The notes under the pieces: generated by a model
Told to the model about the DNA's origin: nothing
What the model saw: the letters and a program-made list of their open reading frames with translations, nothing else
Database searches by the model: none
Program-made: the position numbers and the translations under genes
Shown here: positions 1-64,000 of the stretch, piece by piece
Position numbering within the stretch: the stretch's first letter is position 1
Layout of the letters: each line of letters opens with the position of its first letter
Source: an uncultured Candidatus Saccharibacteria bacterium
Lineage (GTDB): Bacteria; Patescibacteriota; Dojkabacteria; B142; OLB20
Direction: 5' to 3'
Length of the DNA stretch: 64,000 nt
Assembly (NCBI GenBank): GCA_964461915.1
Contig: CAYWVD010000001.1
Coordinates: 235,168-299,167 of the forward strand

Positions 1-2198
1 AGATAGCCATTTTCATCTTCTTTGATCAAAAATTCACCACCTTCTGTTCGAGTTGAAATTATTGCGTTTTTAAAAGACATTGCTTCGATTATACTGACTC
101 CAAAGGCCTCCCAAGAACTTGGCATCACAAATATTTTTGAAATATTTAAAATGGTTTTTAGAGTGTCATTTTTGGGATTTTGTAGAATATGAATGTAGCC
201 TTCAGCCTTATTATCTTTGATTATTTCTTCAATTTTTTCGAGGAATGCACCCTTATTGCCAATAGCCACTAGTGTAATGTTTTTATGTGTCTCTTTTAGC
301 TTGATGATAGCATTAACTAAATCTTGTAATCCTTTGTATAATTCAAAACGGCCAATAAATGAAATCACAAACTTCTTTTCGAGTTTTAACTTTGTAATTG
401 TTTCGGTATCTTCTACAAAATTTGTAAAATCATCGTGAATTGAGTTTGGAATATAAAATATCTTTGATGGATTGATTCCGTATTCTTTAGTTATCCAACT
501 AGTTTGAACTGGATTAACTGCAATTACATAAGAATATAACCAATTTAAATACATTCTTTGAATAAATGTATAAACTGATTTTAGAAATCTTTTAAAAAAA
601 GAATACTGGCCATGAGCCATAAATGGGCCGTGAGGTGTATTAATATAAATAGTATTTGATTTAAAAATCTTTTTTAAAATCAAACAAAAATCGTGCCAAA
701 TAAAGCCAAATCCATGCACATGCAAAATATCCTGTTTACTTTTGAATAATTTATTAAAAAGATCCGGATAAAACCCTAAATAGTACTTATCATTAGTCTT
801 TTTTGAACGATCAATTTTTATATTATCAAACGAATCGTTGAGTTTTAACGATTTATTATTACTATTACTTGTATAAACCGTTACATTATGACCTTTTTGA
901 GTGCTACTACGAGCTAGATTCAAACAATTTTGTTCAGCGCCACCTTTAATAGGATAAAAATTCGTAATTAGATAATCGATTTTTAAATTTGGGATTTTTT
1001 GGTATTCATCTTTAAAAGCTTTCATTGTTTCTTTGGCGGTTTTAGCCCAATTGTAATCATCAGATAACGCATTACCCTTTTTAATCAAATCTTTTCTGTA
1101 TTTATCATCTTCAAGAACTTTAATAATACCTTCTGTTACAGATTCAACACTTTTGGGATCAACAAAGTGAGTAGCTTCACCTAAAATTTCAGGATAACAA
1201 CTTCTTCGGGCAGAGATAGTTGGAATATTGGCTGCCATAGCCTCTAAGACAGAAAAGCCAAAGCCTTCATATTCTGATAAATGAACAAATGCTTCAGCAT
1301 TATTTAAAATGATGGGAAGATGTTCATTATCAGCTTCACCGGTAAAGATCATATTATGTTTTAATTTAAGATCATCCACAAGAGAAAGTATTTCTTTTGC
1401 TTGTGGAGTAAGAGCTTGGACTTTTCCATCCCAACCGATTTTGAATTCTTTACCAACAATAACGAGTTTTAAGTCCGGAAAACGCTTAATAATATTCTTA
1501 AATGAATGGATAAGACTTATAACGTTTTTATTGAATTCTAATCCTCCGTAATACAAAACATATGGCTTAGAAACTTTGTAGAGCAACAAAATCCTTCTAA
1601 TCTCCCTTGTATCTTGGTCAATATTAATTGATCTAAAATTATTTTTTATACCTAAATATATTCTTTTAATTTTAGATTCATCAAAGCCACCCCTAAGCAC
1701 CAGCTCTCTTTTACTGAAATCAGAATTAGTAAGAATAAGATCTGCAGATTTTGCCCTTTCCAAATTATATTTGTAGAAGATACCCTTAATTTTATTTGCT
1801 AGACCGCTTCGTGAGGAAAAAGAATTTGTAGTTAGCGGAATTACATCATGAACCATGACTGCTGTTTTTACCTTACCAAGAGGAAGTCCTCTTTCAAAAT
1901 GAGGAGCAAAATAGAAATCCAGTTTTTCTTTATAAATCTTACCGGAAAAAGAAAATTTAAAATAAAAAAGATTAGATAGATTCGATTTTCTCGGTTTACC
2001 TAGTGATACAAATTTAATATTGCTCTGCTTTCTTATCCGTAAAGCCTCATAATTTGACTTGGCATTATCAAAACCAAATAGAACGAACTCATTTGTTTGA
2101 TCTTGTAAAAGGTTACTGAGCAATTCTTTCCCATAGGTCCCAATTCCTCTATTAGAATACTGATCTTTTAAAAAAGTGATATCAATTCCAATTTTCAT
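1..2198 (-). CDS. Tandem double-domain glycosyltransferase (two GT1/GT4-type modules in one ORF); N-terminus at 2198 (ATG), C-terminus runs off the window start (partial)
   Basis: Manual minus-strand translation from ATG at 2196-2198 is open to position 1. It shows two GT-B modules with EX7E-like motifs: EYEGFGFSVLEAMAANIPTI and SSWEAFGVSIIEAMSFKNAII. Not in the ORF track because no stop codon falls inside the window. Confidence 0.55.
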   Translation of the reverse strand, partial: MKIGIDITFLKDQYSNRGIGTYGKELLSNLLQDQTNEFVLFGFDNAKSNYEALRIRKQSNIKFVSLGKPRKSNLSNLFYFKFSFSGKIYKEKLDFYFAPHFERGLPLGKVKTAVMVHDVIPLTTNSFSSRSGLANKIKGIFYKYNLERAKSADLILTNSDFSKRELVLRGGFDESKIKRIYLGIKNNFRSINIDQDTREIRRILLLYKVSKPYVLYYGGLEFNKNVISLIHSFKNIIKRFPDLKLVIVGKEFKIGWDGKVQALTPQAKEILSLVDDLKLKHNMIFTGEADNEHLPIILNNAEAFVHLSEYEGFGFSVLEAMAANIPTISARRSCYPEILGEATHFVDPKSVESVTEGIIKVLEDDKYRKDLIKKGNALSDDYNWAKTAKETMKAFKDEYQKIPNLKIDYLITNFYPIKGGAEQNCLNLARSSTQKGHNVTVYTSNSNNKSLKLNDSFDNIKIDRSKKTNDKYYLGFYPDLFNKLFKSKQDILHVHGFGFIWHDFCLILKKIFKSNTIYINTPHGPFMAHGQYSFFKRFLKSVYTFIQRMYLNWLYSYVIAVNPVQTSWITKEYGINPSKIFYIPNSIHDDFTNFVEDTETITKLKLEKKFVISFIGRFELYKGLQDLVNAIIKLKETHKNITLVAIGNKGAFLEKIEEIIKDNKAEGYIHILQNPKNDTLKTILNISKIFVMPSSWEAFGVSIIEAMSFKNAIISTRTEGGEFLIKEDENGY

Positions 2199-2232
2199 TC
2201 TTTATTATTTAAGACTAGCTAATTTTAGTATT

Positions 2233-3048
2233 TTATTGGCTAATTAAGCAATAGTTATTGATATTATGCAAATATTCAACAAGCGATAGATTTTGATCAT
2301 GTAGATATTTAGCTGTCTCTATGCCAACATACCTAAAATGCCAAGGTTCATAAGTAAATCCCGTAATATTTTCCATTCCCTTGGGGAAAGATAGCACAAA
2401 GCCATATTTATAAGCATTCTCTGACATAAATCGATGTAATTTTGTATTTGTATACGAGGGCATTAATTTATAATTATTTTCAGATGAAACAATGTCCATT
2501 GCAGTTCCGAGATGATGTTCGCTTCCACCAATTGGAGCAGCATATTTGCTCCCATTTTGAAAACCCAGCGCATTTATCCAATAAGACAGAGCTCCTTCTT
2601 GGCTTTGAAAGTCACGCCAACCGGAATTTATTCTAATAGTTACTCCTTCTTTAGCTAAATCGTTTTGAAGCTTTGCGACAGCTTCGGCAGGATCTTTTCG
2701 TAGGCGTACAATCCCGCTAGTATTGATATTCAAACTAGATAAAATTATTAAATCTGAGGGAATGTAATCTTCTTCAAGTTTAGAAAACTTATTAATTAAA
2801 ACTAAATATTTATCTGCCTCATCAGTATTAATTATTTGTTCATTCAACTGACAAGTTGAAAGTATCTGAATCAAATTTGTTTTGGTCAGCAATGAATTAT
2901 CGGTAATCATATTAATAGACTTTTCAACAACTTGCTTTTTATAGCCCCCGAAATTATTGATGAAAGTATCTTTTAAATTGGGGGTTAAGATTAATCCGTA
3001 AATTAAAAAAATTGCACCAAACAAAATTAAGAGATATTTTAATTTCAT
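2233..3048 (-). CDS. D-Ala-D-Ala carboxypeptidase, VanY/M15B zinc peptidase family, N-terminal signal anchor
   Basis: Motifs SGWRDFQSQ and SEHHLGTAMDI match the VanY/M15 zinc-binding H/D signatures. N-terminal hydrophobic segment. Confidence 0.65.
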   Translation of the reverse strand: MKLKYLLILFGAIFLIYGLILTPNLKDTFINNFGGYKKQVVEKSINMITDNSLLTKTNLIQILSTCQLNEQIINTDEADKYLVLINKFSKLEEDYIPSDLIILSSLNINTSGIVRLRKDPAEAVAKLQNDLAKEGVTIRINSGWRDFQSQEGALSYWINALGFQNGSKYAAPIGGSEHHLGTAMDIVSSENNYKLMPSYTNTKLHRFMSENAYKYGFVLSFPKGMENITGFTYEPWHFRYVGIETAKYLHDQNLSLVEYLHNINNYCLISQ

Positions 3049-3084
3049 ATTATTTGACTTGAAAATTTTTGATAGAATTCATTT

Positions 3085-3726
3085 ATGCAAATACTTTCTT
3101 TAAAACAAAACAAAGATAAATCAATTTATGCAACAACTGATATTGGACTAAATTTTCGTCTAAGTATCAATTCGATAGCTAAGTTTAACATATTTCAAGG
3201 TAAGTTGATTACAGAAGAGGAAATTCGTGAAATTCAATCTGAAGAAAAAAGATCTGCTCTTTTACAACTTATTATTGAATATATTGCGATCAGACCAAGA
3301 TCAACAAGAGAGATCTCGGATTACATTGATAAGATACTAAAACGAAAGTTTAAATTAGAAAAGATTGGGACTGAAGAACTTCTACTTAAAAAATCTCTTA
3401 TCGAATACTTAATCGAGAAAAAGTATGTCGATGATTTTGACTTTGCTAAATGGTGGATTAATAATAGGGTGGATTTCAAAAATATGAGTAAAAAGGCGAT
3501 TAAATATGAATTATTAAAAAAGGGTATCTCAGAGAATTTAATCGAAGAGAATTTGACCGAACTCTATTCAGAGGAAGACGAAAAGACAAAAATTCAAAAT
3601 ATTATATTAAAAAAGTATAAAGGGATCGTAATCTCAGAGCTTAATCCTAAAGATAAACAAAAAATAATTTCCTTTTTATACAATAAAGGCTACAATTACG
3701 AATTAATTAAAGAAATTATTCAATAA
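3085..3726 (+). CDS. RecX-like regulatory protein (tentative)
   Basis: About 210 aa, helical repeats with the RecX-like pattern (LLQLIIEYIAIRPRSTREISDYI...). Weak, similarity-by-eye only. Confidence 0.35.
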   Translation: MQILSLKQNKDKSIYATTDIGLNFRLSINSIAKFNIFQGKLITEEEIREIQSEEKRSALLQLIIEYIAIRPRSTREISDYIDKILKRKFKLEKIGTEELLLKKSLIEYLIEKKYVDDFDFAKWWINNRVDFKNMSKKAIKYELLKKGISENLIEENLTELYSEEDEKTKIQNIILKKYKGIVISELNPKDKQKIISFLYNKGYNYELIKEIIQ

Positions 3727-3776
3727 TGATTGTCTAATGTCTTATTAGATGTTAAAATCAATCCGTTGATATTATT

Positions 3777-4223
3777 ATGTTGAACAAAATGAATGAGCAA
3801 AAAATTAAAGAATTAGAATCCAAATTTATAAAGGATCTTCCAAAATTCGATGTTGGCGATACTTTAGCCGTTAGTACAATTGTTAGAGAAGGTGATAAAA
3901 AAAGAACTCAAATTTTTAAAGGAATTGTAATTGCGATTAAAGGTTCAGGTATAAGGAAGACTTTTACTATAAGGAAAATCAGTATGGGAGTAGGTGTAGA
4001 AAAGATTTTGCCTCTTCATTCTCCAAACATTTCAAAAATAAAAGTATTAAAAACTGGTGTTGTTCGCAAGAGTAAGATCTACTATATGCGAAAAAGAATC
4101 GGTAAAAGAGCTTTAAAAATTAAAGAAGGCGTTGCTGTTCCAGAAGAAGGAGCAGTCGAAGCTCCAGTTATTGAATCAGCTACTGTTGACGAGACAATCA
4201 CCGACGAAAAAAAATCCGAATAA
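3777..4223 (+). CDS. rplS: 50S ribosomal protein L19
   Basis: DVGDTLAVSTIVREGDKKRTQIFKGIVIAIKGSGIRKTFTIRKISMGVGVEKILPLHSP is a typical L19 core. Has a C-terminal acidic extension. Confidence 0.85.
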   Translation: MLNKMNEQKIKELESKFIKDLPKFDVGDTLAVSTIVREGDKKRTQIFKGIVIAIKGSGIRKTFTIRKISMGVGVEKILPLHSPNISKIKVLKTGVVRKSKIYYMRKRIGKRALKIKEGVAVPEEGAVEAPVIESATVDETITDEKKSE

Positions 4224-4908
4224 TCCAACTATTTCACTTGAAGAATCTCTATTATCCGAAGGTTACGATATTGTTTTAGGTATTGACGAAGCCGGTCGAG
4301 GCCCTTGGGCTGGACCTTTATACTTTGGTGGATATATCTATGACAACAAAGAGAAGTATTCTTTTAACCCCATAATTAAAGACTCAAAGCTATTATCCGA
4401 AGAAAATCGCGAATTATGTTTTGTAAATTTAAAACCAGAAAATCGTGTATTCACAAGAATATCTGCCAAAGAAGTTGATTCCCTAGGACTATCTGAAGCA
4501 GTCAAAGTCGCAATACTCGAACTTGTCCTTCATGTTTTAGCAATGCCAAAGTGTGCTAATAAAAAAATAATAGCTTTAATTGATGGAAAATACAGATTCA
4601 ATTTACCGATTGATTACAAATCTATTATTGATGGAGATAGAATCCATTATTCAATATCATGCGGATCAATAGTAGCCAAAGTACTTAGAGATCATGAGAT
4701 GCGTAAACTTGATGAAAAGTTCCCACAGTATGGGTTTAAGAATAATAAAGGTTATGGGACTAAAATGCATATAGAAGGAATAGAAAAATATGGTCTCTGC
4801 GAAGAACATCGTAAAACATATAAACCAATCAGGGAATATATTGCCAGATGCGAACAAACGGGTAAAAGGAAGTTTCTCCGAACAGATAGCAATAAATTTT
4901 TTAAGTAA
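4132..4908 (+). CDS. rnhB: Ribonuclease HII; real start probably downstream (around 4220-4260, non-ATG) because the longest ORF overlaps rplS by 92 nt
   Basis: GIDEAGRGPWAGPL is the RNase HII active-site motif, plus conserved downstream blocks. No in-frame ATG between the ORF start and this motif. Confidence 0.8.
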   Translation: MLFQKKEQSKLQLLNQLLLTRQSPTKKNPNNPTISLEESLLSEGYDIVLGIDEAGRGPWAGPLYFGGYIYDNKEKYSFNPIIKDSKLLSEENRELCFVNLKPENRVFTRISAKEVDSLGLSEAVKVAILELVLHVLAMPKCANKKIIALIDGKYRFNLPIDYKSIIDGDRIHYSISCGSIVAKVLRDHEMRKLDEKFPQYGFKNNKGYGTKMHIEGIEKYGLCEEHRKTYKPIREYIARCEQTGKRKFLRTDSNKFFK

Positions 4909-5215
4909 AAAGGGTTATAAAATTTTATCTCGTAATTACTTCCAAAAAGTCGGAGAAATCGATATAATTGCAAGGTATCAAAATACTATTGTTTTTGTAG
5001 AAGTTAAAAGCACAAACAATAGAAATTTTTTGATAACAGATCTTTTAAATCAAAGAAAGCTTTTTAGATTAAGTAAGGTTATTAACATTTGGCTTTATAA
5101 AAACCATTTGTTAAATAATGCTTTTAGGCTTGATTTTATTGGCATACAATACGATAATTATAAGTTGAAATCTATAAAGCATTTTGAAAATATACAAATA
5201 AGTCTGGGTCGGTAG
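4790..5215 (+). CDS. YraN/UPF0102 family endonuclease-like protein (start uncertain, possibly TTG at 4841)
   Basis: IAINFLSKKGYKILSRNYF...GEIDIIARYQNTIVFVEVKST matches the YraN family pattern. The last 10 nt overlap tRNA-Lys. Confidence 0.55.
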   Translation: MVSAKNIVKHINQSGNILPDANKRVKGSFSEQIAINFLSKKGYKILSRNYFQKVGEIDIIARYQNTIVFVEVKSTNNRNFLITDLLNQRKLFRLSKVINIWLYKNHLLNNAFRLDFIGIQYDNYKLKSIKHFENIQISLGR

Positions 5216-5280
5216 CTCAATGGTAGAGCAGCGGCCTTTTAAGCCGGTGGTTGCGGGTTCGAGCCCCGCCCGACTCACCA
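5206..5280 (+). tRNA. tRNA-Lys (anticodon TTT), CCA encoded
   Basis: Cloverleaf folded by hand: acceptor gggtcgg/ccgactc, D-arm gctc..gagc, anticodon stem-loop with loop cuUUUaa, T-arm gcggg-ttcgagc-cccgc, then discriminator A and CCA. Confidence 0.8.
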
Positions 5281-5354
5281 GAATATTTGTTGATTAACAT
5301 TTCATGCACTTGATTTACTTTCGTATTTCGGGATAATTAAAAACATATACATAT

Positions 5355-6605
5355 TTGCATATGCTTTTTAGTAGAATCAATTTTCAAGTTAATCCTAATA
5401 AATTTCGCATATTGGTATTTTTAGTACCGGTTTTCTTCTTTTATTTAAACGAAAATGTTATTAGTCTAACTTACCCAATTGTAGGTGAATTGCTTTTAAA
5501 TAGCGCCTTTTATATTGGGATAATAATTTCTTTAACTTCAATAATAGGAATCCTTTGCGATTTCTTTTTCCCTCAAATTTTTAAGGCAACAGATTGGAAG
5601 CAACAATTTATAATGGGAATGATCCTTGCAATCTTTTTGAACATAACTTTATCAAATAGTGTGCATTCAGGAAGTGTTCCTTTGTTAATTCTAGCTGGAT
5701 TATTATGGACTCTATATTATGAATTTTGCGCTTTCGCAATAAATAATTATTTAGCTGTTTCAGAAAAATCCAATAATTTTGTTTATGATTGGAGCTTAAT
5801 TAGTATTGTTTACAATGTTGCTGCAATAATTGGCCCAATCCTAGCGAGCTTTATTATTGAGGACTTCTTTTTAGTATTATTGGTTTTTCAATTAATTAGC
5901 TTAATCTCAATATTTGTTGTTGGCTACATTACAAGAAAAGAAATCAAAGTCACACCCAAAAGTAAAATTAAATCTACTCTGAGTTTGTTTAGGGGTTTAG
6001 AAATTTGGAAGGTTTTAGTCCCCAAAGTTTTACCACTGATACTTTTCTCAATCGGAATTGGAATAATTGATTCAACTTATTGGACGATTGGTGGACTTTA
6101 TGCCTCGCAGATTTTTAAGAATAACGATCTATCTTGGATTACCATTGTGATGTATTCAATACCATTTATATTCGGTTCAATTATAATGGCGAAATTGAAT
6201 ATGAAAAAATTTAAGAAACTTACTTCTCAGATTTTTTTAGCCATCAATGCTGTATTGTTATTGATTTTCTTTATCCCCGATATAAATCCATTTATTGCTA
6301 TGGGTATTATTTTAGTTTCAAGTTTCTTTTTAGCTTTAGCTTCGCCCTTGAATGATGCTGCCTTTAGTGACTTATTAACTAGATTAAACGAAAAAATGGA
6401 ACACTTAGTAGGGATAAAAAAGATTAGTTATTCAATTGCCTATATTATTGGACCGGTTTTATCAGGATTCTTAACTGAAAATTTTGGATTCCAAAATACA
6501 TTTGCAATTATGGGGTTAGGATTATTAATATTAGCCGTGACTTTATTATCAATTACACCTAAAAAAATTAGATTACCCCAAACTGAACTTTCAGAAATCA
6601 AATAG
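5355..6605 (+). CDS. Major facilitator superfamily-like polytopic membrane transporter
   Basis: 416 aa with roughly 12 hydrophobic segments. No specific substrate signature. Confidence 0.45.
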   Translation: MHMLFSRINFQVNPNKFRILVFLVPVFFFYLNENVISLTYPIVGELLLNSAFYIGIIISLTSIIGILCDFFFPQIFKATDWKQQFIMGMILAIFLNITLSNSVHSGSVPLLILAGLLWTLYYEFCAFAINNYLAVSEKSNNFVYDWSLISIVYNVAAIIGPILASFIIEDFFLVLLVFQLISLISIFVVGYITRKEIKVTPKSKIKSTLSLFRGLEIWKVLVPKVLPLILFSIGIGIIDSTYWTIGGLYASQIFKNNDLSWITIVMYSIPFIFGSIIMAKLNMKKFKKLTSQIFLAINAVLLLIFFIPDINPFIAMGIILVSSFFLALASPLNDAAFSDLLTRLNEKMEHLVGIKKISYSIAYIIGPVLSGFLTENFGFQNTFAIMGLGLLILAVTLLSITPKKIRLPQTELSEIK

Positions 6606-6606
6606 A

Positions 6607-7182
6607 TTATTTAACCTTTGCTGAAATTATTTTTACTTCATCTAATGGGCGATCATCTGCATCAGTAGGTACATTTGAAATCTTTTCAACAATATCGTAG
6701 CCTTCAATGACTTTACCAAAAACAGGGTGTTTTGTATCTAAGTAAGTATTATTAGCGACATTAATAAAGAATTGGCTGCCACCTGTATTTGGGCCCGAAT
6801 TTGCCATGGAGATTGTTCCGATACTGTTGTTATTATTTGTAGTAAATTCATCTTTAATTTTGTAACCAGGGCCGCCCATACCTGTTCCTGTTGGGTCGCC
6901 GCCTTGAACCATAAATCCGGGGATAACACGATGAAAAATGATTCCATCATAAAACTTTTCTTCGACTAATTTCACAAAATTTCCGCCAGTAATTGGCATA
7001 GTCTTTGTGTAAATTTGAAGAGTAAACTTTCCAAGAGTGGTTTCGACTTCTACCATAGTGTCGGCTGAATTATCCGTTAAAGTTGAGTCGGTTTTTGTTG
7101 TGTTTGACATATTTTGAATAATTAAAGGTAAAAAAGCTAAAATAGCAATAACAATTAATATAATTAAAGGTTTGTTCTTCAT
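6607..7182 (-). CDS. Cyclophilin-type peptidyl-prolyl cis-trans isomerase with N-terminal membrane anchor
   Basis: FHRVIPGFMVQGGDP..GTGMGGPGY...SMANSGPNTGGSQFFI matches the cyclophilin signature. Confidence 0.8.
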   Translation of the reverse strand: MKNKPLIILIVIAILAFLPLIIQNMSNTTKTDSTLTDNSADTMVEVETTLGKFTLQIYTKTMPITGGNFVKLVEEKFYDGIIFHRVIPGFMVQGGDPTGTGMGGPGYKIKDEFTTNNNNSIGTISMANSGPNTGGSQFFINVANNTYLDTKHPVFGKVIEGYDIVEKISNVPTDADDRPLDEVKIISAKVK

Positions 7183-7194
7183 TTTTTAATTTAG

Positions 7195-8262
7195 TTAATT
7201 TATTTCTGTTGATTGAGGAAATAAATCATACCAAACAAACCAATAAATTGAAAAGATCTGTATTGGCTTTCCCTCAATAGATTCTTTTAAAGAAGCTCCA
7301 CTAGAGTTTATATTTAATTCGTATTTTATACCATCAATGTTAATTTCTTTATCATAAGGAAAAACCAAGCCCTCAGGGTTAATATAGAATTGTTTGTTTT
7401 TTAGAATAAATCCATAAATGTTAGATTTTGAATTGATTTTATCGCTGTAATCTTCGACTTTTTGTAGGGTTTTGCTGTTGGTTCGGTAGTCTCCAAATGG
7501 GTCAGAATTATAATTTAATCTAAATCCAGTATCAAAATTCATATATAGAGCTTCAGGATATTTTTCAATTGATTCGGCTAAAGTCATTATTTCGTTTGTT
7601 AGAATTGGTTCTAAACTTGCACCTAGTTTTGAACCAACTATTGCTCGTCCATCCACAATCGACCATAAAGATTCACTTTTAGAATCAAAAATTAAATCAA
7701 TATTTTTATAAAGATATCCTGATACTCCAAAAGTAATAACTTCATTTTTATAAGTTCGAATATAGGAACTGTATAGATTTGATAATGGAGAATAGGCAAT
7801 CAAAACGGGCGTTTCTCCAAACTTATCATTTATTACTATATGTTGCTCTAAAATCCTTCTAGGATAAACTTTAACTACATCGTTATATTTCAAAATAAAG
7901 ACAGGTTCATTAAGAGAAATACAGGGTGAAATTTCAGAGTATTTCCCAAACCTGGGATTTTCAACTGCTGGAATCGAATTTTTAGTTAGTGCAGTTTTTA
8001 ATAGGTCTTTTTCGTTGTCTACTATGCTTAGATTGAATACAGTAGAAAGATCTGTTGTACTTAGCTTTAAAACCTCATCTGCAGGTGTGAGTGCACATAA
8101 AAAGGCATTATCGGTTATATTATTTGAAGTATTGTTTGATCGATTAACTACTGTAATTAAAAAAATTCCGATGCCTAATACAAAAACAATAGTCCAAATT
8201 TGATTAAGGCCTTTAGCTGTCTTATCATAGGTATTTTCGATTTTTTTAAAAATATTTGCCAT
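7195..8262 (-). CDS. Hypothetical membrane-anchored extracytoplasmic protein
   Basis: N-terminal TM helix. No recognisable catalytic motif. Sits next to the sortase gene. Confidence 0.4.
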   Translation of the reverse strand: MANIFKKIENTYDKTAKGLNQIWTIVFVLGIGIFLITVVNRSNNTSNNITDNAFLCALTPADEVLKLSTTDLSTVFNLSIVDNEKDLLKTALTKNSIPAVENPRFGKYSEISPCISLNEPVFILKYNDVVKVYPRRILEQHIVINDKFGETPVLIAYSPLSNLYSSYIRTYKNEVITFGVSGYLYKNIDLIFDSKSESLWSIVDGRAIVGSKLGASLEPILTNEIMTLAESIEKYPEALYMNFDTGFRLNYNSDPFGDYRTNSKTLQKVEDYSDKINSKSNIYGFILKNKQFYINPEGLVFPYDKEINIDGIKYELNINSSGASLKESIEGKPIQIFSIYWFVWYDLFPQSTEIN

Positions 8263-8264
8263 AA

Positions 8265-8927
8265 CTAAATATTAATAACTTTGGTCTGAACGGCGTCAAC
8301 TAGTGTCCTAGATTTTAGAGATCCGGTAGGAGGTCCGCAATATTGTAATCTAACTTTTGCGATGGAAGAGGCTCCGGTATAAAAGCCCGTAGCCGTAGGA
8401 GAAACAGGAAAAATTTCAGATACTTCATAGAAATATTTTTTTCCTTGGAAATAAACTATAATTTCGTCACCAATAGCTAATTGATCTAAGTATGAAAACC
8501 AAGCATTAGAATCAAGAGCAGTACTTTTGTTGGATACTGCATGTGCAAAAAGGTAGGTGATACCTATCTTTTCAGGAGTTGATGTGAATTTACCGTGCGA
8601 AACGCCATACTCCCAAGATTTACGGTAAATTTCTTCGTATCTTGGATCCACATCCTTAATAATCTTTTTGAAAAAATTAATTTTATCTATTCGTAGGTAA
8701 AATCCTAAAGGATCAATGGTTTCTTCAGAAAATTCTTGAAAAGACTTTTCTGCGGTAGGACCTATTAGTTCCGCAGAATTTTTATTAAGGTTTTGATAGT
8801 TTTCTTCTGATGGTAAAAAACTTCTTAAAAAATCATTAGCTGAGGTATTTGTTAAAAGAAGATTGGTAGAAATATAAATCAAAAAAATGAAGATTATTAT
8901 TAATAAAATTTTAGGCAATACTTTCAT
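8265..8927 (-). CDS. Sortase-family transpeptidase
   Basis: Catalytic triad context in sortase order: LFAHA (His), FSYLDQLAIGDEI..Y.YEV, RLQYCGPP (the TLxTC-like Cys) and KSRTLV (Arg). N-terminal TM anchor. Confidence 0.55.
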   Translation of the reverse strand: MKVLPKILLIIIFIFLIYISTNLLLTNTSANDFLRSFLPSEENYQNLNKNSAELIGPTAEKSFQEFSEETIDPLGFYLRIDKINFFKKIIKDVDPRYEEIYRKSWEYGVSHGKFTSTPEKIGITYLFAHAVSNKSTALDSNAWFSYLDQLAIGDEIIVYFQGKKYFYEVSEIFPVSPTATGFYTGASSIAKVRLQYCGPPTGSLKSRTLVDAVQTKVINI

Positions 8928-8929
8928 AT

Positions 8930-9670
8930 CTAATTACCTTCAATACCTGGGATAACATCAATATTTGGTTCGGCCAGGTAGATATTTGGTATTTGATTAA
9001 CATAATTTAAGTCTAAAGAAAATTTCTTTGTTACTTCTTCAGATTTAGGGTCAATAAAGACCTTAACCTCAACAATCAAATTTTGTTTGTAATTAAAACG
9101 ATTCCCATTGTTATCCTTTAAATCATTAAGGTTAAACTTGTATCCACCCATCTCATTCAAATTGGAAATCAAAGTCTGCGATTCGGTATCAGCTAATAAT
9201 TTTAAAAAGACTAAACCTTTAGATTGAACTGTTTTTCCATCAACAGAAAAGACTTGTCCGTTAATCCATTTGTTTGTATCAGTGAAGTTTTCTGCAAAAG
9301 TTATGGCTTTATAATTATCGGGATATAAATTACCATTGGACATAAGCTGGAATTCATAAGTGGTTTGGGGGTTTAAGTTTTTCAAAGTGATTAAGTGGTA
9401 ATTGCTTTCTGTTGCTTCGCTAACTGGTTCAAGTGAATCTTTGAGTTTCAACATACCTGTTAAAGATTTCTCTGTATACCAAGAAACAGTAAAGGAATCC
9501 GCTTTTACAGAACTAACCTGAATATTCACAGGATCTTCATTCAAAAAAGCATTCACAGAAAAATCTAATTGACCAGACTTCAAAATTATGACAGAAATTG
9601 GAATAGAGATGGCAATCAAAGCCAAACCCAAAAAATTCATTATTGATTTAAATTTTTTATTTTCATTCAT
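8930..9670 (-). CDS. Membrane-anchored surface protein with fibronectin type III-like domain
   Basis: N-terminal TM. FTVSWYTEKSLTGMLKLKD...TTYEFQL resembles the FN3/purple-acid-phosphatase N-terminal domain. Confidence 0.4.
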   Translation of the reverse strand: MNENKKFKSIMNFLGLALIAISIPISVIILKSGQLDFSVNAFLNEDPVNIQVSSVKADSFTVSWYTEKSLTGMLKLKDSLEPVSEATESNYHLITLKNLNPQTTYEFQLMSNGNLYPDNYKAITFAENFTDTNKWINGQVFSVDGKTVQSKGLVFLKLLADTESQTLISNLNEMGGYKFNLNDLKDNNGNRFNYKQNLIVEVKVFIDPKSEEVTKKFSLDLNYVNQIPNIYLAEPNIDVIPGIEGN

Positions 9671-9672
9671 TT

Positions 9673-10452
9673 TTAATGAGGTAAAAAAACTTTTTTTATA
9701 TGTTCGGGAAAGCTTTGAACTTCCTCAGGGAAAATGCTTGTTATTTCAAGTAATACATCTTGCGGTTCTTTATAATGACCTCCCTTTTTTAGAATATTAA
9801 TTAAGCCTTCTTGGCCACTAGACTCTAATATAGTTATAAGATTTTCGGCTTTTAAAGACAATTCTTCCCACTGCGATTCAGTTAATGCGTTAAAATTCAT
9901 CCAATTTTTAAGTTCGTTGAAAACAGTTTTAATCTCCATGAGTAATCCCATATTAGAATTATCGAAGACTAGAGAATGTTTAGCATTAATTGTTTCAATA
10001 TCAAAATAATCAAAACCCCATAAATCGGTGTATTTCTTTTTTAAAACTGAATCCCTTTCATCAAGAAATTCCATATCAACTTTATTGATTGATATCCTTT
10101 CACGCCTTACTTCAAATGGAGTAGTAAGAAATATTGAAAAGACTTTTGGGTTTTTACCTATTCTAAAAACAGAGATATCAGCATCAATTAAAATATTAGA
10201 GGAATTAAGTAATTTGTAGTCTATGAATTGATCAACAGCTTTCCCAATAATATCTTCTATATAGTCATCAAATTGGGGCCTGGAAATACCAACATTTGAA
10301 AATCCGAGTTTTGAACCAAGGTAACGATAAATATTTCCTATATAGATAAAATCTCTTTCGAATAAACAAGCAAGTAATAGCGCTAATGTTGTACATCCGC
10401 TACCAGGCCACCCGCTAACACTAAAGTTGATTTTTTTTGTTTCGTCATCCAT
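9673..10452 (-). CDS. P-loop NTPase / kinase-like protein (cytidylate-kinase-like fold?)
   Basis: N-terminal Walker A-like GWPGSGCTTLA. No other specific motif seen. Confidence 0.35.
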   Translation of the reverse strand: MDDETKKINFSVSGWPGSGCTTLALLLACLFERDFIYIGNIYRYLGSKLGFSNVGISRPQFDDYIEDIIGKAVDQFIDYKLLNSSNILIDADISVFRIGKNPKVFSIFLTTPFEVRRERISINKVDMEFLDERDSVLKKKYTDLWGFDYFDIETINAKHSLVFDNSNMGLLMEIKTVFNELKNWMNFNALTESQWEELSLKAENLITILESSGQEGLINILKKGGHYKEPQDVLLEITSIFPEEVQSFPEHIKKVFLPH

Positions 10453-11200
10453 TTAATATCATTCTATAAGATTTAATTTCCTTTTCAATAACAGATTGTA
10501 TCCAATTATTTTGAATAGTTAATATTTTTAACCATTGCTCTTCAGTCAATTTTATTATATCAAGTTCTGAAAAATCTTTTTTTCTTAAATATTTTTGGAC
10601 TTTAAGAATAGTATCTTCAACTAAATCAGAATCATCTTTTACGTCAAAATGATTTTCACAAACATAGCCTAATGAATTACTTTGAATTATATTTTTTCTA
10701 GGTTTCCCTAATTTGAATGGCTCGTTACAGATTGAGCAATTTAATAAATCAGGTTCGAATCCAAAAATCTCCAAGCATCTTATTTGAAAATAGGCTAGAG
10801 TAGGTAATACACGATCAAGATTTTCTTCAAGATAATCTAGGATATCAATTACGAGTACAAAAAGATCTTCTTGAGACGCATCTTCTATAGTAAAGAAATT
10901 TAGTATTTCAATTATGTAAAAGATTGTAGCAATGCCTAAGCCACTTGCCTTTAAATTTGAATATGATGAGACAATATTTGTTTGGAGTAAAAGGTCGAAC
11001 TCGGATTTGCTTTTATAGTATTGGATTTTTACATGATTCCCTGGATCAAGTGATGGGGCATTTTTACTTAGAGTTTTACTTGCTCCTTTAACTATTAATT
11101 TTAGTTTTCCATTCCCCCGGGAAAAACAAATCAATAATTTAGTAGCTTCTTTAAGAGGTCTTAATTGTAAAATTAAGACCTCTTCATTGATGTTTCGCAT
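10445..11200 (-). CDS. recO: DNA repair protein RecO
   Basis: N-terminal OB-fold pattern (VLILQLRPLKEATKLLICFSRGNGKLKLIVKGASK) and a C-terminal CxxC...C zinc motif (CSICNEPF...YVCENHF). Sits just downstream of the nrd operon. Confidence 0.55.
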   Translation of the reverse strand: MRNINEEVLILQLRPLKEATKLLICFSRGNGKLKLIVKGASKTLSKNAPSLDPGNHVKIQYYKSKSEFDLLLQTNIVSSYSNLKASGLGIATIFYIIEILNFFTIEDASQEDLFVLVIDILDYLEENLDRVLPTLAYFQIRCLEIFGFEPDLLNCSICNEPFKLGKPRKNIIQSNSLGYVCENHFDVKDDSDLVEDTILKVQKYLRKKDFSELDIIKLTEEQWLKILTIQNNWIQSVIEKEIKSYRMILNG

Positions 11201-11207
11201 TGATTAT

Positions 11208-14200
11208 TTATCCGCACTTAGAAAAACCGCATGATCTACATAATATACATCCTTCGGCATACTCAAGATCGCTTCCACATTCCGGACATTCAAAAAGATC
11301 ACCAAATTCATTAGATTTTGAGTAATGACTATGTTCTTCATTTTCAAAAATTGGAGCCGTATCTTTTACAGCACTTTCGGTTTTGGGTAGAATTGCAACA
11401 ATTTTCTCTTCGGGAACATCGTTAATCAAAGGTTTATCTTCAATAACAGGGATTTCTAAATTGATAATGTTTTTGGGATCAGGTATCAATTTTATTTGTT
11501 GAGCTTCGGATTCTAAATGTTTTTTCATTATTTTAGCTACAGCATCCGGAACTGAATAAACAATCATACCTTTATTCAAAGTAGGTGTTGAAGTTCTAAT
11601 ACCTTGAAGTTGCTTAATAATCATTTTGGGCATTATTCCACTTCGTAGGGACATTGATATCAAGCGGCCCATGGCTTCAGTATATCCAGCAGTAAAACTT
11701 CCGCTTTTACCAAGATTCAGGAAAACTTCGACAATACCTTTAGAATCTGAGTTTATAGTCACATATAAGTCACCTTGTTCGGTTTTTACCTCATAAGTCC
11801 TTCCATTAGTGAATTCTTCCCGTTTTCGTGGTTCTAATTGATTTCGAGGAATTTCAGGAGTGGTTATTGGAATTGGTTTAATATCCTCAGTTTTCTTTTT
11901 AGTACCTACCTGAAGTGCTGGATCTTTACTCCCATCTCTAAAAACTGTAATACCTTTACATTTTAATTCATAAGCCAAGGTATAGATCCTTGCGATATCT
12001 TGCCAGGTGGCGTTATTAGGAAGGTTAATTGTTTTAGAAACTGCGCTATCTATATGCTTTTGAAAAGCCGCTTGAATGAAAACATGTTGTTCAGGATCGA
12101 TTTCATGAGTTGTTTTAAAAACATCTACAATGTATTTGGGAACATTGTATTTATCGGAAATTTCGTTAAGGTGCTTGCCAGAGGCAATTTCATGAATAAA
12201 TTCTTCACTATAAAATCCTAAAGATTCAGCTACTTCTTTAATTAGTGGGTCAACTACCTCTTGGTCAGCCCCACCCATAGAATTCTTCCTTCGGTAACCC
12301 AGTGCAAAAATCGGTTCGATGCCAGGATTACAATTAGCTATAATTGAAATTGTTCCTGTAGGAGCAATGGTTGTTACTCGTGTATTTCGCATCGCCTTTA
12401 TACCTTGAGATGCCCAGGTTGAATTTTGGAATTCCGGAAAACTACCTTTTTCAAATCCTAGATCAACTGAAGCTTGATGAGCTGATTTTTGAATAAACTT
12501 CATTACTTCTTCTGCGATAGTTATGGATTCATCGTTACCATAACTTACTCCAAGTTTGATTAATAGATCAGCAAAGCCCATTATGCCTACACCAATATTT
12601 CTTGTCCTTTTTGTCATTTCTTCAATTTCTTTGATTGGATAATGATTGATATCAATTACATCATCCAAGAATCTTACAGCGTATTCTATTACGACTTTTA
12701 ACCTATCCCAGTTAATGAATTGTAGTTTGTCGGCAATAGACATTTTTTGAATATTATCTTCCCCAATAAGAGGGAATCCCATAACAAACTTACTTAAATT
12801 TATGTGACCCATATTGCAAGTTTCAAATGGGATTAATGGTTGTTCTCCGCAAGGATTAGTCGCATTCATTTTACCAAGAGATGGTGTAGTATTCCCTTTT
12901 TCAGCATTATCCAAAAAGAACATGCCGGGATCACCGCTTTGCCAAGCCTTTTTTGCAATTTCTTCGAATAGATCGCGTGCATTTATCGTTTGATAAACCT
13001 TACCGTCATGGGGATCAATCAAATCCCACTCCTGTGAATTTTTTACAGCTTTCATGAATTTATCACTTGCACCAACGGAAATGTTGTAATGGGTGATCGA
13101 AACTAAATCGTCTTTGGATGCAATAAAATCCAAAATATTGGGATGGTCTGCATTTAAAATTGCCATTGATCCCAAGCCTCTTCCGCCTCGACCTCTTATA
13201 GTATCTTGAGCTCGATTATACATACGAATGTATTCTATTGGACCAGCAGCAAATTCTCCTGTTGAAGAAACTTTTGAATAAGATGATCTAATCTTAGAAA
13301 AATTAAAACCTGTTCCTACGCCTCTTCTTAAGCATTGAATATTCCAATTAAGGCTTTGGAATATTGAATCAATTGAATCATTTATTGGTAAAACTAGGCA
13401 TTTTGATATGACCGTATCTTTACCCATACCAGCCCAAATTAAAGTGCCTCCACACAAAAACTCACCATTGTTCATAATCTCTTCGAATTTTGAAGTGAAT
13501 TCTTCGCGTAAATCTGGAATTTCAGCGCTTGCAATGTAAGAAGCTATTCTTCGCCATAATTCTTCAGGAGTTTCTAAAATTTCTCCTGAATCAGATTTAC
13601 TTAATGCCCTTTTACCTAATACTTCTATGGCATTTGGAGTAAGTTGATTTTTAATTATTGATTTTGAAATTGTTTTAACTTCATCTTTTATTTTGGATTC
13701 ACCAATTTTACCTAATACTTGATCTTGTTTTGAGCCATCTCGATAAATTGTAATGCCTTTACATTTGGTTTCCCAAGCTAGAATATAGGCTTTTTTTACA
13801 TCATCTATGGTTGAATCAGCAGGCAGGTTAATTGTTTTACTAACAGCGGCATCAATATGTTTTTGTGCAGCAGCTTGCATTAAAACATGCCAATCGTAAG
13901 AGATTTCGTGAGTAGTAACAAAAATCTCATAGGCTTCCTTAGGTAAACCTTTAATTCCTTTTAATGAGCCATTGTTTTTAGCTATTTTTTCCATTAATTC
14001 TTTGGAATAAAAACCCTGTTCTTTGGCATAAGATTCAAATTCTTTCTCAACAAATAGAAGAGATTTTTTATCCTCCTTTGAATCGTCTTGGTAGAACATC
14101 GAAACTTGATACACCAAGGAGAAAACAGGTTCGATGCCACTACTTACATTTGCAAGCAAGCTTATTGTCCCGGTTGGAGCAATCGAGGTAAATGTTGCAT

Positions 14201-15527
14201 TTCTGACCTTTATCCCTTTTTTATCCCATACACTACCTTTGAATCCTGGGAATACGCCTCGTTCTTTGGCAAGTTCTACAGATTCGTTTTGGCATTCTGT
14301 AGCAATAAATTTACCTATCTTATCCATTAATTTAATCGCCTTTTCACTGTTATAGGGGATCCCTAATTTGTAAAGTAATGAACTAAAACCCATAAAACCA
14401 AGTCCAGATTTTCTTGTCAATGCAACTTCTTTTTGTATCTGATTTAATGTAAATCTACTATTGTCAATCATATTGTCCAGTAAATGCATCCCTGTATGAA
14501 TGGTATTTCTCAAAGATTCCCAATCAATTTCATATTTACCATTTACAGAAATTACATGCGAAGGTAGAACAACCGATCCAAGATTGCATGATTCATAAGC
14601 CCTTAAAGGTTCTTCACCACATGGATTCGTTGCTTCAATAATCCCTAGCTCCGGTGTTGGATTTGCTTTTTGAGCTGTGTCTAAAAAGAAAATACCAGGA
14701 TCAGCTGATCGATATGCTACATCACAAATTTCATCAAAAACGGCTCTGGCTTTCAGTTTCTTAATAACATTGCCGTTTCGAGGATTTATTAATTCATATT
14801 CTTCATCATTTTTTACCTTATTCATGAAATCATCTGTTATACCAACGCTAATATTGAAGTTGCGAATAGTATTGTCTTTTTCTTTTAAGTGAATAAATTC
14901 CAAAATATCTGGATGATTTACATTTAAAATAGCCATATTACCTCCACCTCTTTTTTTACCCTGAAGTATTTGATCAAAAGCCTGAGAAAAAGTTTTGATG
15001 AAATGTAAAGGCCCAGCAGCTACATTCGGCGTCCCTCCAACAGAATCTCCTTTTGGTCGAATATGCGAAAAGTTAAATCCTGTACCGCCATTGTTTTTTT
15101 GAACAATAGCAGCCTCTTTCATAACTTGAAAAATGTGTTCCAAACTATCTTCAATTGGCAAAACAAAACAAGATGCTAACTGACCGGTGCCATCAACTTT
15201 ATTTCCAGCTTCATAGAGAACCCTTGATCCTGGTAAGTATTTATTTGATGCCATAACTGTATAAAAATCTTTAGCTGTTTTGAGTACAGCTTTGTTTTTC
15301 CTTTGTATGGCACCTTTTACATATTTAGCATCTTCTAAAGCTAGAGTACTTGCTACTCGCCAAAACATATCTTTGGGTGTTTCAATAGGGTTTCCTTTTT
15401 CATCTCTTAAAAGATGTCTTTTAGACATAATTTTAATGGAATTTTCATTAAAGTTGGGCTCTATAAGATCGTGGGGCATTTCTTTAACAGATTCTAAATC
15501 AATTAAGTTTTTGGATGTATCGTTCAT
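11208..15527 (-). CDS. nrdJ: Fused tandem class II (adenosylcobalamin-type, NrdJ-like) ribonucleotide reductase: two complete catalytic modules in one 1439-aa ORF plus a C-terminal Cys-rich zinc-ribbon tail
   Basis: Module 1 has LASCFVLPI ... ATNPCGEEPLRAYESCNLGSV ... TSIAPTGTISLLANVSSGIEPVFSLVY ... CKGITIYRDGSK. Module 2 has ISKCLVLPI ... ATNPCGEQPLIPFETCNMGHI ... TTIAPTGTISIIANCNPGIEPIFALGY ... CKGITVFRDGSK. The tail is CPECGSDLEYAEGCILCRSCGFSKCG. The two halves are homologous to each other along their whole length. Confidence 0.75.
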   Translation of the reverse strand: MNDTSKNLIDLESVKEMPHDLIEPNFNENSIKIMSKRHLLRDEKGNPIETPKDMFWRVASTLALEDAKYVKGAIQRKNKAVLKTAKDFYTVMASNKYLPGSRVLYEAGNKVDGTGQLASCFVLPIEDSLEHIFQVMKEAAIVQKNNGGTGFNFSHIRPKGDSVGGTPNVAAGPLHFIKTFSQAFDQILQGKKRGGGNMAILNVNHPDILEFIHLKEKDNTIRNFNISVGITDDFMNKVKNDEEYELINPRNGNVIKKLKARAVFDEICDVAYRSADPGIFFLDTAQKANPTPELGIIEATNPCGEEPLRAYESCNLGSVVLPSHVISVNGKYEIDWESLRNTIHTGMHLLDNMIDNSRFTLNQIQKEVALTRKSGLGFMGFSSLLYKLGIPYNSEKAIKLMDKIGKFIATECQNESVELAKERGVFPGFKGSVWDKKGIKVRNATFTSIAPTGTISLLANVSSGIEPVFSLVYQVSMFYQDDSKEDKKSLLFVEKEFESYAKEQGFYSKELMEKIAKNNGSLKGIKGLPKEAYEIFVTTHEISYDWHVLMQAAAQKHIDAAVSKTINLPADSTIDDVKKAYILAWETKCKGITIYRDGSKQDQVLGKIGESKIKDEVKTISKSIIKNQLTPNAIEVLGKRALSKSDSGEILETPEELWRRIASYIASAEIPDLREEFTSKFEEIMNNGEFLCGGTLIWAGMGKDTVISKCLVLPINDSIDSIFQSLNWNIQCLRRGVGTGFNFSKIRSSYSKVSSTGEFAAGPIEYIRMYNRAQDTIRGRGGRGLGSMAILNADHPNILDFIASKDDLVSITHYNISVGASDKFMKAVKNSQEWDLIDPHDGKVYQTINARDLFEEIAKKAWQSGDPGMFFLDNAEKGNTTPSLGKMNATNPCGEQPLIPFETCNMGHINLSKFVMGFPLIGEDNIQKMSIADKLQFINWDRLKVVIEYAVRFLDDVIDINHYPIKEIEEMTKRTRNIGVGIMGFADLLIKLGVSYGNDESITIAEEVMKFIQKSAHQASVDLGFEKGSFPEFQNSTWASQGIKAMRNTRVTTIAPTGTISIIANCNPGIEPIFALGYRRKNSMGGADQEVVDPLIKEVAESLGFYSEEFIHEIASGKHLNEISDKYNVPKYIVDVFKTTHEIDPEQHVFIQAAFQKHIDSAVSKTINLPNNATWQDIARIYTLAYELKCKGITVFRDGSKDPALQVGTKKKTEDIKPIPITTPEIPRNQLEPRKREEFTNGRTYEVKTEQGDLYVTINSDSKGIVEVFLNLGKSGSFTAGYTEAMGRLISMSLRSGIMPKMIIKQLQGIRTSTPTLNKGMIVYSVPDAVAKIMKKHLESEAQQIKLIPDPKNIINLEIPVIEDKPLINDVPEEKIVAILPKTESAVKDTAPIFENEEHSHYSKSNEFGDLFECPECGSDLEYAEGCILCRSCGFSKCG

Positions 15528-15547
15528 ATTTTAAATTAGTAAATTAA

Positions 15548-17335
15548 TTATTTATTATTTGAACCTAAATTTAATACTTGTTGATCTCTACTTTTATCAC
15601 GATATATAGTCATACCCTTTAATTTTGATTCTGAAGCCATAAAGAAAGCCTTTTTAATATCGGCTTTTGTAGCATTTTCTGGGAAGTTTATCGTTTTTGA
15701 AACTGCATTATCAGTAAATTTTTGGAAAGCAGCCTGCGCTTTGATATGCCATTCGGGTGTAATATCAAAAGCAGTTACAAATATCTTTTTGATTCTATCA
15801 GGGATTTTTTTTATATCTTTTAGAGTTCCTTTTGCAATGATTTCTTTCATAAGAGCTTTGTCATAAAGCCATTCATTTTTTAACTTTTCTTCTAAATATT
15901 TATTTACAAACATAATCTCAGTATCTCCCAAGGTTTCCATGTTTTTTCGTATGTATCCCAATGCAAAAAATGGTTCGATTCCACCATTACAATCGGCTAG
16001 TAATGAGGTAGTTCCGTTTGGAGCAATTGTTGTGACAGTAGCATTCCTCATGTGCTTATAGCCCGATTTATCCCATAATGACCCTTTGAAATTACCAAAA
16101 TCTCCTCTTTCTCTTCCCAACTTTTGTGATTCATCATGAGCTATTTTTTGAATAAAAGACATAACTTTTTCAGCCAATTCAATAGCTGGATCTGAGTTAT
16201 AGGGAATTTCCAATAAATAAAGCAGGTCTGCCCATCCCATGACTCCAAGTCCAATTTTTCTATTCCCAAATTTAACGATTTGTTCGATCTCTGGAAGTAA
16301 ATGGTGTGTAACAGTTACAGTATTATCCAAGAATCTAACACCAATCCTAACCACCTTTTCTAATCTCTTCCAATTAATTTTATCTGCGGGACTGATCCTT
16401 TCTAAAAGCTTATCTTCAAAAATAAACTTATTTAAAACTACAGACCCCAAATTGCAAGCTTCATAGGGTAGAAGAGGTTGTTCCCCACATTGATTAGTTG
16501 CCGTCATTTTCCCAACATTAAGCGTAGGATTGTGTCTGTTAACTTCATCAATAAAAATAAAACCTGGTTCTCCACTTTTATAAATACTATCAACAATTAG
16601 ATCAAGAAGTTCTGTTGCTTTAACTTTTTTATAGACTTTGCCATCGTGTACAAGTGGAAAAAAGTCATCATTCTTTAGAGCCTTAATAAAATCATCTGTA
16701 ATTGCGATTGAAATATTAAAATTTGTAAGTTGAGAATAATCTTTTTTTGCAGTTATAAATTTTTCAATATTCGGGTGATCAATACGCAAAATGCCCATAT
16801 GTCCTGCATGCCTAATTGCTCCTCGATTTAATATAACTTCTGAAGAAAAATCATAGAGTCTCATGAATGAAATTGGCCCGCTTGCTTCGCGGCCTGTAGA
16901 TTTTACTATAGACCCATCTGGGCGCACTTCAGAAAAATCATAACCGATACCCGCTCCTCGTCTATGTAAAATCACAGTTTTAGCCAAAGTGCCATAAATT
17001 GATTCCAAACTATCATGAATTGGCATAACATAACATGCAGCTACAATGTCCTTATTCCCTCTATCAAGAAGAGGCATACCGGACAAGAACTCTAAATTAG
17101 CTTGAATCTCATAAAAGTCATTTTCAATTTGGATTAATTTTTCTTTATCAGGTATTTTATAATTCTTTTTTTTGTCAGAAAGGTCAGATTCTGCGGTAAC
17201 CATAAATTTAGATATTCTTTCAAACATCTGTGCAGGCGTCTCATCTTCTTGACCTTTCTTGTTTATCTTAAAATACCTTTTCTTGGCTATCATTAGTGCG
17301 TTATCAGTAAATTGGGGCGAGATTTTATTTTTCAT
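15548..17335 (-). CDS. nrdJ: Class II ribonucleotide reductase (NrdJ-like), third catalytic module as a separate 595-aa ORF, no C-terminal zinc-ribbon tail
   Basis: VAACYVMPI ... ATNQCGEQPLLPYEACNLGSV ... TTIAPNGTTSLLADCNGGIEPFFALGY ... LKGMTIYRDKSR. Collinear with both modules of the upstream fused ORF. Confidence 0.8.
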   Translation of the reverse strand: MKNKISPQFTDNALMIAKKRYFKINKKGQEDETPAQMFERISKFMVTAESDLSDKKKNYKIPDKEKLIQIENDFYEIQANLEFLSGMPLLDRGNKDIVAACYVMPIHDSLESIYGTLAKTVILHRRGAGIGYDFSEVRPDGSIVKSTGREASGPISFMRLYDFSSEVILNRGAIRHAGHMGILRIDHPNIEKFITAKKDYSQLTNFNISIAITDDFIKALKNDDFFPLVHDGKVYKKVKATELLDLIVDSIYKSGEPGFIFIDEVNRHNPTLNVGKMTATNQCGEQPLLPYEACNLGSVVLNKFIFEDKLLERISPADKINWKRLEKVVRIGVRFLDNTVTVTHHLLPEIEQIVKFGNRKIGLGVMGWADLLYLLEIPYNSDPAIELAEKVMSFIQKIAHDESQKLGRERGDFGNFKGSLWDKSGYKHMRNATVTTIAPNGTTSLLADCNGGIEPFFALGYIRKNMETLGDTEIMFVNKYLEEKLKNEWLYDKALMKEIIAKGTLKDIKKIPDRIKKIFVTAFDITPEWHIKAQAAFQKFTDNAVSKTINFPENATKADIKKAFFMASESKLKGMTIYRDKSRDQQVLNLGSNNK

Positions 17336-17344
17336 ATAAAATTT

Positions 17345-17794
17345 TTAAATATTTAATTCGTTAATAGCTTTTTGAAAGTCATTTAAGTTTTTAAAATCTT
17401 TATAAACTGACGCATAAAGCAAATATCCGACTTTATCAATTTCTTTTAATTTTTCTAATACTAGTTCTCCAATTTCAATGCTTTTAATATAGGTTGTTTT
17501 CGAGTTTAGTAGTGAATTTTCAATATCGTTTATTAAATTATCAATAACGGACTCTTGAATTCTTCTTTTTTTGATTGCAGTTAAAATACCTCTTTTCAAT
17601 TTTTCTCTATCAAAGTCTTCAATTTTCCCACTCCTTTTAATAACATTTAAGCAAATTGATTGTATCCTTTCATAAGTTGTGAACCTTTTTAAACAGTCTA
17701 AACATTCTCTACGACGACGAACAGAGGACGTCGAGATATTATCTCTTTTATCAACGACTCTAGTTTTTCTAGATTTACAATAAGGACAAATCAT
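17345..17794 (-). CDS. nrdR: Transcriptional repressor NrdR (zinc ribbon + ATP-cone). Start taken at MICPYC (ATG at 17792-17794), not the longer ORF start at 17848
   Basis: MICPYCKSRKTRVVDKRDNISTSSVRRRRECLDCLKRFTTYERIQ is near-identical in pattern to the NrdR N-terminus (M.CP.C ... SVRRRR.C..C..RFTT.E). Confidence 0.8.
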   Translation of the reverse strand: MICPYCKSRKTRVVDKRDNISTSSVRRRRECLDCLKRFTTYERIQSICLNVIKRSGKIEDFDREKLKRGILTAIKKRRIQESVIDNLINDIENSLLNSKTTYIKSIEIGELVLEKLKEIDKVGYLLYASVYKDFKNLNDFQKAINELNI

Positions 17795-17842
17795 ATACAA
17801 TCTATAGTGTGGAGAGATTAAAGTAACAACAACTAGTTGTGT
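17795..17842 (-). promoter_or_regulatory. NrdR-box-like operators upstream of nrdR. Box 1 at 17795-17810, directly abutting the nrdR ATG. A palindrome at 17827-17842 sits about three helical turns away. Region is shared with the divergent Mur-ligase gene
   Basis: In gene orientation box 1 reads ACACTATAGATTGTAT, matching 14 of 16 positions of the NrdR box consensus as recalled from the literature (acaCwAtATaTwGtgt). The second element contains the perfect 12-bp palindrome ACAACTAGTTGT at 17829-17840. Confidence 0.45.
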
Positions 17843-18000
17843 AGTCAAATTAAAATTCTTTATTGTCTGCTTTGAATATTAGTCGAATTGTTGAAATTTT
17901 GTTACCATTTTTTGTTCCAAATTTACTTTAAAGTGCTGAAGTTTAAAATTTTGATTTGATTTTCATAATTGATATACTCTTATAAATATTAAATAAAACA

Positions 18001-19440
18001 ATGGACAAATGGATTCATTTTATTGGCATAGCTGGAGTAACAACTGCCGGTTTGGCCAAAGCTTTTAAAGATCTCGGATTTTTAGTCACAGGTTCAGATA
18101 AAGGCTTTTATCCTCCTGTTAAAGATTTCCTAGAAAAAAATAGTATTGAAATTTCCCTTGGATATAAACCCGAAAGACTCGAGTTGAATGGAATGCATCC
18201 AGGAATAGTTGTTGTTCAAGGCACAAAAGGAGATAAAAACCCTGAATATATTCGAGCGAGAGAACTCAATCTTAATATAAAAACATACCCCGAAATTCTT
18301 AAAGATTATTGTGTTTTATATGATTCATCTATAGTAGTAGCTGGTAGTTACGGGAAATCTACAATCACAGCTATCTTGGTTAACATTTTCAAGGCAAACA
18401 ACACGCCTATCAGTTATATGTTCGGTGGCTTTGATATGTACCTTAATGACAATGTTAAATTTAAGGATCATTTCACAAAATATTCTGTAATCGAAGGAGA
18501 CGAATACTTGACCTCTTTTGAAAATACACAATCAAAGTTCTTCTATTACAGCCCGAAATACTTGATAATTAATGGTATTGAATGGGATCATCAGGATCTT
18601 TTCCCAACTTTTGAATCATACTTAAATAACTTTAAGAAATTTGTCGATAGTGTGCCTGAAAATGGGTTGATTATTGCGAATTATGATAATGAAAATGTTC
18701 GCGAAATTCTATCGAATGCAAAAGCAAAAGTAGTATTTTGTTCTTCTAAATTTTCTTTTGAAAAAGATATTAATTGGAAGGTTATTACCGATTCTAATCC
18801 TAAAAAAGTCCTTTTTAGACAAGGCGATCAATTAAAAGACAATCTGATGATACCTTTTAAAGAAAATATTGTTGGAGAATTTAATAATATAAATATTCTC
18901 CTAGCATCAGCAATGGCTTTTGAACTTGGAGTAACCCAGGATAGTATTCAAACCGGAATTGAATCATATATGGGCTTAAAACGAAGGCTAGAAGTTAAAT
19001 ATGTTCAAAACGATAACTATATTATTGATGATTTTGGAAGTACTGTTGGTAAAGCTAAGTTTGCATTAGAAGCTGTACAAAGAGATTTCCCTGAGCATCA
19101 TATTCATTTAATTTTCGATCCCTCAAGTGGTGCACGATCAAGAGTATCTCTAAATGAATATAATAAGGTATTTGAATCGGTTCACCCCACCATTGAACTT
19201 CTAAAATTTTCTTTATTACCAAATAAAGATAACCAAAAATTCTCTGAAGATGAATTTGCTTCAAAGATTGAATCTTTTGGGATCAAAGTTAATCGTTATG
19301 AAACGGATTCTCAGGCACTTGAATCTTTGAAAAAGATTTTTAAAGAAGAAAAAAAGGTAATACTATTTTTAGGGAGCCATAGTTTTAGAGGAATGATCTC
19401 AAATTTGATAAAATTGTTGGAAGATGAAAAGCGAAATTAA
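18001..19440 (+). CDS. murC: Mur ligase family enzyme (UDP-N-acetylmuramate--L-alanine ligase MurC, or Mpl-type)
   Basis: N-terminal IHFIGIAGVTTAGLAKAFKDLGFLVTGSD and the ATP-binding VVAGSYGKSTITAIL. Confidence 0.65.
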   Translation: MDKWIHFIGIAGVTTAGLAKAFKDLGFLVTGSDKGFYPPVKDFLEKNSIEISLGYKPERLELNGMHPGIVVVQGTKGDKNPEYIRARELNLNIKTYPEILKDYCVLYDSSIVVAGSYGKSTITAILVNIFKANNTPISYMFGGFDMYLNDNVKFKDHFTKYSVIEGDEYLTSFENTQSKFFYYSPKYLIINGIEWDHQDLFPTFESYLNNFKKFVDSVPENGLIIANYDNENVREILSNAKAKVVFCSSKFSFEKDINWKVITDSNPKKVLFRQGDQLKDNLMIPFKENIVGEFNNINILLASAMAFELGVTQDSIQTGIESYMGLKRRLEVKYVQNDNYIIDDFGSTVGKAKFALEAVQRDFPEHHIHLIFDPSSGARSRVSLNEYNKVFESVHPTIELLKFSLLPNKDNQKFSEDEFASKIESFGIKVNRYETDSQALESLKKIFKEEKKVILFLGSHSFRGMISNLIKLLEDEKRN

Positions 19441-19798
19441 ATCAGTAAAATCAATCCTTCAAAAGAACGATTTTCTTGAAAGAATTACAAAAAGGAGCCA
19501 ATATATTCGAACAGAACATCAAGATTTTGGAATAAGGCTTTCAGGAAGACTTGGAGATTCTATGCATAAAGCTCTATATATGAAGCTTGCTAAAGATTTA
19601 CCTAGATCAGTAATGGAATCCGCGGCTCAATTTGCAATCGATTATCCTGATAAATCAGGTACCGGTAATAAAGGGAAAATATTCATGTGGAAATTAAAAG
19701 AGCTATGTAACGAAAAGCAAATTAAGATTCCTGCAACAAAACGGAAACTAACTATAAAAAAGCAAATTTCAAAAATTCAAACTAGATTATTTAAATAG
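19424..19798 (+). CDS. Hypothetical basic protein
   Basis: ORF only; overlaps the Mur ligase stop by 17 nt. No motif recognised. Confidence 0.3.
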   Translation: MKSEIKSVKSILQKNDFLERITKRSQYIRTEHQDFGIRLSGRLGDSMHKALYMKLAKDLPRSVMESAAQFAIDYPDKSGTGNKGKIFMWKLKELCNEKQIKIPATKRKLTIKKQISKIQTRLFK

Positions 19799-19802
19799 AA
19801 AC

Positions 19803-20729
19803 ATGGATAATCCGACACTATCAATAATTTTGACTGCTGCAAAAGAAGATCGCACAATTATTAAAGCTATCGAGAATCTATTAACTAGCGCAATAAACTT
19901 TTTAAAAAATGACTTTGAGCTAATAACCATTATTCCAGACGACGAAACTATAAATAAGGCTTCAGAATGTATCAATAATAATTTCAAGAAAATTAAGTGG
20001 CAAAATATTCGAGATCCCTATAAAGGTAAGCCATACGCTCTTAACCTAGGTTTTAAAGCTGCAAGGGGTGATTATCTTTTATTAACAGACGGTGATGTTT
20101 ATATAACTAAAAACTCGGTAGCTAATTTATTCGAAAAAATTAAAGATAAAACTGTAGGTGGTGTTACTGGGAGACCAGTTTCTATGGATCAAAAATCAAA
20201 ATATTGGGGATTCATCTCGCATTTATTAGCTGATGGCGCCCACGAAAAACGCCTTCAAACCATGTCTAGTTATGTTAAAAGGAAATTTTTTGTAATGAGC
20301 GGTTACTTATTCTTGATGCGAAATATTAAACTCGAAATACCTTCGGATTGCTTGGTGGAAGATGCATTTATTTCATATTCTCTTTTTAATAAAGGTTACA
20401 ATTTACTTTACCAGCCTAAAGCAAAAGTATATGTGAAATATCCAAACAATATTAAAGATTGGTTTAATCAAAAAGCTCGATCTGTTGGAGGCTATTCCCA
20501 ACTTTGGTCATATAATATTGTGAAAAACGATACTAAAGTCCGAAGTTTTTCTAAAGAATTGGAATTTTTCAAATACCCAATAAGTTATGCAAAGGATTTC
20601 AAAGAATTTTTATGGTCAATTTCTTTGTATATTTTGAGGGGGATTCTTTGGCTTAAAATATTTTGGGATAGAGAAGTCCTAAAAAAGGATTTTTCTAAGA
20701 CCTGGGTTCGTATTGAGAGCACCAAATGA
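19803..20729 (+). CDS. Family 2 glycosyltransferase
   Basis: LSIILTAAKEDRTI (nucleotide-binding start) and LLTDGDVYI (DxD-type) motifs, the GT-A pattern. Confidence 0.55.
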   Translation: MDNPTLSIILTAAKEDRTIIKAIENLLTSAINFLKNDFELITIIPDDETINKASECINNNFKKIKWQNIRDPYKGKPYALNLGFKAARGDYLLLTDGDVYITKNSVANLFEKIKDKTVGGVTGRPVSMDQKSKYWGFISHLLADGAHEKRLQTMSSYVKRKFFVMSGYLFLMRNIKLEIPSDCLVEDAFISYSLFNKGYNLLYQPKAKVYVKYPNNIKDWFNQKARSVGGYSQLWSYNIVKNDTKVRSFSKELEFFKYPISYAKDFKEFLWSISLYILRGILWLKIFWDREVLKKDFSKTWVRIESTK

Positions 20730-20759
20730 TGTATAATTTACCATTACTTATTTTTACAA

Positions 20760-22721
20760 ATGGAAGAATCAAAGACTAACTTATCTGTTCTTAGAAAACA
20801 AAGAATCGATAAAATAGCTAAATTAAAAATTCTAGGTATTAATCCTTATCCTTCTAAACCTCGCAAGGAACATAATATTGGGGATTTACTCAAAGAGTAT
20901 TCAAAATTTGAAGATAAGTATGTCTATATAACCGGTAGACTTATGTCTTGGCGTGAACATGGCCAGCTAATATTTGGGCATGTAACTGATGAATCGGGAA
21001 GAATTCAACTATATATTAAATCAGATACTATTCATAAAACGAGTGAAGTGAATCAATCATTAGGCTGGGACGATTTGAACCTTGTTGATATAGGTGATTT
21101 TATTCAGGCAGAAGGCAATGTAACTAAAACCAAAACAGGTGAAATTTCAATCCTAGTTAAAAGATTTAGAATCATTAGTAAATCCTTAAGACCTTTACCC
21201 GATAAATGGAAAGGTATTACAGACAAGGAAATTCGCTACAGAAGAAGATATTTAGATCTTACAATAAATCCTGAGGTTAGAGATCTATTCAAGCGAAAAA
21301 GTAAGTTCTGGTTAACAGTAAGAGAATTTTTAAAAGAGAAAGGATTTATTGAAGTAGAAACCCCTGTTCTTGAATTAAAAACCGGTGGAGCAGATGCAAG
21401 ACCTTTTATTACTTATCATAATGATCTTGGACTCAATCTTTATATGCGTATCTCAACCGAGCTCTATCAAAAAAGACTCATTGGTGGAGGTTATGAAAAG
21501 ATTTTTACTTTAGGTCCAAACTTTCGAAACGAAGGAGTTGATGATGAACATGTTCAGGAATATACCGCACTTGAATGGTATTGGGCCTATGCAGATTATA
21601 AAGATAATATGAAGTTAACTGCAGATCTTCTGCAGTTTATTGCCTTAAAGGTATATGGAAAAACTAAATTTACTGCTCGAGGTTTAACATTCGACCTTTC
21701 AGATGAATGGAAGGAAATTGATTATTATGACATCATTCGCGAACGCTTTGGCATCGACATTTTTAAAGATGAAGAATCAAAAATGCTTGAAGTATTGAAG
21801 AAAGAAGGGGTAAAACTACCTGGTGTTATAAATCGCAATAGATTAATTGATAATCTCTGGAAGCAAATTCGAAAAACCATAGCAGGCCCAGCCTTTTTAA
21901 TTAATGAGCCTAAATTCATGTCTCCGCTTGCAAAATCTAAGCCAGATAATATTGAACTCACTGAACGATACCATATAATTATTGCTGGTAGCGAACTTGG
22001 TAATGGATATTCTGAAATTAATGATCCAATCGATCAATTAGATCGATTTTTAGAACAAGAAAAAGCTCGCTTAGAAGGTGACGATGAATCCCAGATGCTT
22101 GATATTGATTTTGTTGAAATGCTTGAATATGGTATGCCACCAACTTCAGGATTTGGAATGAGCGAGAGAGTTTTCTGGTATTTTGAAGATGTTTCCGCAA
22201 GAGAAGGCACTCTATTTCCACTAATGAAATCTGAAGTTGATCATACAACAAAAGACATTTACGGTGATATTTTAGAAACAAAGACAATCAAAAAGAAGAT
22301 TAAAAAAGATTTTTCAAAAAAGATAGCACTTGTTTTAAATAAAGATCTATTAGGCTGGCAACTAAATAACACAATTTCTCAGTTATCGATGTGTATAGGC
22401 AACAAGTTGAGCATAAAAGCTGACGATCTTGAAAAATTTGAGACTTCAGATTCTAAGGAACTTCCTCCAATTCTCAATTTCCCTGTTGTCTCTTTATCTG
22501 CAAAGCCAAGTCAATTTCACGATCTCATAGCGGCTTTAAACGAGGAAAAGCTCATTTTTTCTGTATATACTGAAGATATGATTAAATTCTCTGATGATGA
22601 AGAACTTAAAAAGATTATTAAAACTAAAGAATTTTTGAATCTAAAAATTTTTGGGGTTGGGATTTTTGGAGACAATGATAAAGTTAATCGTTTAACTAAG
22701 AAATTCTCTCTATGGAAATAA
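20760..22721 (+). CDS. lysS: Lysyl-tRNA synthetase (class II) with an unusual ~150-aa C-terminal extension
   Basis: N-terminal OB-fold anticodon-binding region. Class II motifs FRNEGVDDEHVQEYTALEWYWAY and GFGMSERVFWYF. The canonical core ends near LFPLMKSE (about nt 22260); the ORF runs a further ~150 codons. Confidence 0.85.
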   Translation: MEESKTNLSVLRKQRIDKIAKLKILGINPYPSKPRKEHNIGDLLKEYSKFEDKYVYITGRLMSWREHGQLIFGHVTDESGRIQLYIKSDTIHKTSEVNQSLGWDDLNLVDIGDFIQAEGNVTKTKTGEISILVKRFRIISKSLRPLPDKWKGITDKEIRYRRRYLDLTINPEVRDLFKRKSKFWLTVREFLKEKGFIEVETPVLELKTGGADARPFITYHNDLGLNLYMRISTELYQKRLIGGGYEKIFTLGPNFRNEGVDDEHVQEYTALEWYWAYADYKDNMKLTADLLQFIALKVYGKTKFTARGLTFDLSDEWKEIDYYDIIRERFGIDIFKDEESKMLEVLKKEGVKLPGVINRNRLIDNLWKQIRKTIAGPAFLINEPKFMSPLAKSKPDNIELTERYHIIIAGSELGNGYSEINDPIDQLDRFLEQEKARLEGDDESQMLDIDFVEMLEYGMPPTSGFGMSERVFWYFEDVSAREGTLFPLMKSEVDHTTKDIYGDILETKTIKKKIKKDFSKKIALVLNKDLLGWQLNNTISQLSMCIGNKLSIKADDLEKFETSDSKELPPILNFPVVSLSAKPSQFHDLIAALNEEKLIFSVYTEDMIKFSDDEELKKIIKTKEFLNLKIFGVGIFGDNDKVNRLTKKFSLWK

Positions 22722-23254
22722 ATTTAACTAGAAAACAAGCAGAAGACTTGTTGGGTGAACACATTACTGAACCTTATCTTTTACTCCATTCTAAAATGGT
22801 AGCAAAGGTTTTAGAATCTTATGCTTCAAAATATAATGCTGATAAAGATCTATGGTATATAACCGGCTTATTACACGACATAGATTATCAAGAATATCCT
22901 GATCAACATCCAAAAATCAGCTTAGAATGGTTTAGAACTATGAAATTACCTGAAGAACTTATTGTAGCAATCGACCACCATGCACTTGGCGAGCCAAAGG
23001 TTAAGCTAATTAGCGATTTAGAAAAAGTATTAGTTGCTAGCGATGAATTATCGGGACTAATATATGCATATTCACTAATGAGACCAACAGGTTACGAAGG
23101 TATGGAGTCTAAATCTGTGATCAAAAAGTTTAAAGATAAAGCCTTCGCTGCAAAAATTAACAGAGAAGAAATTCAATATGGAGTTGATTCTATGGGTGTA
23201 GATTTAAAAGAACATATAACCTTTTTAATTAATTGTTTTAAAGGGCAGTTTTAA
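22712..23254 (+). CDS. HD-domain phosphohydrolase
   Basis: H...HD motif (ITGLLHDIDY) and a downstream DHH-like metal ligand (AIDHHA). Confidence 0.55.
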   Translation: MEINLTRKQAEDLLGEHITEPYLLLHSKMVAKVLESYASKYNADKDLWYITGLLHDIDYQEYPDQHPKISLEWFRTMKLPEELIVAIDHHALGEPKVKLISDLEKVLVASDELSGLIYAYSLMRPTGYEGMESKSVIKKFKDKAFAAKINREEIQYGVDSMGVDLKEHITFLINCFKGQF

Positions 23255-23269
23255 AATTACTTTAGGTAC

Positions 23270-23581
23270 CTATTTGATTACTTTCCATCTATTAGCGAAT
23301 ACCACTAGATTAGCTTTTGCTTCACCATCTTGATTAAGATAGGCATCAACTGAAGGTCTACCATCCACCATAACTAAATTCCCTTTTTCAATCCTGGTAA
23401 TGTTTTCAAAGGTTTTGTTGAATACTAAAACATTATAAAATGTAGGCTCACTTTCGGCTTTATCTTTTCTAAATTCGTTTACTGCAATAGAAAACTTCCC
23501 AAATTTTTTGCCCTCCTTACTTTCTAAAATTTCGGCCTGCTTTGTGGCTCGACCAATAATAAGTAATTGCTGTATATTCAT
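23270..23581 (-). CDS. ssb: Single-stranded DNA-binding protein-like OB-fold protein (short, no acidic tail)
   Basis: About 100 aa OB fold with an SSB-like pattern (GRATKQAEIL...FSIAVNEF...NVLVFNK). Confidence 0.5.
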   Translation of the reverse strand: MNIQQLLIIGRATKQAEILESKEGKKFGKFSIAVNEFRKDKAESEPTFYNVLVFNKTFENITRIEKGNLVMVDGRPSVDAYLNQDGEAKANLVVFANRWKVIK

Positions 23582-23626
23582 AATTGAATATATAAAAAAT
23601 AATTACTGAATTTTATATGGAGAAAT

Positions 23627-24301
23627 TTAACTTTTACTTAAATCTTGTTTAACTTCGTCAAAATCTTTGCGCCAGATTTTGCCGTCAAACCACTCGGAGT
23701 TATTGAATTGAAGTTTGTAAATATCCGCAGGTCTTGATAGAGTGCCGATATAAAAATATTGTTTATGATTATCGATTGCATATTCTATTGCTTTTAGAAT
23801 CATTCCCATACCCATATTATTCGATACTTTTTCAAATTCATAAAAGGGATATGCATAATGCATTAACGATGGATTTTGATAACAAATTGCATAACCAAAT
23901 CTTTCGTCATTAAAAGAATATTCTAATAAGGAATTGAAATTACTACGATTGGGATCAGTTACTAAAGATTTGATAGTTGATGCGGAAAAAGTTTTTTCAC
24001 CGAATTTTTTGGTGTAGAAATCTTTACCGATGCGGTGAATATTCCAATCATAGGATTCTTTTGCGATTGGCAAAGGTAAATATTTTAGAGTTAAACCATC
24101 AACCTTTCTTAAAACTCTTCGATTTTCACTGGTAAAAGTGAATCCCCTCAAATCAATCCGAATTAATCTGGACTGATACATTGACCCCTTAAACTTTCTA
24201 GAGAACAAATACCCTTTGTCATAAAAGATTGATGCCTCAACGGGATCAGATCCACTTATTGTTTTTTCGTCCCAAATAAAATAATTACTCATTGATTTCA
24301 A
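23627..24301 (-). CDS. Arginyl/leucyl-tRNA--protein transferase-like protein (Bpt/ATE1 C-terminal domain, tentative)
   Basis: C-terminal YFYIGTLSRPADIYKLQF..EWFDGKIW resembles the ATE_C pattern (Y.GYY...KM.YK..F.P.E.L..G.W). Weak. Confidence 0.35.
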   Translation of the reverse strand: MKSMSNYFIWDEKTISGSDPVEASIFYDKGYLFSRKFKGSMYQSRLIRIDLRGFTFTSENRRVLRKVDGLTLKYLPLPIAKESYDWNIHRIGKDFYTKKFGEKTFSASTIKSLVTDPNRSNFNSLLEYSFNDERFGYAICYQNPSLMHYAYPFYEFEKVSNNMGMGMILKAIEYAIDNHKQYFYIGTLSRPADIYKLQFNNSEWFDGKIWRKDFDEVKQDLSKS

Positions 24302-24506
24302 TAGTTTTAAATTTTGATTTTAAACCAGATTTAAAAGTTATCTGATTCTTACTTACTTTAAAATAGTCAGAGATTAATTGCAATAATTCAAGATTTGCTT
24401 TGTTTTCGATGGGACGGCTTTTAAGATCTACTTCATATGAATCGTCAGAAATTTTAACAATCTTTGCAATTTTTTTATTCGGATGAATTTTAATTGTTAA
24501 AATCAA
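24285..24506 (-). CDS. DUF167/YggU family small protein
   Basis: 73 aa with the DUF167-like pattern (ENKANLELLQLISDYFKVSKNQITFKSGLKSKFKTIEI). Confidence 0.5.
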   Translation of the reverse strand: MILTIKIHPNKKIAKIVKISDDSYEVDLKSRPIENKANLELLQLISDYFKVSKNQITFKSGLKSKFKTIEINE

Positions 24507-24524
24507 AGTAAAACAATTTAATAA

Positions 24525-27062
24525 TTAAATAGATAATTCGCTTTTTTGTCTTTCGATTTCTTCGGCTAATAATTGCATATATAAACCATAGCCCATAAAT
24601 TTAATATGACCATGCTGGGCTTTACCCAGAAGATTACCAGCTCCTCTAATTTCTAAATCTTTACTGGCAAGTTTAAATCCACTGCCTAAATCAGATGATT
24701 CTAGTATAGCTTTTAACCTTTTTACATATTTTTTTTCAGCAATCTTCTTTTCATCATCGACCTGATCAGGAGATTCCAATGAACCTTCATAGAACATATA
24801 AGCATATGCTTGTTTATCACTCCTACCAACACGACCACGAAGTTGATAAAGTTGTCCAAGGCCAAAATTTTGAGCATGTTCAATTATGATTGTATTTACA
24901 TTCGGCATATCGATCCCATTTTCAATTATCGTTGTGCAAATCAAACAATCAAATTTGCCTTCATAAAAATCATTAATTCTTTCACTAAGATCATTTGGTG
25001 GCATTTGTCCATGAGCAGTAATAAAACGAACATGGGGCATTAGTTTTTGAAGCTTAAATTTTATTGAATCGATAGTTTTTACTTTATTATGTAAAAAATA
25101 TACTTGACCTCCTCTACTGACCTCAGATTCAATCACAGAAACTATCTTTGACCAATCAATTTTTGAAACATAAGTTTTAATCGCTTGCCTATTTTTTGGC
25201 GGGGTTTCAATTATGGAAATTTCCTGTATCGAAGAAAGTGCCATACTCAATGTCCTTGGTATAGGAGTAGCTGATAAATTCAAAACATGAACATTTTTTG
25301 CAAGCTTTTTTAATTTTTCTTTTTGCTTAACACCGAATTTTTGTTCCTCATCAATGATAAGCAATCCCAAGTTTTTGAACTGAACATCAGAAGATAATAA
25401 TCTATGTGTTCCGATAATAATGTCTATTTCACCATTAAACAATTTCAGTAAAGTCAAATCATTAGAATATTTTGAAAGCCTAGATAGTGACTTCACTTTG
25501 TATTTTGTATTCTTAAACCTATCAGTAAAGACTTTTTCATGTTGCGCAGTAAGTACTGTAGTTGGACATAAAACCGCCACTTGGAATCCAGATTGGCAAA
25601 CCTTGAATGCAGCTCGCATAGCAACTTCAGTTTTACCAAAACCTACATCTCCTACAATTAATCGATTCATGGGTTGATCAATAAGAAGATCGGCAAGGAC
25701 TTCTTTTTCAGCGCGTAATTGATCAGGGGTAGATTCGTATTTAAAATCATCAATGAATTGTTCATATAAATCATCATCATTGTTTTTAATATTTGGAGCT
25801 TTAGAAAGAGCTCTTTTGGCATATAATTCAACAAGATCTTTAGCGACTAGTGCAATATCAGATTTCACCTTTCTTCGTAAATTAGCCCATTCATTTTTAC
25901 CTAGTTTTGTAAGCTCGGGTACTTGACCATCTGGAGCAATATACTTTGTAATCTTATTGATAGCAGTTAGGGGGATATAAAGTTCGTCTGAATCAGCGTA
26001 TTTTATAAAAATATAGTCTTCTTTAGTAGCTTTAGTAGTGTATTCTCCGAAACCTAGCGAGATTTTTTCGACAAATTCTTCTTGTTTAATTCCTTTATAG
26101 ATCCCAATACCGTAGTCTTCATGAACAATGTAATCGTCAATTTCAATTTCACCCTCAAAATCAGCTAACATCTGTCTAGCTTTATTTGTCGTTAGTCTTT
26201 TCGTGACTTTATTTAGAAATATAGTTCCAAAAAGTTCGCGATCGGTTAAAAAGAATAGTTTTTGCGATTTTGATTCAATACCGCTATCCAAGCCTTTAAT
26301 AGGTTTTTCTCTATACTTTTGTAGAGATTTTGGTAGATTTTTAAAATTTTCTGTTAATAATTGAACAATATATCCTTGTGTTTCCTTTTGTTTAATATCC
26401 CGTTCAAGGTTGTCGAATCTTTGAAAGTACAGTTGGGGGTATGAAAAATCAAAGGTGATCTTTTCATCATCATCATCAAAGATCAATTCGTTTGAAAAGA
26501 CTAAACACTTTCTAAGAAACTTCTGCGAAGGATTAAAAACGGTAATATTGTTGTAAATTGTTTTTTCAGGAAGCTCATTTAAATCACCAATCAATAATTC
26601 ATTTAGTTTAGAATAGCTTTTGTTATATACTTCATCTATTAAATCCGCAGATTCAAACTCATCACCGAAATAGCTCATTCTTATTGGATGTTCATATCCA
26701 ATAGGCCAAATAGTTAATATATCTCCACTTACAGAAAATTCAGATGGATTTAAAACCTTTAAAACTCTCTGATAATTATGGTTTAAAACAATCTTTATTA
26801 ATTGGATAAGCGGGGTCTTTAAAAGATCAATCAATTGGATTGTCTTTAAATAATTTAAGGTATCAAGATTTTCTCTTGTTACATAAACAAATCCTTTTTG
26901 AAAATCATCTGATAAAGCCTCAATCAAACTAGATTGAAAAGAGTAGGGGACTTGATAGATTTTTACAACATCAAATAATATTTTGGAACTCGTCTCCTTA
27001 AATATGTCCTTTTTTAAATGGCTATATACAGGATTATTTTTTATTATTTCAGCTAAATTCAT
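24525..27062 (-). CDS. mfd: Transcription-repair coupling factor Mfd, compact version with a shortened N-terminal module
   Basis: CarD/TRCF RNAP-interaction domain (DDYIVHEDYGIGIYKGI...YIFIKYADSDELYIPLTAINKITKY). SF2 helicase motifs GDVGFGKTEVAMRAA and LIIDEEQKFG. C-terminal TRG-type region. Confidence 0.8.
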   Translation of the reverse strand: MNLAEIIKNNPVYSHLKKDIFKETSSKILFDVVKIYQVPYSFQSSLIEALSDDFQKGFVYVTRENLDTLNYLKTIQLIDLLKTPLIQLIKIVLNHNYQRVLKVLNPSEFSVSGDILTIWPIGYEHPIRMSYFGDEFESADLIDEVYNKSYSKLNELLIGDLNELPEKTIYNNITVFNPSQKFLRKCLVFSNELIFDDDDEKITFDFSYPQLYFQRFDNLERDIKQKETQGYIVQLLTENFKNLPKSLQKYREKPIKGLDSGIESKSQKLFFLTDRELFGTIFLNKVTKRLTTNKARQMLADFEGEIEIDDYIVHEDYGIGIYKGIKQEEFVEKISLGFGEYTTKATKEDYIFIKYADSDELYIPLTAINKITKYIAPDGQVPELTKLGKNEWANLRRKVKSDIALVAKDLVELYAKRALSKAPNIKNNDDDLYEQFIDDFKYESTPDQLRAEKEVLADLLIDQPMNRLIVGDVGFGKTEVAMRAAFKVCQSGFQVAVLCPTTVLTAQHEKVFTDRFKNTKYKVKSLSRLSKYSNDLTLLKLFNGEIDIIIGTHRLLSSDVQFKNLGLLIIDEEQKFGVKQKEKLKKLAKNVHVLNLSATPIPRTLSMALSSIQEISIIETPPKNRQAIKTYVSKIDWSKIVSVIESEVSRGGQVYFLHNKVKTIDSIKFKLQKLMPHVRFITAHGQMPPNDLSERINDFYEGKFDCLICTTIIENGIDMPNVNTIIIEHAQNFGLGQLYQLRGRVGRSDKQAYAYMFYEGSLESPDQVDDEKKIAEKKYVKRLKAILESSDLGSGFKLASKDLEIRGAGNLLGKAQHGHIKFMGYGLYMQLLAEEIERQKSELSI

Positions 27063-29671
27063 TTTTGGGCAATTTCTTGTAGTTCTTTTAGTTTATTTAG
27101 CGCATTAATTGGAGTAAGTGAGTTTATATCCAGATTTTCCAGCTCTTTTTTCAAAGGATTTTCATCTACCTTCACTTGGTTGCTTTGTTGATTCATCAAA
27201 CCTATTTGGGATTCGTTAACCAAGTTATGTTTTTCAATATATGATTTAATAGATTTTTTTTGAAATTGAAATTGGACTTTTTCTGCTCTTTTGATGACTT
27301 CGGTAGGGATTCCCGCTAATTTAGCAACATGAATACCATAACTTTTATTTAAACCACCTTTTTCAATTTTATGCATAAATGTAACCTCAGAGCCGGATTC
27401 AATAACTTGGATATTAAAGTTTTTGATATTGTCAAAAAGGTCTTCTAATAACAATAAATCATGATAATGCGTGGCAAACATAGTCCTGCATTGAATCTTT
27501 TTTGCTATGAATTCACTTACTGACCATGCAATGGCCATTCCGTCGTATGTGCTTGTCCCTCGACCAATCTCATCTAAGATCACAATTGACTTAGAAGTTG
27601 CATTATTCAGTATATTTGCAGTTTCGAGCATCTCAACCATAAATGTGGATTCACCTTGAGCCAAATTATCTGAAGCCCCAACTCTAGTAAATATCCTATC
27701 GCAAACAGGGATTTCAGCAGAATCACATGGCACAAATGATCCTATTTGCGCCATCAAGAAAATAATTGCAACTTGTCTAATATATGTTGATTTCCCCGAC
27801 ATGTTTGGACCGGTCAACATAATGAATTCCTGTGTTTTAGGAATAAAATTAACATCATTAGGGATAAAGGCTTCTTTCATGAAATTTTCAACTACAGGAT
27901 GCCTAGAGTTGATTATTTTTGTCGAATTGAGTAAATGGTCATTAAATATTTTCGGCTTATTATAGTTGTTTTTAATTGCGATTTGAGCGAAATTTAAGAA
28001 CACATCGATTTCAGCTATTGTTTTTGAAAGTTTTGAGATCAAATTAAAATTCTCGATAACTTTATCTCTTAATTCTTCAAATATCTGATACTCTTTTTGA
28101 TTAATTAGTTCTGAAGCACTTAAGATTTTTTCTTCCCATGTTTTTAATTCTTCGGTAATAAATCGTTCAGCATTTACCAAGGTTTGTTTTCGAATATAAT
28201 TTGAAGGGACTTTATCAAGGTTAGAGTTACTTATTTCAATATAATATCCAAAAACACGATTGTATCGGATTTTCAAAGATGATATTCCGGTTCTTTTTAT
28301 TTCATCGCTCTCTAAAGTTTTTAAAAAATCATTTCCACTTCCTGAGACCTTGCGTAAATCATCAAGTTCTTTATTTACACCATCCTTAATAATGTCACCT
28401 TCTGTAATTGTTATCGCAGGATCATCCTTAATTGTATTTTCAATTGATCGTATGACAGAATCCTTTAGTTCAGAAAGATCTTTTGAACTAAACTCTTTAC
28501 TATTTAGTACCTCTAATGTTTTTATGGAATTGCTAAGCCCAGTAGATAAAAACTTTAAATCCCTAGCATTAGCACTTTTTCCTGAAATTTTACTTATCAA
28601 TCTATCTAAATCTGGAACATTATTTAGATTTTGTATGACCTCATTAGCTATATCAGGGTTTTTAAAGAAGAAGTCGACCCGATCTAGTCTTTCATTAATA
28701 TCATCTGCATTTTTTAACGGGCGAATTATCCATTGTCTTAATAGTCTTTGCCCCATTCCTGTCATACAATGATTTAAGACATTGAAAATTGTGAATTGTG
28801 AATTTGCACCCCTTAAATCGCTTAAAATTTCGAGATTTAAAATAGTATCTTTGTCTAAATACATAAATTTATCGCTCTCTAATAGAGTAAGAGGCTGAAG
28901 TTTTGGAGTATTTAACTTCCTATTAACCTTTACATAATCCAATAATTTTGCAGAAGAAATCAGTCCAACTTCATAATCATCCAAACCAAAAGATTTAAAA
29001 CTCACTATGTCATAGTATTTTAAAAGATCGTTTTTGAGTTCATTTGTAAAATATTGTCTATCATCAATTCCGACCAAATTAAAAGAAGGGAAATATTCTT
29101 TAAAACTATTAATGAGTGAAGATTGGATAATAATCTCGGATGGACTTATTCGAAATAATTCCATAATAAGTTCGGATGGCGGTATATTCTTTTCTTTACC
29201 AGAGTTTACATATTGATTTAATTTAAATTCACCAGTTGACACATCAGCATAAGATAGCCCCCATGCATTTAAACCTCTATTGCTAGTTAAATATATAGAT
29301 GCAATATAATTGTTTTTATCAAGTTCGATTTCATTTTCATCAAGAATTGTCCCTGCTGTAATTATTTTTGTAACTTCTCTTTTTACAAGTTGCCCGGCAA
29401 TTGGTTCTTCCATTTGATCTGCAATAGCGACCTTATAACCAGCCTTTATTAATTTAGGAAGATAATTCTTAAGGGCATGATGTGGAATTCCTGCCATTGC
29501 TACTCGATTTTCTCTTTCACCTCTACCTGTTAAAGTCAAAGCCAATACTTTAGATAAGACTTTGGCGTCTTCTGCGAAACCCTCATAAAAATCACCAAGT
29601 CTAAAAAGCAGTAAACAGTCAGGGTTCTGTTTTTTTATCTCATTGTACTGTTCAAGCATCGGAGTTGCCAT
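27059..29671 (-). CDS. mutS: DNA mismatch repair protein MutS
   Basis: N-terminal mismatch-binding region (TPMLEQYNEIKKQNPDCLLLFRLGDFYEGF). Walker A LTGPNMSGKSTYIRQVA. C-terminal HTH. Confidence 0.85.
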   Translation of the reverse strand: MATPMLEQYNEIKKQNPDCLLLFRLGDFYEGFAEDAKVLSKVLALTLTGRGERENRVAMAGIPHHALKNYLPKLIKAGYKVAIADQMEEPIAGQLVKREVTKIITAGTILDENEIELDKNNYIASIYLTSNRGLNAWGLSYADVSTGEFKLNQYVNSGKEKNIPPSELIMELFRISPSEIIIQSSLINSFKEYFPSFNLVGIDDRQYFTNELKNDLLKYYDIVSFKSFGLDDYEVGLISSAKLLDYVKVNRKLNTPKLQPLTLLESDKFMYLDKDTILNLEILSDLRGANSQFTIFNVLNHCMTGMGQRLLRQWIIRPLKNADDINERLDRVDFFFKNPDIANEVIQNLNNVPDLDRLISKISGKSANARDLKFLSTGLSNSIKTLEVLNSKEFSSKDLSELKDSVIRSIENTIKDDPAITITEGDIIKDGVNKELDDLRKVSGSGNDFLKTLESDEIKRTGISSLKIRYNRVFGYYIEISNSNLDKVPSNYIRKQTLVNAERFITEELKTWEEKILSASELINQKEYQIFEELRDKVIENFNLISKLSKTIAEIDVFLNFAQIAIKNNYNKPKIFNDHLLNSTKIINSRHPVVENFMKEAFIPNDVNFIPKTQEFIMLTGPNMSGKSTYIRQVAIIFLMAQIGSFVPCDSAEIPVCDRIFTRVGASDNLAQGESTFMVEMLETANILNNATSKSIVILDEIGRGTSTYDGMAIAWSVSEFIAKKIQCRTMFATHYHDLLLLEDLFDNIKNFNIQVIESGSEVTFMHKIEKGGLNKSYGIHVAKLAGIPTEVIKRAEKVQFQFQKKSIKSYIEKHNLVNESQIGLMNQQSNQVKVDENPLKKELENLDINSLTPINALNKLKELQEIAQK

Positions 29672-29749
29672 ATTACTTTTTTACGCTGAAAACTTTATTA
29701 TTAGTCACAATTTTACTATAATTAACAAGTTCTTTCTAATTATATATAT

Positions 29750-29835
29750 GCCGAGGTGGTGAAATGGTAGACACGCTAGCCTTAGGAGCTAGTGCCCGAA
29801 AGGGTGTGCAGGTTCAAGTCCTGTTCTCGGCACCA
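29750..29835 (+). tRNA. tRNA-Leu (anticodon TAG), long variable arm, CCA encoded
   Basis: Hand-folded: acceptor gccgagg/cctcggc, anticodon stem ctagc/gctag with loop cuUAGga, long variable arm, T-arm caggttcaagtcctg, discriminator A, CCA. Confidence 0.85.
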
Positions 29836-29838
29836 TTA

Positions 29839-30969
29839 TTATTTCTCCCAAACAGGATAGTAGCAGTTTAAATCACAAAGAGTATACGATACAAGAGTCT
29901 TTAAATTTATAACGATTGCTGAACCGTTTCTTCTATCAAAGGATGCAAACTTTTCGTTAGGTGAAACTGCAAAGTCTCTTTGATTATAGAATTGGTAATT
30001 ATTAAGATCGAGTATCTGTTTAGCAAGGAGATTGTCCTTAGAATATGAAAATAATTTTCCGTCATATACAATATAAAAATTATAGCCGTTAGCACTAGGC
30101 TTTAGTTTAGAAACTTTCTCAGCATTAACTTGGGTTATATTTAAACTTAACAATTTATTTTGCACCATCGAAGAGGGATCTAAGGATGATAGGCCAATTG
30201 AATTGAAAAATATAAGTTTGTTAGGATATAACCAGTTTAGATAATTAAAAGCAATTTCATCACCAAGATCATAAAGTTCAAGATAAGTAGGTTTTGAAGT
30301 CTCTAAGTTATAAAGATAAGTTCTGTGTAGTCTTTCGTTTTCTTTAGCTAATACCCAATTAAGGTCTTTAGAAACAGAAATAACAAATGAATCCTCTGGT
30401 AGTTTATATTGTTTATCTTCGATTAATTTACCATTCTGGGGATTAAATTTGTTTATTGAAGTCTGTGTTATTACAGCGAAATTATTATCATCTAGCCAAT
30501 AGAAATCATAATCATCAAAAACTAAATCTGTAAAAACAGAAGTCATTGACTTTAACTCTAGAAAAGAAAGTATTGAGTTATTATTAATATAAGCTAAATA
30601 AGCGTTGTCATTAGAAATATCTAACAACCTAAGATAAATCATTTTTGTATCTAAAGATTGTTCTTTTGCGCCTTGGTTATTTGGATCATAAGACATTAAA
30701 ATCCCCGGTTGTTTATTACTCTCATTTAATATATAAAATACTTTGGCATCTTCATTTACAGAGACTTCAGGTGTAGGGATTGGAGTATCTTCAATATTTT
30801 TGGGTGTAGGAGTAGGTGAAATTTTTGTTGGTTTAGGAGCAGTGCCTCCAGAATTACCAAACATTAGTATTCCTAAAATTACCAGTACTAATAAACCAAT
30901 AAAAAGAGCTACAACAACAATTGAAATGATCTTTTTGTTTCTAGCATATGTACTATCTGTAATTGCCAT
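29839..30969 (-). CDS. Hypothetical membrane-anchored protein with a Pro/Thr-rich linker and a beta-rich (propeller-like?) ectodomain
   Basis: N-terminal TM, then PKPTKISPTPTPKNIEDTPIPTPEV linker. No catalytic motif. Confidence 0.4.
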   Translation of the reverse strand: MAITDSTYARNKKIISIVVVALFIGLLVLVILGILMFGNSGGTAPKPTKISPTPTPKNIEDTPIPTPEVSVNEDAKVFYILNESNKQPGILMSYDPNNQGAKEQSLDTKMIYLRLLDISNDNAYLAYINNNSILSFLELKSMTSVFTDLVFDDYDFYWLDDNNFAVITQTSINKFNPQNGKLIEDKQYKLPEDSFVISVSKDLNWVLAKENERLHRTYLYNLETSKPTYLELYDLGDEIAFNYLNWLYPNKLIFFNSIGLSSLDPSSMVQNKLLSLNITQVNAEKVSKLKPSANGYNFYIVYDGKLFSYSKDNLLAKQILDLNNYQFYNQRDFAVSPNEKFASFDRRNGSAIVINLKTLVSYTLCDLNCYYPVWEK

Positions 30970-31046
30970 ATTTTATTATTATTCATCTATAGACTACAAA
31001 AAATCCAATTAAACCTCAAATATTTGTTATAATTAAATTCAAATTT

Positions 31047-31130
31047 GCCCTGGTGCTGAAACTGGTAGACAGGCACGCTTCAGGAGCGTGTGCAAGAAAT
31101 TGCATGGGAGTTCGATTCTCCCCCGGGGCA
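31047..31130 (+). tRNA. tRNA-Leu (anticodon CAG), long variable arm, CCA not encoded
   Basis: Acceptor gccctgg/ccggggc, anticodon stem cacgc/gcgtg with loop uuCAGga, T-arm gggag-ttcgatt-ctccc, discriminator A, followed by ttcc. Confidence 0.8.
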
Positions 31131-31203
31131 TTCCTACATTTATTGAGTATCCCCTTGTTAAATATTGAAATTAGCAATAAAATGACTTGTTATAAAAAAT
31201 CTA

Positions 31204-32124
31204 ATGAATAAAATATTTTATAAAACAAGCGATCAACCAACTTTAAATACTATAAATCGATTTGTAAAAGGCTGCTGGATCGATATAGTTAATCCTGATG
31301 TAGAAGACTTTAAGTTACTTTCTGAAAAACTTAACCTTCAACCGTCTGTTATCGAAGATATACTTGATGCAAATGAAATTCCCAAGGTAGAAAAGATCGA
31401 TGAAAATTTATTGATAATTCTTAAAATTCCTACAACTAAAAACAAAAATAAAGTATTAGGGAATTTCGCTACTATTATAAATCCATTATGTATCGTAACA
31501 ATTTCATCTACTGAGAACCCAGTTATAATAAAAGTAGTTAATAACTTTAAAGATTTAAACACTAATAACAAATCTAAACTATTTTTTAATTTATTAGATA
31601 CTTTGTCTATTTATTATCGAAATAATATCGAAAGTATTGTAAGAGACATCGAATCGCAGAAAAAAAGCTTAGATCAAGTAAACGATTCTAAGATTACTCA
31701 ACTTGTCATGCATGAAGAACAATTAAATTATTACAATCTTGCAGTCCAACCAACCAAATACATCATAAATAAAATTTTGAAAGGGAAAACCTTGCCAATT
31801 TTTGAAGAAGATGAAGAAGATCTTCAAGACATTTACGAAGAATTTAACCAGTTAGCTGAAATTTGCATATTGAATTTGAAAGGAATTGTTACTTTAAGGG
31901 ATTCATATAAAATACTTATGGATCTAAATTTAAACAAAACAATTAAAATATTGACCTCTTTAACAATTATTATTACCATTCCTACTATTGTTAGTAGCAT
32001 ATTTGGTATGAATGTAGTTTTCCCTATGGCTATGGACACTAATGGTTTTTATATAATTATGTTTAGCATAATTGCAATAATCTCTTTTGTAATTGGTGTG
32101 TTTTACAGGAAGAAATGGCTATAA
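31204..32124 (+). CDS. corA: CorA-family magnesium/cobalt transporter
   Basis: C-terminal two-TM region with the GMN motif (IFGMNVVFPMAMD). Confidence 0.75.
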   Translation: MNKIFYKTSDQPTLNTINRFVKGCWIDIVNPDVEDFKLLSEKLNLQPSVIEDILDANEIPKVEKIDENLLIILKIPTTKNKNKVLGNFATIINPLCIVTISSTENPVIIKVVNNFKDLNTNNKSKLFFNLLDTLSIYYRNNIESIVRDIESQKKSLDQVNDSKITQLVMHEEQLNYYNLAVQPTKYIINKILKGKTLPIFEEDEEDLQDIYEEFNQLAEICILNLKGIVTLRDSYKILMDLNLNKTIKILTSLTIIITIPTIVSSIFGMNVVFPMAMDTNGFYIIMFSIIAIISFVIGVFYRKKWL

Positions 32125-33177
32125 CTATTTGTTTAGAATAGCTACTTCAATATTAGCTTTAATTACTTCGGTTGTTTTTTCTAAAGCATCCTTTATTGAT
32201 TCAGCTTGGAGTTTGAATCCCGCAGCAGCTTTATGTCCACCTCCGTTTAGATTTTTAGCTAATATACTTACATCAATTGATCCATATATTGCTCTGAAAG
32301 ATCCTTTATATTTACCTTTCCCCAAATCTAAATCAGGAACAAGAATATAGCCCCATTTAAAAGGTTGTAAATTTCTTAAATAGTTATCCATAAAGAAATG
32401 ATATCCAATATTGTAGTCACCAAGATCGAAACCATTTTCAATATATTTAGTGCCAAATTCATCAGACACAAAGCTATAATTACAGACATCCGATTGCATA
32501 TAGTTGTTAGTTAACTCTTGTACAACCATTAATGAATATTTATTTAACATATGGGTATGAAGTTGTAATTCTTCAATATTTAAACCATCACTAACAAGTT
32601 CAGAAGCAATCTTAAAAGTATCATTATGGTAATTATTATTGTACATAAACCTGCCTGTGTCATCGATAATCCCAAATAGAACAGCTTTTTTATCTTCAAT
32701 ATCAATTTTTAAATTTAATTGATCTCTAAAAATTAAATAAATCTGTTCACAGGTTGAAGAACGTCTTTCGTTTATATAGAAATCAACAGGATCCTGATGT
32801 TCTGGATTATGATGATCAAATACTATTGTTTTTATTGAATTATTCCGAATAGAAGCTCCAACCTCAGAAGTATGTTCTCTTGAAAACCTTCCAAATATAC
32901 CTCCATCGAGCATTATTATTAATTCCGGTTTAAGTTCAAGGATAGTTTCAGATATGTTATCTGATTTTAAAATTGCGTTAAATCCTTCTAGAAAAGAATA
33001 TGTTTCGGGTATTGCTCCCTCAATAGAAGCATTAATATTTTTTTCTGGGAAGTTCTTTTTTAAAACATTTAGGGCAAACAAAGTTGAACCAATTGAATCA
33101 GGATCAGGATTGAAGTGTGAGATTACTAGTATGTTGTTAGAATTCTTGATTGTATCGGCTAATATATTTATATTCAT
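32125..33177 (-). CDS. nrnA: DHH/DHHA1 phosphoesterase (NrnA-like oligoribonuclease / pAp phosphatase)
   Basis: DHH motifs (ISHFNPDPDSIGS; DHHNPE) and DHHA1 GGGH (NGGGHKAAAGF). Confidence 0.7.
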   Translation of the reverse strand: MNINILADTIKNSNNILVISHFNPDPDSIGSTLFALNVLKKNFPEKNINASIEGAIPETYSFLEGFNAILKSDNISETILELKPELIIMLDGGIFGRFSREHTSEVGASIRNNSIKTIVFDHHNPEHQDPVDFYINERRSSTCEQIYLIFRDQLNLKIDIEDKKAVLFGIIDDTGRFMYNNNYHNDTFKIASELVSDGLNIEELQLHTHMLNKYSLMVVQELTNNYMQSDVCNYSFVSDEFGTKYIENGFDLGDYNIGYHFFMDNYLRNLQPFKWGYILVPDLDLGKGKYKGSFRAIYGSIDVSILAKNLNGGGHKAAAGFKLQAESIKDALEKTTEVIKANIEVAILNK

Positions 33178-33968
33178 TTTTTGTTAATTTCAATTATTTT
33201 TGTTTCAAATTGCTTAGCAAAAGCAAAAAAATTATAGTTCTTATTTGTATCATAGGGGTTTTCATATATAGATCTGATCCCATTTTCATTCCAAAATACT
33301 CCACCTGCTTCTTCTACAATTATCTGCAATGGAACATTATCCCAGATTTTACTACTTGTACAAACAACAATGGAATATTTTCCTTCTGCTAATTTACAAA
33401 TATCATAAACAGAATTTGAAATTCGAACATTACGTAGTTCTAAGGCGTAATCTGCCAACTTCTTACAATCTTTAAAAGTTCTTTCAGGATTATCTTTAAA
33501 TCCATCAATCCAATAACAACCTAATGTTTTACTAAAATCCATTTGGTTAGTAACATTAATCTTTTTGTCGTTTAACCAAGCTCCCTCGCCTTTTTCTGCG
33601 TAATACAACTCATTAAAATAGGGGAGTACCGCACCACCAGCAATACTAACGTTATTATGTAAAAGCCCAATCATAATTCCATAATGAGGGAGGCCATTTG
33701 AAAAATTAGAGGTTCCATCTATAGGATCAACAACGAAAGTAAATTCAGAGTTGTTATTAATAATCCCAGCTTCTTCATCAATAATATTATAATCAGGGAA
33801 TTCCACCTTTATTCGATTAATAATGTAGTTTCCAATTTCTAAATCTACCTGAGTTAAAACCTGATTATTATCTCCTGCTTTATCTATTTCTAATGTGTTT
33901 TGAAAATATTTTTTAGCAATTATCGAAGATTCTTGTAGGACAGATTTAATAAATTTATCGTAAGTCAT
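33174..33968 (-). CDS. Inositol monophosphatase family protein (SuhB/IMPase-like)
   Basis: IMPase signature VVDPIDGTSNFSNGLPHYG and downstream WD..A. Confidence 0.75.
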   Translation of the reverse strand: MTYDKFIKSVLQESSIIAKKYFQNTLEIDKAGDNNQVLTQVDLEIGNYIINRIKVEFPDYNIIDEEAGIINNNSEFTFVVDPIDGTSNFSNGLPHYGIMIGLLHNNVSIAGGAVLPYFNELYYAEKGEGAWLNDKKINVTNQMDFSKTLGCYWIDGFKDNPERTFKDCKKLADYALELRNVRISNSVYDICKLAEGKYSIVVCTSSKIWDNVPLQIIVEEAGGVFWNENGIRSIYENPYDTNKNYNFFAFAKQFETKIIEINKK

Positions 33969-33974
33969 TTTTTA

Positions 33975-34715
33975 TTAAATAAAATCTATTGGAGTAATAC
34001 TAATAAAACCACTATTTAAAGCTCCAGTATCATAATTAACATCATAATTTTGATTTTCAGCATAATATTTATCGAATTTAAAAATTATTTCATCATCTTC
34101 AATATAAAGATCGTTATAATAATAATTACTCCAATTTTTATCAACTTTTGTAATTTTAATTTCTGAAGTTGGCTTATCGGGTAAGTTTATATTTACAATA
34201 TTTTTACCATAAAACTCTTTCTTAATCACAAGATCAATCAATTCTAATACTTTTTTGCCCGGATAATCTATCAAATGTTCAATATCAGGAGTCGACTCAT
34301 GATCAATAAAGTACTTTTTCCAATTTGTTTTCATGCTAAACACAATTGCTTTATCAGCAATGTCATTTCCAATAGCTCGAACTGCAGCCGAGAAAGTCCC
34401 TGAAGAAATTATAGCAGAACTAATATTTTCACCCGAATTTACACCCGAGATAATAAGATCAAACTTTTCTTTAGTAAAAGCTCTTACAGCATTGATTCCA
34501 TCAGAAGGAGAGCCATCAACTATAACAACGTCAGCATTGCCAATTTTTTGTCTTGTGAAGGTCAGTTTAGATTTTAAAGTCATATATCCTCCAACTCCTG
34601 ATTGTTGAGCTTTCGTTACTATAGCAAAAACATCATGATTTTTTGAAAGCAGTTTTAATAATAGATTAAAGCCAACTGAATTAACACCATCATCACCTGT
34701 TAGGAAAATCTTCAT
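33975..34715 (-). CDS. surE: 5'/3'-nucleotidase SurE
   Basis: N-terminal MKIFLTGDDGVNSVGF (SurE DDG metal motif). Confidence 0.75.
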   Translation of the reverse strand: MKIFLTGDDGVNSVGFNLLLKLLSKNHDVFAIVTKAQQSGVGGYMTLKSKLTFTRQKIGNADVVIVDGSPSDGINAVRAFTKEKFDLIISGVNSGENISSAIISSGTFSAAVRAIGNDIADKAIVFSMKTNWKKYFIDHESTPDIEHLIDYPGKKVLELIDLVIKKEFYGKNIVNINLPDKPTSEIKITKVDKNWSNYYYNDLYIEDDEIIFKFDKYYAENQNYDVNYDTGALNSGFISITPIDFI

Positions 34716-34862
34716 TAGGATTTAATATTTTATTGAAAAAGAATTTTATCGGGACGACAGGACTAGTTACGAACTGATTTCCATCTTGTTTAATAAGGTA
34801 TTATGCCTTGTTGATGAGCTAAAATGTAAATGGCAATTTCTATCAGAATTTTATAATATTAA

Positions 34863-35537
34863 TTAAATAGATAAAGACATTTCGGGAATAATTATCGATG
34901 GCTCTTTTTCTTGTAATGAAACTAACAAAACACCAAATTCCAAAATTTGAGGAAGATTCAAATCAATATATTCCCAGCATTCTTCAGCCTTCTCTGGTCT
35001 TGTATAGTTAGAAATGTTTAAATGGTTTGCAATACAGTCTGAATCTTTTATTTCGTTTATTTGGACATGATCTGTTATTTCTTTAACTTTTCTAACATTT
35101 TCTAGATAACTTTCGTTATCATTGATACCATACTTTTTCATTAATTCATCACACTTCTGATATAAACTCATTAAGTATTTATTATTTTCAAATAACAATG
35201 CTAACCAATAATAATCCTTGTTCATTAGATGATTGGCACTTTGAAATTTCTTGGTCAAAACCCATTCATTTCTCTTAATAACAAACCTGTGTTCTTTTGC
35301 TAATTCGTTTAATACTATTTCCAGGTCTTCAATTTCATTGGTTCTAAACTGACCTATTGTAATATGTGGCGTAGCGCCATGGGGTTTTATCGTAAATCTT
35401 GAACCATTTGAATAAACTTCATCCTTGATCTTCTGGATTTGTTCAATATTAAAAGGTTTAATTAGTATATTTCCTGTCATAGCTTTATTTTGAATACCAT
35501 TCTCTGAACTGTAATTAAATTGACATATTCGTGGCAT
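34863..35537 (-). CDS. Hypothetical protein (possible 2H-phosphoesterase-like; one HxT motif only)
   Basis: ORF with a single H-I-T-I motif (PHITIGQF). No second HxT/S, so unassigned. Confidence 0.3.
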   Translation of the reverse strand: MPRICQFNYSSENGIQNKAMTGNILIKPFNIEQIQKIKDEVYSNGSRFTIKPHGATPHITIGQFRTNEIEDLEIVLNELAKEHRFVIKRNEWVLTKKFQSANHLMNKDYYWLALLFENNKYLMSLYQKCDELMKKYGINDNESYLENVRKVKEITDHVQINEIKDSDCIANHLNISNYTRPEKAEECWEYIDLNLPQILEFGVLLVSLQEKEPSIIIPEMSLSI

Positions 35538-35970
35538 TTACTACAAATATATCAAAATTATCGTGAATATAAAATGGGGGGACTGCAGGACTTGAACGGA
35601 TTAAATTCTTCAAAATGCCTGTATATTGGGCATTTCTAGCGTTTGTATATTTTGGGGTAATTTTTATGATAAATCTAATGCACTTTTTGTAAAGCTCGGT
35701 ATATCAAGCTTTTCTTAAAAACCGTACTGTTAAATCGGGGTGATCGTACTATGTACGAACGGATTCTCCCTCTCATTGATACCATTATCTCATATGTTAA
35801 AGAGTTTGAGTATAAGTGGAAGTTCCTTTTTGAGCTTCCTCAATTAGATTTAAGTTGTTAGGGCGATTGTTTATTATAATTCTGGGTTTAAAAATTACGG
35901 GTGCTTGATGAACATACTGATAATGCCTATACAGATAATTACATATGCTATTAAATATTAAAAACAGCAA

Positions 35971-36216
35971 TTAAGAGGAATAACTAGCCGTTAAAAATTG
36001 CTTTCCATCAAGATTATCAAATTGAAGGACTTTTGATACAGTAGCCACTGCTGAAACAGGTTCGCCAGAATCTTTAAAATAAACAGTATCGCCTTCACTG
36101 ATTCTATCCCAAGGGGCTATTCTGTTCTTATACCATCTTGATTCAATTGTTTTCTCGCCAGAGATAATCTTCGGAATAAGTTCCCACGATTTTTTCATTA
36201 TTGCGATATGATTCAT
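35971..36216 (-). CDS. Small hypothetical protein (possibly PUA/ASCH-like beta-barrel)
   Basis: 81-aa ORF at the edge of the accessory island, adjacent to the IS element. No motif recognised. Confidence 0.25.
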   Translation of the reverse strand: MNHIAIMKKSWELIPKIISGEKTIESRWYKNRIAPWDRISEGDTVYFKDSGEPVSAVATVSKVLQFDNLDGKQFLTASYSS

Positions 36217-36260
36217 TTTGCTGTTACATCTTCTAAATATTTACCTGTAAGTGACTTTTT

Positions 36261-37004
36261 ATTAGGGTCTTGTGAAGATTAGAGAGGATTTTGACTCAAC
36301 TCTTTCATCAACACTTTGTATATATTATCACTTCTGTGGTTAAAACACCACTCGGATTCTTTCAAATGTAAAATAAACTTATTTTTAGGCACTCCATTAA
36401 ATTGTGCTATTCTTCTTTTAGCATAACTCCAAAAACTTTCTATACCGTTTACATGATTTTTTCCACGAGCAAATTCATCCTTCGAATGATATATTCTGTA
36501 ATGCTTGTATCCATTTAAAACTAAACTATCATAGCTTGTCCAACCATCCGTATATATCGTACTATCCTCAAGTATTTTACCCTTAATTATCGGCATTAAC
36601 TGCTTCCTTTTACAATTCTTGACGATAACCGTATATACCTTACCATTACGCTTCAACAATCCAAATACAGGAACTTTACCTTTAGCTCCACGACCTCTTT
36701 TACCTCGTATTCTTTTAGCTCCAAAATATGATTCATCTGCTTCTATTTCACCTGATAACTTTTCTTCATTTTCTGTTAGTTGAAATATTCTTAATCTTAA
36801 TTTTTGATAGATATCTGAAATTGTTCTCCTTGAAATTCCGGTTAATTTACTGGTCTGAGTTGAGTCAAAATCCTCTGTAAAACACCTTAGAATCTGTCTA
36901 AATTTTGCCTCTGAAATCTTTGAACGGTTTGTGTACTTGTTTTTCATTGTCTTGCAAGGTATTTTACCACATTTACAACGTGCTATTCTTCACAAGACCC
37001 TAAT
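36261..37004 (-). mobile_element. IS1595-family insertion sequence (about 744 bp) with ~18-bp terminal inverted repeats; transposase CDS 36279..36947 on the minus strand
   Basis: Transposase has an N-terminal HTH/zinc region and a DDE_Tnp_IS1595-type core (TDGWTSYD ... NHVNGIESFWSYAKRR). Left end ATTAGGGTCTTGTGAAGA at 36261-36278 is a perfect reverse complement of TCTTCACAAGACCCTAAT at 36987-37004. Confidence 0.75.
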
Positions 37005-37268
37005 TATTATTTGCCTCTTTTCGAGTTTTAATTCAAAAAGTTTTGAGAAAGTTTTTTTCATTTAGTGAAGAATACAGATTATTAATAAATTTATCACTCG
37101 CTATTAGTGATGTCAAAGTTAGAAGATATTGTTCCTGACCTGTATTTCCCGCCATTTTCAATATGTTCCAACAAGACCCTCAACAATATTTACAACCATT
37201 GCCTTTCACCTTGTCAATTATATTGTCAATTAACTTGACAATTATTTTACATATCCATATAATGGATT

Positions 37269-38276
37269 ATGATAAATACTAAGTACAAACTAAGCCAAAA
37301 ACTCTTAGAAAATATCTCCTCTATTGAAAGACTCTACGGTCAATTAGAATCACAAGTAGTTCCGAAAGAATTACTTCTTAACCTAGAAGAACACAATCTT
37401 GTTAAATCATCCTTTTCTTCTAACAGTATAGAAGGTAACCCACTCTCTCAAGAAGAAGTTACTAATTTAATACTTGGAGGAAGAGTCCCGGCAAACAGAG
37501 ATGAAAAAGAAGTAAAGAACTACTTTAATATCCTAAAACAGATAGGGAAAGAATATGATACTTTGAATATAGATACCATACTTACTATCCACAAACAACT
37601 TTTGCAAGGAGTTGAGAATCAAATAGGTGGTGAGATTAGAAATAGTAAGGTTGTTGTAGGCAATCCTGCTCAGGATGGAAATATTGTTATCAAACATGAA
37701 CCACCAAAACATACCAAGGAAGAAATTACAAAACTTCTAGAGGAGTTAATAGAATGGACAAATATATCTGAGGAATTACCCATACTAAGAGCAGGAATAT
37801 ACCATCATGAGTTTGTATATATTCATCCTTTTGTAGATGGCAATGGTAGGACTTGCAGATTAACTACTACACTCCTTTTGAATAAGTTAGGATACAAGAT
37901 AAATAAGTATTTTATACTTGATGATTACTATGATATAGATAGAATACAATATTCTGACTCCTTACATTCTGCTGATAGTGGTGATAAGACAGAATGGTTA
38001 GAGTATTTTACAGATGGTGTTAAATATTCTTTACAATCTGCATTAGCTAAGATAGAGGAAGGACTAAAGAACATCTCTTTTGATATGCGACCTACAAACA
38101 GAGAGAAAGATGTTTTGGAATTAATAAAGAAGTACAAAGAGATTACTTCTTCTGATGTTGCAAAGGATCTTGATGTGTCTAGGCAACAGGCTTTTAATCT
38201 TTTAGATGGTTTAGTTTCAAAGGGTTATTTAGAAAAACAGGGTAGTACTAAAAATAGTTTTTATACCTTAAGGTAG
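37269..38276 (+). CDS. fic: Fic/DOC family protein (AMPylation-type Fic motif) with N-terminal inhibitory-helix motif and C-terminal winged-helix-like domain
   Basis: Canonical Fic motif HPFVDGNGRTCR. N-terminal SNSIEGN fits the (S/T)xxxE(G/N) inhibitory motif. Confidence 0.85.
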   Translation: MINTKYKLSQKLLENISSIERLYGQLESQVVPKELLLNLEEHNLVKSSFSSNSIEGNPLSQEEVTNLILGGRVPANRDEKEVKNYFNILKQIGKEYDTLNIDTILTIHKQLLQGVENQIGGEIRNSKVVVGNPAQDGNIVIKHEPPKHTKEEITKLLEELIEWTNISEELPILRAGIYHHEFVYIHPFVDGNGRTCRLTTTLLLNKLGYKINKYFILDDYYDIDRIQYSDSLHSADSGDKTEWLEYFTDGVKYSLQSALAKIEEGLKNISFDMRPTNREKDVLELIKKYKEITSSDVAKDLDVSRQQAFNLLDGLVSKGYLEKQGSTKNSFYTLR

Positions 38277-38325
38277 TTTTTGTTTCCAAAGGATACGATT
38301 TTGCTCTGTTATCGAAACTAAATAA

Positions 38326-39531
38326 TTTATACCAACCACAATATTTATACACGAACATCTCTTAAAAGCATATCTCTCGTCTAGAAAAAACAAACGAAAT
38401 ACCATTAATGCACTAAAATTTGAAATTAACTTAGAACAAAATCTCTCTAATCTACAAAACGAGATATTACTTCACACCTATAAACCATCTAGATCAATAT
38501 GTTTTGCTGTAACATATCCAAAAATTAGAGAAATATTTGCTGCAGATTTTAAAGACAGAATTGTACATCACTTACTAGTATCATATTTAGAACCATATTT
38601 TGAAAAAAGATTTATCTACTCATCTTTTGCCTGTAGAAAAGAAAAGGGAACTCTTTATGCAACTACGTATATACAGAAATGTTTAAGAAAAGTAACTAAA
38701 AACTCTACTAAAAAAGCCTACTATGGACAGTTTGATATTAAAAGCTTCTTTACAAGTATAGATGGGAAAATTTTAGAAGAGATCTTAATTAGTAATATAC
38801 AAAAAGGGTTTCATGGTAGTTTACAAAATGAATTAATATGGTTAACAAAAGTAATACTAGAAAACAATCCCACTCAAAACTATACAGTAAGAGGAGATAT
38901 TAATTTACTCAAACAAGTACCCTCTCATAAGTCTCTTTTTAATGTTTCTAAAAACAAAGGTCTACCGATAGGGAATTTAACATCGCAGTTTTTTGCCAAT
39001 ATATATCTAAACGAATTAGACCAGTATGTAAAAAGAGAATTAAAAATTTCCTACTATACTAGATATGTAGATGATATGGTTGTACTCTCTGATAACCTTG
39101 ATGATGTGTATATATGGAGAGAACAGATAGATACATTTTTAAAGAAAAAACTTAAACTTACTCTACACCCTAAAAAAGATAAATATGGCTCTGTATACTC
39201 TGGAATAGACTTTCTAGGGTATGTAATTAAGCCTAGATATACTCTCTCAAGAAAAAGGGTCGTAGGTAATCTAAAAAACAAACTAAAACTTTTTAATCAA
39301 GGTCTTTTACTAATATCACAAAATCAAAAACAGATTACCCTACCTCTCCATACACCCCCTTCGAAAGAGGAAATTTCTAAAATGTTAGCTATGATTAATT
39401 CTTACTATGGTCATTTTAGACATGTTAACTGTTTTAATTTAAGAAAGGATATATATGAGAATCACTTTGGTTGTTTAAAAGAATACTTAGAGCCTGTAGA
39501 ACAGTATTCATATTTTAAATTAATAAAATAA
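38326..39531 (+). CDS. Diversity-generating retroelement reverse transcriptase; the frame is open from 38326 but has no ATG/GTG/TTG before the RT domain (the ORF track shows only the 39076 ATG fragment)
   Basis: Frame-1 translation gives RT motifs DRIVHHLL, YGQFDIKSFFTSIDGKILEEIL, GLPIGNLTSQFFANIYLNELD (the DGR-specific IGxxxSQ instead of QGxxxSP), YTRYVDDMVV (YxDD), and the thumb/X-like motif INSYYGHFRH. It sits next to the Avd-like gene and the TR. Confidence 0.8.
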   Translation, partial: FIPTTIFIHEHLLKAYLSSRKNKRNTINALKFEINLEQNLSNLQNEILLHTYKPSRSICFAVTYPKIREIFAADFKDRIVHHLLVSYLEPYFEKRFIYSSFACRKEKGTLYATTYIQKCLRKVTKNSTKKAYYGQFDIKSFFTSIDGKILEEILISNIQKGFHGSLQNELIWLTKVILENNPTQNYTVRGDINLLKQVPSHKSLFNVSKNKGLPIGNLTSQFFANIYLNELDQYVKRELKISYYTRYVDDMVVLSDNLDDVYIWREQIDTFLKKKLKLTLHPKKDKYGSVYSGIDFLGYVIKPRYTLSRKRVVGNLKNKLKLFNQGLLLISQNQKQITLPLHTPPSKEEISKMLAMINSYYGHFRHVNCFNLRKDIYENHFGCLKEYLEPVEQYSYFKLIK

Positions 39532-39536
39532 TATAT

Positions 39537-39896
39537 ATGGGTAGTACAAACAATTTGCCTTTGTACAGGAGTGTGTACAAACTTTTAATATATCTTTACT
39601 CTTTAATTAGTAATTTCAAGAAAGAGTATAAATATACATTGGGTCAATCGATAACGGATTGTGCTTGGGTTGTATTAGATAGTGTAATTATTGCTAATAC
39701 CCTACCTAATTTAAAAAAGAAAGAGTATATATTAAAAGCTAGTAATCATTTTGATATGCTTAAGACTCGTATTAGGGTAGCACATGAATTAAAACTAATA
39801 GATAACAGAAGATATACTTTCATTGTTAATCAGTTTGAAGATATAGGTAAGATGTTGAATGGTTGGTATAGATGGAGTAGTAAAGCCCAAAGCTAA
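39537..39896 (+). CDS. avd: Avd-like DGR accessory protein (four-helix-bundle family)
   Basis: 119 aa, predicted helical. The C-terminal IVNQFEDIGKMLNGW matches the conserved ending of the four-helix-bundle/Avd family. Lies between the RT and the TR. Confidence 0.6.
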   Translation: MGSTNNLPLYRSVYKLLIYLYSLISNFKKEYKYTLGQSITDCAWVVLDSVIIANTLPNLKKKEYILKASNHFDMLKTRIRVAHELKLIDNRRYTFIVNQFEDIGKMLNGWYRWSSKAQS

Positions 39897-39899
39897 GTA

Positions 39900-40020
39900 C
39901 CGGGATACACAACGAACTCCGTTGTTTGTATTTGTCTTATTGTTGTTGTTGGTATTTCCATTGTTTAGGTTTACGTTCCATGCGTTTGTTGAATTGTTGG
40001 AGACCTCCGAGCTAGACCAA
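39900..40020 (-). repeat. DGR template repeat (TR), 121 bp, adenine-bearing sense strand is the minus strand
   Basis: 121-bp near-identical copy of 40310-40430. All 23 mismatches are T in the TR (plus strand), which is A on the minus strand. The TR in target frame encodes 12 AAC/AAT codons. Confidence 0.9.
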
Positions 40021-40236
40021 CGCTAACATTTTTCTACTAACTTGTTTACCACTGTAAAACTGATTAATATTTCAACTAAAAAGTTTAACTGTATTTAAAT
40101 ACCTATTAGGTGTAGTAGAACGGACTTAAATATTTGGGCTTTCTCTACTATCTATTGCCTACAGTGAGGTTAAATAGTAGACTCCATGCACTAAGATATT
40201 ACAATTCTAATTAGAAAATATCAAGTATCAAGAGAT

Positions 40237-40267
40237 TAAAAAACAACCCCTCCACTTTGTGGAGGGG
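40237..40267 (-). terminator. Rho-independent terminator downstream of the DGR target gene (minus strand)
   Basis: Perfect 9-bp stem CCCCTCCAC/GTGGAGGGG with a 3-nt loop at 40247-40267, followed on the minus strand by TTGTTTTTT. Confidence 0.5.
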
Positions 40268-40303
40268 TAAATTAAAAATTACTAAATTACTAAATTCTGG
40301 TTT

Positions 40304-41587
40304 TTAGTCCCGGGATACACAACGAACTCCGTTGTAAGTATTCGTCTTAGCGCTGTAGCTGGTACCGCCAAAGTTTAGGTAGACGCGCCATGCGTAAGCC
40401 GAATAGTAGGAGACCTCCGAGCTAGACCAATAGAGAGTATCTGTAACAAATGCTGCTGCAGATTCCTCATCTATACCCGCCTGGTTATATATCCCATCTA
40501 TATATGCTTGCATCAATTCTTTTTGAGAAGGTAAATACCAATCTGTTCTTCCTGCAAAATCTAATGTCGCACAGTAGTTTATTGCTAAACCGCAATCAGA
40601 ATCTAAACCATCATATGAACTTCTAGGTATTGAAGTAAAGTAATCACATGAAGCCATAGTAAAAATATTTGACATAGTACCTTGGTCTGCAGACCAATAT
40701 ACTCCAGTTCTCTCATCTCTCCATGCTATATCCTCTCCTACTGACATATTACTCCACTCTGACTCTTCTCCTTGATAGTCATCAGTTAATGTCCCTCCCC
40801 ATCCAAGATAGTCACCTCCAGCATAATCATCATATGTACTGTATTGCATATTTGTAAAATCTATAGGTGTTGGAGGTGTATATGTACCTGTTAGAAGAGT
40901 ACCTGAGTCAGAGTAAAACTTCTTTCCACTAATTACCTCATCTACTCTTGCATCTCCCAAAAATGACCAAGTACCTGTTAGTAATGTTCCAGAATCAGAA
41001 TAGAACTTCTTACCACTCATTACATCTGTAACTTGTGCATCACCTAAATATGATACTACTGGAGGAGTATATGTCCCTGTCTTTAATGTACCTGAATTAG
41101 AGTAAAATGTCTTACCTGCTAGTACATCACTAGTACTTGCATTTCCTCTGTATGTTACTGTAGGTACAGTAGGTAGTTTAAGAGTACCTGCTAAAAGTTC
41201 ATCATCCTCTGAGTAAAACAGTTTCCCCTCTAATACATCCTCTGCAGATGCATCACCTAAAAATTCAAACTCTTCAGGAACATATGTCCCAGTTTGTAAA
41301 TCTCTAGAATTGTTGTAAAAAGTTTTACCCTCTAATACATCACTCGTAGTAACAGTACCACTAGGAATCCAATTAGAAGCCTCTTGTACCTTTTCAACCA
41401 TCGAATCTAAATCAACATCAGAAAGTTCTTGTGTATATCCTAATTCTACTAACTTACCATATATACCCCTAACATCTTCCTCTAATTGAGATACATCAAC
41501 TTCTTTACTTGGTTTGAAAAAGAGAAACATTATTACTGCTGTAATAACGACACCTAGTAGAAATGAAAAAATATGTTTTTTATTCAT
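40304..41587 (-). CDS. DGR target (variable) protein: N-terminal signal anchor, five ~22-aa tandem repeats (DVLxGKxFYSxSGTLxTGTY), C-terminal DUF1566/C-type-lectin-like domain carrying the VR
   Basis: N-terminal TM (FSFLLGVVITAVIMFLFF). The repeats are VLEGKTFYNNSRDLQTGTYVP, VLEGKLFYSEDDELLAGTLKLPT, VLAGKTFYSNSGTLKTGTYTPP, VMSGKKFYSDSGTLLTGTWSF and VISGKKFYSDSGTLLTGTYTPP. The C-terminus TDWYLPSQKEL ... YWSSSEV ... AWRVYLNFGG ... GVRCVSRD fits the DUF1566/CLec pattern. Confidence 0.85.
   Translation of the reverse strand: MNKKHIFSFLLGVVITAVIMFLFFKPSKEVDVSQLEEDVRGIYGKLVELGYTQELSDVDLDSMVEKVQEASNWIPSGTVTTSDVLEGKTFYNNSRDLQTGTYVPEEFEFLGDASAEDVLEGKLFYSEDDELLAGTLKLPTVPTVTYRGNASTSDVLAGKTFYSNSGTLKTGTYTPPVVSYLGDAQVTDVMSGKKFYSDSGTLLTGTWSFLGDARVDEVISGKKFYSDSGTLLTGTYTPPTPIDFTNMQYSTYDDYAGGDYLGWGGTLTDDYQGEESEWSNMSVGEDIAWRDERTGVYWSADQGTMSNIFTMASCDYFTSIPRSSYDGLDSDCGLAINYCATLDFAGRTDWYLPSQKELMQAYIDGIYNQAGIDEESAAAFVTDTLYWSSSEVSYYSAYAWRVYLNFGGTSYSAKTNTYNGVRCVSRD
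40310..40430 (-). repeat. DGR variable repeat (VR), the last ~40 codons of the target gene
   Basis: See TR. The VR codons at TR-Asn positions now read Y, T, A, S, Y, S, G, F, Y, R, Y, A, Y, Y and so on. The identical 3' flank (coding sense) contains the hairpin ACAACG-GAGTT-CGTTGT. Confidence 0.9.
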
Positions 41588-41689
41588 TTAATATATATAT
41601 ATAACAAATTAATACTTCTTTAATGTTTTAATGGTATCAGAATGTAAAAAATAAAACAATACAAGGGGTGGGTCATAGGACAATACTAT

Positions 41690-42424
41690 GGGTCTAGACT
41701 AGTTTAGAGAGGATTTTTTCTAAACTCTGAAAGAAGTATATCATAAATATTTTCATTTCTCAAATTCCATCTGAACTCTGACTCTTTTAAATGAAGATGA
41801 AACATTTTATCATTTAATCCATTAAATTTTGCTAACCTTCTTTTAGTATAACTCCAAAACGATTCTATCCCATTAATGTGTGTCTTACCACGAGCAAATT
41901 CATCATCACTATGATACACACGATAATGGTCATATCCGTTAAGAATTAATCCATCATAACTTTTCCATCCGTCTGAATATATTGTAGAACCTTCTAGTAC
42001 TTTACCTTGGATTATCGGCATCAAATGCTCTCTTTTACAATTCTTAACGATGTTTACATAAACCTTACCATCCTGTTTAAGAATACCAAATACAGGAGTT
42101 TTTCCCGCTGCTCCACGTCCTCGTTTACCTCTTACACGCCTTGCTCCAAAGTATGACTCATCTACCTCAAACTCTCCTAACTCTGGTGTATGAGCAACAC
42201 TCATCTGAGCTATACGCACTCTGAAAAGATAGTAAAGTCTGTTTACTGTATTACGATTAACTCTAGAATATTTTGATGCTTTTGTTGCGGTTTCATCTTC
42301 GGCAAAATACTTTAAAATTTCCCTAAATTTTCTCTCCGAAATATGTGCTTTATTTAAATACTTATTTCTTATTGTCATAGACTTAATTATACGAGTTTTT
42401 ACTCTATTAAACTAGTCTAGACCC
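41690..42424 (-). mobile_element. Second, distinct IS1595-family insertion sequence (about 735 bp) with 17-bp terminal inverted repeats; transposase CDS 41704..42378 on the minus strand
   Basis: Transposase is a paralog of the first (roughly 60% identical by eye; same motifs SDGWKSYD, THINGIESFWSYTKRR). Left end GGGTCTAGACTAGTTTA at 41690-41706 is a perfect reverse complement of TAAACTAGTCTAGACCC at 42408-42424. Confidence 0.75.
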
Positions 42425-42708
42425 TATCTTTTCACTTGTGGAGGAACGGAACAAGTGAAAATACTGTTTGTTCCCCTCCTATAAATAATAAAAATCAAAA
42501 TTTCTTCCTTTATTTTAATCCTTCAACACCTTTTTCTCAAAAATTTTCAGAAAAATATGTCGGACAACGTTCCGGCATATACGATGTTGCGAGTGAGCAT
42601 AGCAGTATAATTTTTCTCACCGCCTAAGCGAGCGAAGCAATATGGGCGAAACGACGAGGTACGAGGAGTGTAGCCGTATATGCCGTGTTATATGATGTTT
42701 TGGCCAAT

Positions 42709-43401
42709 TCACTCTTCATTACTTTTACCCCAATTGCATTTTTGACATAGTGTTTGTAAATTTTCCAGACTTGTTTTACCTCCTTTTGAAAAAGGTTTTA
42801 TATGGTCAATGTGTAAAACAGTTCCATGATGAGTTGCTGGGCTTTTTCCACAATAGACACAGCAGAAATTATCGCGTTGCAAAACTTTGAGTCTTAATTT
42901 TAGTGGAATATCACGTTTTAATTTTGAATCTTTCGTGTTGATAGGCGTATTTGGAACCTCAGATTTTTGCTTTGTTTCTTCAACAACAGATTCCCCGGTT
43001 TTATATTCGAGAAATTTCATGCAAGCGTTTGTCCAGCCATTAAATCTTGCTTTGTATGTTGAGTATGAATATTTGGGCTTAACTAAATCCCATTCGGTTT
43101 TTGATGGCCTGTGGCCTAATTTTTTCCAAACTTTATCTAATTCCTCAAACAGCTCTTTCTCGGATATAAAACTTCGATCAGTTTCTCGTGGTTTAAGTTC
43201 TACGCCTATTGAATCTAGCGCCTTTTGCCAAGTTCCAAATACGCCGAGTACTTTTGTACCCTTACAAAGTTTTGCAACTTTATCAAATTCGTGCCGAGTG
43301 AATTTTGTATAATCAAAAAGCCCAGCAACTCTTTTAAGTTCTTTTATGACATCCTCTTTGGATATAGTGTCTATTCTTTTTCTGGAAAATTTATAACTCA
43401 T
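42709..43401 (-). CDS. HNH endonuclease-domain protein
   Basis: C-terminal HNH motif CCVYCGKSPATHHGTVLHIDHIKPFSKGGKTSLENLQTLCQKCN. Confidence 0.6.
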   Translation of the reverse strand: MSYKFSRKRIDTISKEDVIKELKRVAGLFDYTKFTRHEFDKVAKLCKGTKVLGVFGTWQKALDSIGVELKPRETDRSFISEKELFEELDKVWKKLGHRPSKTEWDLVKPKYSYSTYKARFNGWTNACMKFLEYKTGESVVEETKQKSEVPNTPINTKDSKLKRDIPLKLRLKVLQRDNFCCVYCGKSPATHHGTVLHIDHIKPFSKGGKTSLENLQTLCQKCNWGKSNEE

Positions 43402-43555
43402 GTTTAAATAGTAATTGAATTGGCCAAAATTTCATATAACTGGTTACTATACGAAGTGTTTTCATAATTCATACAATTTATTGTACTAATTGCGAACTAC
43501 TTTTGGTATAATAATTCAAAATTAACTATCTGTATTTTACCAAACCCTTGCAAAT

Positions 43556-44368
43556 ATGAAAAGCGAACTGGACAGAACCATACGAGAACTAAAAATACGC
43601 AATTACAGCCCCAAGACTATAAAAAGTTATACAAATGGGCTCAGTAAATATTTCAGCTACAAAAGAAAAAACATTGATAAGCTAGATACAAACAACATTA
43701 AAGACTTCCTACTCTACTGCAAAGATAAAAACATTTCAGCCAAAACGAGAAATCAGTATCTTAATGCTATCAAATACTATTATTACAATATCATCAATGT
43801 AACAGATAAAATTGATGTAAAATCCGCTAGACGAACTAAAAGCCTTCCAGTTATCCTGAGTAGATCCGAGATTAAAGCTTTGATCGAAGCCACAAACAAC
43901 CAAAAACATAAAATGTTGCTTGCAATAGCGTATGGAGCTGGGTTACGAGTTAGTGAAGTTGTAAACCTTAAAGTGAAAGATGTAAATCTTGAGGACCTAA
44001 CACTGCATATCAAACATGCAAAGGGAGACAAAGACAGAATAACCATTCTTTCAGATAGTATAAAAGACAAGTTAAACAAGATCATTAGTACTAAGGAAGC
44101 AAATGAATATGTTCTTTCTAGCGAAAGAGGTGGGAAACTCACAACCCGTACAGCTCAAAAGATTTTCTCAAATGCACTTAAAAAGACTGGTGCCAAAAAG
44201 GATGCTTCTTTTCATTCCCTCAGACACAGCTTTGCTACTCACTTGCTGGAAAACGGCACAGATATTCGTTATGTACAAGAATTATTAGGCCATGTAAACA
44301 TCAGAACTACTCAAAGATACACCCAAGTCACAAATCCTCGCTTACGAAATATAAAGAGTCCACTTTAA
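43556..44368 (+). CDS. int: Tyrosine site-specific recombinase/integrase
   Basis: Catalytic R..H..R..Y context (FHSLRHSFATHLL ... LGHVNIRTTQRY). N-terminal SAM-like domain. Sits adjacent to the tRNA cluster. Confidence 0.8.
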   Translation: MKSELDRTIRELKIRNYSPKTIKSYTNGLSKYFSYKRKNIDKLDTNNIKDFLLYCKDKNISAKTRNQYLNAIKYYYYNIINVTDKIDVKSARRTKSLPVILSRSEIKALIEATNNQKHKMLLAIAYGAGLRVSEVVNLKVKDVNLEDLTLHIKHAKGDKDRITILSDSIKDKLNKIISTKEANEYVLSSERGGKLTTRTAQKIFSNALKKTGAKKDASFHSLRHSFATHLLENGTDIRYVQELLGHVNIRTTQRYTQVTNPRLRNIKSPL

Positions 44369-44531
44369 CCAAATTATTATTGTATATAGATCTTACAGGA
44401 CTTGAACGGTGTAAATACCTACATGGTAGGCTTTCCCGTTAACTTACTTGGATTTGGGTAATTTTGATACATGAGGTGTATCACACTGATAAAGTCTATT
44501 TATCAACACTTTTTTAGGGTCTCGTCTTAAT

Positions 44532-44608
44532 TGGTCGGAGCGGTGAGACTCGAACTCACGACCTTACGCACCCCATGCGTACATTCTAGCCAACTGAACT
44601 ACGCTCCG
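44532..44608 (-). tRNA. tRNA-Pro (anticodon GGG), CCA encoded
   Basis: Reverse complement folds: acceptor cggagcg/cgctccg, D-arm gttc..gaat, anticodon stem tacgc/gcgta with loop auGGGgu, T-arm gtgag-ttcgagt-ctcac, A, CCA. Confidence 0.8.
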
Positions 44609-44700
44609 GAAATATATGTAACATTTTATCAAATAAGCTTTAAACAAGAAATAGTAATATGATAAAATAGATCAGTTTGTTTTAAGTTTGTTCTACTTAA

Positions 44701-44783
44701 GCCGAGGTGGTGGAATGGTAGACACGCTACCTTGAGGTGGTAGTGCCCGAAAGGGTGTGCAGGTTCAAGTCCTGTTCTCGGCA
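44701..44783 (+). tRNA. tRNA-Leu (anticodon GAG), long variable arm, CCA not encoded
   Basis: Near-duplicate of the tRNA-Leu(TAG) at 29750. Anticodon stem ctacc/ggtag with loop uuGAGgu. Ends ...cctgttctcggca then tga. Confidence 0.8.
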
Positions 44784-44862
44784 TGATCTTTTCAAATTTG
44801 GGCAAGTTTATTCCCAAATAAAGTATTTTTTGTTATACTTACAAAATCCTATACTTCAAAAT

Positions 44863-44939
44863 GGGATCGTAGCTCAACTGGTTAGAGCACTCGCCTGTCA
44901 CGCGAGAGGTTGCGAGTTCGATTCTCGTCGGTCCCGCCA
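44863..44939 (+). tRNA. tRNA-Asp (anticodon GTC), CCA encoded
   Basis: Acceptor gggatcg/cggtccc, anticodon stem ctcgc/gcgag with loop cuGUCac, T-arm gcgag-ttcgatt-ctcgt, G, CCA. Confidence 0.85.
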
Positions 44940-44949
44940 GATTTCTCTT

Positions 44950-45552
44950 TTAATATAACTTTAATTTCTCAACTTTTTCGTCTTCAATTAGTAAAGCTTC
45001 GCTGTCATTTAAGATAAGAAGTTCTTTACCTTCTAGCTTCGCACGATTGGCAATTGGTTTGATATCTTTCTTCTGAGCGTGAACTAAAAAGAAAAAATCC
45101 ACAGCTTTTATACCTGATAAGTCTTTTAGGTATTCCCATTCTTCTTTAGGATGATACCATGTTGGGACTTCAATGGTAGGTTGCATTATATATGACCCAG
45201 CACTTACTCCCACATAAGGTTTGGTTCTAATCCATTCATTTAAGATCTTATCAAAACCGGTTTTGCGAATTTCATCCATTAAATAAAAAGTGTCTCCACC
45301 TCCCACAAAGATCAAATCGAAATCTTTAACTAAATTTCTTAAATTTTCCTCTGAGTTATCTGAAATATCAAATATAGTTGGTTTACAATTTAATTCTAAA
45401 AAATATTGAAGCGTAGGATTAAGATAGTTAATATTTAATTTCTTTTTACAGGCTGTCACAACCCATAAAACCTTTAAACCGTTTAAATCATTAACTAATA
45501 ACTTCATACCTAAAGCAGCAGCTTTTTCATCAGAAGATAATAAAAATTTCAT
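44950..45552 (-). CDS. Peptidase S51 / dipeptidase E-like (class I glutamine-amidotransferase-like fold)
   Basis: LIFVGGGDTFYLMDEI ... YVGVSAGSYI matches the S51 nucleophile-elbow pattern. Confidence 0.55.
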   Translation of the reverse strand: MKFLLSSDEKAAALGMKLLVNDLNGLKVLWVVTACKKKLNINYLNPTLQYFLELNCKPTIFDISDNSEENLRNLVKDFDLIFVGGGDTFYLMDEIRKTGFDKILNEWIRTKPYVGVSAGSYIMQPTIEVPTWYHPKEEWEYLKDLSGIKAVDFFFLVHAQKKDIKPIANRAKLEGKELLILNDSEALLIEDEKVEKLKLY

Positions 45553-45569
45553 ATTTTAAAAAAGATAAA

Positions 45570-47330
45570 TTATATATTTAACCAGTTTTGTTTATTCCAA
45601 AAATCAAAGAATAATCCTTTATTATCAAGTAATTCTTTGAGACTTCCTTGTTCAACTACTTCGCCATTATTTAACACTAATATTCTATCCATTTTCTTGA
45701 GAGTTGAAAGTCTATGAGCAATAACAATTGCTGAAACATTTGATAGGACTTCATCCAACGAAGACTGAATCTTTTGTTCGGAATCTGAATCTAAATGTGA
45801 TGTCGCTTCATCAAAAATAATCAATTGAGGATTTCGAATAATTGCACGAGCAATCCCAACTCTTTGTCTTTCTCCACCAGACAATTTAAAGCCTTTTTCT
45901 CCAATAATTGTATCAAGCCCTAATGGCAATTTTTTTACTACATCTTCAAGATTAGATATTTTAATTGCTTTTTGAATTTGTTCTTCAGTAACCTTTCCAC
46001 TATGTGGCAATCCAATACAGATATTATTTCGGAGAGTGTCATTAAAAAGCTCTGTGTCTTGGCTAACATTAGAGACATATTTCATATAATCGGATCTACG
46101 GATCTTTTTTAACGATTTACCTTCAAAATTAATCGATCCAGAATAATTTTCATATAAATCAAGCATTAGCTTAACGAATGTTGATTTACCTGCCCCTGAA
46201 ATTCCAACAATACCAATTTGATCACCTCTTTTAATAGTTAAATTGAGTTTTTTTAAAACAGGTTTATCACCATAAGAAAAACTTAGATTATCAATCTCAA
46301 TAGTATTCCAATCACTTGGGAAGTCCATCTGATCTTTCTGTTTCTCGATAGTTGGCTTTTCAGACATCAATTTGTTAAATCGTGTTAGATAATTTCTATA
46401 GATTAATAAATCGTTGTATACATCTGTGAATTCCCATATAGCTTCAATCACTTTCCAGAAAAGTGACCTAAATAAGATCAAAGTTCCAATAGATTCAACT
46501 CCAATTGAAATTCTGTAAACCAGATAAAACATAATTACATATTCCATAACTCTAGTAATCGAATCCAAAACATTATTTCGGATTCTAGTCATTAATATGA
46601 ATTTTCGAAAAAACTCTTTAAGATCGACTAATGAATGTTCAATCTTCTCTGCAACTGAATCATATAGATTTAAAGATTTTACAGTCCTAATATTATTTAT
46701 AGATTCAAAGCTTAAACCTTCGTAGACTTCTTCTTCTTTACTTATTGGTTTATATCTTTTAGATACTTTTTTGCTCAGACTTCTAGAAACAAAGAAAAAA
46801 CCAATAATATAAATAAAAATGATTAGTGTTATTGTTTTGTCTACAGAAAAGAAGATTACCGAAACACCAACTATGCTTACAATATTTTCAATTAGAAGAT
46901 TAAAAACTATATGTAAAAGCTCTTTTATTGCATTACTGGCATTATCGATTCTCTTAATTTTATTCCCCGAATTTTCTTTTTCATGCCAATCTAGATCAAG
47001 ATCAAATGAATGTCTTAGCGCTTTGAATTTAGCGTCGAGGGCTGCATGTTTTGCCAGAGTGTGACCAAAATATTTGGCAGTATCATGACTTAGTCTATAA
47101 TATAAAACAGCTATTACCCAATAAACTAATAATGGCAGAGTTAAATCCCATTTATTTGTTATATTTGGATCGGATAAAATTGTTGTTATAGTACTGAAAA
47201 AATATGCAGGTAGAAGATTAACAATATCTGAAGTAGATCTTAAAAAAACGGCCAACCAAAACTTAAGCCTATAAGGCTTTACGAATTGCCATACATCTTT
47301 GATCATTTGGGATAAAGAATACGAATCCAT
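45570..47330 (-). CDS. ABC exporter, fused permease + ATP-binding domains
   Basis: N-terminal 6-TM domain. The NBD has Walker A GISGAGKST, the signature LSGGERQRVGIARA, and Walker B LIIFDEATS. Confidence 0.8.
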   Translation of the reverse strand: MDSYSLSQMIKDVWQFVKPYRLKFWLAVFLRSTSDIVNLLPAYFFSTITTILSDPNITNKWDLTLPLLVYWVIAVLYYRLSHDTAKYFGHTLAKHAALDAKFKALRHSFDLDLDWHEKENSGNKIKRIDNASNAIKELLHIVFNLLIENIVSIVGVSVIFFSVDKTITLIIFIYIIGFFFVSRSLSKKVSKRYKPISKEEEVYEGLSFESINNIRTVKSLNLYDSVAEKIEHSLVDLKEFFRKFILMTRIRNNVLDSITRVMEYVIMFYLVYRISIGVESIGTLILFRSLFWKVIEAIWEFTDVYNDLLIYRNYLTRFNKLMSEKPTIEKQKDQMDFPSDWNTIEIDNLSFSYGDKPVLKKLNLTIKRGDQIGIVGISGAGKSTFVKLMLDLYENYSGSINFEGKSLKKIRRSDYMKYVSNVSQDTELFNDTLRNNICIGLPHSGKVTEEQIQKAIKISNLEDVVKKLPLGLDTIIGEKGFKLSGGERQRVGIARAIIRNPQLIIFDEATSHLDSDSEQKIQSSLDEVLSNVSAIVIAHRLSTLKKMDRILVLNNGEVVEQGSLKELLDNKGLFFDFWNKQNWLNI

Positions 47331-47405
47331 TCTATGGATAATTTAAAAAATATTTGCAGGTGATAAAATGATTATATTAAAATTTGTAATATATAACAAT
47401 TAAAC

Positions 47406-49187
47406 ATGGGAAAAAATACTTGGGATTTAGAACAAATAATGCCGATAAATGTTCTAAAGGATAATTTGAAAAAAACTTCTGATGAAATTAAAATACTGAA
47501 ATCTGAGATAAATAGTCTTTCTCCTGAAATAGATTCCAACTTATTCTCTAAAGTAATTAAGCATTTTGAAAATGTTCTCAATAAAATTTATATCTTAAAT
47601 GCAAGAGTTTCTTTAAATATCGAAATAGATCTTAAAAATCAAGATCTAAGATATTTAGATGGGCTAAATACAAATCTAGTAAGGGAATTTGAAGATGTTT
47701 CTAGAACTTTATTTTTATGGATTAAGGGTAAAGAAGAAATTAACAACAAAAAATTGGATTTGCAAAATGCGAAAAGGCTTTTTGATTCAATTAAAGATAA
47801 ATCCTACTTCTTTAAAAGAGAGAGGGAGCTTGCAAAATATTCATTATCTTCTAATGAAGAAGCCCTCGTATTTAATAAAGATTTATACGGTATAAATACT
47901 GTTTTAGAATTAAGAACTCTTATTGAAAACAAACAAGAATACCCAGTCGAAATTGATGGGAAAAAGAAGATTTTAAAAACAATAGCCGAACTAAGTAAAT
48001 TTTTTGAATCACCAGAAAGACAGAATCGAATTAACTCTTATAACTCCCTCTACGAACAAATTGAAAAAAACGAAACTGAATACAGCTCGATTTATCAAAG
48101 TGTTGTTAAAGATTTTAACTACTCGGCAAAATTAAGAGGTTTCAAATCACCGATTTCGGTTATGAATATCTCAAACGATGTCTCTGATGAAATTGTTGAT
48201 AACTTATTTAAGGCTTGTGATAATCATATACCCCTCTTCCATAAGTACTTTTCGATCAAATCGGATTACCTAAAAATAAAAGATTTTTCAAGATATGACC
48301 TTTATGCTCCAGTAAATCATGAATCCAAAAAAGAGATTTCAATTGATAAAGCTAAAGAAAATATTTTGAAACTTTACAAGGAACTTGATATCGAATTTTA
48401 TGATAAAGCCAAAATACTAATAGATGGTAAGTTTATTGATTACTTCCCAAGAGAAAATAAAAAGAGTGGGGGATTCTGCGCTGGAATAACTCCTACTAAT
48501 AAACCATTTATTTTATTGAACTATACAGGGAGTTCAAGAGATTTTGTTACAATGGCTCATGAAATAGGCCATGGGATACACTTTATGTTTTCAGGAACTC
48601 AATCAATTTTAAACTACAATGCCCCCTTAATTTTAGCTGAGACCGGCTCTACTCTTGGTGAACTTATGGCTTTTGATTTTTTAATAAAAAATACAAAATC
48701 TAAAGAAGAAAAGATTGGCCTACTTTTTAATAAAATTAGTGATATTTATGCTTCAATTATTAGACAAATATATTTTGAAAAGTTTGAAATCGAAGCTCAC
48801 GAAAAGATTCCCTCCGGTATTAGCTTAGATGAGATTAACTCGATATATTTAACAAATCTTAAGAGTCAATTTGGCAAATCAGTATCTGTCCCGGAAATTT
48901 TCAAACGAGAATGGATGTATATACCTCATATATTTCATACTCCTTTTTACTGTTATTCTTATCCCTTTGGACAATTGCTTGGGATAAGCCTCTATAGGCT
49001 TATTAAAGATAATAAGAAAGAAAATTTGCCTAAAATAAAAAAGATTCTTTCTGCTGGATCTTCAGAGAAACCTGAAAGGTTATTAAAGTCAATCGGAATT
49101 GATATTTCAGATCCTAAATTTTGGGATGAAGGATTCGAATATATAGAATCTCTAATTGAAGATCTACAAAAGGAACTTAAAAGTTAG
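47406..49187 (+). CDS. pepF: M3B oligoendopeptidase F-like metallopeptidase
   Basis: Zinc motif HEIGHGIHF (HExxH) in an M3-like context. Confidence 0.7.
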   Translation: MGKNTWDLEQIMPINVLKDNLKKTSDEIKILKSEINSLSPEIDSNLFSKVIKHFENVLNKIYILNARVSLNIEIDLKNQDLRYLDGLNTNLVREFEDVSRTLFLWIKGKEEINNKKLDLQNAKRLFDSIKDKSYFFKRERELAKYSLSSNEEALVFNKDLYGINTVLELRTLIENKQEYPVEIDGKKKILKTIAELSKFFESPERQNRINSYNSLYEQIEKNETEYSSIYQSVVKDFNYSAKLRGFKSPISVMNISNDVSDEIVDNLFKACDNHIPLFHKYFSIKSDYLKIKDFSRYDLYAPVNHESKKEISIDKAKENILKLYKELDIEFYDKAKILIDGKFIDYFPRENKKSGGFCAGITPTNKPFILLNYTGSSRDFVTMAHEIGHGIHFMFSGTQSILNYNAPLILAETGSTLGELMAFDFLIKNTKSKEEKIGLLFNKISDIYASIIRQIYFEKFEIEAHEKIPSGISLDEINSIYLTNLKSQFGKSVSVPEIFKREWMYIPHIFHTPFYCYSYPFGQLLGISLYRLIKDNKKENLPKIKKILSAGSSEKPERLLKSIGIDISDPKFWDEGFEYIESLIEDLQKELKS

Positions 49188-49535
49188 AATTACTATTAAA
49201 GCGCCAATAAATGCGTTAAATAGTCCAGTTAATTGGTAAATGATATAGATTGCATTATTATCAAGGTTCTTAAATATCGTATCAGGCCTATATTTTCGAT
49301 CACCAAATTGATGTAATAACCAATAGATCATCTCACCAAAACCCCTTAAAAAGAGAAAGATCCCTAGTTCAAGCAAAGCAATTGTAGGCGAAACAATTAA
49401 AGTTGCAATAATAATTAAGAAAATCGGCAAAACAATCAATGCGTCACCATTAATATAAATATGGAATAGAGAAAATATAAAGTGAGGTTTTTCAAAGAAC
49501 CATTTGTTATTTATGATCTTGTTCATCAATTTCAT
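49164..49535 (-). CDS. Small hypothetical membrane protein
   Basis: ORF with 3-4 hydrophobic segments. Confidence 0.3.
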   Translation of the reverse strand: MKLMNKIINNKWFFEKPHFIFSLFHIYINGDALIVLPIFLIIIATLIVSPTIALLELGIFLFLRGFGEMIYWLLHQFGDRKYRPDTIFKNLDNNAIYIIYQLTGLFNAFIGALIVILTFKFLL

Positions 49536-50448
49536 TAATTAGTGTTAAATTATTTCCGAATTTTCCCTTTAATTTTGAAAAATGAAATGAAAAGTTTTTT
49601 CCCATAAAAGTGACTTGTGTACTTTCTGCCTCATAATTGTATTTAATAAATTCAAAATCTCCAAAAGAATAATTTAAAATAAAATTTCCTTTATCTGTTC
49701 GAATTAATCCCTTAATTCTGAAAAAGTCCCATTTAGAAAGGCTTTTAATAAAGGAATCAAATTCCTCATAATTTAACGACTCATAAGTAATAAGCTCCAT
49801 GATATCAACTTCGTTGTGATGATGAGTTTTATCGATATTTGAGCTCGATTTTATACTAGGCAATTTAAGATTAGATCCAAATATAAGATCAGCATCCACA
49901 AAGCCTTTATCGGTTTTAATTTTGGGAGTTTGAGGATTAAGTTCGTAAACATCATCAATAACTTTATCCAGTTCTATTTCAGATAATTTTTCGTGTTTAT
50001 TTATTAATATCAAGCTAGTATATTGAGCTTGTAATTTTGCTGTATAACTTATGTCTTTATAACCTTCAAAATTTTTAGCATCAATTACTGTAATAATTCC
50101 ATCTAGTTTAAGCTTGTCTTCCATTTTTTGGATTTCCCAGGCGATAGGGGCAGGATAAGCAGAACCAGAAGTTTCAATTAATATATGATCCGGTGAATAT
50201 TTTTCAAGAATTTCGTTTATAGCATTACCAAGCTTTCCAACCAAAATGCAACACAAACAACCATTAAGCATCTCGGTAACTTTTATATTTGAATCCTTGA
50301 CTAACTTAGAATCTACTTCGATGTTTCCAAATTCGTTTTTAAGCATTACCATCTTATAATCGGGCGGCATTTGCTTTAGAAGATTGATAATAATAGTGGT
50401 TTTACCAGCACCTAAAAATCCAGTGAAAACTGTAACAGGAATTTGCAT
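49507..50448 (-). CDS. COG0523 (CobW/ZigA-like) GTPase metallochaperone
   Basis: Walker A GFLGAGKTT, the GCxCC motif (NGCLCCIL), and a C-terminal CobW_C-like region. Confidence 0.7.
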   Translation of the reverse strand: MQIPVTVFTGFLGAGKTTIIINLLKQMPPDYKMVMLKNEFGNIEVDSKLVKDSNIKVTEMLNGCLCCILVGKLGNAINEILEKYSPDHILIETSGSAYPAPIAWEIQKMEDKLKLDGIITVIDAKNFEGYKDISYTAKLQAQYTSLILINKHEKLSEIELDKVIDDVYELNPQTPKIKTDKGFVDADLIFGSNLKLPSIKSSSNIDKTHHHNEVDIMELITYESLNYEEFDSFIKSLSKWDFFRIKGLIRTDKGNFILNYSFGDFEFIKYNYEAESTQVTFMGKNFSFHFSKLKGKFGNNLTLINEIDEQDHK

Positions 50449-50501
50449 AGAAAAAATATAACTATATAAGTTATATCAAATTTGCGTGTATTTGGGGAAT
50501 A

Positions 50502-50750
50502 TTAAGCTAAGGTAACACCGTCAACACTACCGAAATTTCTTAAGGCTTTATAACCTTTCATAGAAATAGTGATAGTTTGAACTTTACCTTCGAAGTTAAC
50601 TTTAACTTTTCTTAAATTAGGAGACCATGTCCTATTGGTTTTGTGTGCTCTGAATCTCCAAGCTCCACCACCACCAGAAGAACCTCTTCTATGCTTCATA
50701 TTGTGACCGAAAGCCACTTTTCTACCTGTTAATGCACAAATTCTCGACAT
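50502..50750 (-). CDS. rpmB: 50S ribosomal protein L28
   Basis: MSRICALTGRKVAFGHNMKHRRGSSGGGGAWRFRA...WSPNLRKV is the L28 pattern. Confidence 0.8.
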   Translation of the reverse strand: MSRICALTGRKVAFGHNMKHRRGSSGGGGAWRFRAHKTNRTWSPNLRKVKVNFEGKVQTITISMKGYKALRNFGSVDGVTLA

Positions 50751-50825
50751 GATTGTAAATTACTTAATGAAAATGAATATTACCTAACTAGACTATAAAA
50801 GTCAAATGATTATATCACAAAATAT

Positions 50826-51818
50826 TTAAGATAAGCCAACTATTTCGTAAACTTCTTTAATTGTTTTTTCAGCTATTTCTTTAGCTCTATTTTTTCCAGA
50901 TTCAAGAATTTTTTTAATGAGTTCTGGATCGTTTTCTAAATTTTTTCTTAAAGCCCTTTCTTCTTTAAAATATTCTAAATGAGCATTAAAAAGTTTTTCT
51001 TTTACTTCGACATCTCCTACAGTGCCTTTTAAATACCGTGCCTTTAAATCAGCAACTTCCTCTTTGTTCTGATTTAATAGATCATGAAAAATGAAAACAG
51101 GATTACCTTCTACAACACCTGGATCAGTAGCTTTAATTCTATTTGGATCAGTAAAGCATGACATAATTTGTTTCTTAATGACTTTTTCATCATCAAAAAT
51201 GCCAATTATATTACCAAGTGATTTACTCATCTTCCTTTTGCCATCTGTGCCAATAACTTTTCCAAGATCTTTTGATATTATTGGTTCGGGTTTTTTGAAA
51301 AAATCTTTTTTAACAACCTTGTTAAAATTTTCTGCAATATCTCTAGCCAATTCGATGTGCTGTCTTTGATCTTCACCTACAGGAACCCCATCAACTTGAT
51401 ACAATAAAATATCAGCAGCCATTAATATTGGGTAATTAAACAATCCCATATTAATATTTACATCAGCTCCTTTTGAAAGTTTATCTTTATATGCATGCAT
51501 TCTTTGCATCTGAGCAAAAGAGATGTAATTAGCTAGAACAATTGCCAATTCTGAGTGTTCCGATACATCGGACTGTCTAAAAAAGATGGTTTTTTCAGGG
51601 TCAATTCCTAATGCTAAATAATCTAGTATGACATTACGGATATTATCTTCGAGAATGGTTTTATCTTTTACAGTTGTTAAAGCATGTAAATCAGAAACAA
51701 AGTATAAAGTTTGATGATCAGAATCCTGGAAGTCAATTTGAGGCTTTACAGCTCCGAAATAATTACCAATATGAAGTTTTGAACCACTAGGTGTTATCCC
51801 TGATAAAATTCTTTTCAT
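50826..51818 (-). CDS. trpS: Tryptophanyl-tRNA synthetase
   Basis: Class I motifs: HIGH-like (SGITPSGSKLHIGNYFG) and KMSKS (KMSKSLGN). Size fits TrpRS. Confidence 0.85.
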   Translation of the reverse strand: MKRILSGITPSGSKLHIGNYFGAVKPQIDFQDSDHQTLYFVSDLHALTTVKDKTILEDNIRNVILDYLALGIDPEKTIFFRQSDVSEHSELAIVLANYISFAQMQRMHAYKDKLSKGADVNINMGLFNYPILMAADILLYQVDGVPVGEDQRQHIELARDIAENFNKVVKKDFFKKPEPIISKDLGKVIGTDGKRKMSKSLGNIIGIFDDEKVIKKQIMSCFTDPNRIKATDPGVVEGNPVFIFHDLLNQNKEEVADLKARYLKGTVGDVEVKEKLFNAHLEYFKEERALRKNLENDPELIKKILESGKNRAKEIAEKTIKEVYEIVGLS

Positions 51819-51883
51819 TATTTAAGAAAATATAATTAATTTTACCATATATTAGACCTACCGGCATGGAATAACAATTAAAC

Positions 51884-52735
51884 TTAGAATTGTGAAGTTA
51901 AAACCCTTACTATTACAGGAACTAAAGGTAAATCAATTTTTAAAAGACGAAAAAAGTAATCTTTATCAGTTGGAGCTAAAGGAGAGCCATAAAGCGACTG
52001 AAACATCAAGTTTGGGGAACATCCATTTGAGTGTACATTTGCAGTATATTTACCGGCAGCCTCACAAATGGAAGGTCTTACAGAATAAACTGTACATCGA
52101 TTTGTTCCTGGGTCCAAAAAAACACAGGGGTTATCCCTAGGGACTGGGGTTAAAAGTGCACCAAGTCTAGTACCAAGAAACTCATCTAGTTTTTGTCCAA
52201 AACCAACCCTTCTTGTTATTGCATTCAAATGAAAATCTTCAAGTTGTAATTCCAAAGATCTTTTTAAAGTATCCAATAATTTATCAGGTAAAGTAGTTAA
52301 AACATTTTCTGGGTTTTGTTGATTTATGTGATTAAAATAAGTAGTAGTTAGACTTAATGCTTCTGGAAAATGTACTTTTCTTGGAGACCTACTACCATCT
52401 AATCCAAGAATTATCTGTTCTATTAAATTACTATCTGCTCGTAAACTTCCTGATCTTCTATTGAAAAACTCTCCTATTACATGTGTAGCACTATTTATTT
52501 TAAAAGTTTCAGTATTAGTTAATTCAACTATAGATGGATCGATTGTAGCTAATTGAGCTTGAGCTCTTTTTTTTAAATCCTCAATATATGATCGGTCTTT
52601 ATTCCTTTTTATAAAATCAAAAATTCTGGCCCATTCTACCGGACCAGTTTGAATATTTTGATCATAACAGCAACCAGCGCAACCTACGCCAGGGAAACAA
52701 CCCTGTCCACAAAGAGCTTTATGTGTTGTACTCAT
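51884..52735 (-). CDS. YkgJ/UPF0153-like putative zinc- or iron-chelating protein
   Basis: N-terminal Cys cluster CGQGCFPGVGCAGCC and a C-terminal C....C.VY..RP..C pattern (CVFLDPGTNRCTVYSVRPSIC). Confidence 0.4.
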   Translation of the reverse strand: MSTTHKALCGQGCFPGVGCAGCCYDQNIQTGPVEWARIFDFIKRNKDRSYIEDLKKRAQAQLATIDPSIVELTNTETFKINSATHVIGEFFNRRSGSLRADSNLIEQIILGLDGSRSPRKVHFPEALSLTTTYFNHINQQNPENVLTTLPDKLLDTLKRSLELQLEDFHLNAITRRVGFGQKLDEFLGTRLGALLTPVPRDNPCVFLDPGTNRCTVYSVRPSICEAAGKYTANVHSNGCSPNLMFQSLYGSPLAPTDKDYFFRLLKIDLPLVPVIVRVLTSQF

Positions 52736-52855
52736 AAATAATAATAATAATATATATCTGCTATATTATATCATTTCCATGGGTTTTTATTTGCATAAAA
52801 TGATTTATAAAATATATAATTAGACTTCATTTCTAAAATTTTATACTATCCCCGT

Positions 52856-53458
52856 ATGAACAATGATAATAGTTCGATGAAGTTAATAATAATTTCCGTT
52901 TTAGTAGGTGTATTCGCCTTAATTGGGCTTACATTCTTATTACATAAAGAAGATGCCCCAGTTACACTTCCTATTAAATTTGAAGAATTTACAGATTTTC
53001 AATGTCCTTACTGTGCTTTATATCATCCTATAGTAAAGCAAATTACTTCTGAATTTTCAGATAATGTTGATTATAGATTTGTAAACTATCCTTTATTAGA
53101 ACTACATCCTAATGTAAAAATTGCCCATCAAGCAGTAGTTGCTGCTGGTAATCAAGGTAAATTTAATGAATACGCTAACTTATTATTCGAGAATCAAGAT
53201 AATCAACTAGAAACTGATCTAATTAAATATGCTGTTCAACTAAATTTAGATGTTACCCAATTTACTGCTGACCTTAACAGTCAAGAAACCATCGATAAAG
53301 TGAATGCTGATATGGCCGAAGGAGAGAGCAGGGGAATTAATGCTACTCCAACCTTCTTCATTAATGGAGAAAGAGTTATTTTCAAATCTACCGATAATCC
53401 AGAAACCGTTCTCAGGGAGAAAATCCAAGAGTTAATCAACAAGGCCTCAGCACAATAA
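52856..53458 (+). CDS. DsbA-family thiol:disulfide oxidoreductase with N-terminal membrane anchor
   Basis: Thioredoxin-fold CPYC active site (FTDFQCPYCALYHP). Confidence 0.7.
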   Translation: MNNDNSSMKLIIISVLVGVFALIGLTFLLHKEDAPVTLPIKFEEFTDFQCPYCALYHPIVKQITSEFSDNVDYRFVNYPLLELHPNVKIAHQAVVAAGNQGKFNEYANLLFENQDNQLETDLIKYAVQLNLDVTQFTADLNSQETIDKVNADMAEGESRGINATPTFFINGERVIFKSTDNPETVLREKIQELINKASAQ

Positions 53459-53478
53459 ACTAAGCCCTTTTAGGAGCT

Positions 53479-56271
53479 TTAAATTCTGTGTTTTGGAGAT
53501 TTAATTAATCCGCATTTTTTGTATTTTAAACCTGATCCACAAGGACAAGGATCGTTTCTTCCAATTTCTGCATATTTGTTAGTCACTTTTATTTTTGCAG
53601 TACTACCTTTTGAAGCAGCATTTACGGTCATTTCTCTTGAACCGGTTAATAAATCAGTTATTTGTTCAACATTTGTTTGGATTGTTTTGGTGGGTTCGAC
53701 TTGTTTTACTGCACGGATCTTTAAGAATCTTATTAGTGCTTGAGAATTTATTTGTTCAATAAATTTTTCAAAGATCGTAAAAGCTTCATTTTTATACTCT
53801 ACTAATGGATCTTTTTGAGCATAGCCTCTTAAACCAATACCTTCTCGAAGATCAGTCATTTGGTCAAGATGATCGGTCCATAATTCATCCATTATTTGTA
53901 AATTTGTAATCTTGTAAAGATCAACTATAGAGCTTTCTAATTCTTTAAATTTATCAGTTAGAAGTCCTTGAGAGATTTCAGCAACCTTCGTAAAAATTGA
54001 TTGTACTTCTTCATCCGAATTTATAGCGTTCGATAGTTCATCTTTGTTACTTAGTTCAAAGGTCGAAAATAATGACTTGACCTCATTTAAGAGTTGCTTT
54101 CTTTCTTCATCAGATAAAGCTTTAACTTCAAAATATGGATAAAAGATTCTATCGAGTTCTTTTTCAAGATTTTCAATCAAGGATTTATGGATAAATTCTT
54201 TTGACTCTTCGTTTTGATCTAATTTTACTAGTTTTAGTCTTTTTGCATAAAAGATCTCTCTTTGTTGATTGACGACATCATCATATTCGACAACTCTTTT
54301 TCTAATATCAAAATGATAACCTTCCATTTTCTTTTGAGCATTTTCGATGGCCTTAGAAATTAAAGGGCTTTGTATAGGCATATCATCCGGGATATTTGTC
54401 ATATCCATAAATTTTTTGACCATATCACCACCCTGAATACGCATGATCTCATCATCAAGAGCGACAAAAAATTGTGTACTTCCAGGATCACCTTGTCTAC
54501 CCGATCTTCCTCGTAGCTGATTATCAACTCTTCGAGCCTCATGCCTCTGTGTACCAATTATATGAAGTCCACCAAGTTCTTTTACACCATCTTCTAGTGG
54601 GATATCTGTACCTCTACCTGCCATATTAGTTGCGACTGTTACACTCATTTTTTTACCAGCCTGAGCAACTATTGCAGCCTCTCTTTCATGGAATTTCGCA
54701 TTTAATACCTCATGAGCAACCCCTCTTTTATCTAATTGTGAAGATAAATATTCGGAGTCTTCAATTGTTGTTGTTCCGACAAGTATCGGCTGTCCAGTTT
54801 TATTAATATTTATAATTTCTTCCGCAACAGCATCAAATTTTGCTTTTTTGTTCTTATATATTAAATCCGTCTTATCTTCTCTAATATTGGGTCTATTAGT
54901 TGGTATAACATAAGAATCTAAATGATAAATTTTAGAAAATTCTTCAGCCTCTGTTAGGATAGTTCCGGAACCACCGGATAAAATTTTATAGATTCTAAAA
55001 TAGTTTTGAAAAGTAATAGTTGCTAATGTCTTTGATTCCTTTTTGATTGGAACGCCTTCTTTAGCTTCGATAGCTTGATGCAAGCCTTCAGAATATCTTC
55101 TTCCAGGCAAAATTCTACCTGTAAATTCATCTACAATTAAAACCTCTCCATCTTTTACAATATATTCTTCATTGTTTTTAAACATTGCTAAAGCTTTTAG
55201 AGCATTATCTAGATGATGTGCATATTGATAATCTTCCCAAATGTTTTTAATGCCTAGTAAGCCTTCGACATAGGAGATACCTTCTTCTGTAAGTGTTACT
55301 GAGTGTGCTTTTTCATCTAATATATAGTGTGTATCTGGAATTAATTTTTTAGCTACTCCGGCAAATTTTACATATAAATCGTTGGAATCTTCAGCAGGAG
55401 CAGAAATTATTAAAGGAGTTCTTGCTTCATCAATTAAAATTGAGTCAGCCTCATCAACAATACAATAATATAGTTCTCTTTGAGCTCTATCGACCAATTT
55501 ATATACCATATTATCTCTAAGATAATCGAAGCCAAATTCGTTATTTGTTCCATAGACTACATCTTGTTTATATGCTTCAGACTTTGAACATTCAATTAAA
55601 TTGACTCCATGCATATCTGACAAGCTAGAGACATTAATCTTTTGCCTTTCAATAACCCCTTCTTTCCCTTTGAACTCTTCAAGCTTTTCATCAGGGATGA
55701 ATTTATAAGCAGATTGTGGAGTAATAATTCCAACAGTTATCCCTAAATCAGCCATAGCATGTCCTGCATATTCGCCGTCTCTTCTAGCTAGGTAATCATT
55801 TACTGTAACTACATGAGAGCCTCTTCCCGTTAAACCATATAATGCAGCAGGCAAATGAAAAACCTGAGTTTTACCTTCTCCTGTTTTAAGTTCTGTAAGC
55901 TTATTCCCTTGAGCTAGAATAATTGAAGCCATCAACTGAACAGGAAAATGCTTTTTATTAAATTTTCTATTATTAATTTCACGAAGGAAGGCAAATAGTC
56001 TTGGCATGTATTCTTGAAGTTTATTATAGACAGCTTTTTCTTCTTTGGATGTTTCACTTGATTTTTTAATATTATCAAAAGCTTCACTTGGAAGCTTACT
56101 TATTAAATCAGCAAGTTCTTTTCTATATCCTTCAACTTCTTCTCGCATTTCTAAAAAATCCATTTTCTCAACTTCGGATTCAAGTGAAAGAATAGAGTCT
56201 ACTATGGGTTTTACAGCATCTAATGCTCTGGTATTTGGGTCTGTTGTGAATTTTTTAAAGAAATTAAACAT
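53479..56271 (-). CDS. secA: Preprotein translocase ATPase SecA
   Basis: DEAD-motor blocks throughout. C-terminal zinc-binding tail CPCGSGLKYKKCG. Confidence 0.9.
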   Translation of the reverse strand: MFNFFKKFTTDPNTRALDAVKPIVDSILSLESEVEKMDFLEMREEVEGYRKELADLISKLPSEAFDNIKKSSETSKEEKAVYNKLQEYMPRLFAFLREINNRKFNKKHFPVQLMASIILAQGNKLTELKTGEGKTQVFHLPAALYGLTGRGSHVVTVNDYLARRDGEYAGHAMADLGITVGIITPQSAYKFIPDEKLEEFKGKEGVIERQKINVSSLSDMHGVNLIECSKSEAYKQDVVYGTNNEFGFDYLRDNMVYKLVDRAQRELYYCIVDEADSILIDEARTPLIISAPAEDSNDLYVKFAGVAKKLIPDTHYILDEKAHSVTLTEEGISYVEGLLGIKNIWEDYQYAHHLDNALKALAMFKNNEEYIVKDGEVLIVDEFTGRILPGRRYSEGLHQAIEAKEGVPIKKESKTLATITFQNYFRIYKILSGGSGTILTEAEEFSKIYHLDSYVIPTNRPNIREDKTDLIYKNKKAKFDAVAEEIININKTGQPILVGTTTIEDSEYLSSQLDKRGVAHEVLNAKFHEREAAIVAQAGKKMSVTVATNMAGRGTDIPLEDGVKELGGLHIIGTQRHEARRVDNQLRGRSGRQGDPGSTQFFVALDDEIMRIQGGDMVKKFMDMTNIPDDMPIQSPLISKAIENAQKKMEGYHFDIRKRVVEYDDVVNQQREIFYAKRLKLVKLDQNEESKEFIHKSLIENLEKELDRIFYPYFEVKALSDEERKQLLNEVKSLFSTFELSNKDELSNAINSDEEVQSIFTKVAEISQGLLTDKFKELESSIVDLYKITNLQIMDELWTDHLDQMTDLREGIGLRGYAQKDPLVEYKNEAFTIFEKFIEQINSQALIRFLKIRAVKQVEPTKTIQTNVEQITDLLTGSREMTVNAASKGSTAKIKVTNKYAEIGRNDPCPCGSGLKYKKCGLIKSPKHRI

Positions 56272-56313
56272 GGTTATTTCGAGTGAACAAAATTAAAGTC
56301 AAAGTTTATTCTA

Positions 56314-56532
56314 TCAATTTAATGAAAAATTGTAATTAATATTAGCATCAACTTCGTTTTTATTGAAATTGATATTACTATCTTCAAGGGTGTAGGTCCT
56401 TTTTGCAACTAGATAGTTTGAGTAATTAGGCTTCGTTAGTAATTGATAAATTGAGCCTAAACTCCCAAGAATAACTATTACAATAACAAATGCAATTATT
56501 AAAAAAAATATCAATCTAGACGGGAACTTCAT
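56314..56532 (-). CDS. Small hypothetical membrane protein
   Basis: 72-aa ORF with one TM helix. Overlaps the upstream gene's start by 17 nt. Confidence 0.25.
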   Translation of the reverse strand: MKFPSRLIFFLIIAFVIVIVILGSLGSIYQLLTKPNYSNYLVAKRTYTLEDSNINFNKNEVDANINYNFSLN

Positions 56533-57157
56533 TGGTATACTGCTTTAATTGGAATTTGTGAATATATGCATATTTAGGGCCTTTTCCACCTTCGATATCG
56601 CTTTTTATTATTGAAAATTCAGAAACGGTAAAATCAATGGGATCAATTGGGTTTTCTTTAACTATTGATCTTATTTGTCTTCCAAAACTTCTATTCTGTT
56701 GATGTTTTAATCTACCTAGAGTTACATGATAAATATCTTTTTTCATATATGCAGTTGGAATAACATCACCAAGATCAAGTCTTTTAATTTTGATCCCGAT
56801 TTCTTTATACAAAGCATTGAGTTCGGGTGTGCTTTCGATATTATAAAAAAGGATTTGGGGGATTGTTTGATGAGGGAATCCAAATCGCAATTCTTTAACT
56901 GACAAAGTAATTGGATAAGTTTTCCCTGCAATTTCTTTTAGAACATCTACTATTTTATTTATTGAATAATCACTGACATTTCTTCCAAGGAACTTAATGG
57001 TTAAATGCATTTGTTCCATAGAAACAAAACGAATATTCCTAGCTTCGTGTAGGAAAATTTTTGTATTACTATTTAATTGCCTTTTTACTTCTTCAGGAAT
57101 TTCGAATGCAATAAAAAGTCTATACTCTTTCTTTTTGGGTTTAAATTTTCTCTCCAT
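56516..57157 (-). CDS. thpR: RNA 2',3'-cyclic phosphodiesterase (ThpR/LigT, 2H family)
   Basis: Two H-x-T-x motifs (HLTIKFLG and HVTLGRL) at the spacing typical of the 2H family. Confidence 0.65.
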   Translation of the reverse strand: MERKFKPKKKEYRLFIAFEIPEEVKRQLNSNTKIFLHEARNIRFVSMEQMHLTIKFLGRNVSDYSINKIVDVLKEIAGKTYPITLSVKELRFGFPHQTIPQILFYNIESTPELNALYKEIGIKIKRLDLGDVIPTAYMKKDIYHVTLGRLKHQQNRSFGRQIRSIVKENPIDPIDFTVSEFSIIKSDIEGGKGPKYAYIHKFQLKQYTNEVPV

Positions 57158-57166
57158 ATTTTTTTA

Positions 57167-57736
57167 CTATTGAGGTTGAATCATACCATATCCACCGGAC
57201 TTTCTGCGATAAATCATTGCATATTTCATATTTTCAATATTTTTAAATAAAAAAGAATCGTGACCCAAAAGCTCCATTTTTTCTATCGCTTCGGCTGGAT
57301 TTAGAGGACTATCATCTTCATATATTTTTCTGCGGATTTTAGGAACATAATTCATTGGTATTGATTCATCTTCTAATTGTGGTAAAACGACCTCTTCTAT
57401 TTGTTCCATCTTCCACTCCTTATGCTTTACCCATCGTTCTTTTTGGCTAGTATATCTTTGGATTTTTTTGGTTAAAGGAAGAATCATCTCGTCAATAGTG
57501 TTATTAATGTTTTGACCAACTTGTTGGACTTTGATAAATGCATTAGGCATTTTAATATTTGCTTCGAGTTTATATTGAGGTTGTGCACTATCTATGTTAT
57601 TTTCCTGATCAATTTTTATGGTAATTTGATTAAAATCTTTGGAAAATTTACTTAGTTTTTGAAGTCTTTCTGTAATATAATCAGCGGTTGTATCAGAAAA
57701 GTTTTGAATCCTTGCGAGGAAATTTACTTTTAACAT
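57167..57736 (-). CDS. hpf: Ribosome hibernation promoting factor, long form
   Basis: N-terminal YfiA-like domain. The C-terminal dimerisation domain (AIEKMELLGHDSFLFKN...MIYRRKSGGYGMI) is typical of long HPF. Confidence 0.7.
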   Translation of the reverse strand: MLKVNFLARIQNFSDTTADYITERLQKLSKFSKDFNQITIKIDQENNIDSAQPQYKLEANIKMPNAFIKVQQVGQNINNTIDEMILPLTKKIQRYTSQKERWVKHKEWKMEQIEEVVLPQLEDESIPMNYVPKIRRKIYEDDSPLNPAEAIEKMELLGHDSFLFKNIENMKYAMIYRRKSGGYGMIQPQ

Positions 57737-57752
57737 TGAAAAATATTAAAAA

Positions 57753-58529
57753 TTAAATTATTAAAAGGACTAATATACTTGAAAGTATAACATACTCAAA
57801 TATTACGCCCCATTTAAAATCTGCATTTAAATAATGATGTAATAGGGATAACGTTAGGTAATATCCGTAAGTCACAAGTAAGGCGAGTTTAAGACTAATG
57901 CCCCAAAAAACAACCCCAATAACAAAAAACATAATGTTTACCAAAACAAAAGCTAAATTAACCTTGTTGAAATGCAAAATGTTATATCTCATCAAGGTAA
58001 ATACAAGAGCTAAAACAAAAAGGATAAATAGAATCAAAATTACAATTCGAGCAGATTCATATGAATTAATAAAAATTTCACCGGTCCAAAAAGTATTAAA
58101 AAGTATGAATAAAGAAATAATATCGTAAATATAGTGAGTATGGGCTTCAACAATATATTTGTTTTTAAACCAAGCATCAATATTCTTATAGATATAAAAG
58201 AATAAAAAGATATTTACTGCAATTTGAATTAAATAGGTTAGATAAGATTGATAAGTTATAAAGAAAACATTTAAAACAATTAATTGAGTGATCGGTAATA
58301 TATAATGATTAAATAAATTATGGAAGCTGTGAGATTTATCTTCAATTGGCAATAATAATTGTTTATCTTGTCTATAAATTGCGCTATCTATTGATACTTT
58401 TGATATAAAAATAACTATCTGAGCTATGGTTAGGATAACAACTATTTCTACATTATGCCTAAGAGTTAAAGCCAGTATCTCAAGAGTGATTAATGATAAT
58501 AACAAATTGTTTATTGAGATTGGCTTCAT
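57753..58529 (-). CDS. Hypothetical polytopic membrane protein
   Basis: ORF with about 8 hydrophobic segments. No motif. Confidence 0.35.
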   Translation of the reverse strand: MKPISINNLLLSLITLEILALTLRHNVEIVVILTIAQIVIFISKVSIDSAIYRQDKQLLLPIEDKSHSFHNLFNHYILPITQLIVLNVFFITYQSYLTYLIQIAVNIFLFFYIYKNIDAWFKNKYIVEAHTHYIYDIISLFILFNTFWTGEIFINSYESARIVILILFILFVLALVFTLMRYNILHFNKVNLAFVLVNIMFFVIGVVFWGISLKLALLVTYGYYLTLSLLHHYLNADFKWGVIFEYVILSSILVLLII

Positions 58530-58532
58530 AGA

Positions 58533-59897
58533 TTAAGTATTTATTCCATTTAAAATATTTCCATCTAGATTGGATAACAAACTTAATATCAAAACTATAA
58601 AGAAAATAGCAAAATTCAATGCGGAACTTTTATTAACTCGACCGGTATTCCCAGTTTTATTTAAAACATAAAAATCCAACCCAAATAGAAAGCTTAAAAA
58701 TACTGAAAAAGTTAGATTAACCTGTAATCTAGGATTGGCTTGTATATCAATTTTCGAAATATCAAATATGTTTTCTGAAGAGATCAAGGATGATAATGAG
58801 CTGGTAGGTATATCCAAAGATTTAGTATTTCCGGCTTTGTCCGAAGCTAAAATTGAAACGATTTCAATGTTTACAAGTTCTGTTTCAGAAAGTTTAATTT
58901 GCCAAGTATTTTTACCAATATTTTCAAAAGATTTTGATAAATTTACGATTTCAACTTTTGAAGCATCAAGATCTTTAATTATGAGGAGTCCATTGGAATA
59001 TGAGATTTTATTAATTTCGAGAGCAGGTGGAGTGAAATCGATTTGAAAATTTATAATATTTGAAGAAACAAGGTCTCCATTATCATCAACACCTTCTGCT
59101 TGTAAAAGATATTCTTTTTCAATTTTAAAGCTTTCTGGAGATCTAAAAGTGAAGTTTTCGCCAATTGCATCTACATCACCTATAACTTGCCCATCGCTTA
59201 CAATTTCAACATTTTTAACAGATTTTGCTTTACCAAAGATTTCAAAATCACTAATATTTAGTATGCTTCCATTTGCAGGCTTTTCAATGACTATATCGGA
59301 CGAAATACCTTTAACTGAATTATTAGCCAAGGTTGAATCCTGACTTTCGTTATATCTAGTTCCAAAATGTACAACAATAACTGTATTGTTACTTATTCCC
59401 TGGTAATTTCCATAAGCAAATCCTATACCAATTTCATTGAATTGTTCATTTAGAATATTCTCCTTATGAGTAAGGCTATTCATCCACGCATTCATAACTC
59501 CTTCATTATTTTCAAATCCTTCAGCTAAATTCTCTCCTGCATAAAGATATATATACCCAGAATCATCAAAAAAATCCCAAGGCGATTTACCATCTGGACA
59601 ATAATGCGACCAGCAATTTGCACTCAACATAGCTTCCGCCTTAGCCTTTGCACTATTTATTAGAAGGCTGTTAATTGATAAGGCTTTTAGACCATTTTCT
59701 TGCCTCATTTGATTGTGTAGTCTATATAGTGAGGTAAAGTCAACAGCAGCTCTTGTATTTACAATACTATAATTTAAAAAGATTAAATTGAATATTAGAA
59801 TAAATAGTAGATATATTGATAAAAATTTCGGCCGTATTAACAAAGGATGATAATTGTTTTCTTTGCATGGTATGAATAATTTTTTTATTTTATTCAT
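58533..59897 (-). CDS. CAP/SCP (YkwD-like) domain extracytoplasmic protein with downstream beta-rich region and C-terminal TM anchor
   Basis: CAP-domain pattern LYRLHNQMRQENGLKAL ... NCWSHYCP ... YAGENLAEGF ... NAWMNSLTHKENIL ... IGIGF. Confidence 0.55.
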   Translation of the reverse strand: MNKIKKLFIPCKENNYHPLLIRPKFLSIYLLFILIFNLIFLNYSIVNTRAAVDFTSLYRLHNQMRQENGLKALSINSLLINSAKAKAEAMLSANCWSHYCPDGKSPWDFFDDSGYIYLYAGENLAEGFENNEGVMNAWMNSLTHKENILNEQFNEIGIGFAYGNYQGISNNTVIVVHFGTRYNESQDSTLANNSVKGISSDIVIEKPANGSILNISDFEIFGKAKSVKNVEIVSDGQVIGDVDAIGENFTFRSPESFKIEKEYLLQAEGVDDNGDLVSSNIINFQIDFTPPALEINKISYSNGLLIIKDLDASKVEIVNLSKSFENIGKNTWQIKLSETELVNIEIVSILASDKAGNTKSLDIPTSSLSSLISSENIFDISKIDIQANPRLQVNLTFSVFLSFLFGLDFYVLNKTGNTGRVNKSSALNFAIFFIVLILSLLSNLDGNILNGINT

Positions 59898-60606
59898 CGA
59901 ACATCGGTGGTAAATTTAATTCTTTAGCAAGTTTATTTATATTCTTTTGCTCTCTTTCAACAGAACTAGCCCAATATGGATTACAATTCGGCCCGCAATA
60001 GGTACCCACTAATTTATATGGATTATTCAAATTATTGATTCCGTATCCTTTGACCATACCTCTAGTAATAGTATCAATAGATTCATAAAAGCTGGAGAAG
60101 ATAATTCGGTTCTCTCCTGATCCACCCCAACCCCAACAGTTAAATTGCTTTAACGAGGAAGCTTTGGTGCAAAGTTTAGTTTCGACATAGGCAATTGCAG
60201 GTAAGAAGGTACAATCCCTAGGTGTGCCGTATTTATCACAAGCTTCGACAAAGTTATTACCAAATCCAAAAAGTGGTGAGTTATATTTCTCAAAATATTT
60301 ATCCAATACAAAAGCTCTATAATCAAGGTAAGAGACCTCTACAAAAGAGTTTTGTTTTAAAAAGATAACTTCATCAGTATTTTGAATATAACCACTCTTT
60401 ACTTGAGGTACGGATATTTCTTTGGAATTTGTATTCGAAGAAAATGCAAAAATATTGTAGACATTAAACGCCACTATAAAGGGCAAAATAATATTTACGA
60501 AAAATTTAAATGCAATAGATTTGTAGTTCTTTTTATTCATTGAAATATGATATTGGAATTTCATTGTTGAAATCAAGTTCTTGTGCCTTTGCCTTACTAT
60601 CTTCAA
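59890..60606 (-). CDS. Hypothetical secreted/membrane-anchored protein
   Basis: ORF with an N-terminal TM. No motif recognised. Confidence 0.3.
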   Translation of the reverse strand: MKIVRQRHKNLISTMKFQYHISMNKKNYKSIAFKFFVNIILPFIVAFNVYNIFAFSSNTNSKEISVPQVKSGYIQNTDEVIFLKQNSFVEVSYLDYRAFVLDKYFEKYNSPLFGFGNNFVEACDKYGTPRDCTFLPAIAYVETKLCTKASSLKQFNCWGWGGSGENRIIFSSFYESIDTITRGMVKGYGINNLNNPYKLVGTYCGPNCNPYWASSVEREQKNINKLAKELNLPPMFDE

Positions 60607-62119
60607 CTATATTTTTATTACCTTCATCTACTTCAGGCAATTTAGTATAGGAATAATAAACTTGATAGTTCAATAAATAATAAAAAATCGAACTAGGATC
60701 CAAATTATAAATAATATAAGTATTGTCGAGATTAACCTCTTCGGAATTCAAAAGTTTTAATAATTCCTTAGATGATAGTAATACCGTTTGCTCTTTGGCA
60801 TCAAGCACAAACTCGTATTTATCAGCGGCCATTATGAATTTATTTAAATTATCTTTATCTTTTAAGAAGAATGAGGATTTCAACAAAACAAAATTTACTT
60901 CCTTATTATAAGATTGAGCAATGCTAGTAAAAACATCCGCATATTTTAATAAGTTTGTATAGTCTTTGTAATTTGCCATGATCATAAATAATGCAAATGC
61001 GTTAGATTCTTTATCGTTAGAAAGTAAGTCAGTAATCATCGCTAAGTCCTTTTCGATATTTTCAAACTTTTTTTGCTGATAATACGACTCAATAAGTAAA
61101 ATATGACAAGATATACTTTCAGGATTATATTTAAGGCATCGTAGTAAATGTTGTTCAGCAATTTCAGGAGATTTTAATTTTAAATAGATGCTTCCGGCAT
61201 AAAGGTTAGGCTTTTCGAAAAAACTATTCTCATCAATCAATTTATCATTATATAGTTTAGATAAGACCAAATAGTTTTCTGACAAAAGTTCATGTACCAG
61301 CTGGCTTAAAGCCAATAGCTTTGATTCGGGGGAATCAGCCATATTTATATATGTAGACATTTTGTTGATTAAAATAAGTTCTTCTTCTTCAAAATCCTGA
61401 GAATTATTGGTTAAAAGGGTTGTATCTTCTAGCGATTGGCTAAAATTTAAGAGGTTATAATAAAAGATCGCTTTTGATGAAGAAAAAGTTTCTAAAACCT
61501 TTACCATTTCTTTTAATTTATCATCTTCCCCCAGAACAATAAGGCAATCAATATATTTTAATAAACTTGTAAGATCAGTTGAATCCTTTTCTTTCAGAAG
61601 AAAGAATACATCTCTAGCATCTGAAAAATCACCCTCTTGGAATTTGATCTCACCTAGTTTTATGAAGATCTCCCGATTAAAAACGCCATTAACTATCCCT
61701 TTATTTAGAATATTCTGAGCTTCAGTAGAGTTCCCATACTGCAAATAAAGATCAGCCCAATATATATAGGCGTTGGAAAAAGTTGGGTTTTCGGTAGTTA
61801 CCTTTTCAAGCTCAGAGAAAGCTAATTTGTATTCATAAGAATCCACATAAGACTGTACTTTTTCAAGACTTGGTTCCGTAACGATATCCTCGGAATCGAA
61901 TATTTTAATATTGTCGTATAAATTAATAAAAAGGGAATAAAAGATGATAGAATTCAATATACCAAAAAGTATTACCAATATTATCTGTACTTTTGAAAAT
62001 TTATTCATAAGAATAGTATAATTAATTTCTCTTAATAATAAAAATAGAATTGAATCATTATAATTTAAGTAAAATTCGAAATTTCTCAATAATCGCCCAT
62101 ATCGACCATGGTAAATCAA
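60533..62119 (-). CDS. TPR-repeat protein with N-terminal membrane anchor (real start probably the internal Met near 62011, which avoids overlap with lepA)
   Basis: Multiple TPR-like helical repeats (e.g. AYIYWADLYLQYGNSTEAQNILNKG). N-terminal TM after MNKFSKVQIIL. Confidence 0.45.
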   Translation of the reverse strand: MIYHGRYGRLLRNFEFYLNYNDSILFLLLREINYTILMNKFSKVQIILVILFGILNSIIFYSLFINLYDNIKIFDSEDIVTEPSLEKVQSYVDSYEYKLAFSELEKVTTENPTFSNAYIYWADLYLQYGNSTEAQNILNKGIVNGVFNREIFIKLGEIKFQEGDFSDARDVFFLLKEKDSTDLTSLLKYIDCLIVLGEDDKLKEMVKVLETFSSSKAIFYYNLLNFSQSLEDTTLLTNNSQDFEEEELILINKMSTYINMADSPESKLLALSQLVHELLSENYLVLSKLYNDKLIDENSFFEKPNLYAGSIYLKLKSPEIAEQHLLRCLKYNPESISCHILLIESYYQQKKFENIEKDLAMITDLLSNDKESNAFALFMIMANYKDYTNLLKYADVFTSIAQSYNKEVNFVLLKSSFFLKDKDNLNKFIMAADKYEFVLDAKEQTVLLSSKELLKLLNSEEVNLDNTYIIYNLDPSSIFYYLLNYQVYYSYTKLPEVDEGNKNIVEDSKAKAQELDFNNEIPISYFNE

Positions 62120-63954
62120 CTTTAGCCGATCGACTTCTCGAAGTTACAAAAACTGTATCAAATAGAAATAAAAAAGAAAGAATAATGGACACTCTCGAGC
62201 TTGAACAAGAGAGGGGTATCACGATCAAGTTGCAAACAGCAAGAATGGAATATTTTTATTCTGGCGAGAATGAATCATTAAAATCTCCCGATCCCTATAT
62301 TTTAAATTTGGTCGATACACCGGGGCATGTTGATTTTAATTATGAAGTCTCACGAAGTCTAGCCGCATCAGAAGGCGCTATTTTACTTATTGATGCTGGT
62401 CAAGGTATTCAAGCCCAAACTTTAACAAATTACTATAAAGCAATAGCACAAGATTTATTCATAATCCCTGTTATTAATAAAATTGATCTTCCGAATGTAA
62501 ACATCGAAGATATTAAAGAAAGTTTAATAAACACATTTGGGTTTTCTGAGGATGAAATTATTTATACTTCTGGCAAAACGGGTGCTGGTGTTAATGAGTT
62601 ATTAAACCGTATAGTCGAATTTGTACCTTCTCCAAATGCAAATCTAAACGAACCTACTAGGTGTTTAATCTATGATTCTTTTTTCCATGAGTATAAAGGA
62701 GTGATTGCCTTAGTAAAAGTAGTATCGGGCCAAGTAATGCCTCACGAAAGAATTTATACAATAGGTACACAAATGACAATTGACCCTATAGAAATCGGAT
62801 TTACAAACCCCGAGTTAATCGCTGGGACTGAACTTCATACTGGTGAAATTGGGTACATTGCTACAGGTCTTAAAAGTATTAAAGATATTCATGTTGGGGA
62901 TACTATTACTAAGTATAATGATAACTATTTAAAAGTTCCTCCCTTACCTGGGTACACACCCCCAAAACCCATGGTATACGCCAGCTTATATCCGATAGAT
63001 GCAGATGAATTTGATGTATTTAATGAATCCCTTCAAAAACTAGCTTTAAATGATTCCGCATTAACATTTGTGAAAGAATCATCAAAAGCTTTAGGTTCAG
63101 GCTTTTTATGCGGCTTTTTAGGTTTGTTACATCTTGAGATCACTCAAGAAAGGTTAAGCAGAGAATTCGATATTGAAGTTATTACAACATCTCCAAGCGT
63201 TGAGTACTTAGCCGAATTAAATACAACTGATTATTCAAAAATTAGCAATATCAACATCGCAAATATTGATGATAATAAAATTCTACATATCCATACAGCT
63301 ATGGAGTATCCTGATAAGACATTAATAAAATCAATCAAAGAGCCATGGGTATATCTTGAAATTATTACTCCAGAAGAATATCTCGGCAATATAATGGACT
63401 TATGCCAGAAGAACCGTGGTATTTATATGGAAATGCAATATATAAGTTCAGCATTAATAAATGGTTCAAAACAAGTAATTATTAAATACGAAATACCAAT
63501 TTCGGAAATTATTACCAGCTTTTTTGATAAATTAAAGTCAGTATCGCAAGGATACGCTTCAATGGATTATTCAGAGACTCACTATAAGGAAGGTTCTATT
63601 GAAAAAGTCACAGTAATTATTAATCATGAAGTTGTTGAAGCGCTTTCGTTTTTAAGTCATTCTTATAATGCTGAATACAAGGGCCGACAGCTTGTTGAAA
63701 AACTTTCAGAGTTGATTCCAAGACAGCAAATACCTATTCCTATTCAAGCAGGATTAGGTATGAAAATATTCGCAAGGGCTACTGTAAAAGCTTATAGAAA
63801 AGATGTTCTTGCTAAAATGTCTGGAGGAGATGTTTCTCGTAAGATCAAACTACTTGAAAAACAGAAAAAAGGGAAGAAAAAAGCAAAAGAAAAGCTAATA
63901 GGGAAGATTTCAGTACCTCAAGATGTATTCTTAAAAGCATTAAGAACAGATTAA
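62050..63954 (+). CDS. lepA: Elongation factor 4 (LepA)
   Basis: G1 motif IRNFSIIAHIDHGKSTLADRL, DTPGHVDF, NKID, and the LepA-specific C-terminal domain. Confidence 0.85.
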   Translation: MNHYNLSKIRNFSIIAHIDHGKSTLADRLLEVTKTVSNRNKKERIMDTLELEQERGITIKLQTARMEYFYSGENESLKSPDPYILNLVDTPGHVDFNYEVSRSLAASEGAILLIDAGQGIQAQTLTNYYKAIAQDLFIIPVINKIDLPNVNIEDIKESLINTFGFSEDEIIYTSGKTGAGVNELLNRIVEFVPSPNANLNEPTRCLIYDSFFHEYKGVIALVKVVSGQVMPHERIYTIGTQMTIDPIEIGFTNPELIAGTELHTGEIGYIATGLKSIKDIHVGDTITKYNDNYLKVPPLPGYTPPKPMVYASLYPIDADEFDVFNESLQKLALNDSALTFVKESSKALGSGFLCGFLGLLHLEITQERLSREFDIEVITTSPSVEYLAELNTTDYSKISNINIANIDDNKILHIHTAMEYPDKTLIKSIKEPWVYLEIITPEEYLGNIMDLCQKNRGIYMEMQYISSALINGSKQVIIKYEIPISEIITSFFDKLKSVSQGYASMDYSETHYKEGSIEKVTVIINHEVVEALSFLSHSYNAEYKGRQLVEKLSELIPRQQIPIPIQAGLGMKIFARATVKAYRKDVLAKMSGGDVSRKIKLLEKQKKGKKKAKEKLIGKISVPQDVFLKALRTD

Positions 63955-64000
63955 TTTATCTTTTTAATACTCACCTTAAAATCGACATTTGAGGGGATAT

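Follow-up and report, generated by a model that had tools for sequence, protein, structure and literature searches.

The DNA analysed here, a 64-kb window of an 808-kb genome, contains about 9.8 kb of mobile DNA (34749–44540) at the 3′ end of a tRNA-Pro(GGG) gene, after which come genes for tRNA-Leu and tRNA-Asp (Table 1). Two elements lie there in tandem, E1 (35735–44540; 8.8 kb) and the remnant E2 (34749–35740; about 1 kb), each bounded by the sequence TCGG[G/A]G/A. All features named in the initial annotation (integrase, HNH nuclease, two IS elements, Fic, DGR, tRNA-Pro/Leu/Asp cluster) were found. Its interpretation as an island is supported because boundary variation and att-like repeats, whose joint absence it had regarded as counterevidence, were both detected; the limits of 35540–44610 given for the otherwise real mobile block had to be revised to those stated above. 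The G+C content of the island (0.32–0.35) is so slightly elevated over that of its surroundings (0.29–0.31) that the island would be undetectable by composition alone.

Table 1. Features of the mobile DNA at tRNA-Pro(GGG) and of its left flank (window coordinates).
Feature	Position	Strand	Basis or remark
nrnA-like DHH	32125–33177	-	left flank
IMPase	33174–33968	-	left flank
surE	33975–34715	-	left flank
Outer left boundary, core TCGGGA	34749–34754	-	contig divergence point
LigT/2H-phosphoesterase-like protein, 224 aa, E2 cargo	34863–35537	-	weak, sub-threshold Pfam match (E=0.003–0.007)
X-left, diverged copy of spacer 3′ of recombinase gene	35575–35734	+	alignment, ~55–60% identity
Distal attachment core TCGGGG of E1, E2/E1 junction	35735–35740	-	left-end copies begin here
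Conserved left-end module of E1	35741–36008	+	eight copies
36-codon ORF in left-end module	35751–35861	+	conserved
81-aa ORF	35971–36216	-	no family match
IS1595-A (transposase 36279–36947)	36261–37004	-	NF033547, 180 bits; 22-nt terminal inverted repeats
Fic-domain protein with C-terminal winged HTH, SoFic type	37269–38276	+	Pfam Fic, 1e-20
DGR reverse transcriptase (RT), open frame of 401 codons	38326–39531	+	RT family matches; YVDD present
DGR accessory protein Avd	39537–39896	+	Pfam bAvd, 62 bits (cut-off 40)
DGR template repeat TR	39896–40020	-	sense strand opposite RT and avd
DGR target protein with Lcl_C	40304–41587	-	Pfam Lcl_C, 7e-16
IS1595-B (transposase 41704–42378)	41688–42425	-	terminal inverted repeats
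X2, int-proximal (R″) end of second cassette, ends in ATATGTCGGACAAC	42426–42568	-	cut by IS1595-B
HNH gene cassette, 872 bp	42569–43440	-	block missing in L029, AAC on both sides
Hairpin element of HNH cassette	42569–42686		fold; arms CGGCATATACG / CGTATATGCCG
25-nt inverted repeats of HNH cassette	42687–42711 and 43416–43440		
HNH endonuclease ORF	42709–43401	-	inside 872-bp cassette
Core recombination site ATTTCATATA / ACTGGTTAC / TATACGAAGT	43429–43457	+	strain divergence point
Tyrosine recombinase, 270 aa, XerA/IntI clade	43556–44368	+	Pfam, NF040815 and PDB matches
X-right, spacer between recombinase gene and tRNA	44369–44534	+	part of conserved mobile module
Proximal attachment core TCGGAG	44535–44540	-	end of module identity in contigs with other tRNA-Pro genes
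tRNA-Pro(GGG), integration target	44532–44608	-	ARAGORN, Rfam

The DGR, the SoFic protein, IS1595-A and the 81-aa ORF are ordinary island cargo. Both IS1595 elements are about 740 bp long and 72% identical to each other; IS1595-B interrupts a gene cassette. The SoFic assignment is based on a PADLOC match of 174 bits over residues 10–332. The DGR resembles that of Bordetella phage BPP-1 in having RT, Avd (71 bits against NCBIfam DivGenRetAVD, below the cut-off of 80) and a TR/VR pair with adenine-specific differences: TR and VR (40306–40430) are 81% identical, and 23 of the 24 differences among 125 positions fall on TR adenines in the minus-strand reading. Likewise, the VR lies C-terminally in a lectin-fold (Lcl_C) target, preceded here by an N-terminal hydrophobic anchor and four repeats of about 100 nt, with a hairpin downstream of the VR (terminator-like; 40268–40246, minus strand) and one non-A difference at its 3′ end (IMH versus IMH*). 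By contrast to BPP-1, TR, with a promoter-like site upstream (40231–40204, minus strand), and target are encoded opposite avd and RT, which precludes co-transcription of TR with RT. Moreover, the RT frame lacks an ATG, GTG or TTG start, none being present before codon 251, and for this reason the ORF list contained only 39076–39531 instead of the full RT.

The integrase of the initial annotation is a tyrosine recombinase, but a small, XerA/IntI-like one with its own cassette-insertion site and without a phage-type arm-binding domain. Its proximity to the minus-strand tRNA-Pro gene was confirmed, the stop codon being 163 bp (previously about 160 bp) from the tRNA 3′ end. The protein scores 218 bits against NF040815 (cut-off 220), and its best PDB match is archaeal XerA (1e-40). 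The match to IntI4 is broken in two, the recombinase having 20 residues where IntI4 has 63. The recombinase is XerA/IntI-like but lacks the IntI additional domain.

Recombinase gene and spacer form a 1.09-kb module (43442–44534) that is 99.4–99.9% identical across six contigs, in which it adjoins four different tRNA-Pro genes with a mutual identity of just 69–88%. The common flanking genes of two contigs (L012 and L029) are a mere 74–81% identical. These differences in identity point to recent transfer and not to vertical descent, and the module has moved between tRNA-Pro genes. In all six contigs the junction is TGG followed by TCGG, i.e., the CCA end of the tRNA. In the window, X-right supplies the CCA (TGG at 44532–44534) and carries a scar resembling the tRNA-Pro T arm near its start (44396–44409); the adjacent core TCGGAG comprises the last acceptor-stem bases and the discriminator of tRNA-Pro. 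Copies of exactly this recombinase protein occur in 35 or more sample blocks and have at least six different upstream neighbours. A homologue with 76% identity adjoins tRNA-Ser and is flanked by perfect direct repeats of 144 bp, which finish with the 3′ end of the tRNA.

At the opposite side, the stretch 35540–35970, previously taken as a gene-free edge, does contain the distal edge of E1. It is not featureless, as it harbours the E2/E1 junction and the conserved 36-codon ORF, and mobile DNA extends beyond it to 34749. The anticipated exact direct repeat of the tRNA-Pro 3′ end amounts to a 6-bp core with no long copy, and the short cores at the two ends of E1 differ by one base (TCGGGG versus TCGGAG). 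The left-end module was found in eight copies, which begin at or inside the TCGGGG hexamer and have unrelated upstream DNA; sequence to the right of 35735–35740 was found in five further metagenome contigs, again with unrelated left flanks. The first 215 nt or so of the module are mostly invariant columns among the eight copies, and variation in the 36-codon ORF falls on third codon positions. Contigs L001 and L021 part from the window exactly at 36008, and L023 represents a second complete element whose cargo differs and includes metabolic genes. In L021 and L026 the order spacer–TCGGGG–left end corresponds to an attP-like or tandem junction; both junctions possibly reflect tandem arrays or assembly loops. 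An unambiguous excised circle was not present among the contigs compared, and a search for an empty tRNA-Pro site or an empty SurE-side flank yielded none for the strain of the window.

Boundaries also vary between strains further left: L003, L004 and L005 are 98.7–99.8% identical to the window right of 34749 and unrelated left of it. The outer core is directly followed by a pseudo-tRNA resembling the 3′ half of tRNA-Pro (34755 to about 34790), a stretch that also follows the recombinase module in L023. The LigT-like gene, formerly assigned to the flank, falls within mobile DNA, which reaches 1 kb further left; the segment containing it is about 99% identical between strains whose outer flanks differ. 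X-left contains a 14-nt block (CAGGACTTGAACGG; 35586–35599) that recurs as an exact 14-mer at 44396. E2 may be the decayed remnant of an older element, composed of a pseudo-att, the LigT-like gene and an old spacer, yet this is the weakest part of our interpretation because X-left and X-right are only about 55–60% alike.

We propose that E1 is an integrative element in which variable cargo is enclosed by a conserved left-end module and a right-end module comprising recombination site, recombinase gene and spacer. Integration would exchange DNA within the hexamer TCGGGG/CCCCGA at the acceptor-stem end, with the CCA being contributed by the element. Like other tRNA-targeting islands with tyrosine integrases, which are frequently arrayed in tandem, it has its recombinase gene beside the tRNA 3′ end, a short core common to both ends, restoration of the tRNA end by the element, accessory or defence cargo, and tandem accretion with scars. 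It differs by the Xer size of a recombinase lacking the arm-binding domain, a core of just 6 bp, and two conserved end modules between which the cargo varies freely.

The 29-bp core recombination site precedes the recombinase gene by 115 bp and is also conserved in front of homologous genes of 87, 76 and 70% identity. Its left arm belongs to the cassette and its right arm is fixed beside the recombinase gene; all strains part exactly between AAC and TGGTTAC. Depending on the strain, single-gene cassettes at this site are present, absent or different, and the join is always AAC: the position is empty in L029 and occupied by inserts of 872 bp in the window and 690 bp in L012. In the window the HNH cassette is the only complete one; a second has been truncated by IS1595-B. 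What is left of the second, X2, matches L029 with 88% identity and in that contig directly adjoins the recombinase-side site. L030 contains an intact cassette with this end and the corresponding R′, and has at least three cassettes one after another. In L019 and L023, the neighbours of a shared cassette end differ. An automatic scan for the cassette grammar with permissive settings was swamped by chance matches in the A+T-rich DNA.

At the 29-bp site, single-gene cassettes that lack promoters probably dock on the side where transcription leads away from the recombinase. All cassettes start with GTT, end with AAC (junction ATTTCATATAAC joined to GTTCCGGCATATACG) and contain two pairs of complementary boxes, R″/R′ (9 bp; TCNNNTAAC/GTTANNNGA) and L″/L′ (11 bp), which in a circular cassette would form one long imperfect hairpin. 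The plan of the HNH cassette is repeated in seven others, circularised cassette ends fold into long hairpins, and a search for the R′ box deduced from R″ hit an exact 9-mer at the anticipated position in L030, L034 and L037. When 20 pairs were scored in seven cassettes, 95.7% of the cells paired and 13 pairs changed on both sides, a count biased towards pairing because the helix arms were picked by eye; the observed value was reached by none of 500 shuffles, and slid controls gave 29–40%. Cassettes are present, absent or replaced at one nucleotide position, and their attC-like imperfect palindromes covary. By analogy with attC sites and CTX-phi, the cassettes would recombine as folded single strands. 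The adjacent recombinase would catalyse both tRNA integration and cassette exchange; since the tRNA-end junction and the cassette site share no sequence similarity, one enzyme for both is an assumption.

Several of these traits are familiar from integrons (PMC4889954, PMC2727003), namely a tyrosine recombinase of the Xer/IntI clade with a fixed insertion site just upstream on the divergent side, co-oriented single-ORF cassettes of 0.4–1.5 kb, and AAC/GTT triplets conserved at junctions. As in integrons, too, the 3′ side of every ORF has an imperfect palindrome in which two boxes pair, the unpaired spacer is asymmetric and the loop varies, with conservation of structure rather than sequence. 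Unlike integron integrases, which need the additional domain (I2 helix) for attC recombination, the recombinase studied here lacks it. This domain was reported to be necessary for IntI activity by Messier and Roy (2001), as cited in PMC4889954, and to be the step that opened single-strand recombination (PMC7790495). Furthermore, the crossover is located between spacer and R′, so that the two parts of the R box come to flank the ORF as inverted repeats (in some cassettes together with a further 13–16 bp of stem), spacers are 1 and 4 nt long, L boxes have 11 bp, and the entire platform is an integrative element at a tRNA gene. The pdif modules of Acinetobacter are similar in that Xer-type sites in alternating inverted orientation bound gene modules that move as units between replicons (PMC6449649). 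Those conserved 28-bp sites are recognised by chromosomal XerC/XerD (PMC6449649), whereas here only about 9 nt per arm are conserved and the remainder covaries, alternate ‘modules’ are short non-coding loops, and the recombinase gene adjoins the array. With CTX-phi and other Xer-exploiting elements (IMEX) the cassettes share two inverted Xer-like sites some 60–150 nt apart and a forked hairpin that could create a recombination site on single-stranded DNA (PMC3442271); in contrast to these, they are single-gene units and not phage genomes, and dock beside an element-borne recombinase gene instead of the chromosomal terminus. In the literature searched we found no description of such a cassette system beside a recombinase.

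An unlikely alternative is that the recombinase is the single housekeeping Xer and the 29-bp site its dif, as in XerS/difSL, with the cassettes being small IMEX that have accumulated at dif and the tRNA incidental. The match to archaeal XerA, the huge family (5852 proteins at E≤1e-40, with names from many CPR lineages), the conserved inverted-arm site beside the gene in distant homologues and the lack of a second tyrosine recombinase in the 64-kb window would fit such a role. It is difficult to reconcile, however, with a gene and spacer nearly identical despite diverged flanks and tRNA-Pro genes, with a module that invariably terminates at the 3′ end of a tRNA (Pro, or Ser in a homologue), and with the absence of a GC-skew turn at the 29-bp site within the window; a genuine Xer/dif pair may lie in the part of the 808-kb genome outside the window. 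Somewhat less probable still, the cassettes might be non-autonomous transposons (MITEs or palindrome elements resembling IS200/IS605) mobilised by an enzyme from another locus, leaving only island integration to the recombinase. Terminal inverted repeats and subterminal hairpins, insertion 3′ of a fixed tetranucleotide (e.g., TAAC) that also ends the cassette, and the dissimilarity of cassette site and tRNA junction are compatible with this idea. Yet all insertions seen share a single site whose distance from the recombinase gene is constant, in homologues down to 70% identity, and the arms on the fixed side of that site are inverted as in the core site of a tyrosine recombinase; the cassette end motif GTTANNNGATGT occurs once in the window and ATTTCNNNTAAC once on the plus strand (among five scattered matches), and no HUH or other transposase besides IS1595 is encoded nearby.

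It is improbable that there is no site-specific system at all and that homologous recombination between conserved flanks, IS1595 and metagenome assembly errors account for the variation. Two IS1595 copies in the island and more in relatives, the many contigs that stop in this region and an internal repeat in L021 that may be an assembly loop speak in its favour, but the junctions are nucleotide-precise across independent projects and assemblers (Logan, JGI, ENA, NCBI), the inserts are bounded by AAC and covarying palindromes, and the ends of IS1595 are distinct and located elsewhere. Least credible is a degraded prophage at tRNA-Pro: an integrase adjoins the tRNA, and DGRs and HNH nucleases are common in phages, but capsid, tail, terminase and lysis genes are absent from the 9.8 kb, left-end and core-site sequences had no match among 2.9 million viral contigs, and the second full element carries metabolic genes. 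We consider it probable that 34749–44540 is a mobile island at tRNA-Pro(GGG) in a small-genome member of the Patescibacteria (CPR) with integron-like docking of cassettes beside its recombinase gene.

The island described in the initial annotation does exist, and taken as an island it is nothing out of the ordinary. Two IS1595 elements, a Fic protein, a diversity-generating retroelement (DGR), an HNH nuclease and a tyrosine recombinase all lie where they had been placed, and the integrase-next-to-tRNA geometry holds: the stop codon of the recombinase gene (44368) and the 3' end of the minus-strand tRNA-Pro(GGG) gene (44532) are 163 bp apart. The boundaries vary between genomes, as the recombinase module adjoins four types of tRNA-Pro gene and the outer left flank is different in three comparison contigs (L003–L005). 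Composition barely marks the region (G+C 0.32–0.35 in the island vs 0.29–0.31 elsewhere). The host genome (Patescibacteria) is low in G+C (~30%). When a presumed older remnant on the left (E2, 34749–35740) is counted with the element proper (E1, 35735–44540), the mobile DNA would amount to ~9.8 kb, and the LigT-like gene would be cargo and not flank.

About ten independent loci were compared overall. A same-strain empty tRNA-Pro site was not found among contigs with exact SurE, LigT-like or S51 proteins, all of which are identical to the window or end inside the island. The nearest species-level genome bears the label Candidatus Saccharibacteria, with 77% protein identity for the M3 peptidase encoded in the flank. 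It was uninformative for synteny, which breaks just past the ABC transporter, and it lacks the tRNA cluster. Viral contigs gave no match to the left end of E1 or to the core site, and only one short contig carries the 81-aa ORF. Two tRNA-Leu genes of the window, TAG at 29740–29832 and GAG at 44691–44783, share 89% identity along 93 nt, a span that takes in the 10 nt preceding either gene; the copy at 44.7 kb is a frequent breakpoint of public contigs.

The right boundary is defined by a 1.09-kb block (Table) that is 99.4–99.9% identical in six contigs and stops at TGG|TCGG, where the tRNA has its CCA end. The tRNA-Pro genes touching it are of four types (three with anticodon GGG, one with UGG) and only 69–88% identical, and in two of the six contigs the flanking genes share merely 74–81% identity with each other. 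The 270-aa recombinase is found unchanged in at least 35 sample blocks. Conservation of a protein gene and a non-coding spacer well beyond that of the adjoining tRNA is incompatible with vertical inheritance; the block is thus mobile, having been transferred among tRNA-Pro genes. The recombinase sits at a tRNA 3' end in all six contigs, and the same geometry is found at a tRNA-Ser(TGA) gene beside a 76% homologue (contig L034). That homologue lies between perfect 144-bp direct repeats (6366–6509 and 9009–9152) ending in the tRNA 3' end, which makes insertion at tRNA ends a trait of the family; the 2.6-kb unit, one cassette (S66 peptidase) plus recombinase, is the smallest complete element seen.

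Directly downstream of the recombinase stop codon lies a fragment resembling the T-arm of the element's own target tRNA (44396–44409 for Pro in the window, ~8855–8875 for Ser in L034). It looks as though the spacer had pushed aside an earlier attachment point. The spacer end beside the tRNA (44510–44530, TTTAGGGTCTCGTCTT) also resembles an IS1595 terminal repeat (36261–36282, TTAGGGTCTTGTGAAG), a likeness that may be due to chance or may be the scar of an IS end. An exact 14-bp direct repeat, CAGGACTTGAACGG (35586 and 44396), was considered as att core and rejected, because the module runs through it to 44534 and the conserved left end begins only at 35735.

This left end, which extends from 35735 (TCGGGG TGATCGTACTATGTACGAACG...) as far as 36008, has copies in L021 and in five more metagenome contigs. 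Each of the eight copies in total starts at or within the TCGGGG hexamer, with unrelated DNA to the left. A direct repeat of the tRNA-Pro 3' end at the distal edge, which the initial annotation had suggested looking for, is present as a 6-bp core with one mismatch (distal TCGGGG, 35735–35740; proximal TCGGAG, 44535–44540); no long repeat of the tRNA-Pro 3' end was found. In two contigs (L021 and L026) the spacer runs through TCGGGG into the left end, where normally the tRNA follows the spacer. This junction fits a circular form, but tandem copies would give the same one. The attP junction of the circular form would read ...GGGTCTCGTCTTAATTGG TCGGGG TGATCGTACTATG, and the empty attB ...GAAAAAGAATTTTA TCGGAG CGGTGAGACTCGAAC. 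A second complete element, on L023, has the same two ends and different cargo (Table).

The 430-bp gene-free stretch proposed as the island's other edge (35540–35970) does contain the left boundary of E1, but it is neither devoid of ORFs nor the limit of the mobile DNA, which continues to the left. It consists of the E2/E1 junction and the left-end module of E1, with a 36-codon ORF (Table) whose changes among the eight copies fall mostly at third codon positions; its product could be a small directionality factor. Owing to tRNA-Pro-like scars, the plus strand of this stretch resembles the 5' end of tmRNA; a tmRNA or other RNA gene was rejected, as no match came from ARAGORN, at default or at relaxed settings, or from Rfam at E ≤ 10. 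Positions 35575–35734 are a diverged copy of the spacer (~55–60%, one exact 14-mer). Contigs L003–L005 are ~99% identical to the window as far left as 34749, and further out they bear no relation to it. At 34749, TCGGGA is followed by a stretch resembling the 3' half of tRNA-Pro, and the same stretch follows the recombinase module in L023. We read 34749–35740 as the putative remnant of an element that has lost its recombinase, which is the least secure part of our interpretation.

Left of 34749, L003 (1007–2100) and the ends of L004 and L005 carry a truncated HAD-hydrolase gene, an IS1595-like end and a different DHH (nrnA-like) gene where the window has surE and IMPase. The 'housekeeping' flank is therefore also variable among island carriers. 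In ERR14964769 (L001, 1375–2116) the surE gene beside the island is split into pieces of 160 and 88 aa by a frameshift or a sequencing error.

Features of the island and of its cassettes (window positions)
Feature	Position	Strand	Description
1.09-kb block	43442–44534		fixed half of recombination site, recombinase gene, 166-bp spacer
36-codon ORF	35751–35861		MYERILPLIDTIISYVKEFEYKWKFLFELPQLDLSC; very left end of E1; conserved, eight copies
IS1595 inverted repeats	36261–82/36983–37004		
IS1595 inverted repeats	41690/42425		
DGR reverse transcriptase (RT) frame, with avd	38326–39531	plus	
DGR template repeat (TR)	39896–40020	minus	
DGR variable repeat (VR)	40306–40430	minus	
DGR target gene		minus	
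Cassette, first part		plus	GTTY, 11-nt arm, 60–150-nt loop, complementary arm, T
Cassette, remainder		plus	GTTANNNGA[TG]T..., ORF (minus strand), ...A[TT]TCNNNTAAC
Neighbours at the cassette site among strains			HNH (window), DUF2726, HinfI restriction-modification pair, another HNH, IS1595, unknown gene
Cassette contents across loci			nucleases, restriction-modification genes, DUF2726, NUDIX, dehydrogenases, peptidases
Cargo of L023			hydrolase, glyoxalase, dehydrogenase, NUDIX, two IS1595

Part of the cargo is of a conventional kind. The transposases of both IS1595 elements belong to DDE_Tnp_IS1595 (NF033547, 180 and 167 bits). The Fic protein gives a full-length match to the PADLOC SoFic model (174 bits, residues 10–332 of 335) and only 49 bits against NCBIfam SoFic (cut-off 550); we regard it as SoFic-type and as a predicted anti-phage defence. 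The DGR bears the marks of adenine mutagenesis, with 23 of 24 TR/VR differences at TR adenines (A->T 10, A->G 9, A->C 4) and the remaining one, a T->G change 4 nt from the repeat 3' end, as expected for IMH vs IMH*. Its RT frame contains YVDD, and bAvd (62 bits) and Lcl_C (59 bits) both score above cut-off. An intact, translatable RT gene was not found: the 401 codons are free of stops, and no ATG, GTG or TTG precedes codon 251. Near the expected RT N-terminus (...IFIHEHLLKAY...) there are ATA/ATT candidates only, and the gene callers of public assemblies report only a 151-aa RT fragment. The DGR has diversified in the past but may now be inactive. The TR, on the opposite strand to avd and RT, overlaps avd by one base, the last of its stop codon. 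As the target gene has its own strong terminator-like hairpin (40268–40246), followed by a promoter-like site (40231–40204) before the TR, TR RNA would be a separate transcript, antisense to RT. The target protein forms a single-member cluster. Its gene holds four tandem copies of a unit of ~83–111 nt (40884–41266; 63–76% identical), and the repeat module lies between an N-terminal hydrophobic anchor and the variable lectin-like domain.

More unusual is the DNA upstream of the recombinase gene, where all strains are identical up to TGGTTACTATACGAAGTG and different beyond. The point of divergence is AAC|TGGTTAC, 115 bp upstream of the ATG; the differing sequences end in TAAC or CAAC, and the genes they bring (Table) all lie on the strand pointing away from the recombinase. 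Contig L029 represents the empty state, with the sequence of window positions 42429–42568 (...ATATGTCGGACAAC) joined straight to TGGTTAC. Relative to it, the window has an 872-bp insert (42569–43440) that starts with GTT, ends with AAC and has AAC flanks. In L012 this position is occupied by a 690-bp insert built to the same plan. Cassettes are thus present, absent or replaced at one position. An empty site in the window's population would read ATATGTCGGACAAC TGGTTACTATACG. The cassette end TTCAAATTTCGCCTAAC has different partners: in L019 it adjoins the recombinase side, in L023 a further cassette. The junction lies within a 29-bp site (43429–43457), ATTTCATATA-ACTGGTTAC-TATACGAAGT, in which two 10-bp inverted arms surround 9 bp and which is conserved before homologues of 87, 76 and 70% identity. 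The fixed arm TATACGAAGT is identical to ten bases of the loxP arm, from which the other arm departs by two bases; the likeness may be a coincidence or may reflect DNA recognition shared among Cre/Xer-like enzymes.

Joined end to end, as in a circular cassette, the cassette ends form the series R''(TCNNNTAAC)-spacer-L''-loop-L'-spacer-R'(GTTANNNGA). It folds into a single long hairpin, imperfectly paired, in which the bubble keeps a constant position; the junction itself is AAC|GTT. The junction of a circular HNH cassette would read ...AAAATTTCATATAAC GTTCCGGCATATACG. The boxes vary among cassettes yet remain complementary. For 20 pairs in seven cassettes, 95.7% of cells pair, a figure inflated by the picking of arms by eye, and 13 pairs have changed on both sides; none of 500 shuffles reached the observed value, and slid partners gave 29–40% pairing. 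In a blind check on three further loci, the first cassette carried at its far end the R' box predicted from R'', as an exact 9-mer. Co-oriented cassettes stand in a row in L030 (at least three by strict chained search) and in L023 (three); a fourth L030 'cassette' of 4159 bp is probably spurious, and an automatic scan for the cassette grammar at a loose threshold was discarded, having returned hundreds of chance matches in A+T-rich DNA. The window has one complete cassette and a second one cut by IS1595-B; a cassette sharing the R'' end of the latter is complete in L030. As for a cassette promoter (Pc), the one minus-strand consensus match (43562–43534) is no more than expected by chance.

On L030, a genome contig of 770 kb, a second mobile element comes after the 87% homologue (region 8937–14177). 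It has HTH_36, Replic_Relax and a large serine recombinase and ends at tRNA-Ser(GCT). An S51 peptidase like that encoded in the window's right flank is found just past the cassette array of this contig.

The best match of the recombinase is archaeal XerA (PDB 4A8E, 1e-40; NF040815, 218 bits, cut-off 220). Vibrio IntI4 matches nearly as well, but in two pieces, with 20 residues (179–198) opposite 63 residues (183–245) of VchIntI4; the additional domain of IntI is therefore absent, and the TIGR02249 score (194 bits) is below the cut-off of 265. With 5852 proteins at E ≤ 1e-40 the family is very large; its members are almost all ~270 aa long, and their names come from many CPR lineages. One near-identical recombinase is labelled Dojkabacteria.

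We propose that the element would integrate by strand exchange within CCCCGA at the tRNA end, supplying the CCA, and that the adjacent recombinase would also insert circular cassettes at the 29-bp site. The least certain step is that cassettes might recombine as folded single strands, which is suggested by the hairpin design common to integron attC sites (PMC4889954, PMC2727003) and the folded recombination site of CTX-phi (PMC3442271). What makes it so is that the enzyme lacks the additional helix of IntI that is credited with single-strand recombination (PMC7790495), and that the fixed site is like an ordinary double-stranded core site. For the dif modules of Acinetobacter a purely double-stranded reaction has been proposed (PMC6449649); such a reaction alone would leave the second, inverted and covarying site copy in every cassette unexplained.

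As to known systems, a Xer/dif assignment would call for a terminus-located site and vertical inheritance, whereas the recombinase gene is near-identical across genomes with diverged flanks; there is also no GC-skew turn in the window. With integrons, the locus shares a fixed attI-like site beside the integrase gene with cassettes on its divergent side. The cassettes have an attC-like R''-L''-loop-L'-R' architecture with AAC/GTT and covariation, but depart from the published model in the lengths of spacers and boxes and in where the crossover lies. Since the IntI domain, one defining feature of integrons, is missing, we do not class the system as an integron. It is an integron-like platform for cassettes, and a Xer-sized recombinase of wide distribution in CPR bacteria either runs it or is at least linked to it. 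It is quite possible, though we would stop short of calling it probable, that ~270-aa XerA/IntI-like recombinases of Patescibacteria run integron-like gene capture without an IntI domain, using a fixed site beside their gene and promoterless cassettes with a structure-conserved hairpin site and AAC/GTT junctions, on a platform carried by a small tRNA-3'-end element that moves between species. This would be either an intermediate between Xer/dif systems and integrons or an independent invention. No description of integron-like arrays in Patescibacteria was found in the literature searched.

The genomes of Patescibacteria (CPR) are very small, and how these bacteria acquire and exchange genes is poorly understood. 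The locus described here is a compact element, down to 2.6 kb in one relative, which moves from tRNA gene to tRNA gene across species and also docks interchangeable single-gene cassettes. If the adjacent recombinase runs the system, this would be integron-style gene capture outside the canonical IntI family, and tools requiring the IntI domain would miss such arrays. If true, it would bear on the evolution of integron integrases from Xer-like enzymes (PMC4792948, PMC7790495), a question that would become testable with a small enzyme and defined short sites.

Follow-up and report, generated by a model that had tools for sequence, protein, structure and literature searches.

A Fic-DGR block between two different IS1595-family elements beside a proposed tRNA-Pro island boundary

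In the 64,000-nt stretch of Candidatus Saccharibacteria DNA analysed here (the window), which belongs to a Dojkabacteria (CPR) genome, a Fic gene and a DGR lie between two compact insertion sequences (IS) of the IS1595 family. Do these IS bound a module that moves as a whole, or did they insert into an older DGR island? The initial annotation had raised both readings, and only the second held up. We favour, with a probability of about 0.7, an account in which the Fic-DGR block is old island cargo that took up two independent IS and was later eroded by deletion or recombination.

Two distinct IS around a complete DGR

The left element (IS-left; 36265-37000, minus strand, 736 bp) is IS1016-like, has a transposase gene at 36279-36947 (minus strand) matching the Pfam and NCBIfam profiles PF12762 (E=9e-31) and NF033547 (180 bits), and carries the perfect 14-nt inverted repeat (IR) GGGTCTTGTGAAGA at each end. 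Its start was moved from 36261 to 36265 because other IS-left copies terminate exactly at GGGTC...GACCC; the four extra flank bases lengthen the palindrome only by chance. The right element (IS-right; 41690-42424, minus strand, 735 bp), also IS1016-like, has its transposase at 41704-42378 (minus strand; PF12762, E=3e-29) and the perfect 17-nt IR GGGTCTAGACTAGTTTA at its ends. Both are intact. Small coordinate corrections aside, this agrees with the earlier description of two compact elements with perfect IRs and minus-strand transposases. They are also distinct, as had been proposed: their transposases are 61% identical, their DNA aligns without long gaps (about 71% by BLAST over the 3' two-thirds of the transposase), and their IRs have only GGGTCT in common.

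The pair brackets the Fic gene and a DGR with all its described parts (RT, avd, TR and target with VR). The 130 bp next to IS-left (37001-37130), for which no homolog was found anywhere, lead to IS-X, 49 nt left over from a third IS1595-like end (37131-37179, minus strand; ...GTTCCAACAAGACCC). Longer versions of IS-X occur in the related loci L048, L017 and L018, and homology among these contexts stops exactly at GACCC. Just downstream lies a putative sigma-70-like promoter (37235-37263, plus strand; TTGACA-17-TATAAT, a 12/12 consensus match with flanking TTGTCAATTA repeats), kept in L017, L044 and L048. The Fic-domain protein that follows (37269-38276, plus strand; PF02661, E=1e-20) has a C-terminal winged HTH (MarR_2/TrmB), and its translation contains the active-site motif HPFVDGNGRTCR and the inhibitory-helix motif SNSIEG. 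Fic is found upstream of the DGR in several lineages.

The reverse transcriptase (RT) gene occupies 38341-39531 (plus strand) in a frame open from 38326. It has no canonical start, ATG, GTG and TTG being absent before 39076; in the alignment, L021 has its ATG where the window has ATA (38341). The gene for bAvd, the accessory variability determinant (39537-39896, plus strand; PF22296, E=8e-17), is followed by the template repeat (TR, 39896-40020), whose sense is the minus strand, antisense to RT and avd. A promoter-like site in the TR-VR spacer (40204-40231, minus strand; 10/12, by consensus match only) could drive the TR RNA. The target gene (40304-41587, minus strand) has its VR at the 3' end (40306-40430), with a GC-rich hairpin or terminator directly downstream (40246-40268, minus strand), and encodes a protein with an N-terminal membrane anchor, five repeats of about 30 aa and a C-terminal Lcl_C/DUF1566 domain containing the VR. 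On the minus-strand reading, 23 of the 24 TR/VR mismatches fall at TR adenines, and in near-identical target variants the differences are almost confined to the last 45 aa. The DGR is complete and its variable region recently diversified. It would work in the standard mode: RT and Avd copy the minus-strand TR RNA, making errors at adenines, and the product enters the VR of the Lcl_C/DUF1566 protein, a surface protein with a membrane anchor.

Both IS families normally make 7-bp target-site duplications (TSDs). Copies of the IS-left family elsewhere have perfect ones in five cases (TTATTTA, TATTTTT, TATTGTA, TTCTATA, ATAGATA) and a 6/7 match in one more, and four IS-right-family copies have clear ones (AAATACA, TTGCATA, TATATTA, TACCACT). 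Individual TSDs at the two window IS had been suggested as a check, yet neither has one: the plus-strand flanks read TTTATTA (left) and TAATTAT (right) at IS-left, and ATACTAT and TATCTTT at IS-right. The absence at both elements points to IS-associated deletion or recombination after insertion, rather than simple insertion. Near-identical copies of IS-left are scattered over many unrelated sites, and their flanks are often chimeric; those with a 99.5% identical transposase adjoin enolase, SDR, ddl and another DGR. TSDs are likewise absent from the IS-left copies in L014, L070, L072 and L075, and the half-flanks in the last three are common to other copies, which shows that flank exchange at IS-left is frequent.

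Metagenome assemblies often break at IS of these families, and many matches are contigs of about 1 kb or contig ends, as would be expected had the contig been misjoined through repeated IS copies, with no single molecule holding the sandwich. Misassembly is extremely improbable, because the same arrangement, covering both IS and all junctions, is 100% identical in the independent Logan assemblies L001-L003 and L056; furthermore, the window contains each IS only once, and an identical target protein was found on an 808-kb NCBI contig.

The block with and without its IS

A search of relatives for the Fic-DGR block with or without the IS had also been suggested. We found no second instance of the complete IS-left, Fic-DGR and IS-right arrangement, and in exact-protein look-ups the two transposases co-occur at no locus but this one. 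L057 is 98.4% identical to window positions 37149-41116 and reads restriction-modification (RM), DUF2958, Fic, DGR, IS-right and truncated serine recombinase, without IS-left. L044, whose Fic-DGR is likewise 98.4% identical (RT 99.5%), also lacks IS-left, which at this site is confined to the window lineage. Neither IS accompanies the Fic-DGR, or the DGR alone, in L017/L018, L020, L045, L046, L048 and L052-L055; in all of these but L017/L018 and L048, the DGR adjoins groESL and there is no Fic.

These comparisons weigh on the idea of a working compound or pseudo-compound transposon, in which one transposase would use the outer ends, or IS-IS recombination would free a translocatable unit, so that the 6.2-kb Fic and DGR segment moved whole. 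Two intact IS in direct orientation that exactly bracket the segment and share a terminal hexamer fit such a unit, as does the lack of a TSD at either IS, which is also seen at the IS copies of the IS1016-type Tn7560 (PMC12561309). But the IRs diverge beyond those 6 nt, the 61% identity of the transposases is matched by a DNA identity of only about 70%, too low for IS-IS recombination making translocatable units, and no TSD surrounds the whole unit (outer flanks TTTATTA and TATCTTT). Together with the single locus of co-occurrence and the sister islands that have a 98% identical DGR without IS-left, this largely refutes the transposon, which we regard as very improbable; the cassette's proposed mobility as an IS-bounded module found no support.

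IS-right has a longer history at this site. Its junction with the block, ATAGGACAATACTAT|IS-right, is common to L039 (85%), L057 (91%) and L042 (96%), and is old, because it is shared by lineages that are 85-96% identical. The far flank beyond IS-right differs from the window in L039 and L057, and in L018 the ATAGGACAATACTAT region runs on without any IS. The proposal of an older DGR island into which the IS inserted thus stood, with an old IS-right junction and a lineage-specific IS-left.

The kept junction would also suit an older module, in which IS1595-type copies (IS-X at the left; IS-X or IS-right at the right) captured Fic-DGR between them and the resulting unit passed from island to island, leaving the IS-X remnant and IS-right behind. 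In the window, L044, L048 and L017, the block does have an IS-type end (...CAAGACCC) at its left edge; L018 has a second IS-X remnant 45 nt past the target gene, the block being bracketed, circular or tandem there; and left flanks of three kinds accompany blocks that are 98% identical (the Fic-DGRs of L044, L048, L017 and L062 have three left flanks other than that of the window). We nevertheless consider it quite unlikely. The IS-X remnant is shorter than 150 nt and lacks a partner end, and the DGR/IS-right adjoins tRNA-Pro or an island att junction in the window, L039 (beside tRNA-Pro(ggg)) and L057, so that descent from a single island accounts for the junction they have in common. Between the window and L057, high identity stops within the target gene (near 41116) rather than at an IS, which argues for homologous exchange rather than transposition, and Fic-less DGRs are stable beside groESL.

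The proposed island and its neighbouring cassette platform

The 3' end of tRNA-Pro(ggg) (44532-44608, minus strand) abuts an integrase module and is proposed as the proximal island boundary. As the distal att side we propose a 136-nt element (35735-35870, minus strand) whose terminus is a pseudo tRNA-Pro 3' end (...GATCACCCCGA). Copies 88% identical to it occur in L004, L057 and L032; the L032 copy directly adjoins the integrase-module tail, and the L057 copy the truncated serine-recombinase end. We infer these boundaries, since the putative att core (TCGG/CCCGA) is short and the pseudo-3' end fits the L039-type tRNA-Pro, not this genome's own. We found no empty site corresponding to the whole island, and a search of genome contigs with the flanking 224-aa protein gave no match. 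Further left, a second integrase-module tail persists as a diverged remnant (35577-35734, plus strand) that aligns with 44369-44531, with the blocks CAGGACTTGAACGG, TTTGGGGTAATTTT and TATCAA in common, which suggests tandem or older island remains.

An integron-like cassette platform with a Xer-like recombinase adjoins IS-right. The far flank of IS-right (42425-42561, minus strand) follows the last cassette of this array and, from 42561 leftwards, just beyond the R' of an attC-like site, resembles L023 and L004/L075 (GTTnnnCGAcATaTTTtTGAAAAA...). The attC-like site itself (42562-42693, minus strand; R'' ATATAAC, L'' ACGGCATATACG, L' CGTATATGCCG, spacer GAAC, R' GTTGTCC) has equivalents in L023, L004 and L075. 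Next comes an HNH endonuclease gene (42709-43401, minus strand) in a cassette (42687-43440) bounded by 25-nt IRs. At an attI-like junction (43428-43456, plus strand; ...TAAC|WGGTTACTATACGAAG) variable cassettes meet conserved integrase-module DNA; the break point is identical in 7 different contexts, and L030 equals L004 minus 2.5 kb exactly there. The 270-aa Xer-like tyrosine recombinase (43556-44368, plus strand; PF00589, E=2e-42) scores 218 bits with NF040815 (cutoff 220) and 194 bits with TIGR02249 (cutoff 265), and the identical protein occurs in many contexts.

The chimeric flanks at both window IS could alternatively reflect import of Fic-DGR into the Xer-type island by two homologous crossovers, IS-left and IS-right serving as portable homology arms rather than transposon ends. 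Swapped half-flanks are common among IS-left copies (L070, L072 and L075 versus L004), and L075, reading array end, IS-left and 81-aa ORF without a DGR, is a possible recipient configuration. In the window this ORF (35971-36216, minus strand; no match in Pfam or NCBIfam) lies left of IS-left and is truncated, its first 74 aa being identical to a longer ORF in L075. Such an exchange is unlikely: no donor with IS-left beside Fic was found, the IS-left/81-aa-ORF junctions of L075 and the window differ by 28 nt, which indicates different parental insertions, and the array-end IS in L004, L030 and L075 are of the IS-left type, not IS-right.

Known systems and the history of the locus

DGRs of CPR/Patescibacteria with DUF1566/Lcl_C targets were reportedly described by Paul et al. 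in 2017. The window DGR resembles the CPR DGRs with such C-type-lectin-fold targets (Roux et al. 2021, PMC8144416) in its host, its RT, Avd and TR, its VR at the C-terminus of a surface protein, the hairpin after the VR, the strict adenine bias and the AAC/AAT-rich TR. Unlike them, it has a TR whose sense is antisense to RT/avd, an RT frame without a canonical start codon across the clade, and a Fic gene linked upstream in several lineages.

Both IS resemble the ISApl4/IS1016 subgroup of IS1595 (PMC12561309) in their size (about 710-740 bp), single DDE transposase of about 220 aa, transposase stop codon inside the IR, perfect 14-17-nt IRs, A/T-rich duplications of 7-9 bp (7 bp here) and multi-copy bursts; there, as here, the copies without duplications are those in rearrangements. 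Tn7560, a pseudo-compound transposon whose movement was shown, is bounded by two identical ISApl4 copies (PMC12561309), whereas the window IS differ (61% aa) and would have arrived one after the other, and the unit as a whole was not seen to move.

As in tRNA-targeted integrative islands with tandem accretion and decay, a recombinase gene lies beside the tRNA 3' end, a pseudo-3'-end repeat marks the far boundary, IS accumulate, the cargo is of the defence type (RM, OLD, Abi, Fic) and other contigs hold attP-like junctions. Unlike in those islands, the att core is very short, the empty site was not recovered, and one and the same tRNA-Pro site is taken up by large serine recombinases in some lineages and by Xer-like tyrosine recombinases in others. 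The likeness to integrons (IntI/attI/attC) concerns only the neighbour of IS-right: a divergent recombinase gene, a fixed junction with a GTT/AAC core, cassettes followed by palindromic R''-L''...L'-R' sites (GCCTAAC...GTTAGGC in L075) and precise cassette presence or absence (L004 versus L030). It differs from integrons in that the recombinase scores best as XerA-like, below the integron-integrase cutoff and without the IntI-specific insertion, some cassettes have 25-27-nt flanking IRs, and the Xer module, at a tRNA end, seems also to define the island ends.

In the account we favour, Fic and the DGR would be long-standing cargo of a genomic island at the tRNA-Pro(ggg) 3' end, whose remains in this genome would span about 35735-44531. 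Two different IS1016-like elements would have entered it independently: IS-right first, in the stretch that separates the DGR from the island recombinase and next to the target gene's upstream end, and IS-left later, in this lineage only, left of Fic. The chimeric flanks of both would stem from the removal of island arms by IS-associated deletion or IS-IS recombination, with RM/DUF2958 lost on the left and the serine recombinase on the right. Through this loss the Fic-DGR core would have become joined both to the distal end of the island and to the Xer-type integrase/cassette platform next to it. An earlier capture of the block by IS retains a small probability, since the IS-right/DGR junction is conserved and an IS-X remnant lies at the block's left edge (on both sides in the L017/L018 lineage). 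With two IS that arrived separately inside an older, decaying tRNA-linked island, the arrangement is largely ordinary, and the IS pair would represent the scars of island erosion, not a transposable unit carrying the DGR.

Insertion elements flanking the Fic-DGR block

The left element, IS-left (36265-37000, 736 bp), encodes a 222-aa transposase on the minus strand between perfect 14-nt inverted repeats (GGGTCTTGTGAAGA, 14/14), and the right element, IS-right (41690-42424, 735 bp), encodes a 224-aa transposase, also on the minus strand, between perfect 17-nt repeats (GGGTCTAGACTAGTTTA, 17/17). Both transposases are of the ISXO2/IS1595 DDE type (PF12762, E=9e-31 and 3e-29 for IS-left and IS-right; NF033547, 180 and 167 bits, cutoff 75), and both elements have the compact size (~700-750 bp) and terminal inverted repeats of such insertion sequences. 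In size, repeat length and duplication length they fit the description of the IS1016 subgroup given for ISApl4 (PMC12561309), and they extend the IS1016-like group by two new members. The initial annotation had placed two distinct elements around a Fic gene and a complete diversity-generating retroelement (DGR), and this observation was confirmed, the inverted repeats, the transposases and the template and variable repeats (TR and VR) all being present. Within IS-left, the 24 nt beside the left inverted repeat (36279-36302) recur in inverted orientation at 36857-36880 with 96% complementarity, ~120 nt from the right end and inside the coding region of the transposase N-terminus. This repeat is a possible internal transposase-binding site.

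The same annotation read the arrangement as composite-transposon-like. The flanking elements are not the same IS and, judging from their sequences, probably not ends for one transposase, since the transposases are 61% identical in amino acids and the inverted repeats share only the terminal GGGTCT. The identical IS of an IS26-style translocatable unit are also lacking: the two elements are in direct orientation, but their DNA is only ~70% identical. Look-ups with the exact transposases found the IS-cargo-IS unit at this locus only, and in relatives the cargo is present without IS-left, or without either IS.

Target-site duplications were then compared between the window and other copies. Copies of the IS-left family elsewhere end exactly in GGGTC...GACCC; five have perfect 7-bp duplications (TTATTTA, TATTTTT, TATTGTA, TTCTATA and ATAGATA), and a sixth matches at 6/7. 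For the IS-right family, four 7-bp duplications (AAATACA, TTGCATA, TATATTA and TACCACT) were read from contig-end pairs. Other copies of both families carry duplications within the 7-9 bp of IS1016-like members of the IS1595 family. The initial annotation had proposed looking for a duplication around each IS, and neither copy in the window has one (flanks TTTATTA and TAATTAT for IS-left, ATACTAT and TATCTTT for IS-right), nor do the outer flanks record one for the whole unit (TTTATTA and TATCTTT). The flanks thus record no pair of simple insertions, and no single composite insertion either. With distinct IS, no whole-unit duplication and no second locus, the sandwich has none of the testable properties of a compound transposon, which leaves the composite or pseudo-compound reading without support.

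Insertion of the IS into an older DGR island, which had been offered as the alternative, is supported both by the cargo without IS in relatives and by the differing histories of the two elements. The junction ATAGGACAATACTAT/IS-right recurs in the related contigs L042 (96% identical), L057 (91%) and L039 (85%), and its far flank differs in L039 and L057, where it lies within a truncated serine-recombinase gene. IS-right thus appears to be an old resident of the island. Transposases 99.5% identical to that of IS-left adjoin enolase, SDR, ddl and relA-like genes and another DGR, and IS-left appears to be a recent arrival specific to this lineage. In contig L075, the end of a cassette array is followed by IS-left and then by the 81-aa ORF of the window, with a junction 28 nt nearer the ORF than in the window. 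This ORF (35971-36216), which precedes IS-left on the left side, represents a gene cut short: in L075 (1904-2218), the same first 74 residues continue into a longer protein, and the truncated version is also found in L032. At L072 153-2734, a near-identical IS-left copy adjoins a different DGR-like locus (bAvd, a 123-aa ORF and a reverse transcriptase 38% identical to that of the window).

The IS-left-type copies in L014, L070, L072 and L075 likewise have no duplications, and half-flanks of those in L070, L072 and L075 are shared with other IS-left copies. Since duplication-free copies with swapped half-flanks occur elsewhere, flank exchange or adjacent deletion seems common at these elements, and is the simplest explanation for the absent duplications in the window. 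This refines the insertion reading: both IS took part in rearrangements after they had inserted.

The DGR and its Fic neighbor

The Fic gene lies behind a consensus promoter and encodes a Fic protein (PF02661, E=1e-20) with a C-terminal winged HTH; its translation contains the Fic/DOC active-site motif HxFx(D/E)GNGRxxR as HPFVDGNGRTCR. The reverse transcriptase (RT) is of the DGR type (RVT_1, E=3e-17), its sequence showing the motifs YVDD and SQFFANIYL, and bAvd (E=8e-17) is encoded beside the TR. The TR (39896-40020) and VR (40306-40430) form a 125-nt repeat, in which, read on the minus strand, 23 of the 24 mismatches fall on TR adenines (23 of 49 adenines substituted). The VR ends at the stop codon of a membrane-anchored Lcl_C/DUF1566 target protein, and a 10-bp GC-rich hairpin (40246-40268) follows the target gene between TR and VR. 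Four variants of the target protein (~96% identical) from other samples have 16-19 differing residues, and 13-15 of these fall within the last 45 amino acids. The adenine-biased mismatches and the concentration of differences in these last residues show that the DGR is real and, as far as sequence comparison can tell, recently active in this lineage. With adenine bias between TR and VR, RT and Avd, a C-terminal VR with hairpin, and diversification among samples, it is typical of CPR DGRs but for three peculiarities: an antisense TR, an RT frame lacking a canonical start codon, and a Fic neighbor that recurs.

As to the first peculiarity, the TR sense strand, which carries the varying adenines, is the minus strand and is antisense to RT and avd. 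A promoter-like site on the minus strand (40231-40204), just after the terminator hairpin of the target gene, could drive a TR RNA. In a 96%-identical sister lineage, the TR-VR spacer contains an insertion with an rve-type transposase, TG...CA ends and a 5-bp duplication GTATC; this IS481/IS3-like element (L042 1-1120, L044 11890-12030) lies inside the promoter-like site (window ~40229-40233). We considered TATCAAGTATCAAG at 40224-40237 as an excision footprint, which the comparison with L042 and L044 ruled out, the window being the uninterrupted insertion site. Viral contigs scanned for the constant part of TR/VR gave no match.

The intact RT frame of ~390-400 codons contains no ATG, GTG or TTG before codon ~250 throughout the clade (window 38326-39076; L017, L045, L047 and L057), and gene callers consequently give fragments of 151-359 aa. 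In alignment with the more distant RT of L021, the ATA at 38341 falls on its ATG; in L057, owing to a 1-nt difference, the in-frame codon is ATT.

In at least four flank contexts (window; L017, L044, L048, L057-L062), the class II-like, winged-HTH Fic gene precedes the RT by 64 nt on the same strand; sister DGRs of similar RT identity are without it. Fic could be a functional accessory gene of the DGR, or be merely linked to it. Diverged tandem repeats of ~87-111 nt occur four to five times in the target gene (40884-41345; motif GDA.V.DV..GK.FYS.SG.L.TGT), and their number varies among relatives (targets of 391-487 aa).

The Fic-DGR block in related contigs

The closest DGRs are those of L044, L057 and L058-L061. 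The RT of L044 is 99.5% identical in amino acids; identity over the L044-homologous stretch 37149-40229 is 96%, and L057 DNA is 98.4% identical over 37149-41116. The longer, L057-type island has the order OLD-like ATPase, type I restriction-modification, HTH, small ORFs, DUF2958, Fic, RT, Avd, TR, target, IS-right and a truncated large serine recombinase; IS-left is absent from it. Two further left flanks adjoin Fic-DGR in L048 and in L017, L062 and L065, where homology to the window begins at 37131 and 37208, respectively. In seven other contigs (L020, L045, L046, L052-L055), RT-Avd-TR-target adjoins groEL-groES without Fic or IS, and homology to the window runs from 38339 or 38357 to 41664. 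The RT of the groESL-linked L020 locus (3800-4992, 88% identical) is probably a pseudogene, as a stop codon interrupts it 77 codons past its conserved N-terminal LLKAY motif. Between L052/L054 and L053/L055, a 187-aa gene-RT-Avd-TR segment appears to be turned around with respect to the target gene in two JGI contigs that encode the identical target protein; we set this aside as evidence, as the contig ends in a 121-nt inverted duplicate and the inversion may be an assembly artefact. L018 continues without a break where IS-right is inserted in the window (...ACAATACTAT/TTACATTAG...).

A 49-nt end remnant of a third IS1595-like element, IS-X (37131-37179), marks the left boundary of the block in the window and in L044 and L048; in L017 it lies further upstream. 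A second copy of this remnant occurs in L018, 45 nt past the target gene (L018 3878-3975, compared with L048 4455-4560 and window 37131-37179), so that in the L018 lineage the block is either bracketed by two IS-end remnants, or tandem, or circular. These two remnants would suit an ancient IS-bounded capture of Fic-DGR, and so would a form that was circular or tandem in the L018 lineage suit them. The tract of 98% identity to L057 stops inside the target gene (~41116), with 91% identity over the remainder to IS-right, rather than at an IS. We regard an older IS-bounded module as improbable. The position of the tract end argues instead for homologous exchange of the DGR core, which would have been independent of the IS boundaries. 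No GTTAT/ATAAC-type recombination cores were seen on reading the edge sequences of the block.

A probable tRNA-Pro island and an integron-like platform

The window has ~30% G+C, and its named homologs are from Candidatus Dojkabacteria (CPR/Patescibacteria). To the right of IS-right follow an HNH cassette, a gene for a 270-aa Xer-like tyrosine recombinase (43556-44368) and the adjoining tRNA-Pro(ggg) (44532-44608). At least seven contexts that are otherwise unrelated share the recombinase module (43428-44531), in many cases together with the tRNA, at 97-100% identity. In L039, compared over the first 9.1 kb of its 46 kb, a serine recombinase lies beside tRNA-Pro(ggg), and the DGR/IS-right/serine-recombinase end abuts this genuine tRNA. 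On the left, the end of a 136-nt element (35735-35870) mimics a tRNA-Pro 3' end (CACCCCGA, 35735-35745); it equals the acceptor of the L039-type tRNA-Pro and shares a core of only ~4-5 nt with the genome's own tRNA-Pro. The element recurs directly after the recombinase tail (L032), after the truncated serine recombinase (L057) and closing a comparable island (L004), and L032 and L057 contain attP-like or tandem junctions. This pseudo-tRNA end and the tRNA-Pro-linked relatives lead us to read 35735-44531 as the probable remains of one island, or of two fused islands, at tRNA-Pro, with inferred boundaries. A serine-recombinase arm and a restriction-modification/DUF2958 arm, as in L057, would have been lost at the two IS.

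A search of genome_contigs with the flanking 224-aa protein gave no relative and hence no empty island site, and the true tRNA-Pro 3' end is not repeated elsewhere in the window. The segment 35577-35734 is a diverged copy of the recombinase-module tail; together with another pseudo-tRNA-like end at 34751-34777 (AGTTCGTAACTAGTCCTGTCGTCCCGA, like L004 6245-6272) it flanks the 224-aa gene, and both suggest older tandem island remnants. The 21-nt repeat CAGGACTTGAACGG.. (35586, 44396), considered as tRNA-Leu-derived att sites of an 8.8-kb island, contains no tRNA end and is part of the diverged second copy of the module tail. In Rfam scans covering 33-47 kb of the window together with L042 and L044, tRNAs were the only hits.

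The most interesting material adjoins the IS-DGR-IS arrangement, which is itself ordinary. The recombinase is 100% identical in many metagenomes. A junction ~125 bp in front of its gene (...TAAC/WGGTTACTATACGAAG) is fixed, recurring in seven contexts. Past this junction the DNA varies, with HNH, DUF2726, HinfI restriction-modification, NUDIX and ddl genes (L004, L023, L026, L029-L032, L075). Cassette ends are R''-L''...L'-R' sites such as GCCTAAC...GTTAGGC, and L030 equals L004 minus 2.5 kb of cassettes, exactly at the TAAC core. Besides this attI-like junction (43428-43456), attC-like sites occur in the window (42562-42693), L023, L004 and L075, with fold z-scores of -4.7 (L023) and -3.2 (L004), and only about 0 to -1.4 for the window copy. 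The recombinase does not qualify as an IntI-type integrase with the IntI-specific additional domain (TIGR02249, 194 bits in two stretches, cutoff 265; NF011946, 121 bits, cutoff 435), its best match being XerA-like NF040815 (218 bits, cutoff 220). The 25-nt inverted repeats around the HNH gene were considered as small-transposon ends; a cassette system better explains the same layout around DUF2726 in L023 and the attC-like sites next to it. Viral contigs contained no match to the attI-side sequence.

The spread of DGRs among CPR bacteria is poorly documented. Our data indicate that the DGR, often with Fic, rides tRNA-Pro islands, and that IS elements erode and reshuffle these islands rather than carry the DGR. 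The case cautions against taking every directly oriented IS pair around attractive cargo for a transposon, even where neither IS has a duplication of its own. Beside this finding, two leads emerge: an Xer-like recombinase accompanied by integron-style cassettes in a lineage of CPR bacteria, and an RT with a conserved frame and no canonical start codon. Tentatively, with a probability of about one in five, we propose a modular island system at tRNA-Pro(ggg) of Dojkabacteria, in which the Xer-like, non-IntI recombinase would run the integron-like array and set the island ends, and larger modules such as Fic-DGR would be shuffled from island to island by way of dispersed IS1016-like copies acting as portable homology arms. 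If the proposed system is real, the IS pair around this DGR would be a footprint of IS-guided module exchange, not of transposition.

Follow-up and report, generated by a model that had tools for sequence, protein, structure and literature searches.

The diversity-generating retroelements (DGRs) closest to the locus described here are those of Bordetella phage BPP-1, Legionella pneumophila and CPR bacteria. In the BPP-1 element (mtd-avd-TR-brt), which belongs to a phage and has all its parts on one strand, a reverse transcriptase (RT) and the accessory variability determinant (Avd) accompany an adenine-specific transfer from the template (TR) to the variable region (VR). Its TR codons are rich in AAC/AAT, its repeat end is rich in G+C, a hairpin follows the VR, and the VR lies at the C-terminus of a C-type-lectin-fold target of the Mtd type. 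A structured spacer, Sp (~140 nt), lies 3' of the TR, and the order of elements in the Bordetella RNA is primer strand, stop-duplex strand, short stem-loop, thumb ring and bRT-binding stem-loop (Handa et al., bioRxiv 10.1101/2023.10.23.563531). The Legionella pneumophila DGR represents the DUF1566/'CLec2' VR class (Wu et al. 2018, PMC5758913); avd-TR-RT are on one strand of a proteobacterial genomic island, Avd is the sole accessory gene, and the VR, with a motif of the kind WSSxE...AW.V.L..G...GVRCV, is found in the DUF1566/Lcl_C domain of the surface-anchored lipoprotein LdtA. The CPR DGRs (Wu et al. 2018, PMC5758913; clade 2 of Roux et al. 2021) are cellular elements of Patescibacteria, each with one target beside it; among the 48 architectural variants reported, B3, TR-(avd)-RT, dominates in CPR bacteria, and their VRs are often unclassified. 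A DGR clade restricted to Patescibacteria has been described (Roux et al. 2021, PMC8144416).

The locus at positions 38326-41587 of the window, by which we mean the whole 64-kb stretch of DNA that was analysed, shares with BPP-1 the RT family, Avd, the adenine-specific transfer, the AAC/AAT-rich TR, and the VR at the C-terminus of a lectin-like protein; its G+C-rich repeat end and the hairpin after its VR may likewise correspond to those of BPP-1. It differs in being chromosomal, in having TR and target inverted relative to RT and avd, in carrying structured RNA 5' rather than 3' of the TR, and in its Lcl_C/DUF1566-type target. The class of target domain, the kind of VR motif, the surface anchoring and the sole accessory gene are those of the Legionella element, whereas an N-terminal membrane anchor, tandem repeats of ~30 residues, the inverted TR and the CPR host set it apart. 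Like the CPR DGRs it is cellular and has one adjacent target, but here RT and avd are co-oriented with the TR inverted, and the VR is clearly of the Lcl_C/DUF1566 type. The arrangement of RT and avd facing an inverted TR and an inverted VR-bearing target recurs: of 102 loci with a detectable TR/VR pair, 34 have a TR that runs antisense to the RT. Taken whole, the locus is very probably a chromosomal DGR of a CPR bacterium, acting on a membrane-anchored surface protein whose C-terminal lectin-like face it diversifies. It represents an ordinary case of a system already known, a CPR DGR; the nearest genomes to its host are those of Candidatus Dojkabacteria, to which the host probably belongs. As a DGR it adds little, since CPR bacteria are known to be DGR-rich and DUF1566/Lcl_C targets are a known class.

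The sequence-only reading had placed all four DGR parts within this interval, and the TR/VR alignment and the Pfam matches bear it out for each of them. The RT gene (38341..39531, plus strand; 396 codons counted from an ATA at 38341) was read as DGR-type from the motifs DRIVHHLL, DIKSFF, GLPIGNLTSQ, YVDD and SYYGHF; all are present in its translation, which matches Pfam RVT_1 (2.6e-17). The motif (I/L)GxxxSQ is diagnostic for DGR-clade RTs, and YVDD is of the catalytic YxDD type. Among solved structures the best match was the Bordetella phage bRT 8ub7 (E 8e-33), with retron and group II RTs far behind (~1e-8), and many of the ~8000 homologues come from Patescibacteria. The downstream 119-residue protein (39537..39896, plus strand), thought to be Avd-like, matches Pfam bAvd at 8.4e-17 (62.1 bits, cut-off 40) and NCBIfam DivGenRetAVD at 6.5e-20 (71.4 bits, slightly under the cut-off of 80). 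On the opposite strand, the target gene (40304..41587, minus strand) encodes 427 residues with a hydrophobic N-terminal helix (residues 3-24), four or five repeats of ~30 residues of the form SDVLxGKxFYSxSGTLxTGT, which also form a DNA repeat family, and a domain (residues 290-424) matching Pfam Lcl_C, formerly DUF1566, at 7.3e-16. The AF2 model has pLDDT > 90 for residues ~280-427. DGR proteins carry their variable residues on a fold of the C-type-lectin or Ig kind. The proposed lectin-like fold of the C-terminus was supported by a Foldseek search, in which the Legionella Lcl C-terminal domain 8q4e came first (E 1.4e-4), followed by C-type lectin-like proteins that included snake-venom C-type lectins, with modest TM scores of ~0.5. 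The VR, which had been described as the last 40 codons of an anchored DUF1566/CLec-like protein, covers codons 387-426 in phase (40310..40430, minus strand), and in the model it forms the 3' end of a C-type-lectin-like domain.

A repeat search of the window detected a direct repeat, 39896-40020 and 40306-40430, with 81% identity, and no second VR occurs in the 64 kb. The TR (39900..40020, minus strand) is antisense to RT and avd and contains 48 adenines in 121 nt, mostly in AAC/AAT codons; in 22 of its codons the first or second position is A. Aligned in register on the minus strand, the 121-nt core gave 23 mismatches between TR and VR, all 23 at TR adenines, reproducing exactly what had been reported from sequence inspection (hypergeometric P = 9.3e-12). 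Both repeats end in GTGTATCCCGG and then diverge into unrelated sequence, beginning with the first mismatch at a base other than A (TR T, VR G, 39899/40309), one base outside the core. A G+C-rich hairpin occurs ~36 nt downstream of the VR and none occurs after the TR; the spacing from VR to hairpin is larger than in the Bordetella element. The defining features of a DGR that were looked for in silico, namely a DGR-type RT, an Avd, a TR/VR pair differing at TR adenines and a VR ending a lectin-like domain, were all found, and the parts are all present and intact.

The adenine-directed mutagenic homing that had been proposed, and the population check suggested for the VR, could be addressed with public assemblies. 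A contig from another sample (L176), 98.6% identical to the window over 2802 nt, has an identical TR (121/121) and an identical leader 5' of the TR, while its VR differs at 25 positions, all 25 of them TR adenines. These account for 25 of the 36 substitutions between the two sequences, and another four fall in the adjacent 7 nt. The protein alleles P0121-P0128 follow the same pattern, their VRs varying at residues templated by adenines; among the six alleles P0121-P0126 (95-100% identity), 12-15 of the 16-21 differences lie in the VR, nearly all of them at residues of A-containing codons. The relatives L002, L004 and L006 each have an A-only TR/VR pair of their own. Since a near-identical strain carries the same TR with a VR changed at 25 of its adenines, the element has been recently active, and the comparison indicates that adenine-mutagenic retrohoming operated recently. 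The locus is thus a clean natural example in which near-identical strains from different samples retain a frozen template and a rewritten variable region, which shows the element to be active in a CPR genome of ~0.8 Mb; the host is presumably dependent on surface contacts with hosts of its own. Target codons 384-386, which immediately precede the TR homology on its 5' side, were also seen to vary between strains, and these the present TR is unable to template.

Beyond the first reading, the analysis brought out an RT lacking a canonical start, an antisense TR that needs a separate transcript and structured RNA around the TR. The open RT frame begins at 38326, behind a TAA at 38323-38325, and ends with the stop at 39529-39531; in the ORF listing no ATG, GTG or TTG occurs before codon 246 counted from the ATA (codon 251 of the open frame). 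Initiation at ATA is rare in bacteria. The absence of a usual start codon from the first 245 codons could be taken to mean that the element is decaying and inactive, its start lost by a change of ATG to ATA and its TR/VR differences left as fossils of past activity, and in the close relative L004 the RT frame is indeed interrupted (83-residue ORF from the ATA, 253-residue gene-caller fragment). Against this, the ATA at 38341 aligns with the Met of homologues and is conserved in L001-L003, L004, L005 and L086, in three sublineages with differing upstream sequences, and together with the full-length 396-codon frame it is kept in the window, L001-L003, L005 and L086 despite the divergence upstream. 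Codons 1-45, compared between the window and L001, show 13 synonymous and 10 non-synonymous differences, and the 25 adenine-confined VR differences beside an identical TR place activity after a very recent split. Decay is therefore extremely improbable, and the RT probably initiates at the conserved ATA, a start that may keep RT levels low by design.

Because it is the minus strand that carries the TR adenines, the template RNA has to be transcribed in minus-strand sense, and with the TR inverted relative to RT and avd it must be separate from their transcript and act in trans. A promoter-like site, TTGATA-17-TAATAT (40196..40224, minus strand), was identified in a consensus scan just upstream of the leader and is the putative, and probable, start of the TR transcript, even though such sites are no more frequent in the region than in shuffled sequence. 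The hairpin downstream of the VR (40236..40268, minus strand; 10 bp, 7 of them G-C, with a 3-nt loop and a T tract) is preserved in relatives by paired changes, CCCCTCCAC/GTGGAGGGG becoming CCCATCCAC/GTGGATGGG. It is predicted to be the intrinsic terminator of the target gene; it may also correspond to the inverted repeat that follows the IMH in other DGRs, and a plain terminator is also a plausible description. Target, hairpin, leader and TR follow one another on the minus strand, uninterrupted by any gene, the promoter call is a consensus match, and most DGRs are without a true terminator after the target (Wu et al., PMC5758913), so that the template RNA could instead come from target mRNA that continues beyond the hairpin (40268-40246), with target, leader and TR on one RNA. 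We regard this as unlikely, because the 10-bp stem with its T tract makes a good intrinsic terminator and because comparable -35/-10 pairs with 17-nt spacing occupy the same position, a few nucleotides before the first leader hairpin, in the diverged relatives L004, L006, L166 and L171. With a separate transcript, the template RNA would start at the conserved promoter-like site just downstream of the target terminator, pass through the folded leader and then the TR, and continue into avd's antisense 3' end; neither a terminator nor a defined 3' end was found for it. RT and Avd, expressed from the plus strand, would bind the template RNA in trans, and the cDNA would replace the VR by homing.

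The leader itself (40021..40193, minus strand; ~170 nt) is near-invariant among close relatives. With nhmmer it is detected in ~20 distinct loci, in every case on the strand opposite to the RT. In an alignment of 19 loci (A5), on which the covariation counts are based, it contains, from 5' to 3' on the minus strand, hairpin P1 (40181-40144), strand C5' (40141-40134), strand D5' (AGUCC, 40126-40122), strand B5' (40120-40113), hairpin P3 (40111-40101), hairpin P5/P6 (40089-40054) and strand B3' (40039-40032), the partner of B5', which ends 11 nt 5' of the TR. The 3' flank of the TR (39883..39900, minus strand) overlaps the avd stop and last codons on the other strand and also pairs with the leader, through D3' (39900-39896), at the TR 3' edge, with D5' and through C3' (39890-39883, TTGGGCTT), which starts 10 nt 3' of the TR, with C5'. 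Leader and 3' strand together have 91.2% of alignment cells paired, as against 35-49% when slid; compensatory changes occur in 43 of 51 pairs, and none of 500 shuffles was equally good. Helix C is predicted by RNAalifold unaided and has compensatory changes in 8/8 pairs with 92.8% of cells paired, and every pair of helix B likewise shows compensatory changes. The single-sequence MFE structure forms helices C and D (z = -3.2), and G-U pairs favour the TR-sense strand. Helix D, with 78.9% of cells paired and a C-U mismatch or bulge in the window itself, is so short and nearly invariant that covariation speaks neither for nor against it. Among the adenines seen to vary, the one farthest 3' is 5 nt 5' of helix D (GTATCCCGG to GTCTCCCGG in L176), and the T/G mismatch at 39899/40309 lies inside it, where it would never be copied; both positions are consistent with priming at helix D.

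The order of leader elements, namely an A(A/G)UCC strand, 1 nt, a helix-B strand, a short hairpin, a single-stranded stretch and a long hairpin, is that of the Bordetella RNA, the mapping being by order and topology and not by sequence or structural homology. The A(A/G)UCC strand would pair with GGGAC at the 3' edge of the TR to form the priming site, and a nucleotide inside the leader, beside this duplex, would prime the cDNA; the helix-B partner just 5' of the TR would block the polymerase as a stop duplex, and the long-range helix C would clamp the free 3' flank to the leader. The Bordetella-type layout of the cis RNA, a short 5' strand pairing with a structured 3' spacer, was not found: the 3' side of the TR runs directly into antisense avd, with a single 8-bp clamp strand, and the structured RNA lies 5' of the TR. 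This mismatch lowers the claim of a Bordetella-type RNA layout and not that of a DGR, as parts and order are kept and connectivity differs. We tentatively propose, as a reading that is plausible yet somewhat short of probable, that in this lineage the DGR RNA acting in cis is circularly permuted relative to the Bordetella type, with primer strand, stop duplex and protein-binding hairpins all 5' of the TR and the 3' end clamped through the antisense avd stop region. No description of a permuted or 5'-leader DGR RNA was found in Rfam or the searchable literature.

The leader matched no Rfam family, RT-associated motifs included, and the folded region between VR and TR might have no part in reverse transcription, serving instead the target gene as its 3'-UTR or as a regulatory element, or being a small RNA in its own right. 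This is very unlikely, for the leader was found only beside TRs and always in TR sense, helices B and C pair with sequences that bracket the TR and show compensatory changes in all their pairs, and in L170, where the VR is 1.7 kb away, the leader adjoins the TR and not the target. In relatives of canonical orientation, moreover, a comparable covarying helix ends immediately 5' of the TR. In such relatives, from many phyla, the TR abuts the RT start and 130-250 nt of non-coding RNA separate avd from the TR, and the 5'-spacer layout appears to extend to them.

With its different connectivity, the strongly covarying leader is a natural and independent means of testing the Bordetella RNP model with its stop duplex, primer duplex and protein-binding hairpins. 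Should a 5' layout prove general across this large RT family, the Bordetella layout would not be the rule, cis-element searches should cover sequence upstream as well as downstream of the TR, and diversification tools with template and enzyme on separate transcripts would become possible. As to coding potential, the TR-sense strand of the leader has no ORF of at least 20 residues, and the only one on the opposite strand is a 26-residue ORF starting with TTG (40134-40214).

A direct repeat with 81 % identity (39896-40020 and 40306-40430) was detected on searching the window for repeats. When aligned in the sense of the ORF at 40304-41587 (minus strand), the copies share a 121-nt core comprising a template repeat (TR, 39900-40020, 48 adenines) and a variable repeat (VR, 40310-40430), the latter forming codons 387-426 of the 427-codon target gene. 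The first base past the core is T in TR and G in VR, followed by three more common bases and then unrelated sequence. All 23 mismatches within the core fall at TR adenines (P = 9.3e-12 for 23 random mismatch positions all on the 48 adenines among 121 nt), and the TR codons matching VR codons 387-426 are mostly AAC or AAT. The sequence-only reading, which had described a diversity-generating retroelement (DGR) with a 121-bp VR as the last 40 codons of its target and 23 adenine-only differences, is borne out on both counts. Neither chance nor simple duplication would give such an adenine-only pattern, and both are rejected as the source of the repeat. A template on the plus strand, which carries the reverse transcriptase (RT) and avd genes, is also rejected, since the mismatches would then fall on template thymines. 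An adenine-masked search with the whole TR and with its last 40 nt, covering the window on both strands, recovered only the known TR and VR and no further VR or second target.

Homology searches with the target detected alleles of the 427-aa protein from other samples at 95-96 % identity. On alignment, 12-15 of their 16-21 differences lie within the 41-residue VR, nearly all at residues whose TR codons have A as first or second base. A contig of a near-identical strain carrying one of these alleles was recovered (L176, Logan SRR30949868); it shows 98.6 % identity to the window across 2802 nt. The two TRs are identical (121/121), as are the leaders preceding them, and the VRs differ at 25 positions, every one a TR adenine; the TR/VR pair of L176 itself shows 22 mismatches, 22/22 at A. 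Altogether 36 substitutions separate the strains, with 25 in the VR, 4 in the 7 nt directly 5' of it and 7 across the other 2.7 kb. Variation of the VR at adenine sites, which the earlier reading had proposed as a population test, is thus observed between strains against a fixed TR. Relatives L002, L004 and L006 each carry their own adenine-only TR/VR pair, and the locus provides clean natural evidence of DGR activity.

Variation also extends into codons 384-386 (40431-40437), adjoining the 5' side of the TR/VR homology, which read ACT CTC TAT and AAA CTC CCT in the near-identical strains and encode T/N/Q/E/K, L/I/Y and Y/P among the alleles. The equivalent flank of the present TR is AAA TGT TAG CGT. 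The TR 5' flank cannot have templated these codons, even if gaps are allowed, as the mismatches are not at adenines. Possible explanations are imprecise cDNA integration at the 5' junction, another TR at a different site of the genome and recombinational exchange of VR alleles.

The protein components described in the sequence-only reading are likewise supported. The RT frame is unbroken on the plus strand from 38326 to the stop at 39529-39531, its translation contains the motifs DRIVHHLL, DIKSFF, GLPIGNLTSQ, YVDD and SYYGHF, and it matches Pfam RVT_1. Its best match of solved structure is the RT of the Bordetella phage DGR (8ub7, E 8e-33), with retron and group II RTs at ~1e-8. The 119-aa Avd-like protein (39537-39896, plus strand) scores above threshold against Pfam bAvd and falls slightly short of it against NCBIfam DivGenRetAVD. 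The target, earlier called DUF1566/CLec-like, has a hydrophobic helix at the N-terminus and 4-5 repeats of ~30 aa each, and its residues 290-424 match Pfam Lcl_C (formerly DUF1566). Its sequence matched no solved structure with E of 1 or less, and similar structures were therefore sought by fold. In an AlphaFold2 model built with 58 homologues the C-terminal domain has pLDDT >90, and the fold is predicted to be C-type lectin-like, in line with the earlier suggestion; the Legionella Lcl C-terminal domain (8q4e, E 1.4e-4) ranks first among PDB matches, and C-type lectin-like domains, those of snake venoms among them, come next. The nearest genomic relatives are MAGs of Candidatus Dojkabacteria and other Patescibacteria, and an identical target protein is found on an 808-kb contig, which together place the DGR on the chromosome of a candidate phyla radiation (CPR) bacterium. 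A DGR as such is no surprise in a CPR genome; the closest known systems are the DUF1566/CLec2 class, of which the Legionella DGR is an example, and the DGRs that Wu et al. 2018 and Roux et al. 2021 described from CPR bacteria.

ORF calling starts the RT only at the ATG inside YVDDM, and between the stop at 38323-38325 and codon 246 (numbering from 38341) the frame has no ATG, GTG or TTG. The lack of a canonical start codon could mean that the RT has lost function. More distant homologues (60-67 % identity), however, start with MF(T/S)xExLLKAY, and the window RT reads I-F-I-H-E-H-L-L-K-A-Y, with ATA (38341) at the position of their Met. This ATA is kept in L001-L003, L004, L005 and L086, representing three sublineages, despite diverged upstream sequence, and the 396-codon ORF beginning there is intact in L001-L003, L005 and L086. 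Considering this conservation together with the evidence of recent activity, loss of function is the less likely explanation, and the data point to initiation of the RT at the near-cognate ATA, which perhaps keeps its levels low. A consequence is that gene callers truncate or miss such genes, as seen in relatives whose RT is called from an internal TTG or ATG (proteins P0001, P0002 and P0043). In L004 (3802-4992) the RT frame is interrupted, leaving an 83-aa ORF from the ATA and a 253-aa fragment as the called gene; its TR/VR pair nevertheless shows 25 adenine-site differences. The RT is intact in L005 and L086, which are near-identical to L004, and the L004 copy is either decaying or an assembly error.

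One feature missed in the sequence-only reading is the orientation of the TR with respect to RT and avd. The TR adenines are on the minus strand and both genes on the plus strand, and the TR, opposite in sense, begins 3 nt past the avd stop codon; the RT-avd transcript therefore cannot contain the template RNA. A simple TR/VR finder was run on 176 related loci from genome and metagenome collections, 102 of which have a detectable pair. The TR is antisense to the RT in 34 of these, among them every one of the closest relatives, and co-oriented with it in the other 68, so that the layout is a recurrent, inherited architecture. The orientation is not new in itself, as Wu et al. 2018 (PMC5758913) already stated that TR and RT may sit on different strands. 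Within the clade avd flips as well, being found on the TR/target strand, opposite the RT, in L171 (3689-4042) and L175 (3737-4090). Gene orientation thus changes around a constant module of target-VR, spacer and TR.

The spacer of this module, ~180 nt from the terminator of the target to the TR, is near-invariant in the window, L002, L004 and L006 and is conserved more than the adjoining coding DNA. An HMM of this leader found it in ~20 distinct loci, always on the TR-sense strand. Nineteen distinct sequences, each with leader, TR and 48 nt of 3' flank, were aligned, and RNAalifold, unaided, predicted a long hairpin P1, a long-range helix C, a helix B and hairpins P3 and P5/P6. Helix C would join 40141-40134 of the leader (AAGCCCAA) to 39890-39883 in the TR 3' flank (TTGGGCTT), both on the minus strand, with its 3' strand inside the last codons of avd; helix B would join 40120-40113 to 40039-40032 (minus strand), and its 3' strand, the latter, ends 11 nt ahead of the TR. 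Pair counts took this structure together with a short helix D. Standard pairs occur in 91.2 % of cells, compared with 35-49 % when partners are slid by 1-3 columns. Compensatory changes are seen in 43 of 51 pairs (mean of 26.4 for column shuffles, 15-30 for slid partners), and none of 500 column shuffles scores as well. G-U pairs favour the TR-sense strand (P1, 92.5 % vs 86.1 %; P5, 89.5 % vs 80.3 %), and the window sequence alone folds into the same helices (MFE -76.8 kcal/mol, z = -3.2). The existence of a folded RNA is well supported by these comparative data.

A coding role of the leader is rejected because its TR-sense strand holds no ORF of at least 20 aa. Only three ORFs touch 40021-40303, namely a 26-aa TTG ORF opposite to TR sense (40134-40214), a spurious 55-aa ORF across the TR and, on the minus strand, a 29-aa ORF that overlaps the VR end. 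A promoter-like TTGATA-17-TAATAT (40224-40196, minus strand), a consensus match only, lies a few nt upstream of P1 and has counterparts in diverged relatives. No Rfam family, including the RT-associated motifs of Weinberg et al. 2017, matched the leader at gathering thresholds or at E up to 10 in the window region and 26 related loci. The search returned only tRNAs, chance matches and a LOOT RNA (RF03000, 51.2 bits; L016 593-689) ~3 kb upstream of the RT of a Doudnabacteria DGR, with which it probably has no connection.

Of the DGR characters that gave a clear answer here, all are present except the placement of the cis RNA known from Bordetella. In the Bordetella phage RNP (Handa et al., bioRxiv 10.1101/2023.10.23.563531), the spacer lies 3' of the TR and consists of an Avd-binding stem-loop, a primer strand pairing with the 3' part of the TR, two nucleotides, a stop-duplex strand whose partner is just 5' of the TR, a short stem-loop, unpaired adenosines, a single-stranded 'thumb ring' and a long bRT-binding stem-loop. 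The leader runs through P1, a helix C strand, A(A/G)UCC (D), which is able to pair with GGGAC at the TR 3' edge, one nucleotide, a helix B strand, the short P3 hairpin, an unpaired stretch, the long hairpin P5/P6, a linker, the partner of B just 5' of the TR, and the TR. The parts come in the same order as in Bordetella, but with a different connectivity of the chain: the two ends of the Bordetella RNA are joined here, and its TR-to-spacer junction is open and bridged by helix C. It is possible, although we propose it tentatively, that the RNA is a circular permutation of the Bordetella type, and by this analogy we infer that the leader elements may represent primer, stop and protein-binding parts. 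Priming from an internal 2'-OH, as in Bordetella, would be compatible with such a permuted RNA, and cDNA synthesis could be primed at helix D. The 3'-most adenine seen varying is 5 nt 5' of helix D, and the sole non-A TR/VR difference lies inside it and would not be copied; both fit priming at D, a helix too conserved for a covariation test. The architecture could serve to test the generality of the Bordetella RNP model.

Relatives in canonical orientation, from many phyla and with the same RT family, have a non-coding spacer of 130-250 nt between avd and TR (e.g. L021 4695-4847, L027 1369-1565, L111 644-809), and in most loci the TR ends ~5-60 nt from the RT start. RNAalifold on 14 such spacers predicted a 9-bp helix between the strand after a conserved CA(C/T)TGTGCG motif and the sequence just 5' of the TR, with compensatory changes in 8 of 9 pairs. 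In view of this helix, a spacer 5' of the TR seems to be a family trait and not a quirk of one locus; a literature search found no description of this layout. RNAduplex energies of the 30 nt 5' of the TR against upstream or downstream sequence (101 loci) were dominated by base composition.

A ~183-aa conserved protein is encoded divergently upstream of the RT in L166 (2875-3426), L169 (308-862) and L172 (1890-2432). It has no Pfam match and no homologue in the window, and its copies, 48-68 % identical to one another, carry a signal peptide, repeated SGYxWSEDxGWIDF motifs and a C-terminal LPxTG-like motif with anchor. A Fic/DOC protein with a C-terminal winged-helix (MarR/TrmB-like) domain is encoded upstream of the window RT (37269-38276); it is present in L001 (2936-3943) and L172/L173 (about 433-1800) and absent in L004 and L166. 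Two IS1595/ISXO2-like transposase genes in the same orientation (36265-36947 and 41690-42378) flank the segment with Fic, RT, Avd, TR and target, and their DNA sequences are only ~72 % identical; two more 224-aa ORFs occur in the window (23627-24301 and 34863-35537). Homology between the window and L176 ends exactly at 41689, where L176 continues with an Asp/Glu racemase gene, and the right-hand insertion sequence is therefore a strain-specific insertion or rearrangement. Beyond it are found genes for an HNH endonuclease bearing homing-endonuclease-associated repeats (42709-43401) and for a tyrosine recombinase (43556-44368), as well as a tRNA gene cluster (Pro, Leu, Asp; 44532-44939), a neighbourhood that looks like a mobile-element-rich island.
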